Source of the DNA: an uncultured Gammaproteobacteria bacterium | GTDB taxonomy: Bacteria; Patescibacteriota; Patescibacteriia; UBA9934; CAZDDW01 | NCBI GenBank assembly: GCA_965231015.1 | Contig: OZ246408.1 | Coordinates: 211,755 to 275,754 of the forward strand | Length of the DNA: 64,000 nucleotides | Direction: 5' to 3' | Part shown: piece after piece, positions 1 through 64,000 of the stretch | Position numbering within the stretch: position 1 is the first letter of the stretch | Layout of the letters: each line of letters starts with the position of its first letter | Position numbers and translations under genes: made by a program | Notes under the pieces: generated by a model | Database searches by the model: none | Seen by the model: the letters and a program-made list of their open reading frames with translations, nothing else | Told to the model about the DNA's origin: nothing

Positions 1-1
1 T

Positions 2-30
2 TTGACAAGGGTTTAGTAAATAGGTAAAGT
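2..30 (+). promoter_or_regulatory. sigma70-like promoter TTGACA-17nt-TAAAGT, followed by RBS GAAGGAGG at 50-57, upstream of pyrF
   Basis: TTGACA at 2-7, 17-nt spacer, TAAAGT at 25-30; strong SD 10 nt before the ATG at 67. Confidence 0.4.
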
Positions 31-66
31 TGCAAATGCCTAGATAGGCAGAAGGAGGTTCTGGAT

Positions 67-846
67 ATGGGTAAGCGACTGGAGTTCGACTTCCATAAGC
101 GGCTCATTTTTGCTATCGACGTCACGACCTACGCAGACCTGATGCGGTACATGCAACTCGCGCACAAGAGCGGGATCAAGACTGTGAAGCTTGGTGCAAC
201 CATCATGGCTTCGCGTCTGCGCGACCAGGCCTTCGAGATGACCGCGCGTTACGGCCTCGACGTCATGGTTGACCTCAAGTTCCACGATATCCCGTTCCAG
301 GCCAGTGGGGCGGTCGAGATGATCACGCGCGACTTCACGCCGCAGATTATGACCGTGCACTGCTCGGGCGGCGGCAAGATGCTTGTGCAGGCCATCGAGG
401 GAGCGCGCCGCGGTATCGAATATCGCGACCCGGACAAGCAGGTCATGCCGCTTCTGGCCGGTATCACCCTTCTCACAAGCATCGATGAGGATGATTTGAA
501 GGAGATTGGGATCATGGGTACCTGTGAGGGGCACGTGCTACGCATGGTCTCTCTTGCTCGGAAAGCTGGGGTGCCCGCACTCGTTTGTTCAACAAGCGAG
601 ATTAAGACCATTCGCCATTTCACCAAAAACACCTTCAAGATCATCGTCCCGGGCATCAGCTTGGAGGGCAAAGGGCGCGATGACCAGGCTCGCACCGGCG
701 AGCCGGGTAACGCCATCCGCGCCGGAGCCGACTACCTGGTAGTCGGTCGTGACATTCGCCGCGCTGATGATCCTGCTCGGGTCGTCAATGAATACTTCAC
801 CCGCATGTCTGCCGCGTTCCAGTGGCGAGCCGAACAGGAGGTGTGA
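67..846 (+). CDS. pyrF: orotidine 5'-phosphate decarboxylase
   Basis: 259-aa ORF with the OMP decarboxylase family N-terminus (..LIFAIDV..) and TIM-barrel-like composition; GC-rich relative to the rest of the window; TGA stop. Confidence 0.7.
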   Translation: MGKRLEFDFHKRLIFAIDVTTYADLMRYMQLAHKSGIKTVKLGATIMASRLRDQAFEMTARYGLDVMVDLKFHDIPFQASGAVEMITRDFTPQIMTVHCSGGGKMLVQAIEGARRGIEYRDPDKQVMPLLAGITLLTSIDEDDLKEIGIMGTCEGHVLRMVSLARKAGVPALVCSTSEIKTIRHFTKNTFKIIVPGISLEGKGRDDQARTGEPGNAIRAGADYLVVGRDIRRADDPARVVNEYFTRMSAAFQWRAEQEV

Positions 847-848
847 GC

Positions 849-1577
849 ATGGATCGAAGCACAAGCGAAACCACTGGCCATCTGCTTGACGAGGTGATCC
901 ATGGTCTCTTCACGGGAATGGAGGGTCAGGAGGGCCAGATTCAGTTTGGTTCGTTCCGACTGAAGATTCATGGGACTTATCCGGACGCATCGGAGTCCCC
1001 GTTCTATATCAACTTGCGGGTTCAGGACAACAAGGGAACCCTGACCGAGGGTCAGGTTTACCATATCGCCGTCTTGTTGGCGGAACGGGTCTGGTTGATG
1101 TATTCAGATCCATCGGAGAGGCCGGATTTTCTGTGCGGTCTCCCGAAGGCCGGTGAGCCGTTCGTGGAGGTTATGAGCCACATCACGAAGATCCCCGTCC
1201 TGAAGCTTCACAAGCGGGGCGAGGGTGACAACCGTCGCATCGTGGCTACCTCGGACATCTATCCGGGCAACGGTCGGAAGGTGCTCGTGGTCGATGATCT
1301 GATCACGAACGCCAAGAGCAAGCTCGAGGGTGTAAGTGCTCTGCGCTGCGCCGACTACTTGGTCAACGATGTTCTCGTTTTCTTGAACCGAGGCGGTGAG
1401 GAGTGTGTGAACGAGCTGGCTCGACACAGTCTCCGTTTGACACATGTGACTACCTTGGAGAAGATGCTGAACACTCTGCAGAGTCTGGGTTGCATCAGCG
1501 CCGAGCTCTGCGACCAGTGCCTGGCCTACCAGGCCGAGCTCGACGCTTACGTGTTCGCTCAGCGCGTCAAGGCCTAG
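849..1577 (+). CDS. pyrE: orotate phosphoribosyltransferase-like type I PRTase (divergent PRPP loop)
   Basis: FGSFRLKIHG..SPFYINLR resembles the OPRTase N-terminus; PRTase motif VLVVDDLITNAKS lacks the usual TGG(T/S); start coupled to the pyrF stop behind RBS GGAGGTG; TAG stop. Confidence 0.5.
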   Translation: MDRSTSETTGHLLDEVIHGLFTGMEGQEGQIQFGSFRLKIHGTYPDASESPFYINLRVQDNKGTLTEGQVYHIAVLLAERVWLMYSDPSERPDFLCGLPKAGEPFVEVMSHITKIPVLKLHKRGEGDNRRIVATSDIYPGNGRKVLVVDDLITNAKSKLEGVSALRCADYLVNDVLVFLNRGGEECVNELARHSLRLTHVTTLEKMLNTLQSLGCISAELCDQCLAYQAELDAYVFAQRVKA

Positions 1578-1685
1578 CACATCGCTATTGAACGCAGCGG
1601 ATCTGTCCCGCCCGGGGACCGATCCGTTTTTTGTTTGAAAAGGGTTGACAGGAGAATAAATATAGGGTACTATTTCGCTACTTAT

Positions 1686-1762
1686 GGGTGATTAGCTCAG
1701 TTGGCTAGAGCATCTCGTTTACACCGAGAGGGTCGGGGGTTCGAGTCCCTCATCACCCACCA
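1686..1762 (+). tRNA. tRNA-Val (anticodon TAC), CCA encoded
   Basis: Cloverleaf GGGTGAT...ATCACCCACCA, anticodon loop TTTACAC, T-arm GGTTCGAGTCC. Confidence 0.85.
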
Positions 1763-1768
1763 AAAAAT

Positions 1769-1796
1769 TCCGAGTTTGATCTCGGAGTTTTTTTGT
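1769..1796 (+). terminator. rho-independent terminator after tRNA-Val
   Basis: TCCGAG-TTTGAT-CTCGGA hairpin followed by a T7 run. Confidence 0.55.
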
Positions 1797-1800
1797 TTTA

Positions 1801-1837
1801 AAAAAAGTACCACCCGCGTGATTGAGTTAGCGGGTGG
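1801..1837 (-). terminator. rho-independent terminator for the PurE-like gene (minus strand)
   Basis: CCACCCGC/GCGGGTGG stem followed by a T-run on the minus strand (A-run 1801-1807 on plus). Confidence 0.45.
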
Positions 1838-1863
1838 ACGTAATAGGCACGACAAGTCAGATT

Positions 1864-2244
1864 TCAGGATGCGTCTCGTTGCTCGGTCAGCCCTTGGAGG
1901 ATCTCAGGAAGTTCGTGAACAATCTTGGGCAGAGCCACAACCTCAGCTACACCCATGCTCTGGTAGAACGTTCGTTCAGCAGCCAAGTTGACATGACGGT
2001 TGTTGATCGCCACAATGACGTGCTGACACTGCTTCTGGTGGCTGGCAGCATGTACAGCAGCGAAATGAGGCTCGGCTCCCGGACAGGTCGTGGAGATGAT
2101 TGCGAGTTTGGCCGTATTGCTCTTGATCCAGGCAATAGTCCGAGTAGTATCGGGAACATGGACCAGGGTTTTGAATCCACATTCTTTGAGCATGTCTTCC
2201 AGCCCCTCGGGCACCTCTCGAGATGCAATCATCACCGAATCCAT
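1864..2244 (-). CDS. PurE (N5-CAIR mutase/AIR carboxylase)-like flavodoxin-fold protein, degenerate active site
   Basis: Aligns by eye to PurE: MDSVMIASRE ~ IGIIMGSDSD, VHVPDTTRTI ~ VVSAHRTP, AIISTTCPGAEPHFAAVHAAS ~ VIIAGAGGAAHLPGMVAA; RBS GGAGA before the ATG at 2244. Confidence 0.45.
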   Translation of the reverse strand: MDSVMIASREVPEGLEDMLKECGFKTLVHVPDTTRTIAWIKSNTAKLAIISTTCPGAEPHFAAVHAASHQKQCQHVIVAINNRHVNLAAERTFYQSMGVAEVVALPKIVHELPEILQGLTEQRDAS

Positions 2245-2306
2245 GATTTCTCCTGACCTGTCTTTAAGATGGAAAGGGCGTGTCCCGCACGAAGTATAAT
2301 GAAAAA

Positions 2307-2597
2307 ATGACAAGTCGTCAATATTTTGGCATAATAGTTTTAGCTATGCCTTTGTTTTGGAGAATTGTTATCGGAATAATTGTTGCCGCCTTCGGCTTTT
2401 TTATGGTTTGGAAGACCACGATTGTTCAGGGTTGGGTTGGACGCATACAATGGGCCGAGGAAAAGCTAGGCAGCGGTGGCACTAATACCTTTTTGAAATT
2501 ACTGGGAGTAGGAGTCGTGTTTCTCGGTGTGTTTTACATGACCGGTATTTTTGGTGATATTGTGACCGGACTTCTATCTTTTATTACCCCTAGTTAA
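2307..2597 (+). CDS. small integral membrane protein (2-3 TM), hypothetical
   Basis: Hydrophobic segments; first gene of a tightly packed 5-gene plus-strand run. Confidence 0.4.
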   Translation: MTSRQYFGIIVLAMPLFWRIVIGIIVAAFGFFMVWKTTIVQGWVGRIQWAEEKLGSGGTNTFLKLLGVGVVFLGVFYMTGIFGDIVTGLLSFITPS

Positions 2598-2598
2598 T

Positions 2599-3159
2599 AT
2601 GCCAGTTATTCCTACCGGTAAAGCTCTGCTTGATGCGGAGAAAATATTAGCCCAGGCAGGATTGGTTGCGGACATGACCGTAGCCGACCTTGGTTGCGGC
2701 ACAATTGGTCATTTTACTTTTCCAGCCGCTCGAATTGTTGGAGAACACGGTAAAGTATATGCGGTTGATATTTTAAAAGGTGCCTTAGCCGGGATCGAAA
2801 GCCGGGTTCAAATTGAATCTATTCATAATGTGGAAACAGTTTGGGGAGACTTAGAAAGAGTTGGGGGAGTTCGTATCCCGGATGATTCAGTGGATTTGGT
2901 CATTATGGTCAATGTGGCAACTTTGGCACAAAAAACCCCAGCGGTTTCTGCTGAAGTAAAACGCCTTTTAAAGACCGGAGGAAAGCTGTTAGCTGTTGAT
3001 TGGAAACCAAACGAATCTAGTATCGGGCCAAACCCACGTGATCGTGTAAGTGCTGAAGAAATGGCCAAGGTCTTCACAAAACATAAATTTGTTGTTATAA
3101 AAGAGTTCGAAGCTGGTTCGAATCATTGGGCCCTAGTTCTTAAAAAGCAATCACAGTAG
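2599..3159 (+). CDS. class I SAM-dependent methyltransferase
   Basis: Motif I VADLGCGTIGHF, motif post-I VYAVDIL, Rossmann-like layout. Confidence 0.7.
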   Translation: MPVIPTGKALLDAEKILAQAGLVADMTVADLGCGTIGHFTFPAARIVGEHGKVYAVDILKGALAGIESRVQIESIHNVETVWGDLERVGGVRIPDDSVDLVIMVNVATLAQKTPAVSAEVKRLLKTGGKLLAVDWKPNESSIGPNPRDRVSAEEMAKVFTKHKFVVIKEFEAGSNHWALVLKKQSQ

Positions 3160-3161
3160 AT

Positions 3162-3593
3162 ATGTTTGATACTCTTTTAAGCCTGGATTTTTGGTTTCAA
3201 AATCCACCACCCCCTCTATCGCCGTTTTTTGAGCGGGGATTATTTGCCTTTTTTGGCATCATGTTGATTGTCGGAGCGATTGTACGCATCATGGCTAACT
3301 ATAAAAAAGAAGACAGATTAGTTCTTTCTATCTTTAATCGAGCTGGCAATTTGTTGGTTAGCATGGGCTTGATTGGTCTGATTTTATTTTTCTTTTCTTA
3401 TGAAAGGATTCCGTTATTAGGTATGCGCATGTGGTTTATTGTTTGGGGTTTGGGATTGCTTGCCTGGGTAGGAACATCTGTTTTTTATGCCTGTAAGACT
3501 GTGCCGTGTTTGCGTCGTCAAGCAATCGCCAAAGAAGAACGGATGAAGTATTTTCCAAAGAGTAAGAAGAAGAAAAGTAAAAAGCGCCGTTAG
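3162..3593 (+). CDS. membrane protein with lysine-rich C-terminus, hypothetical
   Basis: 4 predicted TM helices, tail KSKKKKSKKRR. Confidence 0.4.
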   Translation: MFDTLLSLDFWFQNPPPPLSPFFERGLFAFFGIMLIVGAIVRIMANYKKEDRLVLSIFNRAGNLLVSMGLIGLILFFFSYERIPLLGMRMWFIVWGLGLLAWVGTSVFYACKTVPCLRRQAIAKEERMKYFPKSKKKKSKKRR

Positions 3594-3594
3594 T

Positions 3595-3948
3595 ATGGAT
3601 GCGCGGAGGAAGCTTGGTAATAAAGGCGAAGAATTAGCAGCACATTTTTTAGAAGACCTTGGATACAAAGTTATTGATCGTCAGTACCGAACTCGTTTTG
3701 GTGAAATTGACCTCGTGGCCCGTGATGGTCACGAGCTTGTTTTTGTGGAAGTAAAAACCAGGACTAATCTCGCCTTTGGTCACCCCGAAGAAGCAGTGCA
3801 TTCGCAGAAGCTTTCACGCATGGTCAGAGCCGGAGAAATGTATCTAGAAAAGCATCGACTTGAGTCATATTCGTACCGCTATGATGTTATTGCGATCACT
3901 TGGGTCGACGGCGAGGTACCGGAGGTGGTACATTTAAAGGCAGTGTAG
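3595..3948 (+). CDS. yraN: YraN-family (UPF0102) endonuclease
   Basis: GEELAAHFLEDLGYKVIDRQYRTRFGEIDLVARDG..VFVEVKTR; PD-(D/E)xK-like signature of UPF0102. Confidence 0.75.
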   Translation: MDARRKLGNKGEELAAHFLEDLGYKVIDRQYRTRFGEIDLVARDGHELVFVEVKTRTNLAFGHPEEAVHSQKLSRMVRAGEMYLEKHRLESYSYRYDVIAITWVDGEVPEVVHLKAV

Positions 3949-3955
3949 TAGGTTC

Positions 3956-3984
3956 TTGACATTTTGCACACCCGGTGGTACTCT
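3956..3984 (+). promoter_or_regulatory. sigma70-like promoter TTGACA-17-TACTCT for nusA
   Basis: Hexamers at 3956-3961 and 3979-3984 with exact 17-nt spacing, about 150 nt before nusA. Confidence 0.4.
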
Positions 3985-4133
3985 CTAACCACTGGACCTG
4001 TCGGAAACGACAGGTTCTATTGCTAAATAAGACAAATTTAACAATTTACTAAGGTTCAATTTTCATTTAATTTTCAAGTATCAATTTCCAACATTGATTA
4101 TTGATTATTCATTCGAAAATTGAAAACTGAAAA

Positions 4134-5558
4134 TTGAAATTTCATATGGCATCACCTATTGAACAGGCTATTCGTCAGATCTGTGATGAAAAAGGCCTTT
4201 CTTATGAAGCGGTAATCGAGACTATCGAGACAGCTCTCGCTGCTGCCTACCGAAAAGACTTCGGTGAGAAAAATCAAAACGTTGAAGTGGAGTTCGACCC
4301 TGAAACGGCCGGAGTTCGCGCTTTTGACGTTAAAACAGTTGTGGAGGATATTCCGGAAGAAGCCTTAGAAAAAACCGAGGAAGAACGTAAAGCTAAAGTC
4401 GCTGAACGAGAAGAGAAGATCAAGGAACTAAAAGACGCTGGAAAAGAAATTCCACCAGAACTTGAAGAGCCAATTGAAGTTGAAGGGCCTACCTTTAATC
4501 CAAAAATCGAAATCATGTTGAGTGCAGCCAAAGAGATCGATAAAGATATTGATATCGATCAAGTTTTACGCCAAGAACTCGAAGTGCCCGGTGAGTTTGG
4601 AAGAATGGCCGCGATGACCGCCAAGCAGGTGGTAACGCAAAAGTTGCGAGAAGCTGAACGTGAAATTTTGTATAGTGAATACAAAGAAATGGAAAACGAG
4701 GTCATTACCGGAACTGTACAACGACGTGAAGGTCGGGTGATCCTGGTTGATCTTGGACGGGTGACCGGAGTTGTGCGACCAGAGGATCAGGTTCAGTCAG
4801 AGCGATACAATTCAGGTGACCGTCTTAAGTTTTTCGTACGTCAAGTTGCATTAACGACCAAGGGCCCGGAAATTTTGCTTTCTCGAACGTCAGAGGAATT
4901 GGTAAGTCGCATGTTTGAAATTGAGATTCCGGAAGTCGCGGAAGGTGATGTAGAAATCAAGAATATTTCTCGGGAAGCTGGCAGTCGAAGCAAGGTTGCT
5001 GTTTGGACCGGAGACGATGGAATTGATCCAATTGGGGCTTGTATTGGCCAGCGTGGAACCAGAATCCAGACTATTATACAGGAGCTTGGCGGAGAGAAGA
5101 TTGATGTGATTGAATGGAGTGAGGACGCTGAAGAGTATATTTCTAACTCTCTGGCTCCGGCTAAAGTGAAGCAGATCGATCTTAATGAAGAAGAGAAGTC
5201 AGCTGTGGTGACCGTGGACGTAGACCAATTGTCATTGGCAATTGGTAAGGGTGGTCAGAATGTTCGTCTGGCGGCTCGGCTAACTGATTGGAAAATTAAT
5301 GTGGTAGAAGAAGGCAAAACGGTAGAAGAGATGCAGGCGGAAAGGCAAGAGCAGAATGAGAAAAAAGATGCCAAAGAAACAGACAAGACTGAAGAGTCAA
5401 AGGAGTCTGAAGAAACAGAAGAAAAGACTGACGTGGATGAACAGCCTCAAAAAGAAACCAAGGAACAAACTAAAGAACAAACTAAGGAGGATGATTCTGC
5501 CAAAGCAGAAGCCTCGCCAGAGGATGACGATGGCGAGAAGACCTCAGAAGAAAAATAA
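4134..5558 (+). CDS. nusA: transcription termination/antitermination factor NusA, with acidic/lysine-rich C-terminal tail
   Basis: N-terminal NusA domain, S1 and tandem KH regions (…GACIGQRGTRIQ…, …IGKGGQNVRLA…); start could be 4134 or 4146. Confidence 0.85.
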   Translation: MKFHMASPIEQAIRQICDEKGLSYEAVIETIETALAAAYRKDFGEKNQNVEVEFDPETAGVRAFDVKTVVEDIPEEALEKTEEERKAKVAEREEKIKELKDAGKEIPPELEEPIEVEGPTFNPKIEIMLSAAKEIDKDIDIDQVLRQELEVPGEFGRMAAMTAKQVVTQKLREAEREILYSEYKEMENEVITGTVQRREGRVILVDLGRVTGVVRPEDQVQSERYNSGDRLKFFVRQVALTTKGPEILLSRTSEELVSRMFEIEIPEVAEGDVEIKNISREAGSRSKVAVWTGDDGIDPIGACIGQRGTRIQTIIQELGGEKIDVIEWSEDAEEYISNSLAPAKVKQIDLNEEEKSAVVTVDVDQLSLAIGKGGQNVRLAARLTDWKINVVEEGKTVEEMQAERQEQNEKKDAKETDKTEESKESEETEEKTDVDEQPQKETKEQTKEQTKEDDSAKAEASPEDDDGEKTSEEK

Positions 5559-5561
5559 TCT

Positions 5562-6347
5562 ATGGTTGAATTATTTAACACTTATTTGTCAGAACCTCTC
5601 TATAACTTATTGGTTCTGCTTTACAACGTAATTCCGGGGCAAGAAATCGGTTTTGCTATTATTGCTCTTACCATCATAATCAAACTTATCCTTTGGCCAC
5701 TGGCGGCAAAGTCATTAAAGGGTCAAGCGGCTCTTCAAGAGTTGCAACCAAAAATAGAGGAATTAAAAAAGCAGCATAAAGATGACAAGGAAGCCATGAG
5801 CAAAGCCATGATGGAGCTTTACGCCAAGGAAAAAGTAAACCCACTTAGTTCATGCTTGCCTCTTCTGATACAACTGCCAATCATTCTGGCTTTATACCGC
5901 GTTTTTCTGCGCGGGCTAAATGGTGAAGCAGGGGTTTATGATTTATATCCGTTTGTGACAGATCCGGGAATTATCAATCCTGTTTTTCTTGGTTTGGTTG
6001 ATCTTTCTAACCCAAACATTATTCTGGCAATATTGGCCGGTATCTTCCAATTTATTCAAGCTAAGATGATGATCACTAATCGGCCACCGCCACAGGTCAG
6101 AGGTTCTGAAGGGGCTAAAGACGAAAACATGATGGCCAACATGAATAAATCTATGATTTATTTCTTGCCGGTTATTACTGTGGTCATTGGTGCCTCTCTC
6201 CCATCTGGACTAACTTTGTACTGGGCTGTGGTAAATATTATTGCAGTCATTCAACAGCTCATCTTTTTCCGAGGCAAAAAACCGGCCAAGCCGGATCAGG
6301 CTCCGCCTGAGAAACCCAAGTCTGAACCAGAAGTACTGGAAAACTAA
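5562..6347 (+). CDS. yidC: membrane protein insertase YidC/Oxa1 (short form)
   Basis: KLILWPLAAKSLKGQAALQELQPKIEELKKQHKDDKEAMSKAMMELYAKEKVNPLSSCLPLLIQLPI is a classic YidC core. Confidence 0.8.
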   Translation: MVELFNTYLSEPLYNLLVLLYNVIPGQEIGFAIIALTIIIKLILWPLAAKSLKGQAALQELQPKIEELKKQHKDDKEAMSKAMMELYAKEKVNPLSSCLPLLIQLPIILALYRVFLRGLNGEAGVYDLYPFVTDPGIINPVFLGLVDLSNPNIILAILAGIFQFIQAKMMITNRPPPQVRGSEGAKDENMMANMNKSMIYFLPVITVVIGASLPSGLTLYWAVVNIIAVIQQLIFFRGKKPAKPDQAPPEKPKSEPEVLEN

Positions 6348-6400
6348 TATTGCGACAATTAATTTAGACTGCTAAGGTAGGGGTAAATAACCCTACCTTT

Positions 6401-7321
6401 GTGGTTGATGAAATTCGAACAACCAGTGATTTAGACCAAGCAATCCTAAAAACCATTGCCTATTTTTCTTTATTTGATTATCCCTTAACTACTTTTGAGG
6501 TTTGGAAGTGGCTTTTTGGATCTCGAAAACAGTATACATATCAGGAGGTGCGACAAACCTTATGGAATAGTGATATTTTAGAAAATAGAATCGAGCACAG
6601 TAATGGTTTTTGGGGAATGAGTGGATCTTTGGTGGCGAGCTTGGTGGCTACGCGACATGAGCGATGGCTTGATGCTTGGCGGAAATATAAAAGACTGCGC
6701 AAGGCGGTTAAATATCTATCCCGTTTACCTAGTGTGCGGGGGATTGCCGCTTGTAATACGCTTGGTTGGAATAACACCCGAGTTGACAGCGACATTGATA
6801 TTTTCATTTTGGTCAAAGAGGGAAGTATTTGGACGACCAGACTTCTTGCGGTCAGCCCGTTTAAGATTTTAAAAATGCGACCTGGAGAATCGCGTGATCC
6901 TCTTTGTTTTTCTTTCTTCCTTACTGACACCAATCTAAACATTGCAAGTCTAGCGTTAGAACCAGATGATCCATACTTAACTTTTTGGACGCGTTCAATT
7001 GTTCCGGTTTTTGATAGAGACGGAGTGTTCCATGAGTTTGATCAGGCTAATAGTTGGGCACAAGAAGCTCTTCCCAACAGTTGTGCTGTAGCCGAGCACC
7101 GGATGCGAACTTGTCCGGCTTTTGGGAAAGCCCGTCGAATGCTGGGTTGTTTTGAAAACATGGCGGCCAGGATACAACGCTCTCGGTTTCCAGAGGTAAT
7201 TCAAAATATGGCCAATCGTGATTCCAGGGTTGTTGTCTCAGACGCGATTTTAAAGTTCCACGACAACGACCGCCGAGAAGAATATCGGGACAAGCTGGTC
7301 GCAAAGATACAAGAAATGTAG
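6401..7321 (+). CDS. putative nucleotidyltransferase (Pol-beta superfamily), hypothetical
   Basis: GIAACNTLGWNNTRVDSDIDIFILV fits the minimal NTase G[SA]-x9-13-DxD motif; GTG start; flanked on both sides by GTAGGGG-headed hairpins. Confidence 0.35.
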   Translation: MVDEIRTTSDLDQAILKTIAYFSLFDYPLTTFEVWKWLFGSRKQYTYQEVRQTLWNSDILENRIEHSNGFWGMSGSLVASLVATRHERWLDAWRKYKRLRKAVKYLSRLPSVRGIAACNTLGWNNTRVDSDIDIFILVKEGSIWTTRLLAVSPFKILKMRPGESRDPLCFSFFLTDTNLNIASLALEPDDPYLTFWTRSIVPVFDRDGVFHEFDQANSWAQEALPNSCAVAEHRMRTCPAFGKARRMLGCFENMAARIQRSRFPEVIQNMANRDSRVVVSDAILKFHDNDRREEYRDKLVAKIQEM

Positions 7322-7366
7322 GGGTAACCACAAGGGTTACCCCTACATTTGTGATACAATGTTTCA

Positions 7367-8635
7367 ATGCGCGACAAGATTGTAAACAGTTTAGTTTATT
7401 TGATTGTATTTTTGTTGCCGTGGCAAACGCGGTGGATTTTTGGGTTTGAAGAATTGTATGGGCAGGCTTGGGAGTATGGGTTGTTGAGTTTGTTTGCGGT
7501 TGAGATTATGATTGTGTTGGCCGCACTTTTGCGACCAAAGGTAAAGTCTCGCAAGGATGCGGATTGGCCATTAATTATGGGTGGGTTCTTTTTGGTAGCA
7601 GCCCTGGTTTCAGTTTATTCGGCCCTGGATCCTCTGCTTGCAATTTTGGTTTGGTTGCACATGTTCATGGCCTATCTTTTGTTTCGTTTGTTGCTGGATC
7701 GTCGCTTACGAATCAGGTACACAGTGGCCGCTTTTGTGGCTGGGCTGCTGATCCCTTCTGCGCTTGGCATTTTGCAATTTTTGGTAGGAGCCAGCCCCGA
7801 ATCAGCCTGGTTGGGTTTGGCCGCACTTGATGCGTCTGAACCCGGAGTTTCGGTAGTGGAGTCGATTAGTGGTCGGTTTTTACGCGCGTACGGAACCTTT
7901 CAACACCCAAATATTTTTGGAGGGTATCTTGCCGTTGGTCTAGTCGCCTTGGTTTTGTTGGCCAGATGGTTCAGAATTAAAGGAGAGAAGATTGGTCTTC
8001 ATGCCATGGCTGCGATAATGGCTGTGGCATTTGTCCTCACTTTCTCTCGATCAGCTTGGCTGGCTTTTTTCATTGCTGCCACGATCGGAGGTTGGATTGT
8101 ACTTTGGGAACACCGTATTGCCGCACGTAAAGCTCTGCCGTTTATAATCGTGGCTACTGCTGCTGCGCTTCTGACCGTGCTTGTTTTCTTTGAGCCAATC
8201 AGCGCACGATTCCATCCTGAATATCGGCTGGAAGCAATCTCGATTTCTGAGCGGACAACCAGTTGGACAAATTGGTGGCCAACTGTTAAAGACGATTTAT
8301 TATTCGGAGTCGGACCCGGAAACTATACCGTGACCTTAGCGGCGGATCACCCCGGAGTACCAATTTGGGCCTATCAACCCGTGCACAATAGTATCTTGCT
8401 TGTAATTGGTGAGGTTGGTATAGCCGGGGCATTTTTCTTGGTTCTCTGGGCGGTCAGTGTAGACAGGGTCAACTACAGAGCCCTGCCTCGTTCAACCGCG
8501 ATCGCGGCTCTTCTTATGGGTGCCATCGTGCTCGTTATTGCCCTGTTTGACCATTATCTCTTCAGTTTATGGCCAGGACTCGCCTTAATGGCCTTTGTTT
8601 TTGCTATGACCGTGCGGCTGTCGGAACAGAGATAA
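7367..8635 (+). CDS. O-antigen ligase/polymerase-like (Wzy_C family) polytopic membrane protein
   Basis: About 11 TM segments and the FSRSAWLAFFIA motif typical of Wzy_C/O-antigen ligase. Confidence 0.5.
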   Translation: MRDKIVNSLVYLIVFLLPWQTRWIFGFEELYGQAWEYGLLSLFAVEIMIVLAALLRPKVKSRKDADWPLIMGGFFLVAALVSVYSALDPLLAILVWLHMFMAYLLFRLLLDRRLRIRYTVAAFVAGLLIPSALGILQFLVGASPESAWLGLAALDASEPGVSVVESISGRFLRAYGTFQHPNIFGGYLAVGLVALVLLARWFRIKGEKIGLHAMAAIMAVAFVLTFSRSAWLAFFIAATIGGWIVLWEHRIAARKALPFIIVATAAALLTVLVFFEPISARFHPEYRLEAISISERTTSWTNWWPTVKDDLLFGVGPGNYTVTLAADHPGVPIWAYQPVHNSILLVIGEVGIAGAFFLVLWAVSVDRVNYRALPRSTAIAALLMGAIVLVIALFDHYLFSLWPGLALMAFVFAMTVRLSEQR

Positions 8636-8679
8636 AAAAGAAATAAAGAAAGAAAATGGGCTTATAAGGCCTGTTTTAT

Positions 8680-8708
8680 TGACCAAAAAGAAGGAATTGG
8701 GTAAGATA
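8680..8708 (+). promoter_or_regulatory. sigma70-like promoter TTGACC-17-TAAGAT for groES-groEL
   Basis: Hexamers with 17-nt spacer immediately upstream of the CIRCE element. Confidence 0.45.
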
Positions 8709-8716
8709 ATGACTCG

Positions 8717-8742
8717 TAGCACTCAACTTGACAGAGTGCTAA
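8717..8742 (+). promoter_or_regulatory. CIRCE inverted repeat (HrcA operator) TAGCACTC-N9-GAGTGCTAA
   Basis: Perfect 9-bp arms with a 9-nt spacer, 40 nt upstream of groES. Confidence 0.85.
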
Positions 8743-8782
8743 AAATAAGCTTAAATCTAAACCAGAATTAACTCAATTTTGT

Positions 8783-9076
8783 ATGATCAAACCACTTAAT
8801 GATTTCATTATTTTGAAACCCCTCTCACGCGAGGAGGTAACTGCTTCAGGAATCATTTTGCCTGATACAGCAGATAAGGATCGACCGGAATCCGGTGAAG
8901 TTGTAGCAGTGGGTCCGGGAAAAAAGAAGGAAGACGGAACCCGCGGAACCATGGAAGTAAAGCCGGGTGATAAGATTATGTTTAAGAAATATTCACCAGA
9001 CGAAATTAATATTGATAAAGAAGAGTACCTCGTCATTCGCATGGATGACGTGGTAGGGGTGATTGAAGACAAATAA
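8783..9076 (+). CDS. groES: co-chaperonin GroES
   Basis: 97 aa; IKPLNDFIILKP…GIILPDTA…GEVVAVGPG. Confidence 0.9.
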   Translation: MIKPLNDFIILKPLSREEVTASGIILPDTADKDRPESGEVVAVGPGKKKEDGTRGTMEVKPGDKIMFKKYSPDEINIDKEEYLVIRMDDVVGVIEDK

Positions 9077-9142
9077 ACAACGAAGCAAAGAAGCAACGAA
9101 TCAATCTTGTTTCATTGCTTCATTGATTAAATGATTCATTGA

Positions 9143-10801
<1,659 letters not shown>

Positions 10802-10810
10802 AGGGTGCTC

Positions 10811-10965
10811 GGTTATCTCCCTGTGAGGACCATTCGGCCTTGGACCTGCTGAAGGTGATGGTTTGAGTCTAGACCTCTTTATGAGTTTCGCCGACCAAGG
10901 GTCATTGATCCTTGGTTTTGTTTATCTTGTGGTCGGCTCACAAATTCCTCCCAGGGAGAATAACC
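10811..10965 (+). other. about 155-nt structured element downstream of groEL: 13-bp closing helix (GGTTATCTCCCTG / CAGGGAGAATAACC) enclosing nested hairpins
   Basis: Long-range inverted repeat 10811-10823 vs 10952-10965; inner IR GCCGACCAAG/CTTGTGGTCGGC; CCAAGG-N9-CCTTGG; palindrome GTCTAGAC; no ORF. Confidence 0.25.
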
Positions 10966-10986
10966 TCGCTAAAAAAAGATGGATAG

Positions 10987-11037
10987 TGCTGGAGCCCGTG
11001 GTTCCTCCCCTCTAAGAGGAGGTTAGGAGGGGTACCA
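10987..11037 (+). repeat. dispersed repeat copy A (…CCCCTCTAAGAGGAGGTTAGGAGGGGTACC), palindromic REP-like unit
   Basis: About 50 nt nearly identical to 11725-11786 and related to 13441-13540. Confidence 0.5.
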
Positions 11038-11052
11038 TTGAAAAAAGAAAAG

Positions 11053-11061
11053 TGGTATAAT
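11053..11061 (+). promoter_or_regulatory. extended -10 promoter TGGTATAAT for the downstream DUF4870 gene
   Basis: TGnTATAAT 29 nt before the ATG at 11090. Confidence 0.35.
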
Positions 11062-11089
11062 CTACGCGAAAATAATTAAATTTTTTTTT

Positions 11090-11449
11090 ATGGAAGATGC
11101 TCCAAAAAGTCCTGAAATGGGCGGAGACAAGAAAGATATTGAGGAAAATAAGGTTGTGGCCGCAATTGGCTACCTTTGGATTCTTTGTCTTGTTCCACTT
11201 CTTGCCAAGAAGGACTCCAAGTTTGCCCAGCATCATGGAAAACAAGGTTTAGTACTGACCGTTGTTTCCGTGATTATGTGGGTAGTCGGTTTTATTCTAG
11301 CCTTTATTCCAGTCATTGGTTGGATTATTTTATTCGCCTGTTGGATTGCCATTATCGTTTTAGCGGTGCTCGGCATTATTAATGCTTTGAACGGAAATTA
11401 TTGGGAAATGCCAATTCTCGGTGAGTACGCGAAGAAAATTAAGTTGTAG
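11090..11449 (+). CDS. DUF4870-family small membrane protein
   Basis: LLAKKDSKFAQHHGKQGLVLTVVSVI matches the DUF4870 core (…AKDNPFVKFHAKQALIL…); 3 TM. Confidence 0.55.
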   Translation: MEDAPKSPEMGGDKKDIEENKVVAAIGYLWILCLVPLLAKKDSKFAQHHGKQGLVLTVVSVIMWVVGFILAFIPVIGWIILFACWIAIIVLAVLGIINALNGNYWEMPILGEYAKKIKL

Positions 11450-11502
11450 GGATTGATTGAATCAATCCGGTGTAGGGGCGGACCCGTGTGTCCGCCCTTT
11501 TG
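11446..11502 (+). terminator. tandem GTAG-headed hairpins; the second (GGGCGGA-N8-TCCGCCC followed by TTTTG) is a rho-independent terminator
   Basis: GTAGGGATTGATTgAATCAATCC perfect palindrome overlapping the stop codon, then GTAGGGGCGGACCCGTGTGTCCGCCCTTTTG. Confidence 0.55.
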
Positions 11503-11514
11503 AATAAAAATAAC

Positions 11515-11550
11515 CCGGTTTTCTTTGGACCGGCAAAGAAAACCGGAAAA
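11515..11550. repeat. perfect 13-bp inverted repeat CCGGTTTTCTTTG-N6-CAAAGAAAACCGG in an ORF-free 350-nt spacer
   Basis: Seen directly; no coding potential in the surrounding sequence. Confidence 0.4.
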
Positions 11551-11724
11551 AAGAAACCGGTCGCCTTTCTGCACTCGCCGGAGGTAGATAATGAACATTT
11601 TATGACCTTGACTGCGGGACTTGCCTCGCACCTTTGTCATTGGGGTAGGTGCTCGGCTTCAAACAGTCCTCGTCATCCGGTCATTCGACCGGACCGGTCA
11701 AAAATATCCATTAACCTCTGTCGT

Positions 11725-11786
11725 GCTCGAAGTGGCGGAACTCGTGGTTTTTCCCCTCTAAGGGGAGGTTAGGAGGGGTACCTTCA
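11725..11786 (+). repeat. dispersed repeat copy B (…CCCCTCTAAGGGGAGGTTAGGAGGGGTACC)
   Basis: Near-identical to copy A at 10987-11037. Confidence 0.5.
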
Positions 11787-11802
11787 GTAAGAAATAATAA
11801 AG

Positions 11803-11830
11803 CCGCGCTCTCGGGCGGAGGCGCGGCGAC
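11803..11830 (-). terminator. terminator hairpin GCCGCGC…GCGCGGC for the minus-strand lipoprotein gene
   Basis: GC-rich stem followed on the minus strand by TTTATTATTTC. Confidence 0.4.
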
Positions 11831-11849
11831 TCGGTGTGTCAGGTGTCCC

Positions 11850-12224
11850 TTAGTAGTAGTCGACGTTGCGATCGAAGTGAATCACATGATAGTAGCGGCC
11901 ATTGTTTTCGATGACCGTACAGCAGTCAGTCAAGACCTTGTGCGGTTCCTGGTAGGATGGAATTTCACCCATGGGTGTACTCATGGTTCCGGTCTTGCCC
12001 GGGATTTCACGCACCACGCAAGAATCTTTGCAAGCCTCGCGTAACTCCTCGGTGGCCGGGTCATTCGGATCAACCTCGACGGCAGACTTGTACTTCTGTT
12101 CGACCACCATAGGTACGGGGCCGGGCTCAAAGACCTCGGCACTGGTTTCCGAATCGCTCCCTATTCCTCCGCAGGCCAAGCCGAGGAAACAGACGCAGGC
12201 AATCAGGCTCATACGAAAGATCAT
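11850..12224 (-). CDS. small cysteine-containing lipoprotein, hypothetical (GC-rich gene)
   Basis: Signal peptide with lipobox LGLACGG; 5 Cys in the mature part; GC content clearly above neighbours. Confidence 0.5.
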   Translation of the reverse strand: MIFRMSLIACVCFLGLACGGIGSDSETSAEVFEPGPVPMVVEQKYKSAVEVDPNDPATEELREACKDSCVVREIPGKTGTMSTPMGEIPSYQEPHKVLTDCCTVIENNGRYYHVIHFDRNVDYY

Positions 12225-12325
12225 GTTGGCTCTCCTTTCCCGAATCAGGTAATAATCTTAGGCTAAAATATGGGTTGTGTCAAGGCTTGAATTTTTGAGT
12301 AGGTTTGCTAAAATAAGCCTAGTTT

Positions 12326-13444
12326 ATGAAAGAGCTGACAAAACAAGTGAGCGAGCTAAAAACCCGGGTCCAGGAGACCTGGGGGCTTTTGGATTTAGAC
12401 ACTGTTAAGACAGAGCTGGAGACGTTGGAATCCGAGATGTCAGCTCCGGATTTTTGGAATGATCAGGACAAGGCTAAGGTTGTCAGCAAACAAGCAGCCG
12501 ACCTCAAAGAAGAACTTAAGACTTGGGAGGGATTCATGAAAGAGGTAGATGACTTGGTCGAGCTCACTAGCTCGGATGACGACTCGTTGCATGATGACGT
12601 GGCAAAGAGTCTCGAGGATTTGGAGACCAGATTTGCCAAAATGGAGTTTGCCACTTTGTTTGCTGGACCGTACGACAAAAATAATGCCATTCTTTCTTAT
12701 CATGCCGGGAGTGGCGGAACCGAAGCCCAAGATTGGGTAGAAATGCTGGTTCGAATGATCACGCGCTTTGCTGAAAAGATGGGTTGGGAAGTCCATATTT
12801 TGTTTGAGTCTCGTGGGTCTGAGGCCGGAATCAAGAGTTTGACCATGCGAGTGAGTGGTCGGTACGCATTTGGATATTTGAAAAGCGAACATGGGGTGCA
12901 TCGGCTAGTCCGTATCAGTCCTTTTGATGCCGAGAAGATGCGCCATACTTCGTTTGCGCTCATTGAAGTTATTCCGGAGCTTGCTGAAACTAACGAAATC
13001 GAGATCGATCCCAAAGATATTCGTATTGATACCTTCATGGCCGGCGGTCATGGCGGACAAAGTGTGAACACTACCTACTCGGCGGTCAGAATTGTACATG
13101 AACCAACCGGAATTACGGTGGGTTGTCAAAACGAACGCTCACAAAAGCAAAACAAAGAAACCGCACTCAAGATCTTGCAATCAAAATTACATCAGCTACA
13201 ATTAGAAGAGGAACAAGAGAAAAAGAAAGAACTCCGTGGCGACTACCAGTCAGCTGAATGGGGAAACCAGATCCGTTCATACGTTCTACATCCGTACAAG
13301 ATGGTCAAGGATCACCGAACAGAATATGAATCACAGGATCCTGACGCCGTCCTCGACGGAGATCTTGAACCATTCATGGAAGCGTTTCTGCGCAAGCAGC
13401 TCGAGGAAAGTGATCGGTTTGAGAGTGCTAATATAGATAATTAG
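12326..13444 (+). CDS. prfB: peptide chain release factor 2
   Basis: SPF tripeptide motif (RISPFDA) and GGQ motif (GGHGGQSVNTTYSAVRIVH); single uninterrupted ORF with no +1 frameshift site. Confidence 0.85.
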   Translation: MKELTKQVSELKTRVQETWGLLDLDTVKTELETLESEMSAPDFWNDQDKAKVVSKQAADLKEELKTWEGFMKEVDDLVELTSSDDDSLHDDVAKSLEDLETRFAKMEFATLFAGPYDKNNAILSYHAGSGGTEAQDWVEMLVRMITRFAEKMGWEVHILFESRGSEAGIKSLTMRVSGRYAFGYLKSEHGVHRLVRISPFDAEKMRHTSFALIEVIPELAETNEIEIDPKDIRIDTFMAGGHGGQSVNTTYSAVRIVHEPTGITVGCQNERSQKQNKETALKILQSKLHQLQLEEEQEKKKELRGDYQSAEWGNQIRSYVLHPYKMVKDHRTEYESQDPDAVLDGDLEPFMEAFLRKQLEESDRFESANIDN

Positions 13445-13540
13445 AATTCCCCTCCTTGAAGGAGGGGTTAGGGGTGGTGCCGCTAGATAGATTTCTGACG
13501 GTACCCCCTCTAACTCCCCCTTACAGGGGGAGAACGCATA
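13441..13540 (+). repeat. REP-like repeat cluster: CCCCTCC-N5-GGAGGGG, TTAGGGG…, CTCCCCC-N5-GGGGGAG
   Basis: Two perfect 7-bp hairpins plus a TTAGGGG / CCCCCTCTAA inverted pair between prfB and the galE-like gene. Confidence 0.45.
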
Positions 13541-13545
13541 GAAAT

Positions 13546-14481
13546 ATGGCCAAAAAATATAAAAAAGCTCTGGTGGTTGGTGGGGCCGGTTTTATTGGTT
13601 CGCACGTGGTTGAAGCCTTGATTAAGCGAAGAATTAAGGTATTTGTAGTAGATGACTTGTCTTCTGGAAAGAAAAGTAACCTGAACCCAAATGCCAAGTT
13701 TTTTAAGATGTCTGTTACCAGTCCGGCTTTTCCCAAGCTTGTAAAAAAGATCAAGCCTGACGTTATTTTTCATTTTGCAGCTCAAATAGATGTTCGGGTT
13801 TCAGTGGCTGACCCGATCAAGGATGCTAGAGTAAATATTATGGGCTCGCTCGCACTTATCAAGTCGGCAGCTGATGCCGGAGTGAAAAAGATTGTCTTTG
13901 CTTCAAGTGGTGGGGCTATGTATCCAGAGAGACTTAAACCACCATATAAAGAAACCGTTCAGCCAGAACCGATTTCGCCGTATGCTATTGCCAAACGCGC
14001 AGTCGAATTGTATTTAGATTTTGCTAATTTGGAATATGGTATTCCAACCGTGTCATTGCGTTTTGCTAACGTATACGGACCGCGTCAAGATTCTTCCGGT
14101 GAGGCTGGAGTGGTTGCTATTTTTTCCGAAAAAATGCTCAAGGGTCAGCAGCCGGTGATTTTTGGCACCGGTAAGCAAACACGGGATTATGTTTACGTGG
14201 GTGATGTGGCAAGAGCTTGCCTGGCGGCCATGAATCGTTCTGTTAGCGGGCGGTTTAATATTGGAACCGGTAAACAAACTGACTTGATTACGCTTTTCAA
14301 AAAGATAAAAAATATCACCGGAGCAGATGTGGTGCAAAAACATGGTCCGGCCAAGTCCGGTGAAGTGATGCGATCAGCCTTGCATTGCGGTTTGGCTGAT
14401 AGAAAGCTTGGTTGGCGACCGAAGGTAAAGCTCGACGAAGGGTTACAAAAGACAGTTGATTGGTTTAGAAAAAAGATTTAA
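13546..14481 (+). CDS. NAD-dependent epimerase/dehydratase (UDP-glucose 4-epimerase family)
   Basis: ALVVGGAGFIGSHVVEAL Rossmann motif; YxxxK region; RBS GGAGA before the ATG. Confidence 0.75.
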   Translation: MAKKYKKALVVGGAGFIGSHVVEALIKRRIKVFVVDDLSSGKKSNLNPNAKFFKMSVTSPAFPKLVKKIKPDVIFHFAAQIDVRVSVADPIKDARVNIMGSLALIKSAADAGVKKIVFASSGGAMYPERLKPPYKETVQPEPISPYAIAKRAVELYLDFANLEYGIPTVSLRFANVYGPRQDSSGEAGVVAIFSEKMLKGQQPVIFGTGKQTRDYVYVGDVARACLAAMNRSVSGRFNIGTGKQTDLITLFKKIKNITGADVVQKHGPAKSGEVMRSALHCGLADRKLGWRPKVKLDEGLQKTVDWFRKKI

Positions 14482-14514
14482 TGTATAAATGAATAAATTT
14501 ATTCATCTATACAT
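14481..14514. repeat. 34-bp near-perfect AT-rich palindrome ATGTATAAATGAATAAA / TTTATTCATCTATACAT
   Basis: One mismatch in 17-bp arms; overlaps the galE-like stop and precedes the GT2 gene by 20 nt. Confidence 0.4.
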
Positions 14515-14535
14515 TTATTCATTGACTGTGACACT

Positions 14536-15207
14536 ATGAACACTTGGGTCGTGATCCCAGCGTATAACGAGGAGGCTAAACTGGCAGAAGTGTTACGAGA
14601 GGTTTTGGATTATGTGCCGAATGTGGTAGTGATTGATGACGGGTCAACGGATCGCACTTACGACGTAGCTCGATACTGCGGGGTACACGTGCTGCAGCAC
14701 AAGATTAATCGTGGTCAAGGGGCGGCCCTTGCCACCGGAATTGAGTATGCGCTTAGAAACGGAGCGGACGCCATCGTAACATTCGATTCGGACGGTCAGC
14801 ATGCGGCGGAAGAGATCGAAATGATGTTAGAGCCTTTAATGATAGGAGAAGCTGAGGTGGTTTTAGGGTCTCGATTTCTTAAAAATACCCACAAAAACAT
14901 GCCTAAATTGCGCCAAATTATCATCAAAGGCGGAATTATTTTTACTAAGATCTTATCTCAGATTAATATTACAGATACTCACAACGGCTTCCGTGTCTTG
15001 AGTCGAAAAGCGGCTGAAGAGATCGGAATAAATCAAGATCGCATGGCCCATGCTTCTGAAATTCTTGACCAAATTACAAAGAATAAATTGAAGTACGTGG
15101 AGCGACCGGTCACTATTACTTATACAGATTATTCCAAAGCCGGTGGGCAGGGAAACCTAAACGCCATTAAAATTGCCGCGCGCATGATATTTTCAAAGTT
15201 GTTCTAA
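14536..15207 (+). CDS. family 2 glycosyltransferase (DPM1/ArnC-like polyprenyl-phosphate glycosyltransferase)
   Basis: VVIPAYNEE…VVVIDDGSTDRT…DSDGQH motifs. Confidence 0.75.
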   Translation: MNTWVVIPAYNEEAKLAEVLREVLDYVPNVVVIDDGSTDRTYDVARYCGVHVLQHKINRGQGAALATGIEYALRNGADAIVTFDSDGQHAAEEIEMMLEPLMIGEAEVVLGSRFLKNTHKNMPKLRQIIIKGGIIFTKILSQINITDTHNGFRVLSRKAAEEIGINQDRMAHASEILDQITKNKLKYVERPVTITYTDYSKAGGQGNLNAIKIAARMIFSKLF

Positions 15208-15210
15208 GTT

Positions 15211-15564
15211 ATGACCATTCAAATAATTATTTCAATTGTTATTGCGTTCATTGTTGCCAAGACAGCGGCTCGGTATCGCAAAAAAGAAATCAGTACTAGG
15301 CTGTTTGTTTTTTGGGTTCTGTTTTGGTTACTGGCCGCTCTGCTTTTTTGGATGCCGGAACTGTCACAGTATGTAGCTGACTTGCTTGAAGTTGGGCGAG
15401 GGGTTGATGCTATCCTTTACATTTCTCTTGTGATCCTCTTTTATTTCATGTTTAAAATTTTTAATCGTTTTGAGCGTATGGAACGGGAAATAACAAAATT
15501 GGTTCGTGAAACAGCAATCTTGAATGCAGAAAAACCTGAAAATTCTGATGAACAAAACAAATAA
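15211..15564 (+). CDS. small membrane protein, DUF2304-like (GT2-associated)
   Basis: 3 TM, about 117 aa, directly follows the GT2 gene as DUF2304 proteins typically do. Confidence 0.4.
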   Translation: MTIQIIISIVIAFIVAKTAARYRKKEISTRLFVFWVLFWLLAALLFWMPELSQYVADLLEVGRGVDAILYISLVILFYFMFKIFNRFERMEREITKLVRETAILNAEKPENSDEQNK

Positions 15565-16156
15565 ACAATTTAAAACTGCTTTGGAGATGCTCAAAAATGG
15601 GGAGGTGGTTGTTTTTCCAACGGAAACTGCCTATGGTTTAGCAGCAGATGCCACCAACCACGAGGCAGTACAAAGATTGGCTTTGATTAAGGGTCGAGGA
15701 AGCAAAGTAATGTCCGTGATTGTGGCTGATACAGCCATGGCCAAGCAATATGTAAAAATGAGTCAGGCGGCAATGCGGTTAGCTAAATGGATGTGGCCCG
15801 GACCACTTACCATGGTTTTACCGGTCAAGGCTTCAGCCTTGGGAAAATTATCAGACAGGTGTGTTAAAGACGGCATGGTTGCAGTCCGTGTATCCTCTCA
15901 TAAGGTAGCAATATTACTCTCAAAAGAGCTAAAAAAGCCGGTTGTTGCCACTTCCGCCAATTTGGCCGGAGAGCCTCAGTGTTATTCAGTTCGAGCAGTT
16001 AAAAAACAGTTTCAAACCCGTCGTTTACAACCGGATTTCTATTTAGATGTTGGTGCCTTACCACGTCGCAAACCATCGACTATTATCAAAGTCAGCGGAA
16101 ACGAGATTGAAACTCTACGCACAGGTTCGATCAAGCTTGGGAAAGATTTAGTATGA
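15524..16156 (+). CDS. tsaC: L-threonylcarbamoyladenylate synthase TsaC/YrdC (start may be 15548)
   Basis: GEVVVFPTETAYGLAADATNHEAVQRLALIKGR is the YrdC/Sua5 signature. Confidence 0.7.
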   Translation: MQKNLKILMNKTNKQFKTALEMLKNGEVVVFPTETAYGLAADATNHEAVQRLALIKGRGSKVMSVIVADTAMAKQYVKMSQAAMRLAKWMWPGPLTMVLPVKASALGKLSDRCVKDGMVAVRVSSHKVAILLSKELKKPVVATSANLAGEPQCYSVRAVKKQFQTRRLQPDFYLDVGALPRRKPSTIIKVSGNEIETLRTGSIKLGKDLV

Positions 16157-16953
16157 GCATTTTTACCAAAAAATCCTACGGACAACATTGGCTGAAAAGC
16201 AAGGTTGCGGTTAATAAGATTGTTGAAGCCTCTAAGATCCGGAAAAAGGATTTGATTTTGGAAATCGGTCCCGGAACCGGTTTGTTGACCGAGGCTCTAC
16301 TAGAGAAAACCAAGAATTTATTTGCCGTAGAGGCGGATCCGGATTTGATTGAAAAACTTCGAAATAAATTTGGACCGGAATTTAATCTGATCGAAGGAGA
16401 TGTTTTAAAGTTTTCCAACAAAGATCTTGTTGGCAAGGCCCGGGTCAAATATAAGGTGGTGGCCAATCTTCCGTATAACATTGCCAGCAGGATTTTGCGC
16501 AAATTTTTAACACAAGACCCAAGGCCGTCTGAAATGGTGGTCATGGTGCAAAAGGAAGTAGCGGATCGCATGGGAGCTAAGCCACCGAATATGAGTGTAA
16601 TTGGGGTGATGTGCCAGTTGTACTCAGATGTATCAAAGGTGTGCAAAGTGAAACCCGGGGCATTTGTGCCACCGCCGCAGGTTGATTCAGCTGTGGTGAA
16701 ATTGGAACTGAAACCGGTTTCACGATGGCGAATCAAAAATATTGAAGCCGAAGCTGTGGTTCGTTTAGCCAAAGTCGGTTTTTCTTCGCGCCGGAAACAA
16801 TTGCAACGCAATTTAGCTAACGGACGGATTATTTCTTCTGATCGGGCGCGTGACATTTTGTCTAAAATGGGCTTATCTGAAGAGGTTCGCGCTGAAGAAT
16901 TAACGGTTAAGGACTGGGTCTCTCTTTTTAAGGCTATTTCTTCTCTAAAATAA
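16153..16953 (+). CDS. rsmA: 16S rRNA (adenine1518/1519-N6)-dimethyltransferase
   Basis: GQHWL…ILEIGPGTGLLTEAL…NLPYNI are KsgA motifs; ATGA overlap with the tsaC stop. Confidence 0.85.
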   Translation: MSIFTKKSYGQHWLKSKVAVNKIVEASKIRKKDLILEIGPGTGLLTEALLEKTKNLFAVEADPDLIEKLRNKFGPEFNLIEGDVLKFSNKDLVGKARVKYKVVANLPYNIASRILRKFLTQDPRPSEMVVMVQKEVADRMGAKPPNMSVIGVMCQLYSDVSKVCKVKPGAFVPPPQVDSAVVKLELKPVSRWRIKNIEAEAVVRLAKVGFSSRRKQLQRNLANGRIISSDRARDILSKMGLSEEVRAEELTVKDWVSLFKAISSLK

Positions 16954-17031
16954 GTTGATTAAACCCTGAACAGTTTATCCTCATTTATAACTGGTGAAAG
17001 GTCGGTTTTTTTGTTATACTTTAAGGCAAAT

Positions 17032-17685
17032 ATGGAAAGAAAGATTGGGATTATCTTGTTTTTGATTTTGGCCGGTGCGGGTCTGGTTTTAGGTTTTCGG
17101 TATCTGAATGCTCACGTGCGCAGTCCGTTTTATAATGTGCTTTATTATGACGGACCGGAATACGTGACTTTGGCGGAACAAGAATTGGCCGAGCGTGAGG
17201 AACAAAAAAAGACTGACACGGACGGAGACGGCCTGAACGATTACGATGAAATGTACGTTTATGACACTAGTCCGTATTTAACTGATTCAGATTCAGATGG
17301 GTATGATGACAAGGCTGAAGTTTACGGTGGCCAGGATCCGAATTGTCCGGAGGGAAAGGATTGTGGAAGCTATTTTGCTTCAGCCGACGCCACTGGTTCA
17401 GCTGTGGCGGCCAGTGATTTCATTGGTGGGATCCCCAATTCCGGGATTGATGAAAACGGAGCTGGTACCACTTTTGAAACCGAGGAGGATATCATGAATT
17501 ATTTTTCTTCTTTGAGCGCGGATGAAATTCGAGAGGTCATGATCGCCTCAGGCGTGCCGGCTGAAACCTTGGATCAAGTTTCTGATGAGGAGTTGATTGA
17601 GCTTTTTAACGCGGCGCTGGCAAACGCCGAAGACACCGGGGCTTTTGCGAATATTGTGACCGATTACGCCAACAACCAAGAATAA
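17032..17685 (+). CDS. membrane-anchored protein with thrombospondin type-3-like calcium-binding repeats
   Basis: N-terminal TM; DTDGDGLNDYDE and DSDSDGYDD Asp-rich Ca-binding-like repeats; immediately upstream of the giant gene. Confidence 0.5.
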   Translation: MERKIGIILFLILAGAGLVLGFRYLNAHVRSPFYNVLYYDGPEYVTLAEQELAEREEQKKTDTDGDGLNDYDEMYVYDTSPYLTDSDSDGYDDKAEVYGGQDPNCPEGKDCGSYFASADATGSAVAASDFIGGIPNSGIDENGAGTTFETEEDIMNYFSSLSADEIREVMIASGVPAETLDQVSDEELIELFNAALANAEDTGAFANIVTDYANNQE

Positions 17686-17692
17686 AATTTTT

Positions 17693-20600
17693 ATGAATTT
17701 GGCCAGTCAAAACAAAAAAAGATTTCTAGGAGCTTTTATGTTAGTCCTGTTTGTCGGGACTTTTATTATTTCGAGTTTTTTGTTGGCTCATGCAGTCAAT
17801 GCGCAAAGTCAGGATCCATTAGCTACCGCTGAAGCCGGATCCCGAGCCGGTGAGTCAGCCGGAATGCCGGTCGGAAACGCCGGTCAGGCTGCGGCTGATG
17901 TTTTGGAAGTGACAAGCGAGAAATTGGTTCATCCACCTCTAAAAGTTGTTTTGAAAACGGTGCTGATCAACCTTTTGAGTTTTGTGTTAAACCGCCTGGC
18001 TTATGATTTGGCTGTCTTTATGGCCTCAGGTGGTCAGGGACAAACTCCGAATTTCCAGTACAAAAGTGCGGATGAATATTTTGCGGATCTTGGTATGGAC
18101 ATCGTCGGAGCCCACATGGACGCTTTGAACGGAGTGCTAGAAGAGATAGATGTAAACTTCAACGTTTGTGCCCCAGAAGATCCTATTTTCCGTATGGGTA
18201 TTCAGCTTGGGATTCGTTCCGCTTACAGTCGGCCAGAACCGAATTGTGATATTCGCGATGCTATAAATAATTGGGACAGCTTTGTAGGATCGATCCAGGA
18301 ACGTTTCCAGTCTATGGGAGAGAATCCGTCTGATTACGTCTTGAATGAGTTCAAAAAAATATATCGGCCAGGATCGAATGAACTTTCAGCCTCATTTACT
18401 ATTATTTCCAGTATCCAGGATGAGGCTACGACCCATAAAAATGTTAACTTTTTAGAAAATTTGTTTAATCAAGGATACTCGCCGGTAACTGACGCCATTA
18501 CCGGACAGGTTGAAACCCCAGCGGACATTATTCAACGCAAGACCCAGCAGGAGCTGGTTGAAGCTCAAGGAGATCAGACGCAGATGAATTGGGACGCGGT
18601 GATGTCTGACTCGGACCTACTCGTTGGAATGGGAATGTCAGCGGCTTCTGTTTTCTTAAATACTTTACTTTCCGAACTTCTTAACAATATTTATACCGGA
18701 GTGTTTGATGTTGAGCTTGTTGAAGAAGACGTTTTCTCCGGGCAGTATGCTTCAGTCGGAGGTCGAGAAGCGGCTGAAGAAAAGTACCGTGACCTGTTAA
18801 GTGTTGAGCTTGTTTCGCTCGACAGTTTTTCGCCAATAACCGAGCTTTTGGCCTGTCCGGGTTCAACCAGTCGCGGCATTTTCAACTGTGCTATGGACGC
18901 GGCTTTTGCTACCGCTGTGACAGCCGCGGAAACAGGGGAACCAATGACAGTTCAGGAGGCTCTTGACGACGGAATTTTGCATGGCAGTTGGCCACTCATT
19001 CCACCGGACGATTACGCCAAGAATCAGGATCCATACTGTTACACCTATGGTTATTGTTACGCCAACCTGGTTAAGCTTAGAAAGTTCCGTATTATTCCGA
19101 TTGGTTGGGAAATGGCCGCGGCATCACCATATAACAGCAAATCAAATCCAGTGACTCTTCAGGAGGTGGTGGATAGTTTTGATGATTGTTCAAACGAGGG
19201 TAAAGCTAATGCCAACCACCCATGGTGCCACATAATCGATCCAAACTGGGTCTTAAAAGCGCCGGAAACATATTGCCCTGCGGCTGCCCCGGGTGAGTTG
19301 CTCGTCAGTTCAAGCCTCGACACTCGTCAATCTTACTGTATGGATACTCCAAGTTGTATTGCCACAGACGACCAGGGAAATTGTATTGGCGGGCAAGGAT
19401 ATTGTACGCGGGAAAAAAATGTGTGGAATTTCCGCGGGGACGAGTGTCCAGAGCAATACGCCAGTTGTTTGAATTTCCAAAATGTCGATACCAATGAAAC
19501 TGCCAGCTGGCTTTTGAATACAGTTGATTTCAATGACTGTACTGAAGATAACGCCGGTTGTATGTGGTACCGCACCAATAAATATTTTGATGATTTCGGA
19601 ACCGGGGATACAAGTGACGATACTTATGAGTGGTTGGCAACCGGTGATGATTTTATTGTTGATGACCGGGATGATGACATGGAAAGCAATATTACCGGTC
19701 CGGGAAGTTATGGTTATGATTCAGATGGAGACGGAACAGATGATTATAGCTATGAGCAATACGCGTACGAAGACCGTCTTTATATGACCGGGGACGTGGT
19801 TTCCTGTGATGAGGCTGATGCCGGGTGTACCGAGCTCGTTGCCAAAGATAATGACACGTTCTTGAACTTGGTAGCCAACTCCAGTTTCGAGTATGACGAA
19901 AACGGAGACGGTGAACCGGATTTTTGGTACGGGGTAGACACGTCCGATTATCGCGTTGATGATGGTAGCTCACTTTATGGGCTTGACTCGATTGAAATGA
20001 GTTCGGCAACGGTCGACGTTTATCAAGAAATTAAAATAACTCCAAACGCCTTTTACACCTTGAGCTTCTTTGTCAAAGATCCGACCGCCGGTTCAATGAG
20101 CGGATCAATGTTGGTTGAGGTTTATGACGAATCCGGGGTTGAAGTCAGTTTAACCGGCACAACCATTCTGGGTGACTGTGTGCAGGATGATCCGTATTCA
20201 GTCATCACTGAATTTACTGATGTTGGAGAAGATTGGAGTCGTTATGAATGTATTTTTACGGCTCCGGAAGACGCGGATAATGTGCAATTGGTCTCTGATT
20301 GGGCCAGTGGTAATTATTATCTTGATGCTGTGCAATTGGAAGAGGGAAGCATAATGAGTGATTATCATGAAGAGTATGGCTCGAGCACGCTTGATTACGA
20401 TTATTATAAATTACCACCGGATTACTTAGGTTGTACCGGCTCTGATGCTGATCCGGCCGAGTGTGATGATTATGTCCGTATGTGTAGCGCCCAAGATGTT
20501 GGTTGTAATCTGTATTACCCGGAAGATGGTGACCCTGAGGTGCCGGCTATTATTACAGAACTTGATCAGTGTCCGAATGAGTGTGTTGGCTACGCCACCT

Positions 20601-23600
20601 ACAAACAAGAAGCTACCCTTTATGACCAGTCCGAGTTCCCACTCTACTTTATCCCGTCATCTGCAGCCAGTTGTGATGAAACCAGTGTTGGTTGTGATGA
20701 ATTTACGAATTTAGATGAAGTGGCTGAGGGAGGTGAAGGTCTTGAGTATTACACATATTTACGTGCCTGTTCTGATCCGGCTGACACGGCTGAAGCCGCC
20801 ACCTTCTTTAGTTGGGAAGGTTCGGACCAGAACGGTTATCAGCTTGTAAGTTGGGATTTGATTGAATCTAATCTTTCTGACGCTTCATCCCATACTTTTG
20901 CCAGTGGTTTTGAAGAAGATAATATCGGTCAAGCTCCTTGTGTAAATCCGGTCATGCTCTCCGAAGGTGAATTGGTTTGTGATGATAACGGTTATGAAGA
21001 CGAAGAAACCGGTTTGACCGGGATTAACGGAATTGCCGCTAATGAAGCGTGTGACGAACACGACGACATTTTCTCTAATCCGGATTGTCGTGAGTTTTAT
21101 GACTCGGATGGTAATATCCACTACCGTGAATTCTCTTTAACCGCTACGGTTACCGAAGACTGTGCTCCTTATCGAAAAACAGAATCTACCCAAGATGACT
21201 GTACCGGCTCTGGTGGGTTCTGGACGCAAGGCGGCGAGTGTCGATATCTTGGATACTATGTAGAAAGCACTGAGTGTTCATCTTCGGCCAACGGTTGTCG
21301 AAGCTACACCGGTGGAGCCGGTCGTAACGCCACTACTATATTCTATGACGAGGTCGAGGATGGAGCTTTGAATGAATGGAACACGGCCACAGCTACAATT
21401 AGTAATGACTCTGTTGTGGCGGACGGACATTCCATCTTTATACCAACCGGAGGATCTCGACTCAGTACTCTTTACATTGATGAAGACATAGCTGGAACCA
21501 CCTGTCCAACAGATGAAGTGTGTACCATTACCGATCCGGTCACTGGAGCTAGCTGTGACATTGTCGGAACTGATGAAAATGATTACTGCGGTACTTTGGT
21601 TGGTGGAATGGTTCAAGGCAAGACCTACATCCTTTCCTTCTGGGCCAAGGGTAATGGATCGCTATATTCAACCCTAGTTGACCACGGAGGAATGGATGAC
21701 TCACACCGGTTCCAAACCGACGCGGTTGAGCTGTCCGGAAGCTGGCAGTTATACACCATGGGCCCTCTTGATACCTCGGACGCTAATGACTTCCAGGATT
21801 TTGACGATTCAGCCATCTTGCAAATTTATAATACTGATAACGAACTTTTCTACATTGATAACATCCAGCTCAAAGAAGTGGAAGACAATATCGCGCTCAT
21901 TAAAGATTCATGGGTCACTCCGTCAACTTGTGACCAATCGCCTACTGGAGCGGATTCAGCCCAGTACTATCTTGGTTGTGAGGCTTACACTGATGCCGAT
22001 GGCGAGGACTGGAGCCTTTACCGCTTTACGAACCTTTGTTCTGACTCGGCTATTGGTTGTTCGGCCTACTTTGATACCCAAAACAGTTCATCGCCATACG
22101 CTGAGGTGCACAACGCCACCTGTTCGGCGATAGATTTTAATAATGTTTCTTTGTTCACTCCGGACGGAGATGGAACTCCGGAAGCGGGCGAAGGTTATTG
22201 TACTCTTGATCCAACCGAAGAGTGTGCCACACACACAGATTGTATTGCTGCTACTTTTGACTTAAACGCTCGTTGTGTGGCTTATGAACCAACCGCTTGT
22301 GAGATTGATAGCGACAGTGTGTGTACAATTCAGGTGGGTGAAAGCACCTGTAAATTTGATTGGGACGGCAATCTACCAACCACCAAGCCGGATAACATTT
22401 GGCTTGCCCCGGAAACTAAGGTGGTATCAAACGATGAGATTGTCTACTTTATTGCCGACAATACTTACTCGTGTTCATCTTCGGATAAGGGGTGTACTGA
22501 ACTCGGACTTCCTGACTTTAATCAGGACAAGAGTGAAGTGGAAAGTTTTGAATCGGTTTACCTGTTAGACCAGCCCGACAGTTATGACACTCTGCTTTGT
22601 GAGCACCAGAGTCTTTTCTGTGAGGCTTGGTCAACGAACGAAGACGGTAATTTCTACTTTAAGCATCCGGATGAGCAAACCTGTGAGTGGAAGGAAGCCG
22701 TGACTATTAATAATGATGATTACACCGGTTGGTTTAAAACCGGAACCACTGAACCGTGTTACGAAGATTATTTGATTTCCGGGGACGAGTACAGTATTTG
22801 GCGTAACGGGGACATGGATTATGATGGTTGGGTGGGGACGTGTGGAGTGCAGCATGATCAGTGTACTGAGTTTGTTGATGTGACTGACCTCGAAGAAGGT
22901 GGTCGAGCCGACGGCACTCCGTACTACTATTTACGCAACGACGCTATTTCAGAAAGTGAGGTTCCGGATTCGCAAAAGTGTAACGGACAAGTGTCACAAC
23001 GCTACGGCTGTGCTCTGTTCAACGATACTTCTGATTCAAACCTGTATTACAACGCCAGTGCTTCATACGTGGTCTCGGCTCATGCCGACACCTTGTTTGG
23101 TGATGCCCCACATTCTCTGCAATCACCGATTAATTGTGACAACGAGCAGGGCGGTGAAATTACCACGGTCAACAATAGCACGATTGATGTTTGTACTCAG
23201 CGTTGTGAGTATGATGTTTACGTTGGGGTCGGAGTGCCGGCCGGAACCGTGAGTTATGAGGATTCCTGTGTGATTGATTCTGACTGCCCAACTATTACTG
23301 ACGACTATCAAAATGAAATTACCGGCAGTTGTGTTGATGCCGGGGACGCTAACCGTTTAAGTAACGACGTAAATGTGATTCAAAAAGTGTACCGCGACCG
23401 CGAATGTGCGGAATGGATTACTTGTATTAATGAGTCTTATAGCTGGGACGAACGGCTCGGTTCTTACCGTGGCGTGTGTTCCGGGGTTTCGGCTTGTAAC
23501 GAGTACTCGGCTATCGGCGACACCGCCTTCTGTGTCGGTTTCCCGGAAAACGATCCTGATCCATTAACCCTTGAAGAGTATTCGGCCCGTGACGTGACCT

Positions 23601-26600
23601 GGTTCGGCCGTGACTATTCCGGTTACTCAATTCCGAAATTAATTCCCGCCGAGTTCTTGACTGAGATCAATGTTAATCCGGTCATGGGTTGTGTATTGGC
23701 TAATCGTGGCTGGATAGCTAATAATACTTTTGGCTGGCCATTTAGTTGTGATGATGATGCTGACTGTGATCAGTTTGATGACGTGGGATTTGATTATTCG
23801 TGCCAGGCTTTGGATACCGACATCCGCATGGGATATCAGGCCGGTGGTTGTAATGTTGAAAATGGTGATGGTTGTACCATTGGAGTTTGTGAGGATTCCG
23901 GTGACAGTTGTGAATCAGATGCTGATTGTGGTGGGGCGGATTGTTTAGTCGGTTTCTGTGAGGTGGCTAATTTGAATACTTCATGTACTAGCGACAGCTA
24001 TTGTTCAACAAATTTCAGTCCTTACAGTACTTGTGTAAATGGAATTTGTACCGAGGTGACCACTACTTCATGTGTTGAAGACGATGATTGTGGAACTGAC
24101 CTGGATGACGATGGTGATGGCGACATTGATATTGATTACGAGTGTGACATTGTGGCCGGAGCTTTTGTTGGAAATTGTATCAATGGCGGTTGTTCCGTTG
24201 ATCAATACGGCACCACCTTTAGTTTAGATACTTCAGAGGTTCTCGAGTGCCGTGGTTATCCGGAACAAACTTCACCGTACCCGCAAGAATTGGTTGATGA
24301 GTGGCGAGTGGTGACGTGTACTGACGAAAATGATCCGTCAACGTGTTCGACTTCTTACGAACTGCAAGTTGATGATGCTGAAAATGATAGTATCCCAAGT
24401 CAAACCAGAACCGGTTATGACAACGTTAATGTTTGTTCGCCCGGTTATGAAGATTGTCTGTGTAGTTATGATAAAGCCACTTACGGCAACGGTTCGGAAA
24501 CCAGGTACTATGAATACGGTTCAAGCCGTGAAAGCGACGCTCTCTCCGGAGTCTGCTTTAGTGGTGCTTTAGAAGGTCGATCTTGTGACAGTAATGATGA
24601 TTGCGGTTCCAGTGGATCATGCATGATTCTGGACGGTTGGGATTCCTATCTTGGTTGGGAAGGGTTCTGTTTGGAGCGTGATACAGCTATGAATCTCTGG
24701 GGAGATGCCAATGGTCCGGGAGTATGTTTGACCTGGCTGCCGGTGGATCAGTTTGCCGGTTCTACTGACATTTATGCCAAGAACGAAGAAGCCGGGTTCC
24801 CACTTGAAGATTACTACTATTGTACTGAAGCCGCTTACTTTGTGGATCTTTATCCAACCGGCTCAATTTTTGATAACGATCCAAATAGTGATACTTATGG
24901 ACAGGTGGTGGATATACAACCGGGTTGTACGGAGTCATTGCGGGAGGGGCATGTTGCGTATGATACAGTTGACTGGACTGAAAATGAAGCTCAAACAGCC
25001 GGGTGTGGTTATAAAGAAGATGCCGATGGTGAGTTTGGAGAGAATGAATACGATGCCTGTTGGTACAACGTAGCCTGTCCGGATGGTTATTACGGAATTG
25101 TTGGTTATTGTGATCCAAGTGCTCGACCAAATGATTATGCTGACCAATGCTTAGAGGGCGCACCAAACGGAAATTTCTACGGTGCTGCTGATGACGATTG
25201 TCCGTTTATGTGCATTCCGGAAAATGCTTATGATTTAGTAACAGGAGAGTCTTGTGATGATTTAGCAAGTAGTTTAACTCATGATTTTGAATCAAGATTT
25301 GGTACCACAGTGTACTTGGGTGGTCATTTTGATTATCGCGTGGAAGCATTTAAGAATTGTGTTGTACGTGGTGTTCCAATGACTGGTGAAAATGATCCGA
25401 ATAATGATGGTTATGAAACCCAGTGGGCTGAATGGATGACAAATTCCGGATTCAATGGTAACCATTTTCACGAGGCTGGGGATGCTTGTAATGATCAAAC
25501 TGGCAATCCGGATCACTACAGTTGGAATAATGCAAAACCTCTTGGACAATGGGGGATTGTATGTGACCCCCCTAATGGTGATGAGGGGTTCTGGAATTTG
25601 GATTTTTCCGGGGCCAATCCATCCGGTAGCACGACAGATAACCAAGGGGCAGTGGTGGAATACATAGGTTGTGCCGCTTTGGTTCAGGCTTCCAGTTCTG
25701 AGCCGGAACTTGGAAACAAGGCCTTTACTAATCGTTTGTTGCATGACGGTGATATATATACTTGGCAAGCCATTGGTAATGATCCGGGAGATATTTTGGA
25801 ATGGGCCGATGGATTGGATCCTGCTCTTGGCTATGACCAAAATGAGGCTCCGGGTCCGGTTGGTCGGGTGGCCTTTAAAGAATATTACAAAGATAGAGAT
25901 GAAGAAGGAGACCCTAGCGACGACGATGTTCAATATGTGTTCTCAACAGGAGACGGTCCGTTTGATTTTGTAGATGCACCAAACGGAATAGATGCACCGG
26001 ACTCCGCTCCAATACCACTTCTGACTTGTGATCAGGGTTCAACCATACCGGGTGGCTTTGGTCTTTCCGTGACTGACCCGGATGATCCGAATAGTTTGTG
26101 TACACAGGGTTACTACCAGTATCCAACTTTGGCTCAATTCCCGGATATTGGAATTATTGATCTGTTTTCATATGCCTTGGGTCTTTCGTATGAAGATTTG
26201 GACGTCGATACTGATTTAGGAACTCATGCTGATGAGGAAGATGCCGTTTTAAAAAACAAGAACGATATTTTGTCATTTGGTTCGAGTGATGGAGTTGAAA
26301 GTGTGCTTTTTTCACTGGGGCAGTTCTTTGCCAAAACTTTTGAAGGATTCGCTTGGGATTGGGAGGGAACCGGAACGGGATTTAACGGCGGTGCTTATAT
26401 CCCGGATACTGAATATTCACAGCTTTATGATCAGACCATGGACATTGCCGATCAGCAGCCGGTTGATGAGTTTGAGGTTGGTTCAGCCAATGACGGCGAG
26501 CCAAGCGCTCCGTACGTCATGGGGGTTGGTGCGTGTTTCGGATCACTTTGCAAGGAAGATTCCGATGATGATGAAAACCTCTTTACCTTAAATGATAAAA

Positions 26601-27265
26601 CCGGAGGAACAATTTTTGGCGAGCAGTTTAAACATGTGATCATGAAGTTCTTCTTTTCCACCGACCCTAACCAGTTCCCAATCCGCACAGTGAAGATTGA
26701 TTGGGGTGATGGGCAAACGTACGGAAGTGAGTCAAACGACAATTATTACAAAGCGCATCGCGGATTGAAAGATACCTCGGGAAATGAAACCACCACGTAT
26801 TGTGATACGGGTGATGAGTGGGGTATGACTTTGGAATCGTGTGACCCGAGTTATTTCACCTTCAGTCATGATTACATTTGTGCTTCCACCACGTACCAGT
26901 CCGTTTTGCCGTCGTGTGACATTGAACCAAGTCCGGTGGACGGCCGGCCAATGGTGCTGAATTCGCCGTGTCAGGGCGGGGACGCCACGACTTATGGGGT
27001 GAGTGGTACCGCCTGCGTCTTCCAGCCGCGATTGTACATCAAGGATAACTGGGGGTACTGCACCGGGTATTGTGAAGGCGATCCGGCCGGGGATTTGTGT
27101 TATGATGATGACGATGGAGGTACTGGGATTAATGAATGTCAGTTAACATGTCCTGATGAGAGTTTTCAGGAATGTGAAAAAATGGGAGAGATCGGGGCTG
27201 TTTATCCAGATAGTGCAAACCCATGGGTTTATTACAACGGCTTGGTTGAGGTTGAGCCGGAGTAG
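17693..27265 (+). CDS. giant (3190 aa) cysteine- and aspartate-rich secreted/surface protein with CBM-like beta-sandwich domains
   Basis: Uninterrupted 9573-nt ORF; N-terminal signal/TM; recurring C-x(4-9)-[AGNS]-G-C-x-E/Y motifs; two galactose-binding-like/CBM4_9-like segments (…NSSFEYDENGDGEPDFWYG…, …GKTYILSFWAKGNG…); TSP3-like DSDGDGTDD. Confidence 0.8.
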   Translation: MNLASQNKKRFLGAFMLVLFVGTFIISSFLLAHAVNAQSQDPLATAEAGSRAGESAGMPVGNAGQAAADVLEVTSEKLVHPPLKVVLKTVLINLLSFVLNRLAYDLAVFMASGGQGQTPNFQYKSADEYFADLGMDIVGAHMDALNGVLEEIDVNFNVCAPEDPIFRMGIQLGIRSAYSRPEPNCDIRDAINNWDSFVGSIQERFQSMGENPSDYVLNEFKKIYRPGSNELSASFTIISSIQDEATTHKNVNFLENLFNQGYSPVTDAITGQVETPADIIQRKTQQELVEAQGDQTQMNWDAVMSDSDLLVGMGMSAASVFLNTLLSELLNNIYTGVFDVELVEEDVFSGQYASVGGREAAEEKYRDLLSVELVSLDSFSPITELLACPGSTSRGIFNCAMDAAFATAVTAAETGEPMTVQEALDDGILHGSWPLIPPDDYAKNQDPYCYTYGYCYANLVKLRKFRIIPIGWEMAAASPYNSKSNPVTLQEVVDSFDDCSNEGKANANHPWCHIIDPNWVLKAPETYCPAAAPGELLVSSSLDTRQSYCMDTPSCIATDDQGNCIGGQGYCTREKNVWNFRGDECPEQYASCLNFQNVDTNETASWLLNTVDFNDCTEDNAGCMWYRTNKYFDDFGTGDTSDDTYEWLATGDDFIVDDRDDDMESNITGPGSYGYDSDGDGTDDYSYEQYAYEDRLYMTGDVVSCDEADAGCTELVAKDNDTFLNLVANSSFEYDENGDGEPDFWYGVDTSDYRVDDGSSLYGLDSIEMSSATVDVYQEIKITPNAFYTLSFFVKDPTAGSMSGSMLVEVYDESGVEVSLTGTTILGDCVQDDPYSVITEFTDVGEDWSRYECIFTAPEDADNVQLVSDWASGNYYLDAVQLEEGSIMSDYHEEYGSSTLDYDYYKLPPDYLGCTGSDADPAECDDYVRMCSAQDVGCNLYYPEDGDPEVPAIITELDQCPNECVGYATYKQEATLYDQSEFPLYFIPSSAASCDETSVGCDEFTNLDEVAEGGEGLEYYTYLRACSDPADTAEAATFFSWEGSDQNGYQLVSWDLIESNLSDASSHTFASGFEEDNIGQAPCVNPVMLSEGELVCDDNGYEDEETGLTGINGIAANEACDEHDDIFSNPDCREFYDSDGNIHYREFSLTATVTEDCAPYRKTESTQDDCTGSGGFWTQGGECRYLGYYVESTECSSSANGCRSYTGGAGRNATTIFYDEVEDGALNEWNTATATISNDSVVADGHSIFIPTGGSRLSTLYIDEDIAGTTCPTDEVCTITDPVTGASCDIVGTDENDYCGTLVGGMVQGKTYILSFWAKGNGSLYSTLVDHGGMDDSHRFQTDAVELSGSWQLYTMGPLDTSDANDFQDFDDSAILQIYNTDNELFYIDNIQLKEVEDNIALIKDSWVTPSTCDQSPTGADSAQYYLGCEAYTDADGEDWSLYRFTNLCSDSAIGCSAYFDTQNSSSPYAEVHNATCSAIDFNNVSLFTPDGDGTPEAGEGYCTLDPTEECATHTDCIAATFDLNARCVAYEPTACEIDSDSVCTIQVGESTCKFDWDGNLPTTKPDNIWLAPETKVVSNDEIVYFIADNTYSCSSSDKGCTELGLPDFNQDKSEVESFESVYLLDQPDSYDTLLCEHQSLFCEAWSTNEDGNFYFKHPDEQTCEWKEAVTINNDDYTGWFKTGTTEPCYEDYLISGDEYSIWRNGDMDYDGWVGTCGVQHDQCTEFVDVTDLEEGGRADGTPYYYLRNDAISESEVPDSQKCNGQVSQRYGCALFNDTSDSNLYYNASASYVVSAHADTLFGDAPHSLQSPINCDNEQGGEITTVNNSTIDVCTQRCEYDVYVGVGVPAGTVSYEDSCVIDSDCPTITDDYQNEITGSCVDAGDANRLSNDVNVIQKVYRDRECAEWITCINESYSWDERLGSYRGVCSGVSACNEYSAIGDTAFCVGFPENDPDPLTLEEYSARDVTWFGRDYSGYSIPKLIPAEFLTEINVNPVMGCVLANRGWIANNTFGWPFSCDDDADCDQFDDVGFDYSCQALDTDIRMGYQAGGCNVENGDGCTIGVCEDSGDSCESDADCGGADCLVGFCEVANLNTSCTSDSYCSTNFSPYSTCVNGICTEVTTTSCVEDDDCGTDLDDDGDGDIDIDYECDIVAGAFVGNCINGGCSVDQYGTTFSLDTSEVLECRGYPEQTSPYPQELVDEWRVVTCTDENDPSTCSTSYELQVDDAENDSIPSQTRTGYDNVNVCSPGYEDCLCSYDKATYGNGSETRYYEYGSSRESDALSGVCFSGALEGRSCDSNDDCGSSGSCMILDGWDSYLGWEGFCLERDTAMNLWGDANGPGVCLTWLPVDQFAGSTDIYAKNEEAGFPLEDYYYCTEAAYFVDLYPTGSIFDNDPNSDTYGQVVDIQPGCTESLREGHVAYDTVDWTENEAQTAGCGYKEDADGEFGENEYDACWYNVACPDGYYGIVGYCDPSARPNDYADQCLEGAPNGNFYGAADDDCPFMCIPENAYDLVTGESCDDLASSLTHDFESRFGTTVYLGGHFDYRVEAFKNCVVRGVPMTGENDPNNDGYETQWAEWMTNSGFNGNHFHEAGDACNDQTGNPDHYSWNNAKPLGQWGIVCDPPNGDEGFWNLDFSGANPSGSTTDNQGAVVEYIGCAALVQASSSEPELGNKAFTNRLLHDGDIYTWQAIGNDPGDILEWADGLDPALGYDQNEAPGPVGRVAFKEYYKDRDEEGDPSDDDVQYVFSTGDGPFDFVDAPNGIDAPDSAPIPLLTCDQGSTIPGGFGLSVTDPDDPNSLCTQGYYQYPTLAQFPDIGIIDLFSYALGLSYEDLDVDTDLGTHADEEDAVLKNKNDILSFGSSDGVESVLFSLGQFFAKTFEGFAWDWEGTGTGFNGGAYIPDTEYSQLYDQTMDIADQQPVDEFEVGSANDGEPSAPYVMGVGACFGSLCKEDSDDDENLFTLNDKTGGTIFGEQFKHVIMKFFFSTDPNQFPIRTVKIDWGDGQTYGSESNDNYYKAHRGLKDTSGNETTTYCDTGDEWGMTLESCDPSYFTFSHDYICASTTYQSVLPSCDIEPSPVDGRPMVLNSPCQGGDATTYGVSGTACVFQPRLYIKDNWGYCTGYCEGDPAGDLCYDDDDGGTGINECQLTCPDESFQECEKMGEIGAVYPDSANPWVYYNGLVEVEPE

Positions 27266-27285
27266 GAAAAACGAAACCAGCGAAA

Positions 27286-27723
27286 TTATAACGAAACCGA
27301 CGAACTCGCGGGATCAACCTTTGATCTCGCGATTGTTTTTGTGTTATTCGTCATTAAATAACGCTTGAGAATACAGGTGTTGGCAGCGAAATTAACCAGG
27401 TATCCAAGCTCATATTTGGTGACACGAAGATAATCAAAAAGTTGTTGGTATAATTTTTTGGGCACAAATAATACCGCTTTTAATTCAACGATTATTTTGT
27501 GGTCAATAATGAAATCCGGTTGATAATACCCGATCATTTTTTGAGTGGTCGGATAATAAGTTTTGATTTTAGGTTGTTGTTCAAACGGGATACCTCGCAG
27601 TCTCATTTCTTCAACCAGAGCTCGTTCATAGATTTTTTCCTTATGACCTCCTCCGAGTTGTTTACGAACCTCAAAGCAGGCCCCTTGAAATCTGTAAGAT
27701 AGATCTGGAAAAAGTAGTGGCAC
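27286..27723 (-). CDS. GxxExxY-family protein (PD-(D/E)xK-like)
   Basis: FQGACFEVRKQLGGGHKEKIYERAL…DFIIDHKIIVELKAV…LGYLVNFA matches the GxxExxY family; the ORF tail overlaps the giant-gene terminator. Confidence 0.55.
   Translation of the reverse strand: MPLLFPDLSYRFQGACFEVRKQLGGGHKEKIYERALVEEMRLRGIPFEQQPKIKTYYPTTQKMIGYYQPDFIIDHKIIVELKAVLFVPKKLYQQLFDYLRVTKYELGYLVNFAANTCILKRYLMTNNTKTIARSKVDPASSSVSL
27306..27340 (+). terminator. rho-independent terminator of the giant gene
   Basis: 12-bp stem TCGCGGGATCAA/TTGATCTCGCGA (one G-U) followed by TTGTTTTT. Confidence 0.5.
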
Positions 27724-27870
27724 TCGAGTTCGTCGGTTTAGTTTTACAAAAAGAAAGAGACCCCCCGTAGATTGACCGTGAACCGGTCAGGTGGGGAGTC
27801 TCGGAAGGAAGCCGCGTGTGAATCGAGAACCGATTCGCAGCTGTGAGAGGTGGGTTGTGTGCTTGGCGAG

Positions 27871-28506
27871 CTAGTTGACGAGGCAGAGGTAGGTTGACTC
27901 CGAGGGGCTGGTGATGTAGATCACGGTCAGATCCGAGGAGATCCAGCCGTGAATACCCAGAAGCTCGTTGTCATCCTTCTCGTTCGCCAGGTACTGCTCG
28001 TACTCGTCGTCGTTGATGATCACGTCGCCGATGATGTACAGCTTGCCGATCAGGTCGTTGAGCTCGATGTGCTGGCCATCGTCTTCCGTGTAGATGTCGT
28101 ACTCGTACCCGGTGGACTGGGTGCACTCCTCGTCCTCGTAGGACTCGTAGTGGCCTTCGGGCGCGAGGCCGCAGAACAGGTCCACGGATCTGTCGTCGTT
28201 GACCGACTTCTGCGCGTCCAAGCAGAGCACGTTGTCGTGCTCGGCGCCGAAGACGTAGGTACCCTCCTCGAGCTCGGTCGTGGTGGGCGTGTTGCCGATC
28301 ACGTCTTCGTCGGCGAAGGCAGTGAGCGTGAACAGGTCGTCCACGTTCGTGTAAACCGATACTTCGTAGAACGACGTATCGGTCGTGTCGTCGTCATCCG
28401 CGACGTCATCGTCGCCGGGATCGGGATCGACGTTCTCGTCGCAACCGGTGAACAGGAATGCCCCCATGATGAGGGCGGCGAACAGGGTGTACCACTTGGT
28501 GGTCAT
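27871..28506 (-). CDS. acidic lipoprotein with poly-Asp linker (GC-rich, likely acquired)
   Basis: Lipobox LFTGC; DPDPGDDDVADDDDTTDT linker; GC content far above the local average. Confidence 0.5.
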   Translation of the reverse strand: MTTKWYTLFAALIMGAFLFTGCDENVDPDPGDDDVADDDDTTDTSFYEVSVYTNVDDLFTLTAFADEDVIGNTPTTTELEEGTYVFGAEHDNVLCLDAQKSVNDDRSVDLFCGLAPEGHYESYEDEECTQSTGYEYDIYTEDDGQHIELNDLIGKLYIIGDVIINDDEYEQYLANEKDDNELLGIHGWISSDLTVIYITSPSESTYLCLVN

Positions 28507-28581
28507 AGCCTTTTCTCCTTTTGAGCCCTTTCTCGGGGCATCGAGTCGCTTTGCACCATGCAGAGCGACATTTTCCTGTAG

Positions 28582-28600
28582 GGGTTAATTGAATTAACCC
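28582..28600. repeat. perfect 19-bp palindrome GGGTTAATTgAATTAACCC (GTAGGGG-headed REP-like)
   Basis: Preceded by GTAG and followed by CCCCTCTA; 76 nt upstream of the minus-strand lipoprotein gene. Confidence 0.45.
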
Positions 28601-28809
28601 TCTAATCAAGAAGATATCGCTCTACTCACACACATTTAAAGAACATTTGTACACTTTGACTATAGCATATTTTAGTAAAAAAGTCAATGTACTCCTGTCA
28701 AGTTTAAATGGGGATAAAGGGAAAATTTGGCTAAAATTATACGATTTTTGTCGTAATTGTCCGGAAAAGTACAGGATTTACCTAATCTTAGGATCAAAAT
28801 ATACAGCGA

Positions 28810-28839
28810 TTGACAAAAAGCCAGAAATCTGTCTAATAT
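28810..28839 (+). promoter_or_regulatory. sigma70-like promoter TTGACA-18-TAATAT for the PaaX-like gene
   Basis: Consensus -35 with a good -10. Confidence 0.35.
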
Positions 28840-28864
28840 CCAAATAATATCATTCATTTCGACC

Positions 28865-28892
28865 CTTATTTTGTCCACGTGGACAAAATAAG
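28865..28892. promoter_or_regulatory. perfect 28-bp palindrome CTTATTTTGTCCAC|GTGGACAAAATAAG; putative operator
   Basis: 14-bp arms with no mismatch, overlapping the RBS region 10 nt before the ATG at 28902. Confidence 0.5.
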
Positions 28893-28901
28893 GAACAATT
28901 T

Positions 28902-29444
28902 ATGAAGGAGGATATAAAAAGAAAAACCAGAGATTTCACTGACAATGTGTTCTCGTTTTTAGTTGAAGGAGTGGATATTCTGTCCACCTCTAGACAATAC
29001 CGATCACTAGAATCTCGAAACCGAGCTCTAGATAATGCAAAACATAAAAAAATGTTTGATCGAATAAAACTACGTCGGGCTTTAAGAGGATTGAAAGAGA
29101 AAGGATGGATAGAGGTGAGAAGAAAGGGAAAAGAAATTGAATATTTATTAACCGAGAATGGTCGAATACAGGGGTTAAAGGTGCAGATGAAAACAATAGA
29201 TAAAAAACTAGACGATCCCCTTGGTTGTTTTGTTAGTTATGATTTTCCAGTTGGTGCCAATAAGGCACGAGATCAGTTTAGACGATTGCTCAAACAAACC
29301 GGTTTTATTAGATGTCAGGATAGTCTTTGGTTTTCTGACCGAAATATTGTTGGGCACGTAAAGGAGATTGTGCAATATCTTAAAATAGCAAAATGGGTCA
29401 AAATAATTCTTGGTTCAGAATGTGGTTTTAGTGGGGTGAAATAA
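28902..29444 (+). CDS. short PaaX-family transcriptional regulator (wHTH plus Cas2/VapD-like middle domain, no C-terminal domain)
   Basis: RRALRGLKEKGWIEVRRKGKEIEYLLTENGRIQGL ~ PaaX RTALFRLNKEGWLDVSRIGRRSFYSLSDKGL; CFVSYDFPVGANKARDQFRRLLKQTGFIRCQDSLWFSD ~ PaaX middle domain / Cas2 pattern. Confidence 0.5.
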   Translation: MKEDIKRKTRDFTDNVFSFLVEGVDILSTSRQYRSLESRNRALDNAKHKKMFDRIKLRRALRGLKEKGWIEVRRKGKEIEYLLTENGRIQGLKVQMKTIDKKLDDPLGCFVSYDFPVGANKARDQFRRLLKQTGFIRCQDSLWFSDRNIVGHVKEIVQYLKIAKWVKIILGSECGFSGVK

Positions 29445-29683
29445 AATATCAAACCATGCTAGATGATAAAAGGTGTGTTATTCTTTGTACGTGCGTAAAA
29501 TAGCGCACATTTTTGATCGTATTAATGGCCCCTTTTGGTCGTTTGTCCCCATTTACCCATTGACAAACCGTTCAAAAAATGTTTAACTCTTATTAAGACT
29601 CCCCAAACAGTTTGAGATAACCGGATCAGCCGGTGGTCTCACAGCTGCTTGCGGAGTTCTTTTTATTGGTAAGGAGAGAAGTC

Positions 29684-30007
29684 ATGTTATCCAAGATCAA
29701 GGAGATTTCGTCGGTTTTGTTCAATGTCTGCCAAGTGCTAGCCCTGATGGTGTTGGTACTCTTTGCAACCGACATGTTCATGCAGTACTCGATCTTTCCA
29801 CGTGTTAACACATGGAAAGAAGCCAGGGTTCAGGAACAGGTACTTGAGCTTCGTGCGGCAGGAGAACATGACCGAGCCTTCTGCTTAGAGTATCCATCGA
29901 AATGTACAAAAGATGGTCGGTATGTGCCTCCCTTTCCATTGTCAAGAGGCTATTTTTCCTCAGTCGACACCACAGAAGAGGCTTGGGGACTAGATCTCAA
30001 GCAATGA
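29684..30007 (+). CDS. small signal-anchored secreted protein, hypothetical
   Basis: RBS AAGGAGAG; N-terminal hydrophobic helix; 3 Cys. Confidence 0.4.
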   Translation: MLSKIKEISSVLFNVCQVLALMVLVLFATDMFMQYSIFPRVNTWKEARVQEQVLELRAAGEHDRAFCLEYPSKCTKDGRYVPPFPLSRGYFSSVDTTEEAWGLDLKQ

Positions 30008-30016
30008 CCTTTTAAT

Positions 30017-30046
30017 ACCCAGGTGGGTTCTCCGCCTGGGTATTTT
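30017..30046. terminator. bidirectional rho-independent terminator ACCCAGG-N11-CCTGGGT followed by ATTTT
   Basis: Sits between convergent genes 29684-30007 (+) and 30079-30867 (-). Confidence 0.5.
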
Positions 30047-30078
30047 CAATGGGAAGAAGCGCCGTGAGAGCCACGACG

Positions 30079-30867
30079 CTAGGTAGGTATTTTGGGATCG
30101 AATCCGTGAGCTCTGGCAAAGGAATCCCAATAGTCAGGGCAGTCGATGAGTCGAGGATCAATGATACTCACCCCTTTTTTGATCTCATGAGCTACCCAAC
30201 CATCAAAGACTTCACCGTTTCCTTCGCGTAGGTTAGGACACATTCCTTGATTTGCATCAGAGTAATGCAGTTCGAAGGCCAGATCACATTCAGCTCTATA
30301 GGCCTCAATTTCTCTTTGCAACTTTTCCTCACACGGGTTTTCACCCTTGTACAAGCTTCCCTCAATAGTTTGCTCGTAGTGAATACTTTCGTGGTAGAGC
30401 GAAAGCCACATCTCAATTGAATCCCGACGGGTTGACATGCTGGCTAAATAGATTGGATTGACCCAAAGCTTAGTCGCATGTCCGTCCTCCAGAGAGTAAT
30501 AAACACCGGCTGTTGCCTGCCCCGTGTTTAGATTTTGGAACGAAAGGGGCAACCTTTCAGTATACACAGCATGCCGCAAAGTACCGTTGACTTTTTCTCT
30601 TGGATGACTCTCCATCAGTTTGTCCAGCCTTTGAGACAGCCCGGCGTTGATCTGGTCGGAAGGGAGGGCCAAGTTCAGTCTTTGGAAGACAGGTGGTGTT
30701 AACGGATCAATTCGTCTTGGTTTCTGATTTTCCGGATGCTCTGGTTTTGGTCGGTTTGATTCTTGTTCCGTAGATGCCGCGTTGTTATTCAATAGGCACA
30801 TAGCACCCAGAGTACAGATCAGAATTAACCCCAGCCACAGAATTCCGGAATTCTTTCTCTTTTGCAT
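30079..30867 (-). CDS. secreted lipoprotein with HExxH motif (putative zinc metallopeptidase-like)
   Basis: RBS AAGGAGG; signal peptide with Cys (TLGAMC); LYHESIHYEQ contains HExxH; GC-richer than the core genes. Confidence 0.4.
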   Translation of the reverse strand: MQKRKNSGILWLGLILICTLGAMCLLNNNAASTEQESNRPKPEHPENQKPRRIDPLTPPVFQRLNLALPSDQINAGLSQRLDKLMESHPREKVNGTLRHAVYTERLPLSFQNLNTGQATAGVYYSLEDGHATKLWVNPIYLASMSTRRDSIEMWLSLYHESIHYEQTIEGSLYKGENPCEEKLQREIEAYRAECDLAFELHYSDANQGMCPNLREGNGEVFDGWVAHEIKKGVSIIDPRLIDCPDYWDSFARAHGFDPKIPT

Positions 30868-31127
30868 TTTGTCCTCCTTTTGCTCATACCGAGCGAGTTG
30901 TTTGGTCACAAGCATGGGGTGACCAAGGGGCAGAGTCTCGTGATTTGTAATGATCGAACAAAATACAATATCACAGATTCAGTGATTTGTCAAGAGTTTT
31001 TTAGCTAAATTTAGCCAAATTTTGTCAATAAAAAATAACGCAACTTTTTTGCTAAAACTAAAACAGAATCAAAAAACATGTCAAGAAGTCTTAACAGAAT
31101 TTCTTGATTTTTATGTTATTTTAGCTA

Positions 31128-31156
31128 AATATTTCTTGACATTTTATCTTGAACCT
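31128..31156 (+). promoter_or_regulatory. consensus sigma70 promoter TTGACA-17-TATATT
   Basis: Perfect -35 with a 17-nt spacer, upstream of CDS 31197. Confidence 0.5.
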
Positions 31157-31196
31157 GCTATATTATTTTCTTAATCTTTCTCATGAGGAGATCAGT

Positions 31197-31490
31197 ATGA
31201 CAAAAGAACGCAAAGTCAAGGTCTACGGCAACATTATGCTCGTGGCCATCATCATCTTTCTGGTCTTTGCCTATCCGGCCCAAATCGTTCAAATGACCAC
31301 GGCCTGGTCTGTGGAAGGGTTGTCGGTTTGGCAGTATTTTTTGAACCTTGGCATTCAGATTGTAGCTGTTTACTACGGTTGGAATCTGGCTCAAAAACCG
31401 ATCTGGGTACCGGCTATCTTTAACGGCGTGCTCTGTTCGGTCATAATTGTTCTATATTTCATCATCAAATTCTATCCTCTCGCAGGGTAA
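31197..31490 (+). CDS. small 3-TM membrane protein, hypothetical
   Basis: RBS GAGGAG; hydrophobic helices. Confidence 0.4.
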   Translation: MTKERKVKVYGNIMLVAIIIFLVFAYPAQIVQMTTAWSVEGLSVWQYFLNLGIQIVAVYYGWNLAQKPIWVPAIFNGVLCSVIIVLYFIIKFYPLAG

Positions 31491-31512
31491 CTCCCCTAAA
31501 TCGAGCTTCTTG

Positions 31513-31546
31513 AACCCGTGTTTATATGACGCGGGTTAATCTTTTT
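31513..31546 (+). terminator. rho-independent terminator AACCCG-N13-CGGGTT followed by AATCTTTTT
   Basis: Stem-loop followed by a T-run. Confidence 0.4.
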
Positions 31547-31674
31547 CAAATGTTATCCACGTTTAGATGTCAGCAAACATTAACACAAAATTTAAGCTCA
31601 AGTTTGGCTTGAGTCTTTTTGTTTTGTCAAAATAGACAAGACAGTTTTTTGGCTAATTTATGCACAAAATCAAC

Positions 31675-31703
31675 TTGACGATCGATTTTTGTCGTGGTTA
31701 TAT
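31675..31703 (+). promoter_or_regulatory. sigma70-like promoter TTGACG-17-TTATAT giving an about 340-nt leader for the M23 peptidase gene
   Basis: Hexamers with 17-nt spacing. Confidence 0.35.
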
Positions 31704-32045
31704 GACATTAGAACGTTCAAAGCACACCTCAAACATAATAGAGCCACGAGGAAATTGAAAGATTGAGACAACTGTTTAACTCGGTCCGCTAATTCCGGAT
31801 GGAATAAGTAAGTCGAGTTAGCCCCACGATTAAACGGTGCTCAGTTTTAAGCATAATTAAAGCCGGGTTCTGCTCCATGGTTCAGGGCGCGATCAGCAAG
31901 AGGGGAGTCTGCTGGTCGCCCATGAATCATTTTACTCCTACGTCTCCTTGGCTAAATCCTAACGGATTCCCCAAGCCAAGGAGGCGGTCGATCAGTGTTT
32001 GATCGAATTCGTCTCTTGTACCTTTCACAAGTTCAGGAGACAAAA

Positions 32046-33911
32046 ATGCAAAAGTTCATCACGGCTCTGGTGGTTTTTCTGGTGGCCGGCCTCACGCCGG
32101 CACCCATGGGATGTTCGGCGGGTTTCGATCCGGTCGATACCACCGCAACCACCGAAACCGGCGACCAGGGGGGTTACACCCCCACGGACGTGATCTACCC
32201 ACCCTTTGCCGCCGGCGAAGTCTACCAGTGCACGCAAGGCGTTGGCGGCAGCTATTCCCACAGCTCGGCCAGCACGTACGATGCCATCGACTTCGACACG
32301 CCCAACACCTACGACGTCGACGTGTACGCACCCTGTTCCGGCGTGGCGCGAGTGCATCATGACGCTTCGCCTTCTGGTTTCGGTATCCACGTCAACATCG
32401 ACCGCGGTGACGGAACCTACTGCTTGGTAGCACACCTCGCTGACGTGTTTGTGACCGATGGCGAGGACATCACACACGGTCAGTACATGGGCTTTGAGGG
32501 CTCAACCGGCTACAGCGACGGTGATCATGTGCACACGGCGTTGATGCAGGGTGACGCAAGCCAAATGGCTCAGTACGCCACCACGCTTCCGGTCAGCTTC
32601 TACGTCCGTGATGTCACTGCCGGTGGCGATTTCGCGGCCATTCCGGCCGAGGAATTCGTTTGCGGCATGAGCAACGGTCACTTCTACGAGTCCGGCCTGT
32701 CGGTCGCCAACTGGGTGCCTGATGGGACGCTCATGAAGTATCCGGGCGCAAGCGAAGTCTATGTGGTGGACGCCGATGAGCTCTACTGGATCGAAGACGA
32801 AGAGGTCTTCACAAGCTTCGGGTTTGAGATGAGCGAAATCGTGGCCATGGCCGAGATCACTTATTACGAGTGTCTGGGCGAGGCTTCGGACCTGATCGAT
32901 TGGACCACGGAGTACCGTGGGCTCATCGATGACGACGGCGTGACCTGGATCGCGTTCGAGCCGGCTGATGACCCGGGGCGGTTCCGCTTGCCAATTCAAC
33001 CCTACCAGGAAGAAGGCGCGGTCTTGACCATGATCGATTCCTGGGGGCTCCAGGGTGTCTATGGCATGTACCAGCAGGAGTCAGCCGAGCTCATCGAGTA
33101 CCCGATTGGCAACGGCTACGCGCTGTTGCGCGACGGAACGCTCGTCACCGAGCAGGGTGACTCGACCGTGTACGCGATTCACGAAGGTCTGGCTCTGCCG
33201 ATCGATTCATGGGACACGCTCGTGCTCATGGGTTTTTCCGAGCGTCGCGTTCACACCGTGCCCGAAGGAACGCTCGAGCAAATGGTGCTCGACGTTGGCA
33301 GTTGCTCGGCTGGGATCGGGTGCATTACCCGCGACGTGGTTACTGGCTGCGGAACCGGACTCGACCTGTCGCTCCTCGACACTGACCCGGACTGGGGCGG
33401 CATCGGGGACGATGACGTCGGGGACGACGATGATGTCTCGGATGACGATGACTCGGATCCGGGAGATGACGACGACACCGCAGACGACGATGACACCGGT
33501 GATGACGATGACGTCGGGGACGACGATGACGACGACACCATGGCTGACCCATGGATGTTGCTCGAAATCTATGCTGGGCTCACCGGCGCTCCGGCTGACT
33601 ACATCTGGCTCCAGGGTGAGCTCCTTGACGAGAATGGCCTGACGGCTGGCGGCGGTTTCTGGTGGGCCTCGCTCGGGATTGAGTACACGACCAACTCCAT
33701 TGAATGGAGCGCGTACGTGCAGCCCGACTGGACCTTCCGCTACTCCGTGGAATTCGAGCGCTATTCCGTAGTGGCCTGGTCCTGTTCCACTCCGTTCCCG
33801 CCCGGAACCTACAACATGGACCTCACGGCCATGGTCGATGGCACACCGATCATGATCGATCTCATCGACAACTACCTCGGCGGCTGTGAGCTCTGGATCG
33901 AGGTGCCGTGA
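32046..33911 (+). CDS. M23-family (LytM/lysostaphin-like) peptidoglycan endopeptidase lipoprotein with poly-Asp linker and C-terminal extra domain (GC-rich, likely acquired)
   Basis: Lipoprotein signal …LTPAPMGCS; M23 motifs HSSASTYDAIDF (Hx6D), VYAPCSGV, GDHVHTAL (HxH); linker DDDVGDDDDVSDDDDSDPGDDDDTADDDDTGDDDDVGDDDDDD; about 62 percent GC. Confidence 0.7.
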   Translation: MQKFITALVVFLVAGLTPAPMGCSAGFDPVDTTATTETGDQGGYTPTDVIYPPFAAGEVYQCTQGVGGSYSHSSASTYDAIDFDTPNTYDVDVYAPCSGVARVHHDASPSGFGIHVNIDRGDGTYCLVAHLADVFVTDGEDITHGQYMGFEGSTGYSDGDHVHTALMQGDASQMAQYATTLPVSFYVRDVTAGGDFAAIPAEEFVCGMSNGHFYESGLSVANWVPDGTLMKYPGASEVYVVDADELYWIEDEEVFTSFGFEMSEIVAMAEITYYECLGEASDLIDWTTEYRGLIDDDGVTWIAFEPADDPGRFRLPIQPYQEEGAVLTMIDSWGLQGVYGMYQQESAELIEYPIGNGYALLRDGTLVTEQGDSTVYAIHEGLALPIDSWDTLVLMGFSERRVHTVPEGTLEQMVLDVGSCSAGIGCITRDVVTGCGTGLDLSLLDTDPDWGGIGDDDVGDDDDVSDDDDSDPGDDDDTADDDDTGDDDDVGDDDDDDTMADPWMLLEIYAGLTGAPADYIWLQGELLDENGLTAGGGFWWASLGIEYTTNSIEWSAYVQPDWTFRYSVEFERYSVVAWSCSTPFPPGTYNMDLTAMVDGTPIMIDLIDNYLGGCELWIEVP

Positions 33912-33954
33912 TCTCAACACAAAAGGGTCAACAGCCGTTGACCACTACACCGCA

Positions 33955-33989
33955 TCCGGCCTGACGTTCTGTTAGGCCGGATATTTTTT
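33955..33989 (+). terminator. rho-independent terminator TCCGGCCT-N11-AGGCCGGA followed by TATTTTTT
   Basis: 8-bp GC stem followed by a T-run. Confidence 0.6.
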
Positions 33990-34472
33990 ATGAACAGACA
34001 TTCAATTCGATTTCAAAATTTAAATTATGCTCAACCCGGTTTTTATTTCGTGACATTTTGTACGCAAAATAGGGAACGATTGTTTGAACATGATGATGTC
34101 ATCGATACGATTAATTATATCTGGCGCGATTTACCGAACCGGTTTAATGATATCGTGGTTGATGATTGGATTGTGATGCCCGATCATTTTCATGGGATTA
34201 TTGTTTTGGGTGCATCGAATTTTGATGTAGGGGCCTCTACATTAGGAAATGTTATAGGTGCATTTAAATCAATTACAACCGACGCCTATATTCACGGTGT
34301 TAAACACCACAATTAGATACCGTTTGAGGGCAGATTGTGGCAACGAAATTATTTTGAACGGGTGATTCGAAATGAGGAAGAGTCAGACCAAATAAGGGAA
34401 TATACTCGTCTCAATCCTGAGCTTAAAAACGAACAAGAAGACGATCCCTGTACAATCCACAATCAGGCTTAA
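33990..34472 (+). pseudogene. REP-associated tyrosine transposase (RAYT, IS200/IS605-family Y1 TnpA) interrupted by an in-frame TAG at 34314-34316
   Basis: GFYFVTFCTQNRERLF, HuH motif MPDHFHGIIVL, then TAG, then the same frame continues LWQRNYFERVIRNEEESDQIREYTRLNP (the catalytic Tyr region); colinear with E. coli YafM-type RAYTs. Confidence 0.6.
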
Positions 34473-34518
34473 AAAAGGCGAGCCTTGAGCCTCAAATTGT
34501 GCTATACTAACAACATCT

Positions 34519-37290
34519 ATGAAACGTTTTATAGAAGGGGTAAAAACCCAACTTTTTAAGCTTGCTACAGATCCGCGTAAACGATTTTTGCTGATCATTG
34601 CATTTGTCGCTATTTTTGCGATTTTTTTCGTTGCCGTAGATCCTGCTATGGCTGCTGATGAAAGCACAGACGACTTTGATTTCATGACCTGGCTCATGAC
34701 TCAAATGGCGCAGTGGTTATTAAACATTACACAAATAATCGGTCAGGTCATTGTGGCTTTGGTGGGAGTATTGGTTCAAATCATTCAATACAATGGTTTT
34801 TCCAATTCTCAAGTGATCGGTCTTGGTTGGGCTTTAGTGCGCGACACACTAAACATCGGATTCATTGCTGTGCTTATTTTGGTGGCTCTGGGAACGATTG
34901 TTTTTGGCGAAAGTGGAGCCGGGGGAAGATTCAACTGGCGAAAAAATCTCCCGAACATTGTTATTTTTGCCATTCTCATTAATTTCAGCCGGTTGTTTTG
35001 CGGGATCATGATTGATATCAGCAACGTGATCATGCTTACATTTGTCAACGGAATTAAAGATATTGCTGGTGGAAATATTATCCAACTCTTTGGGTTAAGT
35101 AGCATCATGAGTTTTAGTGAGAAATCCGTTCAGGCATCAATTGATGCAGGAACCGGGTTAACCGCTTTTTCCATGCTGGCCGCTTCCTTGCTCGCTTTGC
35201 TGATGATGTCCATTGTGCTTCTGACCATGATCACCATGATCGCCATGCTTGGAGCCCGGATCGTGATTTTGTGGGTTTTGGTAGTTCTTTCTCCGGCCGC
35301 ATTTTTTGCCGGAGCCGCCAAAAATGTATTACAGGGTCAAGCTATGAAGGTTTACAGTGATTGGTGGGCTAACTTCACTGGTGCTCTGGCCGTTGGTCCG
35401 ATTTTAGTATTTGTTTTATGGTTAGCTCTGGCCGTAGCCGGTTCCGGCAGTATTGCCAGCGAGTTTGCTGTGGACGGAGGTACCGAGGCTGATGCTTTTG
35501 TGTCTGACATTCCGAACCAGGTTTTTGAACGGGACAATCTTATCAGTTTTATAATTGGAATTTTAATCATGTTTGTCGGATTTGATATCGCGGTCAAGAC
35601 CGCTTCGGCGTTACCGGGCGGCTTTAAGAGTTTGGTTGGTCCCGGTTTGGCGGCTCGAGCTTTGCGAACTGCAGCTGTGACCACGGCGCGTGTGGGCTAC
35701 CGCGGCGCTCGTGGCGCGGCCGGACTTGGGGTTGGTGCTGCTGCCGGTGCTCTTCGAAAAGGTGGTCAAGCGGCTCGTTGGGGAGCCGGCCTTGCTGGTG
35801 GTGCTTTGGCAGAAAATATTCGTCTTAAACCTCCAACTTATGACGCAAAAACCGGAAAGCTGAAAGAGGGTGAAAAAGAGGTTCGTGTGAAAGACATCAA
35901 GGCTTATGCCGCGGATCAGTTAAAGGCCGCTGGTATGCGCGGAATTGCCAAGGGGGTTCCCGGAGCCGGTTATGTCACCCAGTATGCGGCTGAAGTTGGT
36001 GCGGCTGATCGAGGCAAAAAAGCTGCTTTACTTAATAATGCTATTGATAAACAAAAAGTGATGGGCAAGGATGAATTGTTGGCGATTGCCTCGAACCCTA
36101 ATCCGGCCATGAGTGCAGAAGAAAATGCCCGCCGCCAGGCCGCTCGTTATCAGTTGTTGACCCAGTTTAAACATAGGAAAGATCTAGACAGCAATCAGGT
36201 AAAGGCTCTGAAAACAGACTTTAATGAGGGTGGAGGTAAGGAACTTATTGAGGGAGATGAGAACAAAAAAGAGGCTATGCTCAAAGCCGGACACAAGCGT
36301 TTGGATATGTTCAAAGGCGATTGGCGCGACCCTGATTCTGATCTTGGTAAGGCGATTACCGGGCTTGAAGGAAAAGACTTTAAGGATCTTGATTCACAGG
36401 CTTTACAAGACCCTCGAATTCAAGAAATGCTCAAAGAAAAACAAATGTTTGTTAAGAGTGAGAACAGAGATATTCCAGTTTGGGATGCTTTGAAGAGAGT
36501 TGGAAAAGAAGCCCATAAGAGGGAGATTGCTTCTGTTGAATCTGGTGGTCAAAATTATGAGGATTTAGCCAAAGCTATGGGGCAACAGCAGGTTAATTTG
36601 CAGGCCAAAATTGAACAGTCTCCAGCTGGTGAGCGAGCTCAGTTGCGTGAGGAAATGGCTCGTATGCGCACAGCTCAAGCTGGGGCAACTCAAGATTTTA
36701 TTGAAAGAAACCCAGCCTTTCTGTCTCAGGCCAAAGCAACAGATCTGGCCGCCGGTGGTGGGGTTTTGGCTCAAAATGTAGCTGTTTCAGGAACCCCTCG
36801 TCAGATTAGGGATGCAACGGCTAGCGATGAAAAGCGAACTGAGTTTTTGTCGCAAACCAGTGAAGATCGCATGCGCGGTCTTGGTTATACCGACGATCAA
36901 GTGTTTGAGGCTCGAGCCGGCAGATTTATAGCGTCAGGCAGCTCAGACGATCTTGGACCAAGTGCTGAGCGGGGAGCGGTGATTCAGCGTGTTGTTGAGC
37001 GTGGTGGTCCGAAAGAAGTTAATAATTTGATTCAAGTTGCAAATTCTCAAGAAGGGGCGGCGGCTCAAGAAGCGGCTCGAATTGAAGTGGCTGAATCATT
37101 TGATAAGAGTAAGGTTGAATCAATTTTGAATGATTTCGAAACTGCAACCGGGGAACAAAAAGAACAGTTGCGCCAGAATCTTTCCGGTCTCAAAGAAACC
37201 TTCAGTCAGATTCGTGATGTAAATATGACCGGTGAGATGCAGGAGATTAAGAAGATGCTTGAGCTCAAGGACTACAAGTACGAAGGTTAA
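34519..37290 (+). CDS. polytopic membrane protein with long hydrophilic C-terminal extension; VirB6/TrbL-like candidate
   Basis: About 8 TM helices in the first 350 aa, then about 570 aa of charged/Ala-Gly-rich sequence; first gene of the T4SS-like run. Confidence 0.4.
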   Translation: MKRFIEGVKTQLFKLATDPRKRFLLIIAFVAIFAIFFVAVDPAMAADESTDDFDFMTWLMTQMAQWLLNITQIIGQVIVALVGVLVQIIQYNGFSNSQVIGLGWALVRDTLNIGFIAVLILVALGTIVFGESGAGGRFNWRKNLPNIVIFAILINFSRLFCGIMIDISNVIMLTFVNGIKDIAGGNIIQLFGLSSIMSFSEKSVQASIDAGTGLTAFSMLAASLLALLMMSIVLLTMITMIAMLGARIVILWVLVVLSPAAFFAGAAKNVLQGQAMKVYSDWWANFTGALAVGPILVFVLWLALAVAGSGSIASEFAVDGGTEADAFVSDIPNQVFERDNLISFIIGILIMFVGFDIAVKTASALPGGFKSLVGPGLAARALRTAAVTTARVGYRGARGAAGLGVGAAAGALRKGGQAARWGAGLAGGALAENIRLKPPTYDAKTGKLKEGEKEVRVKDIKAYAADQLKAAGMRGIAKGVPGAGYVTQYAAEVGAADRGKKAALLNNAIDKQKVMGKDELLAIASNPNPAMSAEENARRQAARYQLLTQFKHRKDLDSNQVKALKTDFNEGGGKELIEGDENKKEAMLKAGHKRLDMFKGDWRDPDSDLGKAITGLEGKDFKDLDSQALQDPRIQEMLKEKQMFVKSENRDIPVWDALKRVGKEAHKREIASVESGGQNYEDLAKAMGQQQVNLQAKIEQSPAGERAQLREEMARMRTAQAGATQDFIERNPAFLSQAKATDLAAGGGVLAQNVAVSGTPRQIRDATASDEKRTEFLSQTSEDRMRGLGYTDDQVFEARAGRFIASGSSDDLGPSAERGAVIQRVVERGGPKEVNNLIQVANSQEGAAAQEAARIEVAESFDKSKVESILNDFETATGEQKEQLRQNLSGLKETFSQIRDVNMTGEMQEIKKMLELKDYKYEG

Positions 37291-37299
37291 TAAACTATT

Positions 37300-39111
37300 A
37301 TGGATGACTTGGTCCAACTCGATAAGGATGTCCTTAAGTTCCTGAACAGTTATGATTTACTGTCCAGGATTCTTAAAGTTTTAGAAGAACACCAGCTTGA
37401 TGAAAGTGCGTATAAAAAAGTAGCACCGATCATTGACAGGATTGTGGACGCGCCTCAAAACATGAGCCGTCTACCAAGTGAGATCGGAAAAGTGCTTAAC
37501 CTAAATCAAGCTAAAGCCAAACGATTAGCAACGGATTTGGCCGGATTTTGGTTGTTGCCACTCGAGGCACACCTGGGTGATGTATCCGGGTTAATTGTGA
37601 AGTGGGGAGGTGATCTTAGCCGCTACCCAAAAGATACGGTGGCTAAAAAATCGATTAATCCAATGCAATTCACCCGTGAGACTTTGTCGACTCTAGGGGT
37701 GAAGATGGAAGAACCGGCCATGAAGAATAGGTTGGAATATGTTTTAAGTACTTTAGTGCGCGGTGTGCGAACTCCGGATGATGCCAAGCGAGTTATGGTA
37801 CGCGGTAAAAAGGTGGGTGGATTAGAAATGAGTAAAGAAGAAGCAGATAAATTGGTGGATCATTTTGTAGCCAAGATGGAGAACGTGGAGATTGATCGTG
37901 GGCCGGCTGTACCAGTTGATGGGGTGGAAACAAAAAAAGCACCACCGGTTAAAGAAAAACCAAGGCCGGAGGCGGTTAAAGAGATTCAGAAATTGAAAAA
38001 AACGGTCAAAACCAAAAAGAGAGAAGAAGATGAAAAGAAAAAGAAGCCTGAACCGACTCCTAAAAAATCACAACTCGAAGTCAAATCGAAAGCATCTTTT
38101 TCAGTAGAAACCTTTTCTGATGAAGATGAAACCGAGGTCAAGGCCGCGGCCAAAAAAATTGCCAAAGCTCCGTCCAGCCCGGTCTCGATTGAAAAAACAG
38201 TTGATAAAGTAATAAAAGAGGCCGGAATCAAGTTTAAGACTTTGGAGGGTGAAAAACGATTTAGGAAAATCGTAGAAACGCGCTTGCGTGACGTTCGTGA
38301 CGCGCTTGAAACACGCGATATTTTGGAAGACAAAGTTGAACAGGGTGGACTAGGTCTTCAGGGAGCTCGTTTGGCTGATGTCATAGAATTGATTGAAAGG
38401 GCTTATAATGATCATGCATCAAAGTTGGGTGAACAAAAAGCCAAAGAAAAGCAGAAATATTTGCAAAAACGAAAAGAAGCTGAGTCAGGGAAAGCTGACC
38501 TTGCCCGCGCCGAAGCCGATGTTTTAGCTAAGCGTTATGCCAGCCTGACCGGAAAAGCCCCATCACATCTTGTTACCCCGGCGGCTCCTACCGCGGCCAA
38601 GGTTAGCGCTTCCCGAGGAAGTGAAACGGATTTAAAGGAAGCAGCGTCAAAAATTGATCAGGACAAAGTTAAACGGGTCATGGCCAAACCAAGTCAGCCA
38701 GCACAAGCCGATGCACACCTGTCAGCGGCTAGTGTTGCTAAGCAATCAGGACAGAGACCGCAGGTGCAGGATGTGGCTCGGGCTCGGAAGCTGGTTGGTC
38801 CGATTGATGAACTCGGCAATATGAATACAGTTAGTTTTCGTCGGTTGTCGTCTGATCCGGACGAAGCGGTTTTAAAAATTAGGGATAAAATTGAACTTTT
38901 AGAAGCGGATTCTTACGCTAAGCGCTTAAAGGGAATCAAAGCTTGGCAGCAAAGTCCTTTATATAAGCTGTACTTGCAGGTGATGCGGGAGTCATTGGTG
39001 CGTGGTTTACAGGTTAAAGATATTGCCGGGGAAATTGGGTCAGCTGAACAGGCTTTAAAGCCCGAAGAGGTGCAAAGTATCCGAAAACTGAACAAACAGC
39101 TAAAATTTTGA
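37300..39111 (+). CDS. hypothetical protein with Lys/Pro-rich low-complexity middle region (T4SS-associated)
   Basis: 603 aa, no TM; KKAPPVKEKPRPE…KKKKPEPTPKK region. Confidence 0.35.
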   Translation: MDDLVQLDKDVLKFLNSYDLLSRILKVLEEHQLDESAYKKVAPIIDRIVDAPQNMSRLPSEIGKVLNLNQAKAKRLATDLAGFWLLPLEAHLGDVSGLIVKWGGDLSRYPKDTVAKKSINPMQFTRETLSTLGVKMEEPAMKNRLEYVLSTLVRGVRTPDDAKRVMVRGKKVGGLEMSKEEADKLVDHFVAKMENVEIDRGPAVPVDGVETKKAPPVKEKPRPEAVKEIQKLKKTVKTKKREEDEKKKKPEPTPKKSQLEVKSKASFSVETFSDEDETEVKAAAKKIAKAPSSPVSIEKTVDKVIKEAGIKFKTLEGEKRFRKIVETRLRDVRDALETRDILEDKVEQGGLGLQGARLADVIELIERAYNDHASKLGEQKAKEKQKYLQKRKEAESGKADLARAEADVLAKRYASLTGKAPSHLVTPAAPTAAKVSASRGSETDLKEAASKIDQDKVKRVMAKPSQPAQADAHLSAASVAKQSGQRPQVQDVARARKLVGPIDELGNMNTVSFRRLSSDPDEAVLKIRDKIELLEADSYAKRLKGIKAWQQSPLYKLYLQVMRESLVRGLQVKDIAGEIGSAEQALKPEEVQSIRKLNKQLKF

Positions 39112-39123
39112 TAGAATACACTC

Positions 39124-39552
39124 ATGGATCAGTTTGTGGTTCCACAATTTATCGACGTTGAAGACAAGATTATCGGGCCTGTTTCGACCCGACAGTTTAT
39201 TTTAATGCTCTTTCCATTGTTAATTGGAGCGCTTTTCTGGAAACTTTTTACCTTGATGTATTTCATTATTTTTATCATTCCGGTCCTGATTATTTTCGGA
39301 TTACTGGCTTTTTTCAAGATCAACGGTATGCCGTTACACTTTTTCTTGTTAAATTTGATACAAAGTTTGCGCAAGCCGCGACTCCGTGTTTGGGACAAGT
39401 CTTTAACGGATGCTGAGTTAAGAGAAAGAATAAAGAAAGAAGAAGCTCCACCTCCACCTGCTCCATTACGTAAAGAACCAATTAGCTCAAGCCGTTTACA
39501 CGAGTTGACGTTGGTTGTGAACACCGGTGGAGTGTATCAACCTGAAGAATAA
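39124..39552 (+). CDS. PrgI/TcpE-family small membrane protein (VirB3 analogue)
   Basis: VVPQFIDVEDKIIGPVSTRQFILMLFP matches the PrgI-family N-terminus; 2 TM; directly precedes VirB4. Confidence 0.55.
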   Translation: MDQFVVPQFIDVEDKIIGPVSTRQFILMLFPLLIGALFWKLFTLMYFIIFIIPVLIIFGLLAFFKINGMPLHFFLLNLIQSLRKPRLRVWDKSLTDAELRERIKKEEAPPPPAPLRKEPISSSRLHELTLVVNTGGVYQPEE

Positions 39553-39554
39553 TT

Positions 39555-40235
39555 ATGGCCAAGAAAAAATTAGCAAAACCAAAACCAGGACCTGCTACCC
39601 AACGTTATCTTGATATTTCCGAGGTCCGTGAGGATGTGGTCGTGATGAAGGATGGAACTATGCGAGCCGTGATTTTGGTTTCCAGCATTAACTTCGCCTT
39701 AAAGTCAGAAGATGAACAAATTGCCATTGTCCAGGCTTACATGTCTTTTTTGAATGGTTTAGATTATCCCCTGCAGGTTGTGGTGCAATCACGACGCATG
39801 AACATTGACTCGTATCTGACTTCCTTAAGAGAGAGATCTCGCGAAACTCTGAACGAAGCCTTGCGTGGGCAAATCAATGATTATCTGAGCTTTATTGAAG
39901 AATTAGTTACTTTAGGAGAGGTAATGCAAAAGCAGTTTTTTGTGGTCGTGCCATTTGATCCGACAACCGACAAGAAACGTAATTTTTGGCAGCGTTTAAG
40001 CGCGGCTGTTTCACCCGCTGTGCGAATTAAACTAAAGGACAAAGAGTTCAAAGAACGTCGGGATGATCTATTACGTCGCGCTGATTTGACGCTTGGCCAG
40101 CTAACGAGTATGGGTCTTTCCGGAACAGTGCTTGATACCCAAGGATTGATTGAACTTTATTACACAGTTTATAATCCTGACGTTTTTGATAAGGAGCGCA
40201 TGGTTGATTTAAACAAATTGAGAGTTGAACAATAA
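39555..40235 (+). CDS. VirB4/TraC-like N-terminal domain encoded as a separate ORF
   Basis: YLDISEVREDVVVMKDGTMRAVILVSSINFALKSEDEQIAIVQAYMSFLNGLDYPLQVVVQS is the typical Gram-positive VirB4 N-terminus; ends 2 nt before the next ATG. Confidence 0.55.
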   Translation: MAKKKLAKPKPGPATQRYLDISEVREDVVVMKDGTMRAVILVSSINFALKSEDEQIAIVQAYMSFLNGLDYPLQVVVQSRRMNIDSYLTSLRERSRETLNEALRGQINDYLSFIEELVTLGEVMQKQFFVVVPFDPTTDKKRNFWQRLSAAVSPAVRIKLKDKEFKERRDDLLRRADLTLGQLTSMGLSGTVLDTQGLIELYYTVYNPDVFDKERMVDLNKLRVEQ

Positions 40236-40237
40236 TT

Positions 40238-42166
40238 ATGGCCATTGAATTAGGAAAAATTGGTAAGGCTACTCCGGCCCCACCGCCCAAAGAACAAAAA
40301 CCGCCATCAAAAGAAAAGCAACAGGCGGCTGAAGAGAGAAAATCTCTTGAGGAAGAGAGGATTTATGCCAAGGGTGTGACTTCAGTGCGTGACTTGGTGG
40401 CTCCGGCTTCTTTTGAAGTATTCCCAACCTATCTGAGATTAAGCGGGGTTTATTTACGTACTCTGTTTGTGGTTAATTATCCACGCTACATTAGTTTAGG
40501 TTGGTCAGCGCCGATTATCAACCTTAACAACACCATGGACATAGCCATGTTTTTCTACCCGGTCAAGTCAGAAATCATTTTGAAACAATTGCGTAAGAAA
40601 GTCGGAGTGCTTGAAGCGGGAATCATGACGGATGCGGAAAAAGGAAAGCCACGTGACCCGATCAGGGAAACGGCCTTGCGCGACATTGAAAAATTACGAG
40701 ACGATTTAACACAGGGTATTGAACACTTTTTCCAGTTTGCTTTTTATATAACCATTTACGCCTCAAGTGAGGATGATCTTGAAAAGAAAACTGAAGAAAT
40801 TGAATCGATCTTTGGATCTAAGTTGATCTATTCCAAGAAAGGTTTTTATCAGGCTGAACAAGGGTTTAATTCAACCCTGCCTATTGGCAATGATGAGCTC
40901 ATGATCAGCTTTAACATGAATACCTCACCGATTGCCTCCTCTTTTCCTTTTATTAGCTCAGACCTGACTTCGGATAACGGAATTTTGTATGGAATTAACC
41001 GGCATAATAACAGTTTGATTTTGTTCGAACGGTTTAGTTTGCAAAATGCTAACTTTGTGGTTTTTGCCACTTCAGGTGCCGGAAAGAGTTATGCTATCAA
41101 GCTTGAAATTTTACGCTCTCTCATGCTGGGAGTGGACGTAATTGTGATTGATCCGGAAATGGAGTACAAACGGTTGTCCGACGCTGTGGGTGGTACCTAC
41201 ATCAACATTTCTTTGGCATCTGAATCTAAGGTGAACCCATTTGACCTTCCGCGACCAACCGGGGAGGGGGTTAAGGTAGATGATATTATTCGTTCCGCGG
41301 TTATCACTCTCAAAGGTCTTCTCAAAATCATGATCGGAATGCCGGTGGGAGAACAGGGAAAGCTTGGTTTTACTCCGGAGGAGGATTCGCTGTTGGATCG
41401 AGCCTTGTTAGAAACATATGCCAAAAAAGACATCACGGCCGATTTGGTGGATCTAACCAATATTGAACCACCGACCATGCAGGATTTGCAGGATATTTTA
41501 GAGGGAATGGAAGGAACAGAAAATTTGGTTGCTCGACTCAAAAAATATACAGAAGGTACTTTTTCCGGATTGATCAATTCTCCAACCACCGTTGAGATGA
41601 ATAATCAGCTTGTTACTTTCTCAGTCCGCGATTTGGAGGACGAATTAAGGCCAACCGCGATTTATACCATCGTTAACTACGTTTGGAACGTGGTGCGAAG
41701 TGAACGAAAGAAGCGAATTCTCGTAATTGACGAGGCCTGGTGGTTGATGCAGCACGAAGACTCAGCTAAGTTTATTTTCGCTCTTGTTAAACGTTGTCGT
41801 AAGTATTACCTCGGAGTAACCACCATTACCCAGGACGTCAACGACTTCCTTCGTTCCCCGTACGGTCAGGCTATTGTGACGAACTCAGCGCTCCAGCTAT
41901 TAATGAAGCAGTCTCCGGCCGGAGTTGATATTGTGCAAAAGACATTCAATCTGACTGACAGTGAAAAATATCTCTTGCTAGAATCCGGGGTGGGAGAAGG
42001 TATTTTCTTTGCCGGCCCAAAACATGCCGCAATTAAAGTGGTTGCTTCCTATACCGAGGATCAGATCATTACCACAGATCCACGACAACTATTAGAGATA
42101 GAAAAAGAAAAGCAGGAGTTGGAAGAAGAGCTGGCCAAGCAAGAGGGAGCTGAATCATCAACTTAA
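40238..42166 (+). CDS. VirB4/TraC-like conjugative ATPase (middle plus ATPase domains)
   Basis: Walker A ATSGAGKSYAIK, Walker B ILVIDEAWWLM, motif VTTITQDV. Confidence 0.8.
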   Translation: MAIELGKIGKATPAPPPKEQKPPSKEKQQAAEERKSLEEERIYAKGVTSVRDLVAPASFEVFPTYLRLSGVYLRTLFVVNYPRYISLGWSAPIINLNNTMDIAMFFYPVKSEIILKQLRKKVGVLEAGIMTDAEKGKPRDPIRETALRDIEKLRDDLTQGIEHFFQFAFYITIYASSEDDLEKKTEEIESIFGSKLIYSKKGFYQAEQGFNSTLPIGNDELMISFNMNTSPIASSFPFISSDLTSDNGILYGINRHNNSLILFERFSLQNANFVVFATSGAGKSYAIKLEILRSLMLGVDVIVIDPEMEYKRLSDAVGGTYINISLASESKVNPFDLPRPTGEGVKVDDIIRSAVITLKGLLKIMIGMPVGEQGKLGFTPEEDSLLDRALLETYAKKDITADLVDLTNIEPPTMQDLQDILEGMEGTENLVARLKKYTEGTFSGLINSPTTVEMNNQLVTFSVRDLEDELRPTAIYTIVNYVWNVVRSERKKRILVIDEAWWLMQHEDSAKFIFALVKRCRKYYLGVTTITQDVNDFLRSPYGQAIVTNSALQLLMKQSPAGVDIVQKTFNLTDSEKYLLLESGVGEGIFFAGPKHAAIKVVASYTEDQIITTDPRQLLEIEKEKQELEEELAKQEGAESST

Positions 42167-42176
42167 CAATAAATAT

Positions 42177-42740
42177 ATGAGCCGACGCATCAAAATAATT
42201 TTAGCTATTCTGATTATAGTGTTGATATTATTAGCGTTGTTTTTATTGTGGTGGAATATTTGGCGACCCCAACCAGCTCCGACCACTGTTGTAGTTGTTG
42301 AAACCGAAGAGGAGGAGGTTAGCTCACCGTTTGCAATTCCGCCGATCGCGGAGTTGGATCAACGTACCGACGAAGAAATTTCTGTGGAAACTCTGGCTAA
42401 AACATTTGCTGAACGCTATGGTAGTTATTCTAACGAAAGTAATTTTGCTAATTTAGATGATTTGGAACCATTGATGACAGATAGTTTAGCCAGTGAATTG
42501 GCTGTAATGGTTGCTAATACAGATATCTCAGACATGTATTATGGAATTACTACGCAAGTAGTATCAATGAACATTATCAGCATTGATGAAACATCCGGAA
42601 CCGCTTCAATTAGTGTTTTAACACAACGTGAAGAAGCCGTTGGGGGCCCAACCAATACTGAAGTTAGTTACGAAACATTGGTTTTAGACATGGTGAAAGT
42701 TAGTGGAGTGTGGAAAGTAGACGGTGTAACATGGCAATAA
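42177..42740 (+). CDS. bitopic membrane protein, possible VirB8-like (NTF2-like) component
   Basis: Single N-terminal TM, 150-aa extracytoplasmic domain ending …VKVSGVWKVDGVTWQ; position after VirB4. Confidence 0.3.
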   Translation: MSRRIKIILAILIIVLILLALFLLWWNIWRPQPAPTTVVVVETEEEEVSSPFAIPPIAELDQRTDEEISVETLAKTFAERYGSYSNESNFANLDDLEPLMTDSLASELAVMVANTDISDMYYGITTQVVSMNIISIDETSGTASISVLTQREEAVGGPTNTEVSYETLVLDMVKVSGVWKVDGVTWQ

Positions 42741-43468
42741 AAAGTGTTCAGACATTTTTCCGATCAAATAAGGCCGCGCTCGACGCGGCTCTTAAAGTCG
42801 CGTTTGATGCTGTTTTTCCTGAATTTTGTGTGGTTTGTAAAAAAGAGGGCTCACAAATATGCGAGAGTTGTCTTTTACAAGCTCGGGTTAAGGTTTTGCA
42901 CGAGCGGTGCCCATTTTGCGAACGGGTCACCGGAAGCGGTTCTGTTTGTCGACATTGTGCCAGGTTTGAGAGTTTAGATGGAGCCATTTCGGTGTCCCAA
43001 TATGCTGAACCTGCTGTGCGTGGGCTCATTAAGAATTGGAAGTATGCCAGTGACACACGAGCGCAAGAAGAGTTGGCTAAACTGGTTCGGCGGGTCTATT
43101 TGGAAAATTTTTTACCGGACTTGCCGTGGGTAATTGTGCCGGCCGGTTTGCATCGTGCCCGAGCCAATGAGCGAGGTTTTGACCAAGCATACGAATTAGC
43201 TCAAATTTTTTCGACTCAAGCTGAATGGCCGTTGCTAGATTGTTTGCGTCGAGTTAAAAACAGTCTTCCCCAGGCACGAGCCGGCCATACAAGAAAAACC
43301 CCGGGCGAGCTACGCGGGTTGTATCAAGTAATTTGTGCTGTCCCAGAGCATGTTTTGCTGGTTGACGATGTTTTGACCACCGGAGCCACCCTTGACGCAG
43401 CGGCTTACGCTTTGAAGCGGTCTGGAGCGGAAAATGTGTGGGCATTGACAATGGCCCGAGGAACATAG
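42731..43468 (+). CDS. comFC: ComF-family protein (ComFC/GntX; zinc finger plus PRTase domain)
   Basis: Four-Cys N-terminus (CVVC…CESC, CPFC…CRHC) and PRTase motif LLVDDVLTTGATL. Confidence 0.75.
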   Translation: MAIKSVQTFFRSNKAALDAALKVAFDAVFPEFCVVCKKEGSQICESCLLQARVKVLHERCPFCERVTGSGSVCRHCARFESLDGAISVSQYAEPAVRGLIKNWKYASDTRAQEELAKLVRRVYLENFLPDLPWVIVPAGLHRARANERGFDQAYELAQIFSTQAEWPLLDCLRRVKNSLPQARAGHTRKTPGELRGLYQVICAVPEHVLLVDDVLTTGATLDAAAYALKRSGAENVWALTMARGT

Positions 43469-43502
43469 CATGGTTTTTATAAGAAGCAATAATTAAAATT
43501 CT

Positions 43503-43901
43503 ATGAATGAACAACACGATGCATTTTCACCCCAGTTTAATGAGCCTCAAGATAACTCAAAAAAGAAAGAAGTTAGAGAAAAAAGAGACAGAATGGCAAT
43601 CAAGGGGAGCAGTGAAGATAGCTTTGCTCCTATGTGGGATGAAAAAGAAGCAGAGGAACATTTTTACGATCTTATAGGAGATCGTTCTGGAATGAAAGAA
43701 AATATTGAGGCATTAAAAAATCCAGATTTAGATGAACAGCAAGTCGCTGAATTGATAGATGGACTAAATAGTATGGGAAAAAGTGGTGGTCAGAGCGGTG
43801 AAATAGGCGCAGACTTTTATTTAGAGCTTCCTTCGGGATACAATGTGCATGCTCAATATCAGGCCTCTGGTGGACGGTTAAGTTTTTCACTCATGAAATA
43901 G
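43503..43901 (+). CDS. hypothetical soluble protein
   Basis: 132-aa ORF with no recognisable motifs. Confidence 0.3.
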   Translation: MNEQHDAFSPQFNEPQDNSKKKEVREKRDRMAIKGSSEDSFAPMWDEKEAEEHFYDLIGDRSGMKENIEALKNPDLDEQQVAELIDGLNSMGKSGGQSGEIGADFYLELPSGYNVHAQYQASGGRLSFSLMK

Positions 43902-43913
43902 CAGGAAAAGAAA

Positions 43914-43940
43914 AATCTCGGTCTGAACCGAGATTTTTAT
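43914..43940 (+). terminator. rho-independent terminator AATCTCGGT-CTGA-ACCGAGATT followed by TTTAT
   Basis: Perfect 9-bp stem with a tetraloop. Confidence 0.6.
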
Positions 43941-43982
43941 ATTCTCTTAACACAAAAACCATGACCAAAGCCATGATTTTTG

Positions 43983-44072
<90 letters not shown>

Positions 44073-44120
44073 GTTTTCTTTTATTGGAGCTAAAAACAGG
44101 CTTTAGGCCTATTTTCAACT

Positions 44121-44210
<90 letters not shown>

Positions 44211-44266
44211 GAATGTGGGGAAAGGATACTAGATTTTTAGAAAAAAATCAAGTAAAATAGACTTGT

Positions 44267-44788
44267 ATGTTAAAGAACAAAAAAGAGGAAAACCAGGAAG
44301 AAATAGAGGATATCGGGGTGGGTCAGCCACTTTTAGCTTGGGAAGTGGATGAATATGAGCGTCACGACCGTGGTATTCAGTGGTATGTTGTTTCAATAAT
44401 TATTGGAACAGCTTTGATTATTTATGCTTTAGCCACAGCCAATTTCATGTTTGCCGTCATTATTATTATGGTGGGGGTGATTTTATTTTTAACCGGCATG
44501 AAGCATCCAAAACGTATCCCTGTTGTTTTGATTGACAACGGATTGTTGATTGGGGAAGTTTTTCACCCTTTCCGCATGATGCGTGACTTCTCAGTGATCT
44601 ATGATCCCCCAGAGGTTAAAGTGTTGTATATTGATTTCCACAGCGTTTGGCGACCGCTTATGTCGATTCCGCTTAAGGATACTGATCCGGTAGTGGTGCG
44701 AGAATGTTTAATGCCGTTTGTAGTTGAAAATTTAAATCGCAACGAAGAGAGCTTGACAGATCTGGTGTCTAGACTGTATAAGTTATAA
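44267..44788 (+). CDS. 2-TM membrane protein, hypothetical
   Basis: 173-aa ORF with two adjacent hydrophobic helices. Confidence 0.4.
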   Translation: MLKNKKEENQEEIEDIGVGQPLLAWEVDEYERHDRGIQWYVVSIIIGTALIIYALATANFMFAVIIIMVGVILFLTGMKHPKRIPVVLIDNGLLIGEVFHPFRMMRDFSVIYDPPEVKVLYIDFHSVWRPLMSIPLKDTDPVVVRECLMPFVVENLNRNEESLTDLVSRLYKL

Positions 44789-44921
44789 GCAAATAGTCCA
44801 AAAATTCTCCAACTGCTGCGTTGTGGGGCCCCTCTGACTCGTCGACGTACCAACGTACGCCTCCTCGTCAGTTTCCCCACGCCTTGCACTTGGAGCTTTT
44901 TGAACCATTTGAAAATTATAT

Positions 44922-44998
44922 GCACCCGTAGCTCAGCCGGATAGAGCGTCAGCTTGCGGAGCTGAAGGCCGCACGTTCGAGTCGTGCCGGGTGCGCCA
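44922..44998 (+). tRNA. tRNA-Arg (anticodon GCG), CCA encoded
   Basis: GCACCCGTAGCTCAGCCGGATAGAGCGTCAGCTTGCGGAGCTGAAGGCCGCACGTTCGAGTCGTGCCGGGTGCGCCA; anticodon loop TTGCGGA. Confidence 0.8.
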
Positions 44999-45014
44999 TT
45001 AAATAAAATCCAAA

Positions 45015-45038
45015 CCTCGCCAAAAGGCGGGGTTTTTG
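45015..45038 (+). terminator. rho-independent terminator CCTCGCC-AAAA-GGCGGGG followed by TTTTTG
   Basis: Stem-loop followed by a T-run after tRNA-Arg. Confidence 0.55.
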
Positions 45039-45091
45039 TTATTCTCCCTATTCGCGCGAATTGGGGGTATAGGTTATAATCGGTTTAGTGT

Positions 45092-47143
45092 ATGATTTTT
45101 CTCGACAACAAAGTAACAACTTTACCTGGAATTGGGCCGGTAGTGGCCAAGGATTTTAAGAAACTTGAAATTATCACCATTCGAGATCTTTTGTTGTATT
45201 TTCCGTTTCGGTATGAAGATTTGTCAAAAGTTAGCTCGATTGAGGATTTGGTCCCCGATGAAGTAGCGACCGTGCAGGGTCGGGTGGTAAATATGAAAGC
45301 GCGGCGTTCGTCTCGGAAACGGATGATGCTGACCGAGGGAATCGTGGAGGATGATACTGGTCGAATAAAAGTTGTCTGGTTTAATCAGCCATACTTGGCT
45401 AAGAGTTTTCGTCCCGGAATCCAGGTGTCATTATCTGGGCGGGTTGATGATAAATATGGTTTGTCACTTGTGAATCCGATTTATGAGATTTTGAAGTCGA
45501 ACGAGACCGTGCATACGGGTCGCATCGTTCCCGTGTATCCGCTTACCGGATCGTTAACTGGCAAACGGCTTCGGAACGCGATTCATACGTCTTTGAAAGC
45601 GGCAGGACAAATGGAGGACTGGTTACCCGATGAGTTGCTCGACAACGAGGACTTTTTAGATTTACCAACCTCGATTAGAACGATTCATTATCCGAGTGTC
45701 CTAGAAGAGCTCGAAGCGGCTATCCGACGGATGAAGTTTGATGAACTGTTTTTGCATCAACTAATGTTTGCTCGGGCTCGTGAGGAACAAGCAAGCTTGC
45801 CAGCCCATGCAATGAATAGAGATAAGAAGGCCGAAAATAGGTTTAAGAAATCGTTTCCGTTTGATTTAACCAAGGCCCAGGATCGCTCAGTGGACGAGAT
45901 TCTTAATGATCTTACTCATGACAATCCCATGAACCGATTACTCGAAGGAGACGTTGGTTCAGGTAAGAGTGCGGTAGCGGCGTGTGCTTTGGAAGCTTGT
46001 GCCCGAGCAATGTTTCAGGCAGCATATTTAGCCCCGACCGAGATATTGGCCAAGCAACAGTATGAAGAAATGAAAAAGGTGCTATCTGACTATCGAGTTG
46101 CTTTGCTCACTAGATCAGAATTTCGAATCTCAGATTCAGATCAAGTATCCAAGGATGAAATAAAAGATGAGTTGAGCTCGGGTAAAATTGATGTTGTAGT
46201 AGCAACCCATGCATTACTCCAAGATGGATACAAGTTTTCAAAACTTGGTCTACTCGTGATTGATGAGCAGCACCGGTTTGGGGTTAAGCAACGTCAGGAG
46301 TTGATTGCGCGATCAGGTGATACTGCACCGCATTTGCTTTCAATGTCAGCCACGCCAATTCCTCGTTCGCTCGCCTTGTCGGTTTACGGGGACTTAGATC
46401 TATCAATTTTGGATGAGCTTCCCGCAGGGCGAAAACCAATCGATACTAAGATTGTGACCAGTAAAAACATGTCGAGCGCCATCAAGCTCATGGATGTCTC
46501 GATTAAAAATGGTCAGCAGGTTTACGCGGTATGTCCTTTGATCGATCCATCCGACAAACTTGGAGCTACTTCTGTAACTGAGTTTTCGGACGAATTGAAA
46601 TCTGGACCGCTCAAGAAGCACCGCATCGAGATTTTGCATGGCAAGCTCAAAACCGCAGATAAGCAGGATGTAATTGATCGGTTTGTGGCCGGAGCAATCG
46701 ACATCCTGGTCTCGACCACTGTGGTTGAAGTCGGGGTGAACGTCCCAAATGCCACAGTGATGTATATCGAGGGGGCTGATCGGTTCGGGTTGGCACAGTT
46801 GCACCAGCTCCGCGGTCGGGTGGGACGGTCAGATTTGAAATCGTTCTGTCTTTTGCATACCGAATCGTCCTCGGGAAAAGCACCCGAGCGTTTAGAGGCC
46901 ATGGTAAAAAGCCAAGATGGTTTTGAGTTGGCTGAGAAAGATCTCGAACTTCGCGGGGCAGGGAATATTTTTGGCACCGCTCAATCTGGTTTTGCTGACT
47001 TTAAACTCGCGACTTTGGCTGACGTGGACATAATGAAAAAAGCCCGGGATTGGGCTCAAAAAGTAATGAATAAAGGTTTGAAGAAGTACCCTGGAATATC
47101 AGATCGACTGGAAGCAGAATATCACGAAGTTCATTTTGAATAA
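45092..47143 (+). CDS. recG: ATP-dependent DNA helicase RecG
   Basis: N-terminal wedge domain; helicase motifs GDVGSGKS, DEQHRFG, TATPIPRSL, HQLRGRVGR. Confidence 0.85.
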   Translation: MIFLDNKVTTLPGIGPVVAKDFKKLEIITIRDLLLYFPFRYEDLSKVSSIEDLVPDEVATVQGRVVNMKARRSSRKRMMLTEGIVEDDTGRIKVVWFNQPYLAKSFRPGIQVSLSGRVDDKYGLSLVNPIYEILKSNETVHTGRIVPVYPLTGSLTGKRLRNAIHTSLKAAGQMEDWLPDELLDNEDFLDLPTSIRTIHYPSVLEELEAAIRRMKFDELFLHQLMFARAREEQASLPAHAMNRDKKAENRFKKSFPFDLTKAQDRSVDEILNDLTHDNPMNRLLEGDVGSGKSAVAACALEACARAMFQAAYLAPTEILAKQQYEEMKKVLSDYRVALLTRSEFRISDSDQVSKDEIKDELSSGKIDVVVATHALLQDGYKFSKLGLLVIDEQHRFGVKQRQELIARSGDTAPHLLSMSATPIPRSLALSVYGDLDLSILDELPAGRKPIDTKIVTSKNMSSAIKLMDVSIKNGQQVYAVCPLIDPSDKLGATSVTEFSDELKSGPLKKHRIEILHGKLKTADKQDVIDRFVAGAIDILVSTTVVEVGVNVPNATVMYIEGADRFGLAQLHQLRGRVGRSDLKSFCLLHTESSSGKAPERLEAMVKSQDGFELAEKDLELRGAGNIFGTAQSGFADFKLATLADVDIMKKARDWAQKVMNKGLKKYPGISDRLEAEYHEVHFE

Positions 47144-48460
47144 TTAAAGTTCGGAAACAGTTTTTATGGCTCGGGTTTCAAAATCCGGGATTTTTGTTTT
47201 TGTTCGTTCTGGAATCCAGACTGCGTTCATACCAAGTCGAGCAGCTTCTTTGAGTCGACGTTCAGCAAAAGACACACTCCGCACTTCACCACCCAAACCA
47301 ACCTCACCAAAAATAATGGTTCCAGGTTCGACTTGCTGATTTTTTACCGCTCCAACAATAGCCGCAGCTACTGCCAGGTCGGCGGCCGGTTCGTCTAAGC
47401 TCAGTCCACCAATCACGTTAATGAATACGTCTGACTCACTAAGTTTTAATCCGGCTCGTTTAGATAATATGGCGCAGAGCATCTGTAGCCGGTTGGTGTC
47501 GAACCCAGAAGCCTTACGCACCGGAGTTCCATAAAAAGATTTATCAACTAAAGCCTGAACTTCAACAAGGAAGACTCGTGACCCCTCGACAGTGGCAGTG
47601 ACGACTGAACCCGGAGAGTTGCTACGCTCGGCTAAAAATCGTTCGGATGGATTTTCAATGGCGACCAAGCCGAGTTCATTCATTTCAAACACGCCAATCT
47701 CATCGGCAGAACCAAATCGGTTTTTGGTGGCGCGTAGAATACGCGTGGCATGCACAGGGTCGCCTTCTAAACTTAAAACCACGTCCACCAAATGTTCAAG
47801 AGTCTTGGGTCCGGCCACAGATCCGTCTTTAGTTACTTGTCCAACAATCAAAATCGGTAGGTCATTTTTTTTGGCGAGCTCTACGAGCATAGCTGTGGCT
47901 GCCCGGACCATGTTAGGCAAACCAGCCGTACTTTCGATCTCACTCGAGGTCAATGTTTGAGCTGAATCAACAATGAGTAGAGCCGGCATGGCTTTTTGAG
48001 CGGTAGCCACGACTCGTCCGACATCGGTTTCTCCAAGGTAGGCGATTTGGTCGGGTTTTATTGAGAGCCGCTGCAAACGTCCGGCCAATTGTCCGGCTGA
48101 CTCTTCACCGGAAGCATATATTATTTGTCCGGACATCTGGCCGGCAATTTGAGCAACGAGCGTTGACTTACCGATTCCCGGTTCACCGGCAATTAAAACT
48201 ACGGCTCCGGGCATAATTCCGCCTCCAAGAACACGATCTACTTCAGAAATTCCGGTCGCAGATCTGACTTGTGAGCTCGAGTCAATGGTCAAGGATTCCA
48301 GATCGCCGGGCGAATAGCCATTCGCTCCTACGCCTTTTTTCTTCTTCAAAGACAAAGCCGGTGCGGAATCATCCTCCCGCACCGTGCCCCAGGCCCCACA
48401 TTCGGTACATCGCCCGGCCCACTTAGCAAATTGTGCGTCACATTTTGAACAACAGAACAT
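47144..48460 (-). CDS. radA: DNA repair protein RadA/Sms
   Basis: N-terminal C4 zinc finger CSKCDAQFAKWAGRCTECGAW; RecA-like Walker A GEPGIGKST; KNRFG motif; Lon-like C-terminal domain. Confidence 0.85.
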   Translation of the reverse strand: MFCCSKCDAQFAKWAGRCTECGAWGTVREDDSAPALSLKKKKGVGANGYSPGDLESLTIDSSSQVRSATGISEVDRVLGGGIMPGAVVLIAGEPGIGKSTLVAQIAGQMSGQIIYASGEESAGQLAGRLQRLSIKPDQIAYLGETDVGRVVATAQKAMPALLIVDSAQTLTSSEIESTAGLPNMVRAATAMLVELAKKNDLPILIVGQVTKDGSVAGPKTLEHLVDVVLSLEGDPVHATRILRATKNRFGSADEIGVFEMNELGLVAIENPSERFLAERSNSPGSVVTATVEGSRVFLVEVQALVDKSFYGTPVRKASGFDTNRLQMLCAILSKRAGLKLSESDVFINVIGGLSLDEPAADLAVAAAIVGAVKNQQVEPGTIIFGEVGLGGEVRSVSFAERRLKEAARLGMNAVWIPERTKTKIPDFETRAIKTVSEL

Positions 48461-48463
48461 AAG

Positions 48464-49786
48464 CTAATTACATGGTGGAGCGGTATAACATGATTGAGTA
48501 GTGTTGTTTCCCGGTGTTGTTTGGAAATGCCAAATTTCTCCAGTGTAACGCAACCAACCGGCACTGTACATAATTTCTGCCAGTAAACGAACTGCTTCCG
48601 GATCAGCACTTGATTGACTACTATAGGAAACATTCCAAGAAAGATCTCCATCGCTGTCGCGGTATTTGATATCGACTGCAGTACCGGTTCCGTGAGCAGA
48701 AGTGCCTGGCCAAGCCACGGCTGAAGGAACTCCGCTCATATTTTTACAAGCCAATTCAAGTTGTCTGGCCAATGATCGGTAGGTTCCTATCACTACCAAG
48801 GTGACATTTTCTTCGCGTGCTCGATCTGCAGCTTGCAACAAAGCATCCAACGCGTCAGGGGTTAAGTAATGACCGGCCGAGGCTTCGAGTCCTGGGTAAT
48901 CCGTTGGCACAGATTCAAGCTCACTTGGACTGGTCATGCCTTCAGTTTTTAGACCCGGAACAAGTGCTTCTAAAGCATCAGTATCGGTTCCGTTAGCTGT
49001 ATCGTTGCAAAAATCTCGGCACTCATCGTGGGTGCTACACAATTTTGAGGCTCCGGAAGAATAGGTGGCGTCATATTCCTCTTCGTTTTGGATGGGTTGA
49101 AAGGGAACATTTCTTACAGACAGGGTTTCAAAACTGGTTAAGCCAGGCGAGACAGTGTTTAAGATAACGTAACTTCCAAGCAAAATAACAAAACCGATTA
49201 CAGCCGACCTGATGCGTTCTTTAGCCTTTTGTACCTCCCCGGTGCCCTTACCGATCATGTACTGAACCCCACCGATCATAATCACCACGGTGGCCACAAT
49301 TACCCCAGCCCCAATCAACCATGTGTACCAAGCGTTAACATATTCACCCAGCAGATTGATTTTTAAGTTGTCACCCTCTTGTAAAATTTCAGAAAAACTG
49401 AAGTTGGGAATCTCAACGTTTAAGATAGGGATAATCGGCGGGGCGAGCGGAGGTGCTTCTTCTGTGATTTTGTTTAGTGCGACTAGAGCAGCATCAGCTT
49501 GGTCATTAGTGTATTCACATGCTGCTTCTTGTTCATCTAGATCAGCTTGTTGGGGCCATAAATAAGTTAAAGGGTCATACTTGTCTCCGTAATAGGTTTG
49601 ACAAATGCTTTTACATTCAGCATCGTCTGAAATATTTTGTTGTGTTTTTATGGATAAAGGAAAACACTGAAGAACCTCCTGGTCATTAACATAACAGAAA
49701 CATTGGCTGGAATCATAAGCAAAAACAAAAGCCGGTAAAATGATTCCTGTCAGCAGGATTAGACCGATGATGAATTTATTCTTCAT
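48464..49786 (-). CDS. secreted Cys-rich protein fusing a VirB2/TrbC pilin-like membrane hairpin to a C-terminal M15 (VanY-like D,D-carboxypeptidase) domain
   Basis: Signal peptide; WLIGAGVIVATVVIMIGGVQYMIGKGTGEVQKAKERIRSAVIGFVILLGSYVIL (two hydrophobic helices around a charged loop); M15 motifs TYRSLARQ, SAHGTGTAVDI, EIWHF. Confidence 0.55.
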   Translation of the reverse strand: MKNKFIIGLILLTGIILPAFVFAYDSSQCFCYVNDQEVLQCFPLSIKTQQNISDDAECKSICQTYYGDKYDPLTYLWPQQADLDEQEAACEYTNDQADAALVALNKITEEAPPLAPPIIPILNVEIPNFSFSEILQEGDNLKINLLGEYVNAWYTWLIGAGVIVATVVIMIGGVQYMIGKGTGEVQKAKERIRSAVIGFVILLGSYVILNTVSPGLTSFETLSVRNVPFQPIQNEEEYDATYSSGASKLCSTHDECRDFCNDTANGTDTDALEALVPGLKTEGMTSPSELESVPTDYPGLEASAGHYLTPDALDALLQAADRAREENVTLVVIGTYRSLARQLELACKNMSGVPSAVAWPGTSAHGTGTAVDIKYRDSDGDLSWNVSYSSQSSADPEAVRLLAEIMYSAGWLRYTGEIWHFQTTPGNNTTQSCYTAPPCN

Positions 49787-50441
49787 AACGAGTCAGTTCA
49801 AGTAATAATTCACGGACGCGTAATTCGAGTTCAGTTGTCGTCATAGAGCCGGTGTAAGAGAATTCATTGATGAAGATGGTTGGAGTAGCGACTAGATTCA
49901 AACGTAGAGCTTCTTCATAAGTGCGTTGTACAAGGGGCAAAGTTTCATTGTTTTCGTAACACTCTGAAAAAGCCTCTCTGTCAAGTTCCAGATAGTCAGC
50001 TAAGCTGTAAAAAAAGTTACGGCTGATTTGATTTTGATTTGCGTACAAAAGGTCATGGTATTCCCAAAATTTACCCTGGTTGCCCGCGCAGTATGAAGCT
50101 ACAGCGGCCGGAGTAGCCATTTCATTGGCTCCATCGTTCGGGACGGCTTTGTAAATATGCCGAACATCGTTAGGTAATAGCTGTTGAATGTAGAGAATAG
50201 ATTCAGCCATTTCTTGGCAAGCCGAACAAGTAAAATCGGTATATTCAACAATAGTGATGGTGGCGTCAGTTGGACCACGAGACGGATCAATGTAGGTGAT
50301 CACCGGTTCGCTAAGGATTGTCTGATCCTCTTCTGAATCATTAGAAGTTTGAGGTGGGCGAGTGGCTATGTAGAAACTAGCCAAGACTAAACCGGTTAAA
50401 ATCAGTACAGCTACCCAGGCAATAATGCGTTTGTGTCCCAT
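49776..50441 (-). CDS. DsbA-like thiol:disulfide oxidoreductase, membrane anchored
   Basis: N-terminal TM; thioredoxin CxxC motif FTCSACQ. Confidence 0.65.
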   Translation of the reverse strand: MGHKRIIAWVAVLILTGLVLASFYIATRPPQTSNDSEEDQTILSEPVITYIDPSRGPTDATITIVEYTDFTCSACQEMAESILYIQQLLPNDVRHIYKAVPNDGANEMATPAAVASYCAGNQGKFWEYHDLLYANQNQISRNFFYSLADYLELDREAFSECYENNETLPLVQRTYEEALRLNLVATPTIFINEFSYTGSMTTTELELRVRELLLELTRYEE

Positions 50442-50442
50442 A

Positions 50443-51669
50443 TTAATTAAGTCTGATCATTTTTAAGACTCCGCTAGCGTTAGTGTAATAAAGAACTGAA
50501 CCATCATCAGAAACGGTTAAGTTGCTCATGCTGTCATTACTTTCTGGGATGGCAAGCAGGCTGTTAGTTCCCGTGTTCAGATTGACCTCGTAGACATAGT
50601 CATAGGTGCTGTTGGCTAGTTCGGGTTGCAATCCTGAATTTGATGGCAGGTTTTGTGGCACAGCACAAATGACAGTATCGTTATCGATAAAAGTGCATTT
50701 ATTGACCCAGGTTTGCAAGCCAAGATTTTGGCGGTTGTTGCCGATATTGTCGCCATCACCATCAGTGACCCAAAGATTTGGTTGATAATTACTTGTTTCT
50801 CCGGATACTGAGTATAGGATTTTATCGCCTCGGGGTGACCAGATTGATTCAAAACCAAGTCCTTCCACAATTAAACCTTTGTAGTTCTCCTCGTTTTTAC
50901 CGATTGGTAAAATCATGTTTCGAGAAAATCCGCTTTGTGTTGGACCGGTGTTTGAAAAGGCTACTACCTGATCATTCGGAGACCAGTTTACTTGTACTTT
51001 GTCCTCGTTCTGACCAAGTGCGGCAATGGTTTCCGTGCGCGTACCATCTTCACTTGTGATTACGAGCCAACGGTTATTTGGATCAGTTCCCAAACTTTTT
51101 GCAATTATTTCACTACTGTTCGGACTGAAATCAAAATCCTCCCAGTGTTCTGGTAGGGTGACCTGATTTCCGGTGTTAAAGTTGTAAACAATGTTAGACC
51201 CGTCCGGGAATTCCAAAATCGCCTTTTCTCCTTCGCTAGACCAGGTAACGTTTTCTACCTCCGGAAATGAAGTTTGACTAATTGTAGAAACGGTTCCGTC
51301 CTCGTTAATTTTGTAAAACAATCCATCATGTTCGTTGTAAAAATTTACACTGTCACCATCCGGATTGATGTTGGGAGAAGAGATGGCTCCAGCACTAAGC
51401 GAGGTAGTGGCCGTTAAACCACCATCAGCAACATCTGAAACCGGCAGGCCTGTCCCAGCTCCGTCTTCAGTTGGAGTGATGGTCGTTGGGACTCCTTCTT
51501 GAGCAGTTGGAAAAGTTCCTGTTCCAACACCTTCTTCCTCTGTTTCTGTTTCTTCGTCCGGTGGGCGTACATCCCCACGAAAAAAGACAATATACAGAGC
51601 AGCACCGATTACAATGGTTATTACCACGAAAAGTATAGCGTATAAAATTCTTTTTGTTCGTTCATTCAT
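50443..51669 (-). CDS. membrane-anchored TolB-like beta-propeller (PD40/WD40-like repeat) protein
   Basis: N-terminal TM; repeated WS[PS]xG motifs (WSSEGEKA, FSPNSSEI, WSPNDQVVAF, WSPRGDKILYS). Confidence 0.5.
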   Translation of the reverse strand: MNERTKRILYAILFVVITIVIGAALYIVFFRGDVRPPDEETETEEEGVGTGTFPTAQEGVPTTITPTEDGAGTGLPVSDVADGGLTATTSLSAGAISSPNINPDGDSVNFYNEHDGLFYKINEDGTVSTISQTSFPEVENVTWSSEGEKAILEFPDGSNIVYNFNTGNQVTLPEHWEDFDFSPNSSEIIAKSLGTDPNNRWLVITSEDGTRTETIAALGQNEDKVQVNWSPNDQVVAFSNTGPTQSGFSRNMILPIGKNEENYKGLIVEGLGFESIWSPRGDKILYSVSGETSNYQPNLWVTDGDGDNIGNNRQNLGLQTWVNKCTFIDNDTVICAVPQNLPSNSGLQPELANSTYDYVYEVNLNTGTNSLLAIPESNDSMSNLTVSDDGSVLYYTNASGVLKMIRLN

Positions 51670-51674
51670 ATGGG

Positions 51675-52532
51675 TTATAAGGCAATTTGGCCAACAAGGT
51701 TTAAAAGGGTCATACGAAGGTCATGGGGAAGAATTTGGGTGGCCGCCTCGTAGGGGTTTGAAAAAACAACCGCTACTACCATTCCCATGGCCCCCATGAA
51801 AGTCATAATAACTAGGGCTGCTCCAATTATAGCAAATCCGATGGCCATTTGGGGAAGTTTGTATTCAGGAACCAATTTAGCGATAATCCCCATGAAGCCT
51901 CGAGCATCTTTAAAGATGAGCGTCCTCATAAAACGGATAACCTGCCAGATGGCATTGGCAATGGTGTCAAGCCAGGCCATCCAAGCACTGGAACTCGTTG
52001 TGCCCTCAGTCCCTTCAAGCCCGGAAGCAACATAAGATTTTGTGGTTTCCATCTGCTCCTCTTTACCCTTGGCCTCAGAAATTTGACTTCGGCGTGACTG
52101 TTCAGCGGCTGTAGTGGCACCAACCTGTGCCTGCATGTTAGCTAGGTCTTGTTCAGCCTGATCTTGTTCGAGTTGAGCCTGTTCTACCGCTGCAGCTTGT
52201 TCAAGTCGGGCCTGGTTTTGAGAGTACTCCAGTTCTTCACGGCGAGCCAATTCTTGCTCATTTCGACCCTGAACATCTTGATAGCCAGATGCTTTGATTG
52301 GAGCACGTTCGGCAAAACGTCGACCGGCCTCTTCCACACGAGCAGAAGCGCGACCAGGAGCCAACCGTGCTTCCCGTAAACGCAAATTAGCTTCAAGCAT
52401 TATTTTTTGAGCCTTCTCGGCCGGGCGTTTTCCTGCGGCTTCAACTCTGGCTGCAGCTTGGGATGAGCCAATGATATTTTGCGCACGACGCTGTTCTTTG
52501 GGAGTTAAGCCAACTGCCATATCAGGAAACAA
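51675..52532 (-). CDS. coiled-coil protein with C-terminal double TM, hypothetical
   Basis: Gln/Glu/Ala-rich heptad-like N-terminal part and two C-terminal hydrophobic helices; overlaps the clpC stop by 11 nt. Confidence 0.35.
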   Translation of the reverse strand: MFPDMAVGLTPKEQRRAQNIIGSSQAAARVEAAGKRPAEKAQKIMLEANLRLREARLAPGRASARVEEAGRRFAERAPIKASGYQDVQGRNEQELARREELEYSQNQARLEQAAAVEQAQLEQDQAEQDLANMQAQVGATTAAEQSRRSQISEAKGKEEQMETTKSYVASGLEGTEGTTSSSAWMAWLDTIANAIWQVIRFMRTLIFKDARGFMGIIAKLVPEYKLPQMAIGFAIIGAALVIMTFMGAMGMVVAVVFSNPYEAATQILPHDLRMTLLNLVGQIAL

Positions 52533-55014
52533 TTATTTCATTATTTCTGACTGAAACCATGATCTCGTTTTTTAACGTTTTTTTCAAAAGGCGTTCAGCG
52601 ATCTTGGCTTCGATTACTTGGTTCATTTGTCGGCGAATTTCTCTCGCTCCAACCTTGCTATGAGCGGCTTGGTCAGCCAAAGTGTTGTAAACTTCTTCGT
52701 TGAAATTAAGTTTGATTCTTTTTGGAGTAAGCCGTTTACTAAGTTCTCGAGCCTGTTTTTTTGCAATGTCTTTCATGACACCATGTTCCAGCTTGTTAAA
52801 TAGGCTGATGTAGTCGACTCGATTGATGAGCTCCGGACGGAAACGTTCTTCAAGTTCGGTTTTGATATCACTAATCAAATTATCCTGGCTCATGCTGGTT
52901 CCACCTTCAAAACCAATCCCTCCGGATTCGAAACGTTCTAGTCCTACGTTTGAAGTGAGAACTACAATTGTGTTGCGGAAATTAATAACTCGGCCGGTGG
53001 CATCGGTGATTTCACCATTTTCTAAAATTTGTAAAAGCAGATTTTGTACGTCCGGATGAGCTTTTTCCAGCTCGTCAAAAAGAACCACTGAATAGGGTCG
53101 CTCTTTGACCCGGTCAGTCAGCCGGGCTCCTTCTCGGTAGCCAACGTACCCAGCCGGGGAACCAATGAGTTTTGAAACAGTAAAGCCTTCAGCATATTCG
53201 GACATGTCAAGCCGCACCAGGGCATCGGCTTCTTGAAAGACTTCGCGTGCCAGGGCTTTGGCCAGCTCTGTTTTACCAACCCCGGATGGACCAAGAAACA
53301 AGAAAGAAGCGGTTGGACGTTCCGGATGATTAACGCCGGTCTTGCTACGCCGCACAGCGTCCGCAACTGCTTTAATGGCTTCGGTTTGACCAAGAACATG
53401 ATTTGAGAGTTTGCGTTCTAGTTTAGCAAGACGTTTTTCTTCGCCGCCGGTCATTTGACTAAGTGGAATTCCGGTCATGCGGGAAAGCACCTGGGCAATA
53501 TCGGTTTCAGTAACCGTGCCGTATGCCGCTTTAGCCCTTGGCTTGTCTTTTAAGTTTGAGAGTCGTTTTACAAGAATTTCTTCGTCTTCTTTGGCATGAA
53601 TGGCGTCTACAAAACGCTCCTCAATAACCGCCAACCGTTTGCGTTCGCGGATTTCGCGCAGCTCCTGTTCCAGTTCAAGCCTTTTACGGTCATCACGAGT
53701 ACCGGAGCCTGCAACTCGGCAGGCCGCAGCGGCTTCGTCAATTAAATCAATAGACTTGTCTGGTTGGTTTTTTCCGGGCAAGTACCGGTTTGAAAGTCTG
53801 ACCGCATTTTTAAGGGCTCGTTTGCTGATTTTGACCCGATGAAATTTTTCGTAGTTTTCGGCAATACCTCGTAAGATTTTATTAGTATCCTCATCGTTCG
53901 GCTCATTTATATGAACGGTTTGAAAGCGTCTTTCCAAAGCCGCATCCGGTTCGATGTTTTTTTTAAATTCGGCCGGTGTAGTAGCACCAATACAGCGAAT
54001 CTCACCACGCGCTAAAGCCGGTTTTAAAATATTGGCCGCATCCATGGATCCGGAACTGGAGCCGGCCCCGATAATGGTATGTACTTCATCTATAAATAAA
54101 ATAATGTTTGGGTTTGCTTTAACCTCATCAATTACCTGTCGCAACCGTTCTTCAAACTCACCTCGATACATGGTGCCAGCCACCACCAGCGTCATATCAA
54201 GAGCCATAATTCGTCGACCGTCTAGCACCGGCGGCACATTATGCTCCATAATTTTCTTGGCCAAGCCCTCTACGATAGCCGTTTTACCTACACCCGGTTC
54301 ACCCAAAAGAACCGGATTGTTTTTACTACGGCGGCATAAAATTTCCATTAACCGTTGGATTTCATTTTTCCGTCCGATCACAGGATCGATATTTTTTTGT
54401 TCCTGGCCACTGGTTAAATCTCGAGCAAAAAAATCTAGGGCCGGAGTTTTGGCTTCTCTGAATTCATCAGTACCAGTTTCATCATTTTCTGTAGTAAGAA
54501 TATCCAGTCCAACAGAGTCGTCAGTATCAATGGTTTCGGCAAATTCAGGAAACTTGCTGGTGCTTTTTAAAACCACGGCAATTTGTTTTTGTAAAATTGA
54601 TAAATCTACTTTTTCTTTCATCAAAAATTCGTGGACGCGAGTATTTTTAACCTGCAAGAGTCCGGCCAACAAGTGTTCTGTCCCCACATAGCGATGCTCA
54701 TAAATATTTGCCGTCAGTACCGCTTTTTCAATGATCCGTTTGCAAGAGTCTGACAGAACCGGAGATGGATTTATTTTTTTGGCTCGGTTTTGCCCATCCG
54801 TGGCAGTAGCGCCAACTAGCAGGCGAAGGCGTTCAGGTTTTATTTTAGCCTTAGTGATGATGTCGGCACCAATGCTGCCTTTTTGAGTGCCTAAAGCCCA
54901 AAGCAGGTGTTCCGGTTGAACTTCTTTTTGTTCCGCTTCCACAGCCAAAACCAGAGCGCGAGTGAGCACGTTTTTCAAATGGGTCGTGAACTTGTCAATG
55001 ATATTGGGTTGCAT
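52522..55014 (-). CDS. clpC: ClpC/ClpB-family AAA+ chaperone ATPase (two AAA modules, short middle domain)
   Basis: Clp_N repeats; Walker A GEPGVGKT and GPSGVGKT; Walker B IILFIDEVH and VVLFDELEKA. Confidence 0.85.
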   Translation of the reverse strand: MQPNIIDKFTTHLKNVLTRALVLAVEAEQKEVQPEHLLWALGTQKGSIGADIITKAKIKPERLRLLVGATATDGQNRAKKINPSPVLSDSCKRIIEKAVLTANIYEHRYVGTEHLLAGLLQVKNTRVHEFLMKEKVDLSILQKQIAVVLKSTSKFPEFAETIDTDDSVGLDILTTENDETGTDEFREAKTPALDFFARDLTSGQEQKNIDPVIGRKNEIQRLMEILCRRSKNNPVLLGEPGVGKTAIVEGLAKKIMEHNVPPVLDGRRIMALDMTLVVAGTMYRGEFEERLRQVIDEVKANPNIILFIDEVHTIIGAGSSSGSMDAANILKPALARGEIRCIGATTPAEFKKNIEPDAALERRFQTVHINEPNDEDTNKILRGIAENYEKFHRVKISKRALKNAVRLSNRYLPGKNQPDKSIDLIDEAAAACRVAGSGTRDDRKRLELEQELREIRERKRLAVIEERFVDAIHAKEDEEILVKRLSNLKDKPRAKAAYGTVTETDIAQVLSRMTGIPLSQMTGGEEKRLAKLERKLSNHVLGQTEAIKAVADAVRRSKTGVNHPERPTASFLFLGPSGVGKTELAKALAREVFQEADALVRLDMSEYAEGFTVSKLIGSPAGYVGYREGARLTDRVKERPYSVVLFDELEKAHPDVQNLLLQILENGEITDATGRVINFRNTIVVLTSNVGLERFESGGIGFEGGTSMSQDNLISDIKTELEERFRPELINRVDYISLFNKLEHGVMKDIAKKQARELSKRLTPKRIKLNFNEEVYNTLADQAAHSKVGAREIRRQMNQVIEAKIAERLLKKTLKNEIMVSVRNNEIIVS

Positions 55015-55119
55015 GTTAAATTTTCAATTGTACAATCTCCAATTTTCATTGAATGATCAATTTGATAATTGTCAATTGTAAATTCATTCGAAAATTGAGC
55101 CTTAAACATTGAAAATATC

Positions 55120-56013
55120 TTACACTCCCATTGATCGAAGCTTTTTTATTCGATCTTCGATCGGTGGGTGAGTAGAAAAAAGCGAATTAAATTTTTTCTT
55201 GGTTTTGTGTGGATCAAACGGGTTGGCCAAGAACAGGTGGGCAGTGGCGTGGTTGGCTTTTTTGAGAGGTCGATCAATAGCCGCGATTTTTTCAAGTGCT
55301 CCGGCTAGTCCGTCCGGGTAGCGGGTCAACAAAGCGGCTGAAGCGTCAGCCATGTATTCTCGAGAACGGGAAACTGCCAATTTGATGAGTTCAGCAAACA
55401 AGGGGGAGAGAATTGCTAAAGCAATTCCGATAATGAAGATGATTAATCCGGCTTGACCACCACCGCGGTCACGCCGTCCACCAAAGAAAAATCCGCGCCG
55501 CATGATGTCGGAGAGCAGAAGCACGACTCCAACCAATACCACAACAAGAGTCATAACGCGGATATCTAAGTTTTTAATGTGCGACATTTCATGGGCTAAG
55601 ACACCCTGCAGTTCATTCTTGTCAAGGATTTGTAAGAGTCCTGTGGTCACGGCAATGCTGGCGTGCTCTGGGTCTCGTCCGGTTGCAAATGCATTTGGGG
55701 AAGGGTCGTTTATGAGATAGAGTTTTGGTGTTGATATACCTGCTGTGATAGCCAGGTTTTCTACCAAGTTGTAAAGGACGGCGTTATCACGTTTACTGAT
55801 CTGCCGAGCTCCAGCCGTAGCCAGGGTAACCGTGTCACCTTTAAAATATCCAACCAGAATCATGACAATGGCTATGATACCGGCCAGAACTAGTCCGAAA
55901 CTTGGTTCTGCAAAGTAATAGCCAAGGCTCCATCCAAGAACCATAATCACGATTGCAAAAATTGCGATCATCAAAATGGTCTTACGTTTGTTGCGCGTGA
56001 TCTCTTGGTACAT
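55120..56013 (-). CDS. htpX: zinc metalloprotease HtpX (M48)
   Basis: HEMSHIKNLD (HExxH) and TM topology typical of HtpX. Confidence 0.85.
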   Translation of the reverse strand: MYQEITRNKRKTILMIAIFAIVIMVLGWSLGYYFAEPSFGLVLAGIIAIVMILVGYFKGDTVTLATAGARQISKRDNAVLYNLVENLAITAGISTPKLYLINDPSPNAFATGRDPEHASIAVTTGLLQILDKNELQGVLAHEMSHIKNLDIRVMTLVVVLVGVVLLLSDIMRRGFFFGGRRDRGGGQAGLIIFIIGIALAILSPLFAELIKLAVSRSREYMADASAALLTRYPDGLAGALEKIAAIDRPLKKANHATAHLFLANPFDPHKTKKKFNSLFSTHPPIEDRIKKLRSMGV

Positions 56014-56025
56014 GACCGCGCGTAA

Positions 56026-56583
56026 TTAGAATTTAACTTCTGGTGCTTCGTGAACGCTATCAGGGGCGTCAAAGAATTCGTATTTCTTAAATCCAAGCAT
56101 TCCGCCAATCAGGTTGGTTGGTAAAACTTGAATTTTGGTATTGAAGTCACGGACATTGCCGTTATAAAAGCGGCGAGCGGCCTGAATTTTGTCTTCTGCA
56201 TCAACCAGCTCTTCTTGCAGGTGTTTGAAATTCCCAGCGGCTTGAAGAGCTGGGTAATTTTCTGCTACTGCAAACAAGCTCTTCAAAGTGTCGCTAAGCA
56301 TGTTTTCCGCTTTAGACTGCTCGGCCGGAGTTTTGGCCTGCATGGCAGAGGCACGAGCTTCGGTTACTTTGGTAAATACTCCTTCCTCATGTTTGGCATA
56401 ACCTTTGACAGTATTCACCAGATTTGGGATAAGGTCATAGCGTCGTTTCAGCTGGACTTCAATGTCAGACCAGGCTTCATCCACGCGGTTGCGCAAGCTA
56501 ATTAAGCCGTTATATGTTAAAATAAGCCAGATCGCAACTACGGCCAGCACCGCAAGAACGATCCACAAAGGGAGTAATGGCAT
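56026..56583 (-). CDS. lemA: LemA-family protein
   Basis: N-terminal TM plus the LemA core (NGLISLRNRVDEAWSDIEVQLKRRYDLIPNLV). Confidence 0.8.
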   Translation of the reverse strand: MPLLPLWIVLAVLAVVAIWLILTYNGLISLRNRVDEAWSDIEVQLKRRYDLIPNLVNTVKGYAKHEEGVFTKVTEARASAMQAKTPAEQSKAENMLSDTLKSLFAVAENYPALQAAGNFKHLQEELVDAEDKIQAARRFYNGNVRDFNTKIQVLPTNLIGGMLGFKKYEFFDAPDSVHEAPEVKF

Positions 56584-56659
56584 AGGGATAATCTTGAAAA
56601 ATTAGATTAAAAGTCTACAATAAGAATACCTTTTTTAACGCTATTAGTAAAGACATTTT

Positions 56660-57997
56660 ATGGATATTGACGAGAGTATTTTTAAGTCCTATGACATTAG
56701 GGCTACTACGGACAAGTTATCGCCAGAATTAGCGGAAATTGTCGGTTCAGCCCTAGTTCACATGACCAAGGCTAAAACTGTGGCTGTGGGGCATGATATG
56801 CGGCAAAGTTCTCCGGAATTGGCAGAAGGTCTAATTAGGGGTATCGCAAGCCAGGGGGCTAAAGCCGTGGACATTGGAATGTGTACTACCACCATGTTTA
56901 ATTTTGTCGTGTCTGATTATGATGAAATTGAGGCCGCGGCCATGGTGACCGCTTCACACAATCCAGCCGAATATAACGGAATAAAAATGGCTAACGCAGA
57001 CGGGTTTCCAATCAGTGGGGAGGAAATCAAGGGTGCTGTGATTGGCCAGGAATATCCAGCAATAGGTGAGCCCGGGGAAGTGGAAAAGCGAGATATCATG
57101 AATGATTATTTGGATAAGATTTTTGGGCTGGTGCAGCTGCCATCTTTAGATGGAATGACAATTGTTGTTGATGCTGGAAATGGAATGGCAGGCCTGATTT
57201 TGCCAAAAATGTTTGAACGGATGGACGCCGAGTTTCATACCCTCTACATGGAACCGAATGGCAATTTTCCCAATCATGAAGCTAACCCGGTAAAAGAAGA
57301 AACCCTGGACGACCTAAAGGACAAGATGAAAGAAGTTGGGGCTGATCTTGGAGCGGCCTTTGACGGCGATGGGGACAGGGTTGGTTTTGTGGATGAAAAA
57401 TTAAATACCATCCGAGGTGATATTTTATTAGCCATGCTGGCCACGGAATATCTAAAACAACATCCGGGCGGCAAGGTGTACACAGCTGTCAATCAGAGTT
57501 GGGCGGTGCGTGACGCTGTTGAAGCCGCAGGAGGAGAAGTGGTTATGAACAAAGTGGGGCGAACCAATGCGATCAAGTGGATGAAAGAGAACGGAGGTGT
57601 GTTGGGCGGCGAGGTATCCAGTCATTTTTTCTTTCAGGAGTTTAACGATCTTGAATCAAGTGAGTTTGCTTTTCTGCTCATCATCAAAATGATTGCTGAA
57701 AGTGGTAAGACATTTTTAGAAATCATGACTCCTTATACGAAGTACGCTTCAGGCGGAGAGAATAATTTTGAGGTCGAGGACAAAGAGGGTACAATTAAGA
57801 GGCTGGTTGATGCTTATCAAGATGAAGCAGTGAATATGATCGATATTGATGGAGTGCGGCTTGAGTTTAATGATTGGTGGTTCAATGTTCGAGCCTCCAG
57901 TACCGAGCCTTTAATCCGTCTTACTTTGGAAGCCGAGTCTGAAGAGATCTTGGCAGAAAAAAAGCAGGCCTTAATTGAATTAATCACGAAGTCATGA
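56660..57997 (+). CDS. phosphohexomutase (phosphomannomutase/phosphoglucomutase/GlmM family)
   Basis: Active-site loop TASHNPAEYNGIK; Mg site FDGDGDR. Confidence 0.8.
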   Translation: MDIDESIFKSYDIRATTDKLSPELAEIVGSALVHMTKAKTVAVGHDMRQSSPELAEGLIRGIASQGAKAVDIGMCTTTMFNFVVSDYDEIEAAAMVTASHNPAEYNGIKMANADGFPISGEEIKGAVIGQEYPAIGEPGEVEKRDIMNDYLDKIFGLVQLPSLDGMTIVVDAGNGMAGLILPKMFERMDAEFHTLYMEPNGNFPNHEANPVKEETLDDLKDKMKEVGADLGAAFDGDGDRVGFVDEKLNTIRGDILLAMLATEYLKQHPGGKVYTAVNQSWAVRDAVEAAGGEVVMNKVGRTNAIKWMKENGGVLGGEVSSHFFFQEFNDLESSEFAFLLIIKMIAESGKTFLEIMTPYTKYASGGENNFEVEDKEGTIKRLVDAYQDEAVNMIDIDGVRLEFNDWWFNVRASSTEPLIRLTLEAESEEILAEKKQALIELITKS

Positions 57998-59115
57998 TTG
58001 GAATAGGAACAATTTTGCTATTTTTAGCGGTTTTATCAGTTTTAGTTTTAGTGCATGAAATAGGCCATTTTGTAGCCGCTCGCAAGTTTGGTTGCAAGGT
58101 TAAAGAATTTGGAATCGGTTTTCCACCACGCGCTAAAGTTTGGAAACACAAAGGAATCGAATATACTCTGAATTGGATTCCTCTCGGTGGTTTTGTGCGG
58201 ATTAAAGGTGAGTCCGGAGAGCACCGAGAGGAGGAAGACAGTTTTTCTGCTAAGCCGGCCTGGCAACGGTTTATTATTTTGTTTGCCGGGGTGGCCATGA
58301 ACTTTGTTTTTGCAGCCGTGCTGCTTAGTATTGGTTTCATGATCGGGCTTCCTTCGGCGATCGATGAAAATTTGCCAACAGGGGCACGTGTTTCTGGTGA
58401 AGCGGTGCGGATTGTGACTGTGCTTGAAGATGGTCCGGCATCTGAAGCAGGGCTCAAACGTGGTGATGAAGTTGCAGCGGTTAATGACCGTGTGTTTACT
58501 GACGGTGAAGAAGCTCGGGCATATGTTTCCGAGCAGGGTGCGGAGCCGGTCAATCTAACTATAAAACGCTCAGACGGTTATCATGACATCACGGTCCAAC
58601 CGGCCTATGTTGAAGAGTTGGATGGAATCGGGATCGGGGTTGGATTTTTGACTACCGGATTTGTAAGCTTTGCGCCACATCTAGCCGTGTGGCATGGAAT
58701 TGAGACCACGGTTTTATTTACCCGTGAGGTGACGGTAGCGTTTGCGGTTATATTGAAAAATTTGGTGACCGGCCAAGGGGTGGCTGAAGAAATATCTGGG
58801 CCAGTTGGTATTGCGGTTATGACCGGTGAAGTGGCTCGGTTGGGAATCTCTTACATCATTCAGTTTGCTGCCATTCTTTCCATTAACCTAGCCATCTTAA
58901 ATATTTTACCGTTCCCCGCTCTTGACGGCGGCCGGATCGTTTTCCTTTTTTTGGAAAAAATAAAAGGAAAGCCGGTTAGTGAAAGGGTGGAAGGTTTAGT
59001 GCACAGTTTGGGATTTATATTTTTGATGGGACTCGTGGTATTGATTACTTATCGTGACTTTGTTCGTTTCGGTGATCAATTTTGGGAAGCAATGAAAGGT
59101 GTGTTTGGTGTATAA
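57994..59115 (+). CDS. rseP: RIP metalloprotease RseP (site-2 protease, M50) with PDZ domain
   Basis: HEIGHFVAARKFG HExxH in TM1; LDG motif region NILPFPALDGG. Confidence 0.8.
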   Translation: MIGIGTILLFLAVLSVLVLVHEIGHFVAARKFGCKVKEFGIGFPPRAKVWKHKGIEYTLNWIPLGGFVRIKGESGEHREEEDSFSAKPAWQRFIILFAGVAMNFVFAAVLLSIGFMIGLPSAIDENLPTGARVSGEAVRIVTVLEDGPASEAGLKRGDEVAAVNDRVFTDGEEARAYVSEQGAEPVNLTIKRSDGYHDITVQPAYVEELDGIGIGVGFLTTGFVSFAPHLAVWHGIETTVLFTREVTVAFAVILKNLVTGQGVAEEISGPVGIAVMTGEVARLGISYIIQFAAILSINLAILNILPFPALDGGRIVFLFLEKIKGKPVSERVEGLVHSLGFIFLMGLVVLITYRDFVRFGDQFWEAMKGVFGV

Positions 59116-59157
59116 TGGCAAAAATGATAAGTTTCAAATGACGAATGTCAAAAATAT

Positions 59158-60213
59158 ATGGAAGAGCAATTGAAAAAACTGGCTAAAGATTTAGAAAAAG
59201 CCCTAGATTCAGCGAAAAATGAGCAGGATTTAGAAGCAGTTCGGGTTGAGTTTTTGGGTCGAAAAGGAAAGTTGTCCGAGCTTATGAGGGGTCTAAAGGA
59301 TTTGTCGGAGGATGAGCGGAAATCAGTTGGGCAGGCGGCAAATCAGATAAAGGAAACAATGGAAAAGAAATTTGAGGCCGTGGAATGTGCCCTTAAGGTC
59401 GCACGAGCAGGTGAGCTAGAGCAGGAAGAGTGGTTGGATATTACTTTGCCGGGTCTGGCACCGCGGCAGGGGCATTTACATCCGGTGACACAAGCTATTA
59501 ACGAGATCACAGACATTTTTTCCAAGATCGGTTTTGTGCGAGCCGGTTTTCCTGAAGCTGATTGGGATTACTATGCTTTTGAGTCCCTTAATATGCCGGG
59601 TGATCATCCGGCACGAGATGAGTGGGAGACATTTTTTATTGATGCGCTGGAAGGAAAGAAAGGAAAAATTGTATTGACTCCCCACACCTCTAACTCACAA
59701 GTTCGTGATCTGGAAGAACAGGATTTGCCAATTCGGATGATTAACATCGGGAAGTGTTATCGTCGGCAATCAGACGTGTCGCACTCCCAGATGTTTCATC
59801 AGTTTGAGGGTTTAATGATCGATAAAGATGTTTCGATCACACATTTACGAGGCGTCATGGATCACTTTGTGAAAAGTTATTTTGGCCCTGACCGGTTAAT
59901 TCGTTTACGGCCATTTCACTTTCGTTTCACTGAACCGAGTTTTGAACTCGATATTTCCTGTGATGCGTGTAAGGGAACCGGTAAGATCGACGGAGCAGTT
60001 TGCCGATTATGCAAAGAAGGTTGGTTGGAGCTTGGTGGAGCCGGCATGGTTCACCCAAACGTTCTAAAAGCCGGCGGAGTTGATCCGGACGAATACAGCG
60101 GCTTTGCTTTTGGTTGGGGAGTAGAAAGAACCATGATGATGAAGGAAGGAACCTCAATTGCCGACATTCGCATTCTTTATAAAAACAATCTTAAATTCCT
60201 CGAGCAGTTCTAA
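59158..60213 (+). CDS. pheS: phenylalanine--tRNA ligase alpha subunit
   Basis: Class II aaRS motifs (…FRRQSDVSHSQMFHQFEGL…, GWGVERT). Confidence 0.9.
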   Translation: MEEQLKKLAKDLEKALDSAKNEQDLEAVRVEFLGRKGKLSELMRGLKDLSEDERKSVGQAANQIKETMEKKFEAVECALKVARAGELEQEEWLDITLPGLAPRQGHLHPVTQAINEITDIFSKIGFVRAGFPEADWDYYAFESLNMPGDHPARDEWETFFIDALEGKKGKIVLTPHTSNSQVRDLEEQDLPIRMINIGKCYRRQSDVSHSQMFHQFEGLMIDKDVSITHLRGVMDHFVKSYFGPDRLIRLRPFHFRFTEPSFELDISCDACKGTGKIDGAVCRLCKEGWLELGGAGMVHPNVLKAGGVDPDEYSGFAFGWGVERTMMMKEGTSIADIRILYKNNLKFLEQF

Positions 60214-60214
60214 T

Positions 60215-62605
60215 ATGAATATTCTAGCTTCTTACAATTGGATCAAAGAGTACCTGGACACCAAAGATAGTGCCGAGGAGTTTGCTAAAAAGATCACGCT
60301 CTCCGGATGCGGAGTGGAAAACATGATCAATGAGGTAGAGCGGTATGAAGGTGTGATGATCGGGCAGGTGACAGAATTAAAGGAACACCCGAATGCAGAT
60401 AAGCTTAAAATTGCGGTCACGGATATAGGAAAGAAAGTTGATATTGTTTGTGGAGGGGTCAATTTACAGGAAGGAATGAAAGTGGTGGTTGCTAAGCCGG
60501 GGTCTAGTGTGCGCTGGCACGGAGAAGAGGAGTGGACTCGTCTTGAAGAAGTTGAAGTGCGTGGAGTAAAAAGCCACGGCATGATTTGTGCTCCTGAAGA
60601 GCTCGGGCTTGATAAACTTCAGGTTGGACCAAAAGATATTTGGGACGTGACACAATTAACCGACGCTAAACCCGGGACGTCTTTTTCTGAGGCCATGGGT
60701 TTCAATGATATTGTCTATGATGTTGAGGTGACCACTAACCGACCGGACGCTATGTGTATTATCGGTTTAGCGCGTGAGGGGCACGTGGTGACGGGTGATG
60801 ATTTTGAAATCAAGACTGCGGCCGGAACAGAAAAAACAGCCAAAGCAAAAGAGTTATCAGTCGAGGTCGCTAACCAGGAATTGTGTCCGAGGTACCAGGT
60901 AGTGGTTATTAACGGTGTTAAGGTTGGGCCTTCTCCTTGGTGGTTGCAAAAGCGATTACTGGCCGCGGGACACAAACCTATAAATAATATTGTTGATATT
61001 ACAAATTATGTTTTGCATGAGTACGCTCAACCCATGCACGCTTTTGATTACGAAAAATTAGAAGGAAACAAAATTGTGGTTCGTCCGGCGAAAAAAGGAG
61101 AAAGGATAACCGTTCTTGATGAAACCGAGCATGAGCTTGATAAAAATAATTTGGTTATAGCTGACCAAAAGCAGCCTGTGGCAATTGCCGGTGTGATGGG
61201 TGGTTTGGATACAGGAGTAACAGAAAAAACAACAGCAATTGTTTTTGAGGCCGCAAATTTTGATCCGGTTTCTGTACGAAAGACTTCACGAGCTTTAAAT
61301 CTGCAATCTGATTCACAGCAGTTGTTTGAAAAAGGTCTTTCGACCGAGGCAACCAGTGCGGCTATGAGTCGGGCGGTTGAACTCACTCTTGAATTAGCCG
61401 GTGGTCAAGTCGCGTCAAAGAATTTTGATATTCGAGCCAAGAAATATGAACCGCTTAAGTTTAAGTTCGATCCGGTTCAAGCGGTTAAGCTGATTGGAGT
61501 AGATTTAAAAGAAACAGACATGGTTCATATTTTGGAACGGCTTGGTTTTGATTTAACTAAGAAGGAAGACGTTTATGAAGTGGTGGTACCGTATTGGCGC
61601 GACCATGATATTGAAGCGGACGTTGATTTGATCGAGGAAGTGGCTCGGGTGCACGGTTATGATAATTTGCCAAGTGAAATTCCATCAGGCAAAATTCCGT
61701 TCCGCAGAATGTCTCCAGAGCTTGTTTGGGAGCGCAAAATAAAGGACATATTGTGTTCTGCGGGAGCCACTGAGGCGTTTAGCATGTCCATTATCAGCGA
61801 AGATGATCTGGTGGCTTATGGTATCGAACCAAAAGAAGCTGTGGCGATTACCAATGAGTTGAGTTTAGATCAAAAATATATGCGGCCAAGTCTGATGCCA
61901 GGCTTGTTGCGTTCCATTAAAGCAAACGAGACAGAAGATCCTGAAGCAGTTTGGTTTGAACTTTCCCGCGTGTTCGTTCCCAAGTCAAAGGATTTGCCTG
62001 AAGAGCCACGTAAGTTGCTTTTAGGAGTTTGTTCATCGGATGGTGCCAAGGCTTTCTTTGAAGCAAAAGGTATTTGGACTCGTTTAGCAGATGAAACCGG
62101 AATCAAGAATTGGACTTTGGAGCGTGGAGTCAAAGATAAGCGCTGGCATCAAGGTCGTTCGGCTAAAATTTTGATTGACGGCAAGGAAATAGGAGTGATA
62201 GGTGAGGTGGCTCGGGAGGTTGCGGTGCGATTTGGAATTGATTCTCGGGTAAGTTTGGTTGACGTTGACTTTACAAGTCTTCTGCCACACTTGAGTAATA
62301 CCAAATCATACACCCCACCACCGGAGTTTCCGGCTGTGAAGCGTGATTTAGCTTTTGTGCTTGATCGAAAAATAGAATATGGACAGGTAAAAGCGGCTAT
62401 CGGATCAGTCAGCGAGCTCGTTTCATCAGTGGAGGTTTTCGATGTTTATACCGGTGAGGGTGTGGAGGCAGATAAAAAGAGCCTGGCGGTGCACATGGAA
62501 TTTATTTCACCGGAAAAAACTTTAACTGGTGAAGAGGTTGAGATTGAGGTAAAAAAGGTAATCGGCGTGCTTGAAAAGGAATTCTCTGCTACAATAAGAG
62601 GGTAA
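60215..62605 (+). CDS. pheT: phenylalanine--tRNA ligase beta subunit
   Basis: tRNA-binding domain, B3/4 and B5 domains, FDVY anticodon-binding C-terminus; ATG 2 nt after the pheS stop. Confidence 0.85.
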   Translation: MNILASYNWIKEYLDTKDSAEEFAKKITLSGCGVENMINEVERYEGVMIGQVTELKEHPNADKLKIAVTDIGKKVDIVCGGVNLQEGMKVVVAKPGSSVRWHGEEEWTRLEEVEVRGVKSHGMICAPEELGLDKLQVGPKDIWDVTQLTDAKPGTSFSEAMGFNDIVYDVEVTTNRPDAMCIIGLAREGHVVTGDDFEIKTAAGTEKTAKAKELSVEVANQELCPRYQVVVINGVKVGPSPWWLQKRLLAAGHKPINNIVDITNYVLHEYAQPMHAFDYEKLEGNKIVVRPAKKGERITVLDETEHELDKNNLVIADQKQPVAIAGVMGGLDTGVTEKTTAIVFEAANFDPVSVRKTSRALNLQSDSQQLFEKGLSTEATSAAMSRAVELTLELAGGQVASKNFDIRAKKYEPLKFKFDPVQAVKLIGVDLKETDMVHILERLGFDLTKKEDVYEVVVPYWRDHDIEADVDLIEEVARVHGYDNLPSEIPSGKIPFRRMSPELVWERKIKDILCSAGATEAFSMSIISEDDLVAYGIEPKEAVAITNELSLDQKYMRPSLMPGLLRSIKANETEDPEAVWFELSRVFVPKSKDLPEEPRKLLLGVCSSDGAKAFFEAKGIWTRLADETGIKNWTLERGVKDKRWHQGRSAKILIDGKEIGVIGEVAREVAVRFGIDSRVSLVDVDFTSLLPHLSNTKSYTPPPEFPAVKRDLAFVLDRKIEYGQVKAAIGSVSELVSSVEVFDVYTGEGVEADKKSLAVHMEFISPEKTLTGEEVEIEVKKVIGVLEKEFSATIRG

Positions 62606-62618
62606 ATAAAACAATTCT

Positions 62619-62912
62619 ATGATTGAAGCAAAAGATATTTTATACATTGTGTTGGCTTTTTCAGTTCTTTGGTTTACCGCCTTTGTATGCTGGCTTATTT
62701 GGCAGGTAGCCATGATTTTAAAAAATGTGAACGACACTCTGTCTGAAGCTCGGGAAAAGATGGCCAAGATTGATGCCACCCTTGCGGCCATTCGTGATAA
62801 GTTTGAACACGCCAGTACCAGTTTGAGTCTGCTTGTTGAAGGTGGAAAGAGGGTTATTGATTACGTGGTGGAACGGAAAAAGGAAAAGCGGGAACAAAGA
62901 GAAAAAGAATAA
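62619..62912 (+). CDS. small membrane-anchored protein with Lys/Glu-rich tail (DUF948-like), hypothetical
   Basis: N-terminal TM, coiled-coil-like remainder. Confidence 0.35.
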   Translation: MIEAKDILYIVLAFSVLWFTAFVCWLIWQVAMILKNVNDTLSEAREKMAKIDATLAAIRDKFEHASTSLSLLVEGGKRVIDYVVERKKEKREQREKE

Positions 62913-62932
62913 GTAAAACCAGAAAAAGAAAC

Positions 62933-62958
62933 AAGAACGGACGTGGGTCCGTTCTTTT
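62933..62958 (+). terminator. rho-independent terminator AAGAACGGAC-GTGG-GTCCGTTCTT followed by TTGA
   Basis: Perfect 10-bp stem. Confidence 0.55.
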
Positions 62959-62979
62959 GATTCGGTGAAGGATCAGGCA

Positions 62980-63300
62980 CTAGTCATCGCGCTCGATCCC
63001 GAGGAAGTGTTCATCGTGAAGACGGGGGGTTGTTTTTTTCTGGAAGGAGTGAGGTCCTACCCCAACCCAGAAAAATAGCAGGGACATCAGAATCATGATG
63101 CCAATCCCCATGGTGCTCATGTAGATTGGGAAGACTCCGTCAGTGTCCATGACTCGCAGCCACTGCCAGACGGTCAGGCCGTCTTCGAGCGGTTTTTGAA
63201 AGATGAACGAGATGGTGGTGCCAAGAATCATGGCACAGCCAAGCGCCACCAGTCGACCCAACACTTCTTTCAGGGTCGGGAAGTCGTTGTGTTTGGTCAT
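62980..63300 (-). CDS. small 2-3 TM membrane protein, hypothetical (GC-richer)
   Basis: RBS AAGGGGGAAA before the ATG at 63300. Confidence 0.4.
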   Translation of the reverse strand: MTKHNDFPTLKEVLGRLVALGCAMILGTTISFIFQKPLEDGLTVWQWLRVMDTDGVFPIYMSTMGIGIMILMSLLFFWVGVGPHSFQKKTTPRLHDEHFLGIERDD

Positions 63301-63425
63301 TTTCCCCCTTCCGCCGCGCCCCATACACGACACCTCAGCTTACACGATATTAGCATTATGTCAAGCTTTGTAAGCTAAAATTCAGACTTTCACGAACTAT
63401 AAAAATCTGCTAAGGTAAGGTTGTT

Positions 63426-64000
63426 ATGGGATCGCTAAACCCGAAGGATTTCGTGCATTTGCACGTGCATAGTCATTATTCTCTCCTCGAAGCATTGCCT
63501 AAAATCGGGGAGATTTTGGATCACGTGAAGGATCAAGGCTCTGATGCTGTATCAATCACTGACAATGGAGCGTTGTATGGAGCGATTGAGTTTTATCAGA
63601 AAGCAGAGAAAGCCGAGATGAAACCGATCATCGGAATGGATGCTTACATGGCACAGTACGGTCGGCACTCCAAGCGTGGTAGGGTCGACGCTAAGCCTTG
63701 GCGACTTGTACTACTGGCCAAAAACAATCAAGGGTACAAGAATATCGTCAAACTTTCGAGTTTAGGTTTTCTCGAGGGTTTTTATTATAAGCCGCGAATT
63801 GATGACGAGCTGCTTGCTGAATATTCGGACGGAATCATTGCTCTTTCAGGAGGAGCCTTTGGCGAGATTCCAAGTTTGGTACGGGAGAACGGTCATGAAA
63901 AGGCCGTAGAAGCCATTAAGCGATATCAGAAAATATTCGGGGAAGATAATTTCTATCTCGAACTTGTCGACCGGCCGGAAATACCAGAACAGGGTTCAAC
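63426..64000 (+). CDS. dnaE: DNA polymerase III alpha subunit, N-terminal PHP domain (partial, runs off the window)
   Basis: FVHLHVHSHYSLLEAL PHP signature; the ORF continues to the window end. Confidence 0.8.
   Translation, partial: MGSLNPKDFVHLHVHSHYSLLEALPKIGEILDHVKDQGSDAVSITDNGALYGAIEFYQKAEKAEMKPIIGMDAYMAQYGRHSKRGRVDAKPWRLVLLAKNNQGYKNIVKLSSLGFLEGFYYKPRIDDELLAEYSDGIIALSGGAFGEIPSLVRENGHEKAVEAIKRYQKIFGEDNFYLELVDRPEIPEQGS

Follow-up and report, generated by a model that had tools for sequence, protein, structure and literature searches.

A giant cysteine-rich candidate surface protein and its calcium-loop membrane partner in a Patescibacteria genome

What role could be played by a single gene that takes up approximately 1% of a 1-Mb bacterial genome, and whose relatives are annotated as hypothetical in every case? 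We pursued this question for a window of 64,000 nucleotides (the whole stretch of DNA that was analysed), in which a first-pass annotation had described a giant extracellular protein coupled to a small calcium-loop membrane protein. The gene proves to be one open frame without interruption, as had been proposed, and encodes 3190 amino acids (~340 kDa). Chimeric assembly, which had been named as a possible artefact, is excluded by more than 100 full-length collinear homologues from independent NCBI, JGI, ENA and Logan assemblies. The deposited product (P0001) has the same sequence but starts 15 codons further in; the upstream ATG regains a Lys/Arg-rich n-region, as is present in the homologues. 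The features of the locus and the region map of the giant protein are as follows.

17032..17685, + strand: partner gene, 217 aa, with an N-terminal transmembrane segment (aa 1-27); ends 7 nt before the giant gene
17693..27265, + strand: giant gene, 3190 aa, 138 Cys, net charge -455
17693..17803, + strand: predicted signal peptide (aa 1-37, from hydropathy), with a KKR n-region, a hydrophobic core and AVNA followed by QS at the putative cleavage site
17870..18862, + strand: N-terminal region (aa ~60-390), long helices predicted at low confidence (pLDDT < 60)
18887..19249, + strand: most conserved block (aa 399-519), modelled confidently (pLDDT 80-94), 50-64% column identity
19250..19852, + strand: first Cys-hairpin cluster (aa 520-720), C-x6-C hairpins at aa 564, 585, 616 and 705
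19850..20377, + strand: jelly roll 1 (aa ~720-895), CBM4/16-like, in a variable slot
20675..21307, + strand: conserved beta-rich domain (aa ~995-1205), 210 aa, confidently modelled
21440..21892, + strand: jelly roll 2 (aa ~1250-1400), CBM_4_9, best stretch aa 1304-1355
21890..23692, + strand: second conserved Cys scaffold (aa 1400-2000), hairpins at aa 1449, 1594, 1636 and 1717
23690..24202, + strand: dense Cys-knot cluster (aa 2000-2170), C-x5-C ... G-x-C units
24815..26467, + strand: hypervariable recombining cassette (aa ~2375-2925), delimited by dN, identity, boundaries and phylogeny
26468..27265, + strand: conserved Cys-rich C-terminal cap (aa 2926-3190), 265 aa, motifs VDWGDG and DNWGWCTG
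27306..27332, + strand: terminator-like hairpin, 12 bp stem then a T-run, 41 nt past the giant stop codon
49776..50441, - strand: DsbA/MdbA-like thiol-disulfide oxidoreductase, CSAC motif and N-terminal hydrophobic anchor

Export signals and an obligate gene pair

The giant protein carries an export signal, which supports the proposed extracellular location. This signal had been read as an anchor. However, a hydrophobic core followed by A-x-A-Q is conserved family-wide among the homologues, and therefore the N-terminus looks like a signal peptide that may be cleaved. By hydropathy, it is the sole strongly hydrophobic segment of the protein, and none occurs beyond aa 103. No other transmembrane segment, LPxTG motif or lipobox was found in the protein, and its C-terminus, which reads ...NPWVYYNGLVEVEPE, does not present the combination of LPxTG, hydrophobic segment and positive tail that marks sortase substrates.

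The upstream partner contains two 12-residue loops of the EF-hand/TSP3 type, DTDGDGLNDYDE at aa 62 and DSDSDGYDDKAE at aa 85, which conform to DxDxDGxxDxxE and lie 23 residues apart. Outside these loops come a conserved disulfide loop (CPEGKxCG), a linker that varies, and a tail that is helical and acidic; the invariant residues are those of both calcium-type loops and the Cys loop. Assignment to a named family is weaker. Pfam TSP3_bac (PF18884) scores 23.1 bits, below its gathering threshold of 25, and is 'weak' or 'faint' on the partner homologues. EF-hand proteins give weak matches, those in the PDB not being significant (E 0.1-0.8), and Dockerin_1 does not match the partner.

In all 67 loci (67/67) a partner homologue lies directly upstream of the giant gene on the matching strand, and this adjacency is kept even at 27-28% identity, despite a differing neighbourhood. 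Compared with the closest genome, the partner is 94.5% identical. The coupling of the two genes noted in the first-pass annotation is thus borne out by an obligate pair, but its further suggestion that both proteins share calcium-binding Asp-rich loops applies clearly to the partner and weakly to the giant protein. There, D-x-[DN]-x-[DN]-G matches three times (aa 676, 735 and 2136), and the matches at aa 676 and 2136 fall in poorly occupied, variable parts of the family alignment. Acidity is common to all exported proteins of the window, and thus is not specific to this gene.

A cysteine scaffold and two jelly rolls under strong constraint

Cysteine makes up 4.3% of the giant protein, compared with 0-2.7% of all other secreted proteins and most other ORFs of the window; the sole ORF that is equally rich (4.4%) is a cytoplasmic zinc-ribbon ComF-like ORF. 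The recurring Cys units initially described are enriched, with C-x5-G-C observed 7 times versus 0.5 expected (maximum of 4 in 2000 shuffles) and C-x6-C observed 14 times versus 5.9 +/- 2.3 expected, although they amount to about 11-14 hairpins rather than the dozens first counted. Hairpin positions are invariant across the family. What was called a Cys-repeat architecture is in fact non-repetitive, collinear and orthologous: no tandem repeat was detected in the gene, and hhalign self-comparison finds weak internal similarity confined to the two jelly rolls and hairpin motifs of ~30 aa.

Among 103 aligned homologues, 104 of the 138 Cys positions are kept in at least 80% of the sequences. Gains and losses occur as local pairs or quartets (r = 0.87-1.0), and the total is even in 78 of 96 full-length homologues. 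The Cys pairs are conserved, and the protein is probably disulfide-bonded, with 69 putative disulfides. A likely oxidant is encoded 22 kb away, where the first-pass annotation had correctly placed a DsbA homologue near type IV secretion system (T4SS) genes. This ORF, which adjoins a T4SS-pilin/VanY fusion, scores 80.7 bits with Thioredoxin_4 and 28.9 bits with DSBA, and combines the fold with a CxxC motif and an anchor. A CPR-enriched MdbA-like family has been described (bioRxiv 10.1101/335083). If the enzyme does act on the giant protein, the two genes would be functionally linked.

Both jelly rolls proposed earlier were recovered. Pfam CBM_4_9 (PF02018) scores 29.1 bits over two stretches, above its gathering threshold of 25.9, and this membership covers aa ~720-895 and ~1250-1400 only. 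Further matches are to the NCBIfam GTA spike-fibre domain at aa 769-891 and, in a PDB profile search, to CBM16/CBM4 at E ~1e-3; hhalign pairs aa 751-890 with aa 1251-1400. The modules are lectin-like and may bind carbohydrate, as judged from these profile matches. In distant homologues the slot of jelly roll 1 is empty, and in P0081 it holds two PKD domains.

Approximately 90% of the 3190 residues have no match in Pfam, NCBIfam or the PDB. The region at aa ~60-390 has no PDB or Pfam match and is conserved in every distant homologue; the adjoining block at aa 399-519 includes the motifs NLVKLRKxRIIPxGWExAA and DPNWVLK. For the predicted model of the beta-rich domain (aa ~995-1205), no structural neighbour was found in the PDB. 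One homologue (P0004) scores as DUF7107 in the equivalent of the Cys-knot region. PDB similarity was likewise not found for the C-terminal cap, for which the profile search returned no PKD chain; alignment of the cap with the P0081 PKD domains by hhalign gave a probability of 0.2%, and a PKD identity was rejected. Because structure prediction is poor over most of the N-terminal region (mean pLDDT 54), a fibre shape for the whole protein is an assumption.

The family comprises collinear orthologues of ~3000 aa in 1238 clusters at 50% identity and spans hundreds of species genomes. The named members are Uhrbacteria, Magasanikbacteria and Falkowbacteria, a lineage of ultra-small (CPR) bacteria that we infer to be GTDB class ABY1. 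The impression that the architecture fits no recognised family has held up, since searches of Pfam, NCBIfam, the PDB and the literature gave none for the protein as a whole, nor did the three databases reveal clear homology to a well-known adhesin family. No relative was found on viral contigs. Against the closest relative, identity is ~95% over aa 100-2000 but 87% for KsgA from that genome pair. The N-terminal two thirds therefore evolve more slowly than KsgA, whereas ordinary adhesins evolve fast, and the scaffold is under extreme purifying selection.

A cassette exchanged between strains

The exception to this conservation lies at aa 2375-2925, where identity to the closest relative is only 31-49%. 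In this cassette dN reaches 0.50, versus 0.02-0.05 in the rest of the protein, with dS saturated, such that positive selection is inseparable from relaxed constraint plus recombination. The boundaries are sharp. For example, homologues P0027 and P0031 are ~100% identical up to aa 2375, 22-61% identical up to aa 2925, and then ~100% identical again, and 12 of 13 close pairs show this pattern. For 63 of 104 members the nearest neighbours of the cassette are discordant with the scaffold phylogeny, and strain-level variants differ in patches within it. Cassettes are exchanged between strains.

The divergent span covers ~1.65 kb, contains many indels and has 43-60% nucleotide identity; across the family the cassette varies in length from 245 to 1136 aa. 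These properties led us to reject a diversity-generating retroelement (DGR) target, whose variation would be limited to a short (~100-150 nt) adenine-templated variable repeat. No silent cassette copies are present within the window.

Proposed function and comparison with known systems

We give roughly even odds (a probability of about 0.5) to the reading that the gene pair produces a Sec-exported, disulfide-stapled surface fibre, peculiar to this one CPR lineage and held by the membrane partner, in which a constant scaffold with lectin-like modules carries a recombining specificity cassette for contact with partner cells. The giant protein would be exported by Sec and its signal peptide cleaved, and the membrane-anchored DsbA/MdbA-like enzyme would oxidise it to a rigid form with ~69 disulfides. 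Possessing neither a covalent nor a membrane anchor of its own, it would be held non-covalently by the co-transcribed single-pass partner, whose two calcium-binding loops form its conserved part. The constant scaffold (aa 40-2375) would project the two jelly rolls together with the swappable 550-residue cassette, and the latter might set which partner or host surface is recognised, or might serve to evade recognition by phage or host. Disulfide formation, surface exposure, tethering, binding and the adhesive role are all parts of this proposal; the recombining cassette provides the strongest indirect support for interaction at the surface. Against the proposal, adhesins do not typically show such strong conservation and single-copy collinearity, features that would also suit a structural part of the envelope or of a machine, and distant members do without jelly roll 1.

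An S-layer or other envelope lattice, with the conserved N-terminal two thirds forming or anchoring a paracrystalline coat and an outward-facing cassette varying under phage pressure, is unlikely but has several points in its favour. The giant protein is encoded by one strongly constrained copy that is conserved throughout the lineage, and it is secreted without a covalent anchor, acidic and accompanied by a calcium-loop partner. There is reportedly precedent in Campylobacter fetus SapA and Clostridioides difficile SlpA, where a conserved anchor is joined to a variable exposed part that is exchanged by recombination, and cryo-EM by Luef and colleagues in 2015 is said to have revealed a surface layer on groundwater CPR cells. 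However, typical S-layer proteins are smaller and nearly Cys-free, far from a protein of this mass and Cys content, and no SLH, CWB2 or other wall-binding domain was found in Pfam searches, which included sub-segments at E values up to 10. Less probable again is a secreted polymorphic effector, toxin or enzyme with the variable region as its active payload, which we consider very unlikely. A constant N-terminal part, a variable C-terminal third and variable downstream genes loosely recall toxin loci, but here the variable part lies inside the protein, with the conserved cap after it. Moreover, no toxin, Rhs/YD, FHA or catalytic domain appears in the query, in three homologues or in the Pfam column of 125 matches, the downstream genes are not homologous between loci and thus offer no conserved immunity-like partner, and viral contigs carry no relative. 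A CdiA/Rhs polymorphic toxin was rejected on these same grounds.

Gene order raises the prospect of an accessory adhesin for the T4SS or competence machinery, which would stabilise contact during DNA or effector transfer in the role of the PrgB-type adhesin that Patescibacteria reportedly lack; we regard this as improbable. The giant gene lies between KsgA and a T4SS cluster (a 923-aa protein, a 603-aa protein, PrgI and VirB4), and 19 of 32 loci encode a homologue of the 923-aa protein no more than 10 kb downstream, among them that of the L004 relative (27% identity) and a Falkowbacteria locus. No adhesin was found for the Patescibacteria T4SS, and ABY1 loci carry comF, recG and radA (PMC12102498), as does this window. 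Against this idea, the T4SS genes are set apart from the giant gene by 1-8 kb of variable sequence and by what looks like a terminator, and no T4SS gene was detected within 6 kb of the pair in loci L003 and L005. Furthermore, synteny extends over the whole block, with Cpn60, RF1 and KsgA, so that proximity may reflect conserved gene order only.

A stronger form of the surface-fibre reading, which we put forward as a tentative possibility, holds that the pair forms a previously undescribed host-contact organelle that defines the lineage of ABY1-class Patescibacteria and is nearly essential to it, with a rigid, new-fold scaffold of 69 disulfides more constrained than core rRNA-modification machinery and a specificity reprogrammed by homologous exchange of the 550-residue cassette. 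If so, the pair would be the main determinant of host attachment in each uncultured episymbiont, possibly together with the adjacent T4SS. Apart from cultured Saccharibacteria, CPR bacteria have yielded almost no molecular candidates for the recognition of host cells and attachment to them. The present family supplies a concrete candidate: it occurs in hundreds of species, is more tightly conserved than KsgA and has a clearly delimited module that can be exchanged. Existing metagenomes allow cassette type to be set against the hosts and phages that occur alongside it, which makes host specificity testable without cultivation. The family would also exemplify heavy extracellular disulfide use in cells thought to lack an outer membrane, and contributes several apparently new folds.

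Among known systems, dockerin/cohesin and EF-hand/TSP3 tethers provide an analogy for the partner, which has two calcium-type loops, is membrane-anchored and is encoded beside its presumed cargo. Unlike those systems, the partner lacks Dockerin_1 and remains below threshold for TSP3_bac, and the giant protein showed no cohesin-like domain. The jelly rolls resemble CBM4, CBM16 and CBM22 modules (CBM_4_9; PDB 2zew, 1gui) at or just above family thresholds, but they form ~10% of the protein, are joined to no glycoside hydrolase, and the first is missing or substituted in other members. In flagellin, type IV pilins, phage receptor-binding fibres and variable S-layer proteins, which we take to combine conserved ends with an exchangeable exposed middle, the division into a constant part for assembly and a hypervariable module, sharply bounded by recombination and discordant in phylogeny, is similar, whereas sequence and fold are not.

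The Peregrinibacteria have large extracellular proteins with signal peptides and ~7% Cys, in which strain variation is concentrated and for which an attachment role was proposed (PMC4736985). These are alike in CPR origin, export signal, Cys richness and size. However, they form a multi-gene cluster, average ~1650 aa and show weak similarity to Myxococcus Cys repeats (PMC4736985), in contrast to a single gene for ~3000 aa with a fixed partner, and no Peregrinibacteria homologue appeared among the matches.

Large exoproteins are recurrent in CPR genomes, and FhaB-type examples without full-length homologues are reported for Patescibacterium danicum (PMC11809585), whereas the present family exceeds 1000 clusters. 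A two-partner-secretion exoprotein was rejected here, as neither a TPS domain nor FHA repeats were found with Pfam or NCBIfam; the partner does not qualify as a TpsB because it is a single-pass protein of 217 aa and not a beta-barrel. An RTX/LapA/Bap adhesin was rejected as well, given that tandem Ig, cadherin or beta-helix repeats, any Pfam repeat domain, and RTX or T1SS signals are absent from the protein, which has a Sec signal peptide and a Cys-rich cap instead, and that no T1SS genes are among its neighbours. The giant protein shares with LapA, SiiE, Bap and FhaB-type exoproteins secretion, a length of thousands of residues, acidity, calcium association and presumed surface reach, but unlike these giant adhesins it is non-repetitive and collinear, has 69 conserved Cys pairs, and is far more conserved.

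Export signal and predicted cysteine pairing of the giant protein

The giant gene is an uninterrupted frame of 3190 codons, and the finding is genuine rather than an artefact. Its product is identical to the giant protein recorded on a 1.0-Mb NCBI contig, where the start is called 15 codons shorter. A Lys/Arg-rich n-region precedes the hydrophobic core in homologues, and therefore the longer start chosen in the first-pass annotation is favoured. The principal genes lie as follows.

17032..17685 (+), partner gene, encoding a 217-aa membrane protein
17693..27265 (+), giant gene
27286-27723 (-), PD-(D/E)XK_3 family gene
27871-28506 (-), 211-aa lipoprotein-like ORF
31995-33911, M23 peptidase gene
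34519-43468 and 45092-50441, monoderm-type type IV secretion system (T4SS) cluster
49776..50441 (-), DsbA-like gene

The protein carries a Sec-type export signal. Hydropathy gives a single strongly hydrophobic segment (aa 9-37, ending AVNA|QS), past which no further transmembrane segment, LPxTG motif or lipobox was found. A strong terminator-like hairpin is located 3' of the gene. The protein contains 138 Cys (4.3%) and 11% Asp, and has a net charge of -455. Other exported proteins of the window match it in acidity (D+E 18-24%, K+R 2-5%) but contain only 0-2.7% Cys, and thus cysteine richness, not acidity, is what sets the giant protein apart among them. Strong acidity and a scarcity of Lys and Arg (K+R 2-6%) characterize every protein of the window that is predicted to be exported or to have a membrane-anchored ectodomain, whereas cytoplasmic ones are balanced; these ORFs suggest an organism-wide acidic exoproteome.

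The cysteine hairpin motif noticed in the first-pass annotation is genuine, since C-x5-G-C occurs 7 times versus 0.5 expected (maximum of 4 over 2000 shuffles) and C-x6-C occurs 14 times versus 5.9 +/- 2.3. When 103 full-length homologues are aligned, 104 of the 138 cysteines recur in 80% or more of the sequences, and 124 in 50% or more. Variable cysteines are gained or lost as local pairs or quartets (r = 0.87-1.0), a co-variation that partly reflects the presence or absence of entire modules, and the cysteine count is even in 78 of 96 homologues. Conservation, co-variation and even counts together support a prediction of approximately 69 disulfides. The proposed array of cysteine repeats, in contrast, did not hold up: no tandem repeats were found in the giant gene, and internal similarity detected by hhalign consists of a jelly-roll pair and hairpin units of ~30 aa, and nothing else.

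The two carbohydrate-binding-module-like jelly rolls (aa ~720-895 and ~1250-1400) were correctly anticipated. Evidence for them comes from Pfam CBM_4_9 (29.1 bits), an NCBIfam spike-fibre domain matched at aa 769-891, PDB profiles of CBM16/CBM4 (E ~1e-3) and their mutual similarity by hhalign. Nothing beyond these modules was matched by Pfam or NCBIfam with the entire protein, by Pfam with seven sub-segments (E up to 10), or by PDB profiles with aa 60-700, 700-1260 and 2940-3190. Both structure models of parts of the protein rested on 25 sequences only; the AlphaFold model of aa 60-660 was of poor quality (mean pLDDT 54), and Foldseek found no neighbour for it in the PDB. A PKD domain in the C-terminal cap (aa 2926-3190), prompted by WGDG and DNWG motifs, was ruled out by profile comparison. 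We infer a giant bacterial surface protein whose architecture is unrecognised, whose folds are new in part, and for which a function can be proposed.

An obligate partner, a constrained scaffold and an exchanged cassette

The partner ORF ends 7 nt upstream of the giant gene. Its description as a TSP3-repeat membrane protein stands in part: it has a transmembrane segment at the N-terminus and a pair of 12-residue DxDxDGxxDxxE loops, whereas the TSP3_bac score (23.1 bits) falls slightly below the cutoff. PDB profile searches gave EF-hand matches only, none of them significant. A partner homologue is located directly upstream on the same strand in all 67 loci with sufficient upstream sequence, including those of relatives with 27-28% identity and one locus with wholly different surrounding genes. 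The partner gene is thus an obligate companion of the giant gene. In the encoded protein, both Ca-type loops and a CPEGKxCG loop are invariant, whereas the tail varies.

Judged by sequence homology, the giant protein is a member of a large, collinear and unnamed family. A word-indexed search yielded 107 relatives, nearly all 2900-3700 aa in length and all annotated as hypothetical, with named sources among Uhrbacteria, Magasanikbacteria, Giovannonibacteria and the 'Patescibacteria group'; the Magasanikbacteria branch was reached by a second search started from the most distant member. With aa 80-660 as the query, an exhaustive phmmer search produced 1238 clusters (50% identity) at E up to 1e-3 and 955 at E up to 1e-30, and the matched region is always N-terminal in proteins of ~3000 aa. 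Scanning a single genome from each species confirmed 534 stretches, mostly from Uhrbacteria but also from Falkowbacteria, for which 'hundreds of species' is the safe wording because one gene can match two search patterns. No relative was found among IMG/VR viral contigs. Many species-representative MAGs that carry the giant gene, which is specific to Patescibacteria, bear the title 'uncultured Gammaproteobacteria bacterium' (L006, L008, L009 and other loci), and one is filed as 'Candidatus Kapaibacterium'; their conserved CPR synteny suggests that these titles are placeholders or mislabels.

Comparison with the closest relative (P0002, locus L085) reveals 89-99% identity over aa 100-2000, 31-49% over aa 2400-2900 and 70-84% over aa 3000-3190. 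At the nucleotide level, identities of 0.80-0.84 for the conserved part contrast with 0.43-0.60 for the variable one, and dN is 0.02-0.05 over aa 16-1800 versus 0.50 over aa 2400-2950. Synonymous sites are saturated throughout the gene, and therefore no dN/dS value is given for the cassette (aa 2375-2925). For the same pair of genomes, KsgA is 87% identical and the partner 94.5%; the scaffold (aa 40-2375) and the partner are thus more tightly constrained than KsgA, a universal rRNA methyltransferase.

In 12 of 13 close family pairs, conservation is lowest in the cassette region. For example, members P0027 and P0031 are ~100% identical to aa 2375, 22-61% identical over aa 2375-2925, and ~100% identical thereafter. 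Across the family the cassette is 245-1136 aa long, and in 63 of 104 members the nearest neighbour of the cassette differs from that of the scaffold. Among three variants at the strain level (97-100% identical), most differences fall in pair-specific patches within the cassette, which indicates segmental recombination; no silent cassette copies were found within the window. A second, weaker variable slot at aa 650-900 holds jelly roll 1 here and two PKD domains in member P0081, and is almost empty in distant members.

Genomic neighbourhood

Related loci share the block order Cpn60, RF1, epimerase, Sua5, KsgA, partner, giant gene, a variable 1-8 kb, M23 peptidase and T4SS. Of 32 loci, 19 have a homologue of the 923-aa T4SS protein no more than 10 kb downstream of the giant gene. 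The DsbA homologue noted beside T4SS-related genes is indeed there; it is membrane-anchored, has a CSAC motif and adjoins genes for a T4SS-pilin/VanY fusion, RadA, RecG and ComF. The T4SS cluster encodes a 923-aa TrbL-like protein, a 603-aa protein, PrgI, a 226-aa protein and VirB4; its flanks comprise ComF, RecG, RadA, the fusion (12 Cys) and the DsbA-like gene. The placement of comF, recG and radA next to a T4SS is reported for class ABY1 (PMC12102498), with which the window agrees, and this context points to ABY1 as the probable class of the organism.

Downstream genes were rejected as a conserved third component, as there is no homology between loci right after the giant gene, and the content of the stretch before the M23 gene varies. 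Here the PD-(D/E)XK_3 gene follows immediately, and is 46% identical in the closest genome versus ~95% for the adjoining scaffold. The 211-aa ORF has an LFTGC lipobox-like motif, is extremely acidic (D+E 24%, K+R 2.4%) and has no same-position homologue in other loci. The M23 gene, which has counterparts ahead of the T4SS cluster at many related loci, has 59.5% GC and encodes a lipoprotein-like N-terminus; at 33408-33531 it contains a tandem repeat of 18 nt (GACGATGACGTCGGGGAC x 6.6) that encodes an acidic DDDVGD-type repeat. At the opposite end, window positions 1-1600 have 55% GC versus ~45% for the genome, and may be horizontally acquired; they carry PyrF (OMP decarboxylase, 67-846) and an unannotated 251-aa ORF (822-1577), followed by tRNA-Val (1686-1762).

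A proposed recognition fibre and its alternatives

The locus combines an export signal, conserved cysteine pairs, a CxxC oxidoreductase, a partner gene, lectin-like modules, a constrained scaffold and a recombining cassette. These components could be assembled into a disulfide-stiffened recognition fibre, tethered by its partner and presenting the cassette outward, to which as a whole we assign a probability of about 0.5. Cleavage of the signal peptide would leave the giant protein without an anchor of its own, and the membrane partner would then be its natural tether; the partner's sole conserved part is the Ca-loop module. Disulfides would stiffen the long extracellular structure, and the cassette, and to a lesser extent the jelly-roll slot, might face outward to set or vary what is recognized.

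An S-layer-type coat protein seems unlikely, given that size and cysteine content speak against it and that there is no wall-binding domain. Somewhat less probable still is an adhesin dedicated to the adjoining T4SS; no adhesin is reported to be known for such systems (PMC12102498), but the linkage may reflect nothing more than conserved gene order. A polymorphic effector is very improbable, because the variable stretch is an internal one and signatures of a toxin or of immunity were not found.

In general terms, the proposed fibre would act as giant surface adhesins do, its tip being variable, although the protein lacks the defining features of the RTX/LapA/Bap, FhaB/TPS, LPxTG, Rhs/CdiA and DGR-target families, and the wall-anchoring module of S-layer proteins. 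The papers searched offer general remarks on large or cysteine-rich CPR proteins and no description of this family. The large Cys-rich exoproteins reported from Peregrinibacteria (PMC4736985) belong to a different family, as do the FhaB-type giants of Patescibacterium, which are without full-length homologues (PMC11809585), whereas the present family has them. What goes beyond the first description is how large and how extremely constrained the family is, that its partner is obligate and that its cassette is exchanged. A CPR-enriched MdbA-like oxidoreductase family has previously been tied to pilin folding (bioRxiv 10.1101/335083), and the giant protein would be a far larger client of such an enzyme than pilins are.

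Follow-up and report, generated by a model that had tools for sequence, protein, structure and literature searches.

The locus is a real T4SS gene cluster and a fixed part of the chromosome in an ultra-small Patescibacteria bacterium of class ABY1 (Uhrbacteria-like). It is the ABY1 version of the chromosomal, relaxase-less T4SS that is widespread in Patescibacteria and derived from monoderm conjugation machinery. It is close to certain that the system is a working T4SS of this clade, passed down by vertical inheritance. The best overall explanation, held with just under even confidence, is an ABY1 chromosomal relaxase-less T4SS with DNA intake as its likeliest cargo route. The features concerned lie within the 64-kb stretch of DNA analysed (the window):

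31995–33911, plus strand: M23 peptidase, secreted or membrane-anchored (PF01551, E 2e-11)
34519–37290, plus strand: extended VirB6-like polytopic membrane protein
37300–39111, plus strand: soluble 603-aa conserved partner protein, between the VirB6-like gene and PrgI
39124–39552, plus strand: PrgI/VirB3-like small membrane protein (PF12666)
39555–40235, plus strand: TrsD-like 226-aa protein, the N-terminal domain of VirB4 as its own gene (NF041427)
40238–42166, plus strand: VirB4 ATPase, C-terminal two thirds, 642 aa, predicted motor of the system (NF045971)
42177–42740, plus strand: VirB8-like bitopic protein (N-terminal TM helix, disordered linker, NTF2-like domain)
42710–43468, plus strand: ComFC, ComF-family zinc-finger and phosphoribosyltransferase-fold protein, 252 aa (DZR_2 and Pribosyltran)
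43503–43901, plus strand: 132-aa acidic ORF, last before the terminator and upstream of the 43911–43938 hairpin
43911–43938: bidirectional terminator-like hairpin closing the operon (12-bp stem, T tracts on both strands)
45092–47143, plus strand: recG (RecG_wedge, DEAD, Helicase_C and RecG_dom3_C domains)
47144–48460, minus strand: radA (Zn ribbon, RecA-like ATPase and Lon/ChlI C-terminal domains)
48464–49786, minus strand: fusion of signal peptide, Cys-rich domain, VirB2-like pilin hairpin and VanY/M15 D,D-peptidase (PF18895, PF02557)
49776–50441, minus strand: membrane-anchored DsbA-like thioredoxin (PF13462, E 2e-22; one TM segment)

The seven close-packed, co-directional genes at 34519–43468 form one transcription unit. 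An ORF check recovered all seven on the plus strand at the coordinates given in the earlier note. The gaps are 9, 12, 2, 2 and 10 nt, and comFC begins inside the VirB8-like gene, with an overlap of 31 nt if the start is GTG 42710 and of 10 nt if it is ATG 42731. Strong terminators bracket the run (33954–33982 and 43911–43938), and no strong internal terminator was found inside the operon. The extent of the run had been underestimated, as the 132-aa ORF was overlooked. Because this ORF precedes the only strong terminator, the unit probably has eight genes. No family match to the 132-aa ORF was found among Pfam and NCBIfam profiles, and it is not conserved in relatives; its tblastn matches are to the same organism's contig only.

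Profile or structure tests of the module ORFs bore out the PrgI, VirB6-like, VirB8-like, VirB4 and ComF assignments made earlier. The first protein, previously called VirB6/TrbL-like, has a conserved helical membrane domain (approximately residues 45–370), followed by a C-terminal half of about 520 aa that is variable, hydrophilic and coiled-coil-like; profile or structure tests support VirB6-like, with a moderate fold match (TM 0.31–0.39). PrgI scores 38 bits against PF12666 (cutoff 27), contains two hydrophobic segments and is 43–74 % identical across related loci. The bitopic VirB8-like protein likewise held up in profile or structure tests. The operon encodes a cytoplasmic-membrane translocon consisting of the VirB6-like protein, PrgI, a TrsD and VirB4 motor part and the VirB8-like protein.

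The 226-aa protein matches TrsD/TraD (NF041427, E 9e-7), has a precomputed TraC-like match (PF26593) and aligns to N-terminal profile positions of the VirB4 families VirB4_plasma and CD1110. The 642-aa protein aligns to positions 172–729 of the CD1110 family profile (NF045971; 335 bits, cutoff 325), matches PF19044 (E 5e-26) and shows Walker A (SGAGKS) and Walker B (ILVIDEA) motifs in its translation. Since one covers the N-terminal part of the VirB4 profile and the other positions 172–729, the two proteins are best read as one split VirB4, in agreement with the two-piece ATPase proposed earlier. A TrsD-like protein of 225–250 aa is its own gene in nearly all of the 80 related loci. The VirB4 scores 45.8 bits with the CedB model (cutoff 700) and 103 bits with the VirB4_CagE model (cutoff 643); its lineage is Firmicutes-type MPF-FATA, not ComB4/VirB4_CagE.

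No TM segment is predicted in the soluble 603-aa protein, and no sequence relative of it was found in Pfam, NCBIfam or PDB. Its gene keeps this place in essentially every one of the 80 loci, and the family comprises at least 3000 representative clusters at E<=1e-3 (1634 at E<=1e-30). A distant family member, P0155, is likewise encoded 3′ of a VirB6-sized gene (984 aa).

Synteny was checked in 80 related species-level genomes of Uhrbacteria, Magasanikbacteria and Falkowbacteria (class ABY1), with the position of comFC scored in 75 loci. The T4SS gene order is kept across all 80 species. VirB4 is 71–85 % identical across them, and its best-segment identity, 74–85 %, is higher than that of RadA (44–64 %) or RecG (36–68 %) at the same loci. 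The preserved order and the greater conservation of VirB4 relative to RadA and RecG point to a T4SS inherited vertically under strong selection. Flanking genes are of the housekeeping type (nusA, yidC, groEL, a release factor, ksgA, clpC and pheST), and GC content is uniform through the window, matching the genome. No relaxase or VirD4/coupling protein is apparent in any ORF of at least 150 aa in the 64 kb, nor was an integrase, an att-like or flanking direct repeat or an oriT-like element found there; the lack of relaxase, VirD4 and oriT noted earlier thus extends to the whole window. A VirB7/9/10 outer-membrane core is not present at the locus.

The 252-aa protein has TIGR00201 (comF) as its best family, at 81 bits and E 9.5e-23, which is below the curated cutoff of 233; GntX also matches (E 9e-18). 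Its architecture, a double zinc ribbon with a PRTase domain, identifies it as a predicted ComF, so that the earlier ComFC call stands. Four Cys residues and the DDVxTxG (PRPP) loop are invariant in 43 ABY1 ComFC orthologues. The linkage of comFC to the T4SS module is stronger than a single sequence could reveal: comFC lies directly 3′ of the VirB8-like gene at 74 of 75 related loci, usually with overlapping frames (mostly −1 to −49 nt), although ComF identity among loci falls to 28–52 %. This suggests translational coupling between the VirB8-like gene and comFC in almost all ABY1 species examined. ComFC is membrane-associated, binds ssDNA and connects transport with recombination (PMC9005727).

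Two T4SS-related genes, for the M23 peptidase and the pilin–VanY fusion, were absent from the earlier account. The M23 peptidase has one N-terminal TM segment and carries an acidic (GAC/GAT)n repeat that accounts for a local GC spike. Its gene is a transcription unit of its own, followed by the strong terminator at 33954–33982, and some 35 related loci carry a homologue 5′ of the VirB6-like gene; the enzyme may be the cell-wall hydrolase that fills the VirB1 role. The pilin–VanY fusion matches T4SS_pilin (PF18895, 40 bits, cutoff 26.6), VanY (PF02557, E 4e-11) and YodJ in PDB (E 2e-7), with TM segments at residues 5–23, 156–174 and 192–210. The fusion gene is directly upstream of radA with a 3-nt gap and adjoins radA in at least eight related loci. 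The DsbA-like gene overlaps its start and is co-conserved with it in several loci; the product is a likely oxidase for Cys-rich exported proteins.

The minus-strand operon ending in radA, convergent with the module side, is a tightly packed run from clpC through the DsbA-like and pilin–VanY genes to radA. radA is downstream of the T4SS in many, not all, related loci, at variable distance, and a functional link between the two is uncertain. The clpC–radA linkage is old in Firmicutes, and part of the adjacency may therefore be inherited rather than functional. recG, described earlier as following the module, is indeed nearby on the same strand, but does not succeed it directly: the terminator, two minus-strand tRNA-Ser genes, a 173-aa membrane ORF and a tRNA-Arg gene intervene. 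It is a separate transcription unit convergent with radA, and its distance from VirB4 ranges from 3 to 10 kb among related loci. A giant surface protein of 3190 aa, which had been proposed as an adhesin used together with the module, is encoded 7 kb away with unrelated genes between, and nothing connects the two.

The machine would act where the ultra-small cell meets a host cell, with macromolecules crossing the envelope and wall-cutting enzymes nearby (the M23 peptidase, and VanY fused to the VirB2-like pilin). Given the coupling of comFC to the VirB8-like gene in nearly all ABY1, incoming DNA would be the likeliest cargo in this class; DNA intake through ComFC as part of the T4SS's job is nonetheless a tentative proposal. 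DNA could pass through the T4SS's own VirB6 channel, as in archaeal Ced/Ted, or be brought to the surface for ComEC, as in H. pylori ComB. ComFC would receive the strand, and RecA, RadA and RecG would recombine it, or nucleases would recycle the DNA. The earlier suggestion of a ComB-like DNA-uptake or host-contact machine holds for its components and the comFC link; the ComB analogy itself is weakened by the MPF-FATA type of the VirB4, the missing VirB7/9/10, the position of recG outside the operon, the possibly inherited place of radA, the ComEC of an ABY1 genus and the Southlakia fitness results (both below). The ComB-like reading is a plausible, already published hypothesis (PMC12102498).

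The T4SS could instead be a host-contact, effector-export or nutrient-conduit device, its pilus or channel delivering proteins to the host or extracting non-DNA molecules, while comFC merely shares a promoter (co-regulation, compact-genome economy) and works with ComEC. This is possible, though somewhat less likely than DNA intake. In Southlakia (Saccharimonadia), the only experimental system, the T4SS is essential; ComEC, ComF and DprA do not count among the fitness genes, and ComEC is required for transformation. The authors propose protein export or another role, as coupling protein and relaxase are missing (PMC10633639). At least one essential T4SS role thus does not depend on ComF. Genes for ComEC and a type IV pilus are present in the ABY1 genus Patescibacterium (PMC11809585), and ComEA/ComEC are encoded by most freshwater CPR MAGs. 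ComFC therefore has its customary partner at hand and may simply serve ComEC under a promoter shared with the T4SS. The pilin element and two peptidoglycan peptidases would suit envelope penetration, and the long variable C-terminal half of the VirB6-like protein would suit a partner- or host-specific part. However, such a device leaves unexplained why, of all genes, it is comFC that keeps its overlap with the VirB8-like gene (74 of 75 species) amid shuffling neighbours. The second T4SS-related gene, pilin–VanY, also lies 3 nt from the recombination gene radA, and the operon shows no recognisable effector- or chaperone-like genes.

DNA export, by a conjugation-like donor or as DNA release like that of the Neisseria gonococcal genetic island T4SS, with an unrecognised relaxase and coupling protein encoded elsewhere, is improbable. 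Ancestry in monoderm conjugation systems (CD1110-family VirB4, TrsD, PrgI) would accord with it, the window covers only 64 kb out of roughly 1 Mb of genome, and many Patescibacteria genomes encode VirD4-like proteins, for the most part well away from virB4 (PMC12102498). Yet no relaxase, T4CP or oriT-like element was found in the 64 kb, relaxases occur in only 103 Patescibacteria genomes with just 15 relaxase genes near virB4, the T4CP homologue is not essential in Southlakia (PMC12102498), and what is known of ComFC places it on the recipient (import) side when DNA is transferred (PMC9005727). An integrated conjugative element or decaying remnant is very improbable, since three tRNA genes just downstream and, immediately before the operon, a broken ORF for a REP-associated tyrosine transposase are outweighed by the same locus with the same chromosomal neighbours in 80 species, intact frames throughout with the VirB4 identity given above, GC matching the genome, the lack of integrase, relaxase, T4CP or flanking direct repeats, and the absence of the transposase fragment from the site in relatives.

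Among known systems, H. pylori ComB is likewise VirB4-based and does without VirD4, VirB11 and relaxase; the cell in which it works also requires ComFC to be transformed. It is, however, a diderm MPF-T system with a VirB7/9/10 core, of which no part is found here, handing DNA to ComEC, and its VirB4 is of another lineage. To our knowledge comFC does not share an operon with the comB genes in H. pylori.

The Gram-positive MPF-FATA systems, like the locus, have no outer-membrane core. In the gene orders of the reference conjugative plasmids, VirB3–TrsD–VirB4 here matches pGO1 (TrsC–TrsD–TrsE of pGO1/pSK41), the VirB6, VirB3, VirB4, VirB8 order of pCF10 (PrgH–PrgI–PrgJ–PrgK–PrgL) resembles the locus, and CD1110 of C. 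difficile CTn2 is the best VirB4 model. In contrast to these, the locus is chromosomal and vertically inherited, without relaxase, coupling protein, PrgB-type adhesin or plasmid/ICE backbone, and has comFC and a VirB2-like element, which they lack.

Ced/Ted are domesticated, chromosomally encoded derivatives of T4SSs; they take in DNA and have no relaxase, and recombination genes neighbour those of Ted. A VirB4-like ATPase, VirB6-like channel, VirB2-like pilin and single-membrane envelope are shared with the locus (PMC9905601). Sequence relatedness is marginal, ComFC, PrgI, TrsD and VirB8-like parts are lacking there, and import has been demonstrated for Ced but is a proposal for the present locus.

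The nearest relatives are the Patescibacteria-clade T4SSs, from which the locus hardly departs in kind. Quinonero-Coronel et al. (2025) described this T4SS clade and the ABY1 comF/recG/radA neighbourhood, found VirB8 homologues mainly in ABY1 and proposed import of DNA or other macromolecules (PMC12102498). The arrangement and the DNA-import hypothesis, real and interesting biology, are thus already known, while the comFC overlap with the VirB8-like gene and the large 603-aa family are apparently not spelled out there. These systems, including SEML1_0006–0019 of Southlakia epibionticum (Wang et al. 2023, PMC10633639), share with the locus a VirB4 with adjacent TrsD, PrgI/VirB3, a VirB6-like protein and a VirB2-like pilin, a chromosomal position with no nearby relaxase or T4CP, and MPF-FATA monoderm ancestry (PMC12102498). 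Saccharimonadia have a pilin array; here a single pilin element is fused to a VanY peptidase, and the hydrolase is the upstream M23 peptidase.

Seven co-directional plus-strand ORFs span 34519–43468 and encode, in order, a VirB6-like protein, a 603 aa protein, PrgI/VirB3, TrsD, VirB4, a VirB8-like protein and ComFC. The intergenic gaps along the module are 9, 12, 2, 2 and 10 nt, and comFC overlaps the sixth gene by 31 nt when read from its GTG start, or by 10 nt from ATG 42731, the start annotated in public assemblies. A further ORF of 132 aa begins 34 nt after comFC and is followed by a strong, bidirectional terminator-like hairpin that has T tracts (43911–43938). A second strong terminator at 33954–33982 sets the upstream M23 peptidase gene apart from the module. 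Given these two terminators, the transcription unit is most likely 34519–43901, with eight ORFs. The run of seven co-directional genes separated by short gaps, as described in the earlier note, holds for all seven ORFs, but the seventh gene overlaps the sixth and an eighth ORF precedes the terminator. This eighth ORF is not conserved in other species across the 80 related loci. A promoter scan of the sequence was uninformative (25 sites, 24.9 expected); a possible extended −10 (TGCTATACT), read by eye only, is located 10 nt upstream of the first ATG. At the PrgI/TrsD (39543–39561) and TrsD/VirB4 (40226–40244) junctions a near-identical 19 nt sequence is found, TGAAnAATAATTATGGCCA, which includes a stop codon, 2 nt and ATG GCC, so that translation may be coupled in much the same way at the two junctions.

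Several features around the module are referred to below; the M23 peptidase and the pilin-VanY fusion had been missed in the earlier note.

17693–27265, plus strand: giant Cys-rich secreted protein of 3190 aa; only match CBM_4_9, weak
31995–33911, plus strand: M23 peptidase with a signal anchor
33990–34316 and 34335–34472, plus strand: two ORFs, apparently the pieces of one broken REP-associated tyrosine transposase gene (NF047646, E 2.5e-11)
48464–49786, minus strand: pilin-VanY, 440 aa; a signal peptide and Cys-rich domain precede a VirB2-like pilin hairpin fused to a VanY/M15 D,D-peptidase

The 642 aa VirB4 falls within the CD1110 family (NF045971, 335 bits against a curated cutoff of 325, profile positions 172–729), also matches PF19044 (E 5e-26), and has intact Walker A and Walker B motifs when read in translation. 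Separated from virB4 by 2 nt is the gene for the 226 aa protein, which matches TrsD/TraD (NF041427, E 9e-7, short of the curated cutoff of 200), carries a precomputed PF26593 match and aligns with several VirB4 family profiles over their N-terminal positions. Taken together, the two genes make up one VirB4, as the description of a split VirB4 had implied; in all 80 related loci TrsD is as a rule a gene of its own, as it generally is in Patescibacteria (PMC12102498). The PrgI assignment was likewise upheld in the profile search (PF12666, 38 bits against a cutoff of 27). When scanned against Pfam and NCBIfam, the 923 aa VirB6-like and 187 aa VirB8-like proteins returned nothing usable, and their family profiles, compared with PDB sequences, gave coiled-coil noise only for the former and a single FliL match (E 0.2) for the latter. 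Both proteins correspond to features of the Patescibacteria-clade T4SS, a polytopic VirB6-like protein and a bitopic VirB8-like protein of predicted NTF2 fold, the latter reported mainly in ABY1. The putative VirB6 and VirB8 assignments are supported at the fold level. ComFC shares its operon with a complete inner translocon of monoderm type, the VirB4 motor of which looks active. The system is almost certainly a real, well-preserved T4SS, the ABY1 variant of the Patescibacteria T4SS, and its annotation as a T4SS from raw sequence was correct.

The 252 aa ComFC combines a double zinc ribbon (PF18912 DZR_2, E 9e-6) with a phosphoribosyltransferase domain of type I fold (PF00156). TIGR00201 is by far its best family (E 9.5e-23, 81 bits, under the curated cutoff of 233.6), compared with E 9e-18 for GntX and about 1e-5 for other phosphoribosyltransferase families. 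Neither the cysteines of the N-terminal four-cysteine zinc finger (C33, C36, C44, C47) nor the PRPP loop motif DDVxTxG vary among 43 orthologues. Searched against PDB, the ComF family profile recovered generic phosphoribosyltransferases and no ComFC chain. In 74 of 75 loci comF begins 516–1089 nt past the virB4 stop, usually overlapping the VirB8-like gene by 1–49 nt. ComF has diverged to about 30 % identity among relatives, yet this coupling has been kept.

VirB4 relatives at 71–82 % identity are present in 80 species-representative genomes, and those that are properly named belong to Candidatus Uhrbacteria, Magasanikbacteria or Falkowbacteria in GTDB class ABY1, an assignment based on the relatives' record titles, the listing of Uhrbacteria and Magasanikbacteria under ABY1, and PMC12102498. 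Many of the relatives' MAG records (loci L003, L004, L008–L011 and others) are titled ‘uncultured Gammaproteobacteria bacterium’, which looks like a default submitter label and not taxonomy. In tblastn searches with the window proteins, the order VirB6-like, 603 aa, PrgI, TrsD, VirB4, VirB8-like, ComF was recovered in essentially every locus with enough flank, and synteny of the module extends across the 80 species. Best-segment identity of VirB4 is 74–85 %, above that of RadA and RecG in the same loci, which points to strong purifying selection. The genes for RecG, RadA, pilin-VanY and DsbA recur downstream in the relatives at variable distance, and comF, recG and radA, the ABY1 signature, are all in the locus.

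Two putative envelope functions flank the module. In about 35 related loci a conserved M23 peptidase gene likewise precedes the VirB6-like gene. Within the M23 gene of the window, a (GAC/GAT)n acidic repeat at 33390–33548 produces a GC spike at 32–34 kb; as this coding repeat accounts for the spike, foreign DNA or an RNA gene was excluded as its source. About 6 kb downstream of the module is the pilin-VanY gene, the pilin part of which matches PF18895 (40 bits against a cutoff of 26.6); a scan of small ORFs in the window revealed no free-standing pilin gene. Pilin-VanY may serve the T4SS as a membrane-anchored component that remodels the wall. Its gene is overlapped by 11 nt on the upstream side by a DsbA-like gene (49776–50441, minus strand) and ends 3 nt before radA (47144–48460, minus strand), an arrangement that recurs in at least eight related loci. 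In the window, clpC (52522–55014), a 285 aa protein, a 408 aa beta-propeller-like membrane protein, the DsbA-like protein, pilin-VanY and radA form one packed minus-strand run with gaps of −11 to +5 nt. Linkage of clpC and radA is known from Firmicutes, and here envelope genes look to have been inserted into the pair. Additionally, a 278 aa membrane-anchored protein (30079–30915, minus strand) has an HExxH-like motif (YHESIHY) and no family match; it is possibly a small metalloprotease. The giant 3190 aa protein, suggested in the earlier note as an adhesin used together with the module, was set aside as a T4SS part: it is located 7 kb upstream, behind nuclease-like, PaaX-like and other unrelated genes, and no link was found.

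The 603 aa protein (37300–39111, plus strand) is soluble and has no relative in Pfam, NCBIfam or PDB sequences; a Pfam scan of 60 members of its family gave no shared domain. The family comprises at least 3000 representative clusters (50 % identity) at E ≤ 1e-3, and 1634 at E ≤ 1e-30. Conservation is concentrated in three blocks, with Pro/Lys-rich linkers between them. A likeness to the SRP M-domain (PDB profile search, E about 0.08) is regarded as chance, and reading the ‘GGLGL...A..I’ motifs as helix-hairpin-helix DNA-binding motifs was dropped, there being no HhH family match. In one related locus (L083:7043–11875) a distant family member (28 % identity) directly follows a 984 aa gene of VirB6-like size, with dprA and topA on the opposite strand a few genes upstream.

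Intake of DNA is tentatively proposed as part of the function of the ABY1 T4SS, a reading that is plausible while falling a little short of probable. DNA is suggested as the cargo because comFC near-universally frame-overlaps the VirB8-like gene despite the divergence of ComF, and because ComFC of H. pylori is a membrane-associated, ssDNA-binding protein that links transport to recombination and is required for transformation (PMC9005727). The pairing of pilin-VanY with radA, a second one between a T4SS-type and a recombination gene, argues in the same direction, as does the precedent of Ced/Ted, chromosomal T4SS derivatives near recombination genes that import DNA without a relaxase (PMC9905601). 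The T4SS would act where epibiont meets host. DNA might enter in one step through the VirB6 channel, as in Ced, or in two, as in ComB, with passage of the wall by way of the T4SS and of the membrane by way of ComEC.

Several observations weaken the DNA reading. In Southlakia epibionticum (Saccharimonadia) the T4SS is essential, whereas the genes for ComEC, ComF and DprA are not among the fitness genes; transformation needs ComEC (PMC10633639). ComEC is encoded, with type IV pilus genes, in the ABY1 genus Patescibacterium (PMC11809585), and ComEA/ComEC in most freshwater CPR MAGs (PMC9166423). Likewise, recG forms a transcription unit separate from the module, and radA ends a clpC-led run of the kind known from Firmicutes. 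The T4SS could instead be a contact or effector device with which comFC is merely co-regulated, an alternative that is possible if somewhat doubtful; export of DNA is very improbable. A more specific form of the intake reading, unlikely as it stands, would make the ABY1 T4SS the bacterial counterpart of Ced: a reversed conjugation machine that passes host ssDNA straight via the VirB6-like channel to ComFC without ComEC, for recombination (RadA, RecG) and nucleotide supply, with the 603 aa family as a cytoplasmic adaptor replacing the coupling protein.

That the module is an integrative conjugative element is highly improbable, and this was rejected on synteny and gene content. Neither a relaxase nor a coupling protein was found in any ORF of at least 150 aa, so that the reported absence of relaxase and VirD4 extends to the whole 64 kb window; no integrase was found in any ORF scanned there, and a search for att-like direct repeats flanking the module turned up only tRNA-Ser paralogy and coding repeats. 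The broken transposase, which lies after the M23 terminator and ahead of the operon, is absent at the matching site in related genomes. GC content is even over the window except for the acidic repeat in the M23 gene. The locus is chromosomal, with housekeeping flanks and synteny in 80 species; the rest of the window is made up of pyrF, nusA, yidC, groES/EL, a release factor gene, sua5, ksgA, clpC, htpX-like, lemA, glmM-like, rseP-like and pheST genes. The pyrF gene (OMP decarboxylase, 67–846, plus strand) adjoins a phosphoribosyltransferase-like gene (822–1577, plus strand; weak match, possibly pyrE). Some steps of pyrimidine synthesis are thus encoded, which bears on the idea of dependence on imported nucleotides.

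A large part of bacterial diversity belongs to the Patescibacteria, which seem to live at the expense of host cells. Before the work on their T4SS in Southlakia, no T4SS had been shown to be essential to the bacterium carrying it, and a requirement for growth on a host is known from Southlakia only. The ABY1 version alone offers a genomic hint of the cargo, in that the gene of a protein dedicated to incoming DNA is joined to the operon. If the hint is true, this system would be the first T4SS in a monoderm bacterium to import DNA, and it would let genes pass from host to epibiont and nucleotides be salvaged. The finding and its functional interpretation are already published (PMC12102498), beyond which no paper connecting comF with the Patescibacteria T4SS was found. 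Because the cargo hint is already in the literature, the window is a well-resolved added example with further details, not a discovery. The increments are modest: fold-level support for the putative VirB6 and VirB8, the 74/75 comFC coupling, the limits of the operon, the accessory genes for the M23 peptidase and pilin-VanY, and the large unannotated 603 aa family.

The resemblance to the H. pylori ComB system proposed in the earlier note is partial. As in ComB, no VirD4, VirB11 or relaxase is found within 64 kb. However, the ORFs scanned gave no Pfam or NCBIfam match to the VirB7/VirB9/VirB10 outer-membrane core, the architecture being monoderm, and VirB4 is not of the VirB4/CagE (MPF-T) lineage (TIGR00929, 103 bits against a cutoff of 643; best model CD1110). 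With archaeal Ced/Ted the window shares a chromosomal VirB4-like, VirB6-like and VirB2-like set without a relaxase, a resemblance of architecture only, whereas a CedB-type ATPase is missing (NF041017, partial match, 45.8 bits against a cutoff of 700). The closest comparison is with the systems surveyed across Patescibacteria by Quinonero-Coronel et al. 2025 (PMC12102498). In that survey, VirB4 forms a monophyletic clade related to the monoderm MPF-FATA class, TrsD, PrgI/VirB3, VirB6 and VirB2-like genes are widespread, VirB8 homologues are nearly confined to ABY1, relaxases near virB4 are almost absent, and import of DNA or other macromolecules from hosts is proposed as a possible role. A 2025 review counts these T4SSs as the most exciting newcomers of the superfamily (PMC12857230). 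With this clade the window shares, besides the lack of a nearby relaxase or coupling protein, the monoderm VirB4, the adjacent TrsD, PrgI/VirB3, the VirB6-like and VirB8-like proteins and the VirB2-like pilin.

Follow-up and report, generated by a model that had tools for sequence, protein, structure and literature searches.

Gene content and spacing of the cluster

In the 64-kb stretch of DNA analysed here (hereafter, the window), a cluster of six minus-strand genes was confirmed at 47144–55014, where all six ORFs exist as placed: clpC, a gene for a membrane protein (X), a beta-propeller gene, a dsbA-like gene, a pilin–hydrolase fusion gene and radA. From clpC to radA the junctions measure +1 (or −11), +5, +1, −11 and +3 nt, in agreement with the overlaps or gaps of at most 5 nt claimed in an earlier note on this DNA, and the co-directional run continues upstream of clpC with htpX and then lemA. 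The note had deduced co-transcription from this spacing. Since gaps of at most 5 nt are ordinary in the window (17 of 39 same-strand junctions, 44%; median gap, 10 nt), the spacing by itself is weak evidence, and the main evidence for the cluster is the conservation of gene order across relatives. The tight junctions together with that order suggest that the six genes may well be co-transcribed. Promoter- or terminator-like sites within the cluster showed no excess over shuffled sequence. In the 105-nt htpX–clpC spacer (55015–55119, minus strand), TACAATTGA(C/A)AATT occurs twice alongside promoter-like hexamers. This repeat is not kept in relatives, and any function of the spacer elements would be conjectural.

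The run begins with lemA (56026–56583, minus strand; Pfam LemA, 202 bits), followed by the gene of an htpX-like M48 membrane protease with four predicted TM helices (55120–56013, minus strand; Peptidase_M48, 117 bits). clpC (52522–55014, minus strand) encodes an Hsp100/Clp class I unfoldase with Clp_N, AAA, AAA_lid_9, AAA_2 and ClpB_D2-small domains; its closest solved relative was full-length B. subtilis ClpC/MecB (641 bits), and a GGIGFEGG stretch, read by eye, could be an IGF-type ClpP-docking loop. At the opposite end, radA/sms (47144–48460, minus strand) matched TIGR00416 with 475 bits (cut-off, 403), and its product shows the zinc-ribbon cysteines 4, 7, 18 and 21 and the KNRFG motif. ClpC is also encoded directly upstream of RadA in loci of Clostridia/Lachnospiraceae (L016, L034–L037, L047 and L056), and in one other Patescibacteria contig (L017) clpC and radA stand 3 kb apart, separated by unrelated genes. 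clpC and radA are an old Gram-positive stress/competence pair, here preceded by the membrane quality-control pair lemA–htpX. Because ClpC–RadA is ordinary Firmicute synteny and ClpC is missing from the cluster in 13 of 44 related loci, ClpC need not serve the T4SS (type IV secretion system), and the supporting role that the earlier note had given it was not upheld.

The four proteins encoded between ClpC and RadA each carry a TM anchor or a signal peptide. X (51675–52520, minus strand) has a polar N-terminal part rich in Q, E and A, carries a TM segment near its C terminus (aa 235–253), and is 281 aa long from the caller's ATG or 285 aa from an upstream TTG at 52532, in which case the junction with clpC becomes −11. 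Profile searches gave no Pfam or NCBIfam match for X, and its positional equivalents in relatives (226–332 aa) share a common architecture with nearly no sequence likeness; the distance from ClpC to the propeller has a median of 915 nt (n = 53 loci). The propeller protein (50443–51669, minus strand) comprises an N-terminal TM segment, a disordered linker and the propeller, which the AF2 model (pLDDT 82.6) places at helix 3–30, disordered 32–81 and all-beta 85–408. A Foldseek search with this model retrieved 7-bladed WD40 and DPP-IV propellers (E about 1e-10), and the earlier TolB label was rejected in favour of a generic membrane-anchored beta-propeller, the TolB profile scoring 19 bits against a cut-off of 343. 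The five other annotations of the note held, its coiled-coil TM protein (X) as an unassigned membrane protein. The propeller family has at least 439 members, all from Uhrbacteria or Patescibacteria and every one named 'hypothetical'; C325 and C335 are invariant.

The membrane-anchored DsbA/BdbD-like thiol-disulfide oxidoreductase (49776–50441, minus strand; Thioredoxin_4, 80.7 bits; DSBA, 28.9 bits) has a TM segment at aa 6–24, a C72-x-x-C75 motif and B. subtilis BdbD (3eu3) as its best solved relative. Its gene adjoins that of the secreted fusion protein, which contains 12 cysteines against 0–1 in the T4SS proteins. The proposal that this enzyme serves Cys-rich secreted components therefore stands for the fusion only, and loci that lack an adjacent DsbA still encode pilin proteins with 13–28 Cys, which speaks against a dependence of Cys-rich pilins on a neighbouring DsbA gene.

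The pilin fusion and the adjacent T4SS-like genes

The fusion protein (48464–49786, minus strand) is composed of a signal peptide, a 6-Cys N-domain, a VirB2-like helical hairpin and a 6-Cys M15/VanY (LAS) peptidoglycan peptidase. The hairpin (aa 145–212; 49151–49354, minus strand) matched T4SS_pilin PF18895 with 40.3 bits (cut-off, 26.6) and the TrbC/VirB2 Pfam profile below cut-off (19.6 bits); its hydrophobic segments span aa 156–174 and 192–210, and helices 145–178 and 182–212 were predicted in an AF2 model of poor overall quality (pLDDT 61). The catalytic domain (aa 283–423; 48518–48940, minus strand; VanY, 43.3 bits, cut-off 25) was aligned to B. subtilis YodJ/LdcB (4ox3), its closest solved relative, with the zinc-ligand motifs SAHGTGTAVD and EIWH conserved, and the Foldseek top matches were VanX, LdcB and VanY.

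This protein is the sole pilin-domain ORF of the window, and all pilin-domain ORFs of the related loci (87/87) occupy the same slot before radA. In relatives the slot holds 1–3 paralogues in which the hairpin is kept (PF18895 match in 65/68) and is joined to VanY/M15, M23, NlpC/P60, SLT, glucosaminidase, amidase or papain-like domains. One family member carries a GDSL lipase, and the same pattern of a hairpin with swapped hydrolases was seen in a global sample (n = 110 cluster representatives). The slot is a hot-spot of diversification, and no description of this large hairpin–hydrolase family was found in the literature.

A T4SS-like gene run lies on the plus strand at 34519–42740, encoding a 923-aa polytopic protein, a 603-aa protein, a PrgI/VirB3-like protein, a TrsD/TraC-like protein, the VirB4 ATPase and a 187-aa bitopic protein, of which the polytopic protein, the PrgI/VirB3-like protein (PrgI, 38 bits) and a split VirB4 fall within 34519–42166. 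VirB4 belongs to the CD1110 family (335 bits; cut-off, 325; TraG P-loop, 92 bits), and the 226-aa TrsD/TraC-like ORF could be aligned with the N-terminal portion of VirB4 models. The run is closed by a ComFC-like comF (42710–43468, plus strand) with DZR_2 and Pribosyltran domains, whose TIGR00201 match (81 bits) is below the cut-off of 233.55 bits, and neither a relaxase nor a coupling protein was detected near these genes. recG (45092–47143, plus strand; RecG_wedge, DEAD, Helicase_C and RecG_dom3_C) is convergent with radA with zero intergenic bases, and VirB4, on the strand opposite to the cluster and the nearest to it of the genes within 34519–42166, ends about 5 kb away from radA. Just upstream of the T4SS genes, another secreted peptidase, of the M23 type, is encoded at 31995–33911; this enzyme could provide the machine with a wall hydrolase of its own.

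Conservation and interpretation

The order lemA–htpX–clpC–X–propeller–dsbA–pilin (1–3 copies)–radA with convergent recG was found in dozens of Uhrbacteria-like contigs with protein identities of 40–60%, the wider range for loci that share this order being 40–70% identity to the proteins of the window. Among related loci with enough flank, lemA was present in 33/36, htpX in 33/39, ClpC in 31/44, DsbA in 50/63, at least one pilin gene in 43/48, RadA in 27/31 and RecG in 24/25, so that ClpC, DsbA and RadA are each absent from the cluster in some relatives (13/44, 13/63 and 4/31, respectively). Median junctions in relatives are 3 nt for propeller–dsbA, 5 nt for pilin–radA and 11 nt for htpX–clpC, the last against 105 nt in the window. 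A Kerfeldbacteria contig (L011) encodes a tight same-strand run of o603-like, PrgI, TraC-like, VirB4, o187-like, X-like, pilin, propeller, DsbA and RadA proteins without ClpC. Contiguity of the envelope genes with VirB4 was seen in this contig only. In more distant relatives the propeller adjoins type IV pilus genes (PilM, PilB, PilT-like and PilC), comF or radA, with neither VirB4 nor a pilin fusion within 10 kb, implying that the propeller may belong to general competence rather than to the T4SS.

Taken together, the cluster is regarded, with about an even chance of being correct, as a conserved operon-like mosaic of Uhrbacteria-type (class ABY1) Patescibacteria, which are uncultured bacteria of ultra-small size, in which a clpC–radA backbone is combined with an envelope module for the neighbouring MPF-FATA-like T4SS/competence DNA-translocation apparatus. 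The envelope insert probably serves this DNA/protein transfer machine; the support that the earlier note had ascribed to the whole operon is in keeping with the conserved order, the sole VirB2-like protein and the continuous run of the Kerfeldbacteria contig, and was over-read for ClpC and the propeller. In the scheme that follows, the entry of the fusion into a pilus, the substrate of the enzyme and the direction in which material is transported are our inferences. The fusion would be exported via its signal peptide, and the DsbA/BdbD-like enzyme would form disulfides among its 12 cysteines and in the conserved pair of the propeller. The VirB2-like hairpin would anchor the fusion in the membrane or enter a VirB4-powered pilus, and the zinc LAS/M15 peptidase, thereby held outside the cell, would cut peptide stems of peptidoglycan and open the wall around the machine, be it the cell's own wall, a host's or both. 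The propeller and X may act as scaffolds, and RadA, with the adjacent RecG and ComF, would process single-stranded DNA carried by the apparatus.

Alternatively, clpC and radA could be neighbours by descent with unrelated envelope genes inserted between them, the tightness reflecting a streamlined 1-Mb genome and no function being common to all six. The direct ClpC–RadA adjacency in many Clostridia, the frequency of short gaps in the window (44%), the unrelated genes between clpC and radA in L017 and the patchy presence of ClpC, DsbA and RadA all fit this explanation; we consider it rather unlikely, as the envelope genes of Kerfeldbacteria move jointly and re-associate with T4SS genes in another arrangement, the propeller retains a comF or radA neighbour in distant lineages, and the pilin domain connects the slot to T4SS-like genes. 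The same pilin anchor, and the tie of the slot to VirB4, comF, recG and radA across lineages, make it quite improbable that an LdcB-like carboxypeptidase, a general DsbA, the propeller and the quality-control proteases HtpX and ClpC simply tend the wall and secreted proteins beside the T4SS by coincidence. Such housekeeping would agree with the best solved relatives (B. subtilis LdcB, BdbD and ClpC) and with the proteostasis genes lemA–htpX–clpC, whereas a catalytic domain swapped freely among unrelated hydrolase folds is a poor fit to a single housekeeping activity.

LdcB-type carboxypeptidases are usually trimmers of the cell's own wall. This speaks against the fusions being diversifying effectors, displayed or delivered by means of the T4SS pilus, that degrade the peptidoglycan of the epibiont's host bacterium instead, a role that we regard as doubtful; no immunity-like gene was identified beside the fusions in an unsystematic look, and Gram-positive T4SSs always require a hydrolase directed at the cell's own wall, for example PrgK, TraG or CwlT, as cited in PMC12102498. 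A weapon of this kind would nevertheless account for the 1–3 tandem paralogues, the at least eight types of wall-degrading domain on one conserved anchor, the GDSL lipase, and the low overall identity of the fusions (21–33%) relative to neighbouring genes (40–60%), and the T4SS of Patescibacteria is essential for epibiotic growth (PMC10633639, PMC11665869).

Comparison with known systems

The clpC–radA operon is classical in Bacillus, the B. subtilis clpC operon being ctsR–mcsA–mcsB–clpC–radA–disA. As in that operon, clpC and radA share a strand, with clpC upstream, and the ClpC is nearest to B. subtilis ClpC/MecB; the present cluster differs in having four envelope genes between the two, lemA and htpX upstream in place of ctsR, mcsA and mcsB, and convergent recG downstream in place of disA. 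radA and disA are under CtsR control (PMC10633939), and no CtsR box is present at the cluster.

T4SS loci of class ABY1 were already reported to commonly include comF, recG and radA (Quinonero-Coronel et al. 2025; PMC12102498), and the claim that no operon of this composition had been described was accordingly half right, given also the classical clpC–radA pair. Like those MPF-FATA-like loci, the present one has a monoderm (CD1110) VirB4, PrgI/VirB3-like and PF18895 VirB2-like proteins, and comF, recG and radA, with no relaxase or coupling protein detected nearby. ClpC, LemA/HtpX, the propeller, the DsbA-like gene and pilin–hydrolase fusions are unmentioned in that survey, in which most VirB2-containing Patescibacteria have no recognisable VirB1 hydrolase; here the pilin itself bears a wall hydrolase, and its gene belongs to a distinct, convergent operon that is about 5 kb away from VirB4.

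As far as PrgK (pCF10), TraG (pIP501) and CwlT (ICEBs1), the peptidoglycan hydrolases of conjugative T4SSs in Gram-positive bacteria, are described in PMC12102498, the fusion resembles them in being membrane-anchored, extracytoplasmic and encoded with a monoderm-type T4SS, and its family in using modular wall-degrading domains (SLT, M23/LytM and NlpC/P60–CHAP). It differs from these accounts in its anchor, a VirB2-like double-helix hairpin after a Cys-rich ectodomain rather than a single TM helix, in the M15/VanY LAS peptidase found in the window, and in its variable array of 1–3 copies. With conjugative VirB2/TrbC pilins and the pilin arrays that are essential in Saccharibacteria (PMC10633639, PMC12857230), it shares a signal peptide ahead of two hydrophobic helices, a PF18895 match above threshold and tandem sequence-divergent paralogues, whereas the fusions measure 350–600 aa against about 100 aa and add a Cys-rich domain at the N terminus and an enzyme at the C terminus. 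The DsbA-like protein, like B. subtilis BdbD, is a membrane-associated Thioredoxin_4-type oxidoreductase; it is encoded beside competence/recombination genes and would act by oxidising a pilin-like protein that is secreted. A BdbC/DsbB partner was not identified in the window, without a specific search. The competence substrates of BdbD include ComGC. Unlike BdbD, the present enzyme would have as its presumed substrate a T4SS-type pilin fusion rather than a type IV pseudopilin.

Gene layout and conservation of the minus-strand cluster

The six minus-strand genes that an earlier note had read as one operon were all present at the positions it gave, encoding a ClpC-like ATPase (52522-55014, 830 aa), a family-less protein designated X (51675-52520, 281 aa when counted from the ATG of the public gene calls), a beta-propeller protein (50443-51669, 408 aa), a DsbA-like protein (49776-50441, 221 aa), a T4SS_pilin::VanY fusion (48464-49786, 440 aa), and RadA (47144-48460, 438 aa). 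The tight packing reported for them was likewise borne out, with junctions of +1, +5, +1, -11, and +3 nt, and family scans upheld five of the six labels, the exception being "TolB-like". The co-transcription deduced from this packing stood less firmly: the spacing of at most 5 nt is real, but spacing alone says little because such gaps are common in the window (17 of 39 same-strand junctions; median gap 10 nt). The true start of the co-directional run was found to be lemA (56026-56583, minus strand), followed by htpX (55120-56013, minus strand), which precedes clpC.

As for internal promoters or terminators, consensus sites occurred in the region at the level of shuffled sequence, without excess, and the strongest hairpin (48384-48359) lay within the radA coding sequence and carried a poor T-tract. 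At the downstream end, the stop codons of the convergent recG and radA genes abut (47143 and 47144), and terminator-like hairpins for this pair were seen only inside the partner's 3' coding end (47057-47040, minus strand; 47170-47189, plus strand). The htpX-clpC spacer (55015-55119, minus strand) contains two copies of TACAATTGA(C/A)AATT, 48 nt apart and overlapping promoter-like hexamers. The TACAATTGA repeat was rejected as a conserved operator, its window-wide count being at chance and the repeat being missing from 34 of 35 related spacers.

The window sequence occurs both on a 1.0-Mb NCBI contig and in a Logan assembly, and its named relatives belong to Candidatus Uhrbacteria and other Patescibacteria. 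Recurrence of the gene order in related genomes, which the earlier note had left for checking, was confirmed in contigs carrying fusion homologues at 46-49% identity; these share divergent pheS, rseP, and PGM genes, the series lemA-htpX-clpC-X-propeller-dsbA-pilin-radA, and a convergent recG. A propeller-anchored metagenome scan, in which the best 80 of 291 relatives were kept so that the sample leans towards close relatives, allowed this order to be quantified, with neighbours scored by phmmer and only loci with enough flank counted. LemA was found in 33 of 36 related loci, HtpX in 33 of 39, ClpC in 31 of 44, DsbA in 50 of 63, RadA in 27 of 31, and RecG in 24 of 25, while at least one pilin gene was present in 43/48 and at least two in 12/39. 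Where the flank suffices (e.g., L106, L112, L113, L159, and L167), comF, a homologue of the 187-aa protein encoded near VirB4 in the window, and VirB4 itself follow recG. The median gaps in related loci were 3 nt for propeller-dsbA, 5 nt between the last pilin gene and radA, and 11 nt for htpX-clpC, and the clpC-propeller space (median 915 nt) is just filled by X. One related contig, L010 (CAYJWY010000006.1), holds a complete Uhrbacteria-type cluster with RadA at 57% identity, yet is titled "uncultured Gammaproteobacteria bacterium"; the label of this bin or contig is probably wrong.

The pilin-hydrolase fusion and its envelope partners

The fusion, the sole pilin-domain ORF in the 64-kb window, consists of a signal peptide, a six-Cys N-terminal domain, a conserved P-x-L-x-V-x-I-P motif, a hairpin (aa 145-212), and a six-Cys LAS/M15 C-terminal domain; it scored above the gathering thresholds of PF18895 (T4SS_pilin) and PF02557 (VanY) alike. 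Its hydrophobic segments (aa 5-23, 156-174, and 192-210) and the helices of an AF2 model at moderate-to-low confidence (aa 145-178 and 182-212) give it the topology of VirB2/TrbC pilins, namely, a signal peptide and then two hydrophobic helices with a short polar loop. Among the pilin models, PF18895 scored 40.3 bits (cut-off 26.6), PF04956 (TrbC/VirB2) 19.6 bits (cut-off 27.9), and NF045849, a Mycoplasma ICE pilin-like model, 26.9 bits, below its cut-off of 40; the TrbC match reached E = 6.7e-8 in some relatives of the fusion. A VirB2/TrbC pilin is typically about 100 aa long and comprises the hairpin only, whereas the fusion has 440 aa, with a six-Cys domain on the N-terminal side and an M15 enzyme on the C-terminal side.

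The catalytic domain (VanY, 43.3 bits against a cut-off of 25) aligns to LdcB/YodJ (4ox3) and is most similar to B. subtilis LdcB, and the zinc-ligand motifs SAHGTGTAVD (H-x6-D) and EIWH are kept among the full-length homologues. Foldseek returned VanX, LdcB, and VanY as the best matches of the low-confidence model (pLDDT 61, built on a 12-sequence alignment), in which meaningful fold matches came from the M15 domain alone; the match of this model to the archaeal conjugative pilin 8dft was not significant (E = 6.4).

In the related loci, all 87 pilin-domain ORFs occupy the same slot before radA. The hairpin is kept across the slot proteins (65 of 68 match PF18895) and the C-terminal domain varies, being VanY in 12 of the 68, M15 in 11, M23 in 10, M15_4 and NlpC/P60 in 7 each, C39-like in 4, C70 in 3, SLT in 2, and Glucosaminidase in 1. 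Identity to the window fusion was only 21-33% for most slot proteins, compared with 42-62% for the adjoining propeller. When the hairpin segment was searched against 1.84 billion cluster representatives, 12,945 proteins passed E ≤ 1e-3, of which 1,243 also passed E ≤ 1e-10; most of the best 150 are 350-600 aa long. Among 110 proteins examined from these best 150, 106 matched PF18895 and approximately 60% bore a recognisable hydrolase domain, the extra domains being NlpC/P60 (15), M23 (14), VanY (13), M15_4 (8), C39_2 (7), M15 (6), SLT (5), C70 (4), Amidase_2 (3), 3D (2), and GDSL lipase (1). Judged by these domain assignments, the putative pilin-anchored wall hydrolases are a large modular family, for which no description was found in the literature, within incomplete coverage. 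Five proteins retrieved by the search (P0135, P0136, P0142, P0152, and P0184) have three to four pilin-domain stretches each, as tandem hairpins, and reach up to 916 aa.

The DsbA-like protein matched Thioredoxin_4 (80.7 bits; cut-off 23.2) and DSBA (28.9 bits; cut-off 25.6), carries a C72-S-A-C75 active-site motif and an N-terminal TM anchor (aa 6-24), and has BdbD as its closest solved relative, and its active site would face the outside of the cell. No re-oxidising membrane partner (DsbB, BdbC, or VKOR) was noticed for it among the scanned proteins of the window. The adjacent fusion, with 12 Cys residues (family median 14), and the invariant Cys pair of the propeller suggest themselves as substrates of the DsbA-like protein. 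The earlier proposal that DsbA serves Cys-rich secreted components therefore fits the fusion but not the T4SS proteins, which contain only 0-1 Cys. Cys-poor pilin proteins, looked for in loci without an adjacent DsbA, were not seen there (13-28 Cys); this comparison did not discriminate, since DsbA could be encoded elsewhere.

The "TolB-like" designation of the propeller did not survive: TIGR02800, the cut-off of which is 343 bits, scored 19.4, there are no tol/pal genes nearby, and the protein is a generic propeller. It shares only the beta-propeller fold with TolB, and in place of an N-terminal TolB domain it has a TM helix followed by a disordered linker. This layout of helix, linker, and propeller was reproduced in an AlphaFold model (pLDDT 82.6), whose fold matches were generic seven-bladed WD40 and DPP-IV propellers. 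Protein X is fast-evolving; its N-terminal part is polar, and a TM segment lies towards the C-terminus. It gave no family match, its sequence homology was detectable in the closest relative L002 only, and its counterparts in other loci have the architecture alone in common.

Association with the T4SS-like genes and proposed role

A monoderm-type T4SS-like run occupies 34.5-43.5 kb of the plus strand and encodes, in order, a 923-aa polytopic protein, a 603-aa protein, a PrgI/VirB3-like protein (PrgI, 38 bits; cut-off 27), a 226-aa TrsD/TraC-like protein aligning to the N-terminal part of VirB4 models, a 642-aa VirB4 ATPase of the CD1110 family (NF045971, 335 bits; cut-off 325), a 187-aa bitopic protein, and ComF, after which come three tRNA genes and recG. 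A monoderm-clade VirB4 together with a VirB3/PrgI-like protein, the pair by which an MPF-FATA-type system is recognised, is thus present in the window. VirB4 appears to be split (39555-42166, plus strand), the 226-aa ORF aligning to the N-terminal 100-230 positions of VirB4 family models and the 642-aa ORF from about position 170 onward. The tRNA genes comprise a tandem tRNA-Ser pair (anticodons TGA and GCT; 43983-44210, minus strand), which follows the comF block and precedes recG, and a tRNA-Arg at 44922 on the plus strand. No family match to a coupling protein (VirD4/T4CP) or relaxase was obtained among the ORFs at 34.5-44.8 kb, in agreement with a study showing that the T4SSs of Patescibacteria are MPF-FATA-like, usually have neither of the two, and frequently contain VirB2-like pilins (Quinonero-Coronel et al. 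2025, PMC12102498).

A gene of GC ~0.60, against a background of 0.45, lies some 600 nt upstream of these genes (31995-33911, plus strand) and encodes a Peptidase_M23 protein of 638 aa that is secreted, resembles a lipoprotein, and has a long poly-Asp linker. This peptidase is another wall hydrolase that could serve the T4SS-like machine, and its gene was possibly acquired horizontally; no rRNA or other RNA was found in the GC-rich 32-34 kb stretch, which encodes the peptidase. Further upstream lies a giant 3190-aa ORF (17693-27265, plus strand), the sole Pfam match of which is a weak CBM_4_9 and the product of which is probably a huge surface protein; the 224-aa ORF before it has a weak, sub-threshold match to bacterial TSP3 repeats.

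The strongest single evidence that the envelope genes (X, propeller, dsbA-like, and fusion) belong with the T4SS-like genes came from one Kerfeldbacteria contig, L011. There, one tight same-strand run encodes a homologue of the 603-aa protein, PrgI, a TraC-like protein, VirB4, and a homologue of the 187-aa protein, and continues with an X-like coiled/TM protein, a pilin-domain protein, the propeller, DsbA, and RadA; ClpC is absent. The pilin-domain protein of L011 (6997-7890, plus strand; 297 aa) has a Cys-rich C-terminal domain without a family match, and its gene precedes the propeller rather than following dsbA. Distant propeller loci gave a different picture: comF comes directly after the propeller (L155, L161, and L164-L166), or radA-recG does (L162), type IV pilus genes for PilM, PilB (with an MshEN domain), a PilT-like ATPase, and PilC lie divergent before it (including L162 and L163), and neither a pilin fusion nor VirB4 was found within 10 kb. 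What stays constant beside the propeller is therefore a set of genes for DNA uptake and recombination, not the T4SS itself.

The earlier interpretation that the operon supports the T4SS-like apparatus is accordingly supported in part, the underlying gene observation being confirmed as such. The best-supported reading is a mosaic operon, the middle four genes of which form an accessory module, at the envelope, for the T4SS-like/competence apparatus next to it, with ClpC and RadA present, at least partly, through inheritance. In such a module, the fusion would be exported, its disulfides would be formed by the DsbA-like protein, the hairpin would anchor it in the membrane or pilus, and the M15 domain would cleave peptide stems. 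The wall attacked may be the cell's own, in a VirB1/PrgK-like role, or that of a host, and the diversification of the slot suggests a host-wall weapon; DNA may be moved in either direction. One could go further and envisage an armed T4SS pilus, in which the hairpin would polymerise with each subunit bearing a swappable wall-degrading enzyme (M15, M23, NlpC/P60, SLT, amidase, or papain-like), the pilus would bore through host peptidoglycan, and the machine, in the manner of H. pylori ComB, would import host DNA for ComF, RadA, and RecG; we consider this reading as a whole improbable. If true, it would explain in concrete terms how the essential T4SS of Patescibacteria, as yet unexplained, works and how epibionts obtain their nucleotides.

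For epibiotic growth the T4SS is indispensable in Southlakia epibionticum, the only species in which this has been tested (PMC10633639); what it does in Patescibacteria has been described as wholly unknown, and DNA uptake has been put forward as one possible role (PMC11665869). The T4SS loci of class ABY1 commonly include comF, recG, and radA, and a VirB1-type wall hydrolase was not found in most VirB2-containing Patescibacteria genomes (PMC12102498). The ABY1 T4SS/comF/recG/radA locus was thus known already, and the most interesting element here is the pilin-hydrolase fusion family, for which no earlier description was found; ClpC, LemA/HtpX, the propeller, the DsbA-like gene, and such fusions go unmentioned in PMC12102498, PMC10633639, PMC11665869, PMC6755099, PMC5512693, and PMC10633939. 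A pilin hairpin bearing interchangeable wall-degrading enzymes offers an answer to the VirB1 gap, and the encoding of fusions with a dedicated DsbA, propeller, ComF, RadA, and RecG points to a testable link between wall breaching and DNA handling.

Comparison with the Firmicute clpC operon

The ClpC-like protein has the full class I Hsp100 architecture, that of a double Clp_N repeat, D1 and D2 AAA+ modules, a short middle domain, and a D2-small domain (Clp_N, AAA, AAA_lid_9, AAA_2, and ClpB_D2-small in Pfam), and its best solved relative was B. subtilis ClpC/MecB, matched over the full length with 641 bits, ahead of ClpB and ClpA. The ClpP-docking loop in D2 has the consensus [ILV]-G-[FL], and a candidate loop, GGIGFEGG, was read there by eye, with MGF or IGF at this position in relatives. 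RadA matched the TIGR00416 equivalog (475 bits; cut-off 403), with Zn_ribbon_LapB, AAA_25, ChlI, and Lon_C domains and a visible KNRFG motif.

A radA-anchored genome scan returned mostly non-CPR genomes, RadA being so conserved, and only about six loci of CPR (Patescibacteria). ClpC was encoded directly upstream of RadA in Clostridia and Lachnospiraceae (L016, L034-L037, L047, and L056), as is classical for Firmicutes, and radA stood alone in Proteobacteria. In another Patescibacteria contig, L017, clpC precedes radA at a distance of 3 kb, and the interval holds a methyltransferase-like ORF and one on the opposite strand. From the Clostridia/Lachnospiraceae adjacency and the L017 arrangement, the clpC…radA order therefore appears to be ancestral, with the four envelope genes apparently inserted into it. 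In B. subtilis, chromosomal transformation involves both RadA and RecG (PMC6755099; PMC5512693), and radA and disA are under CtsR control (PMC10633939). Firmicute-style CtsR regulation was rejected for the window, where neither a CtsR box upstream of clpC or lemA nor ctsR/mcsAB genes were found.

The Firmicute clpC operon has the order ctsR-mcsA-mcsB-clpC-radA-disA. The window keeps clpC and radA on the same strand and in the same order, but differs in that four genes (4.06 kb) separate the two, LemA and HtpX stand upstream without ctsR, mcsA, or mcsB, and radA is followed by a convergent recG rather than disA. The locus is thus an example of the old Gram-positive clpC-radA operon remodelled in a reduced genome.
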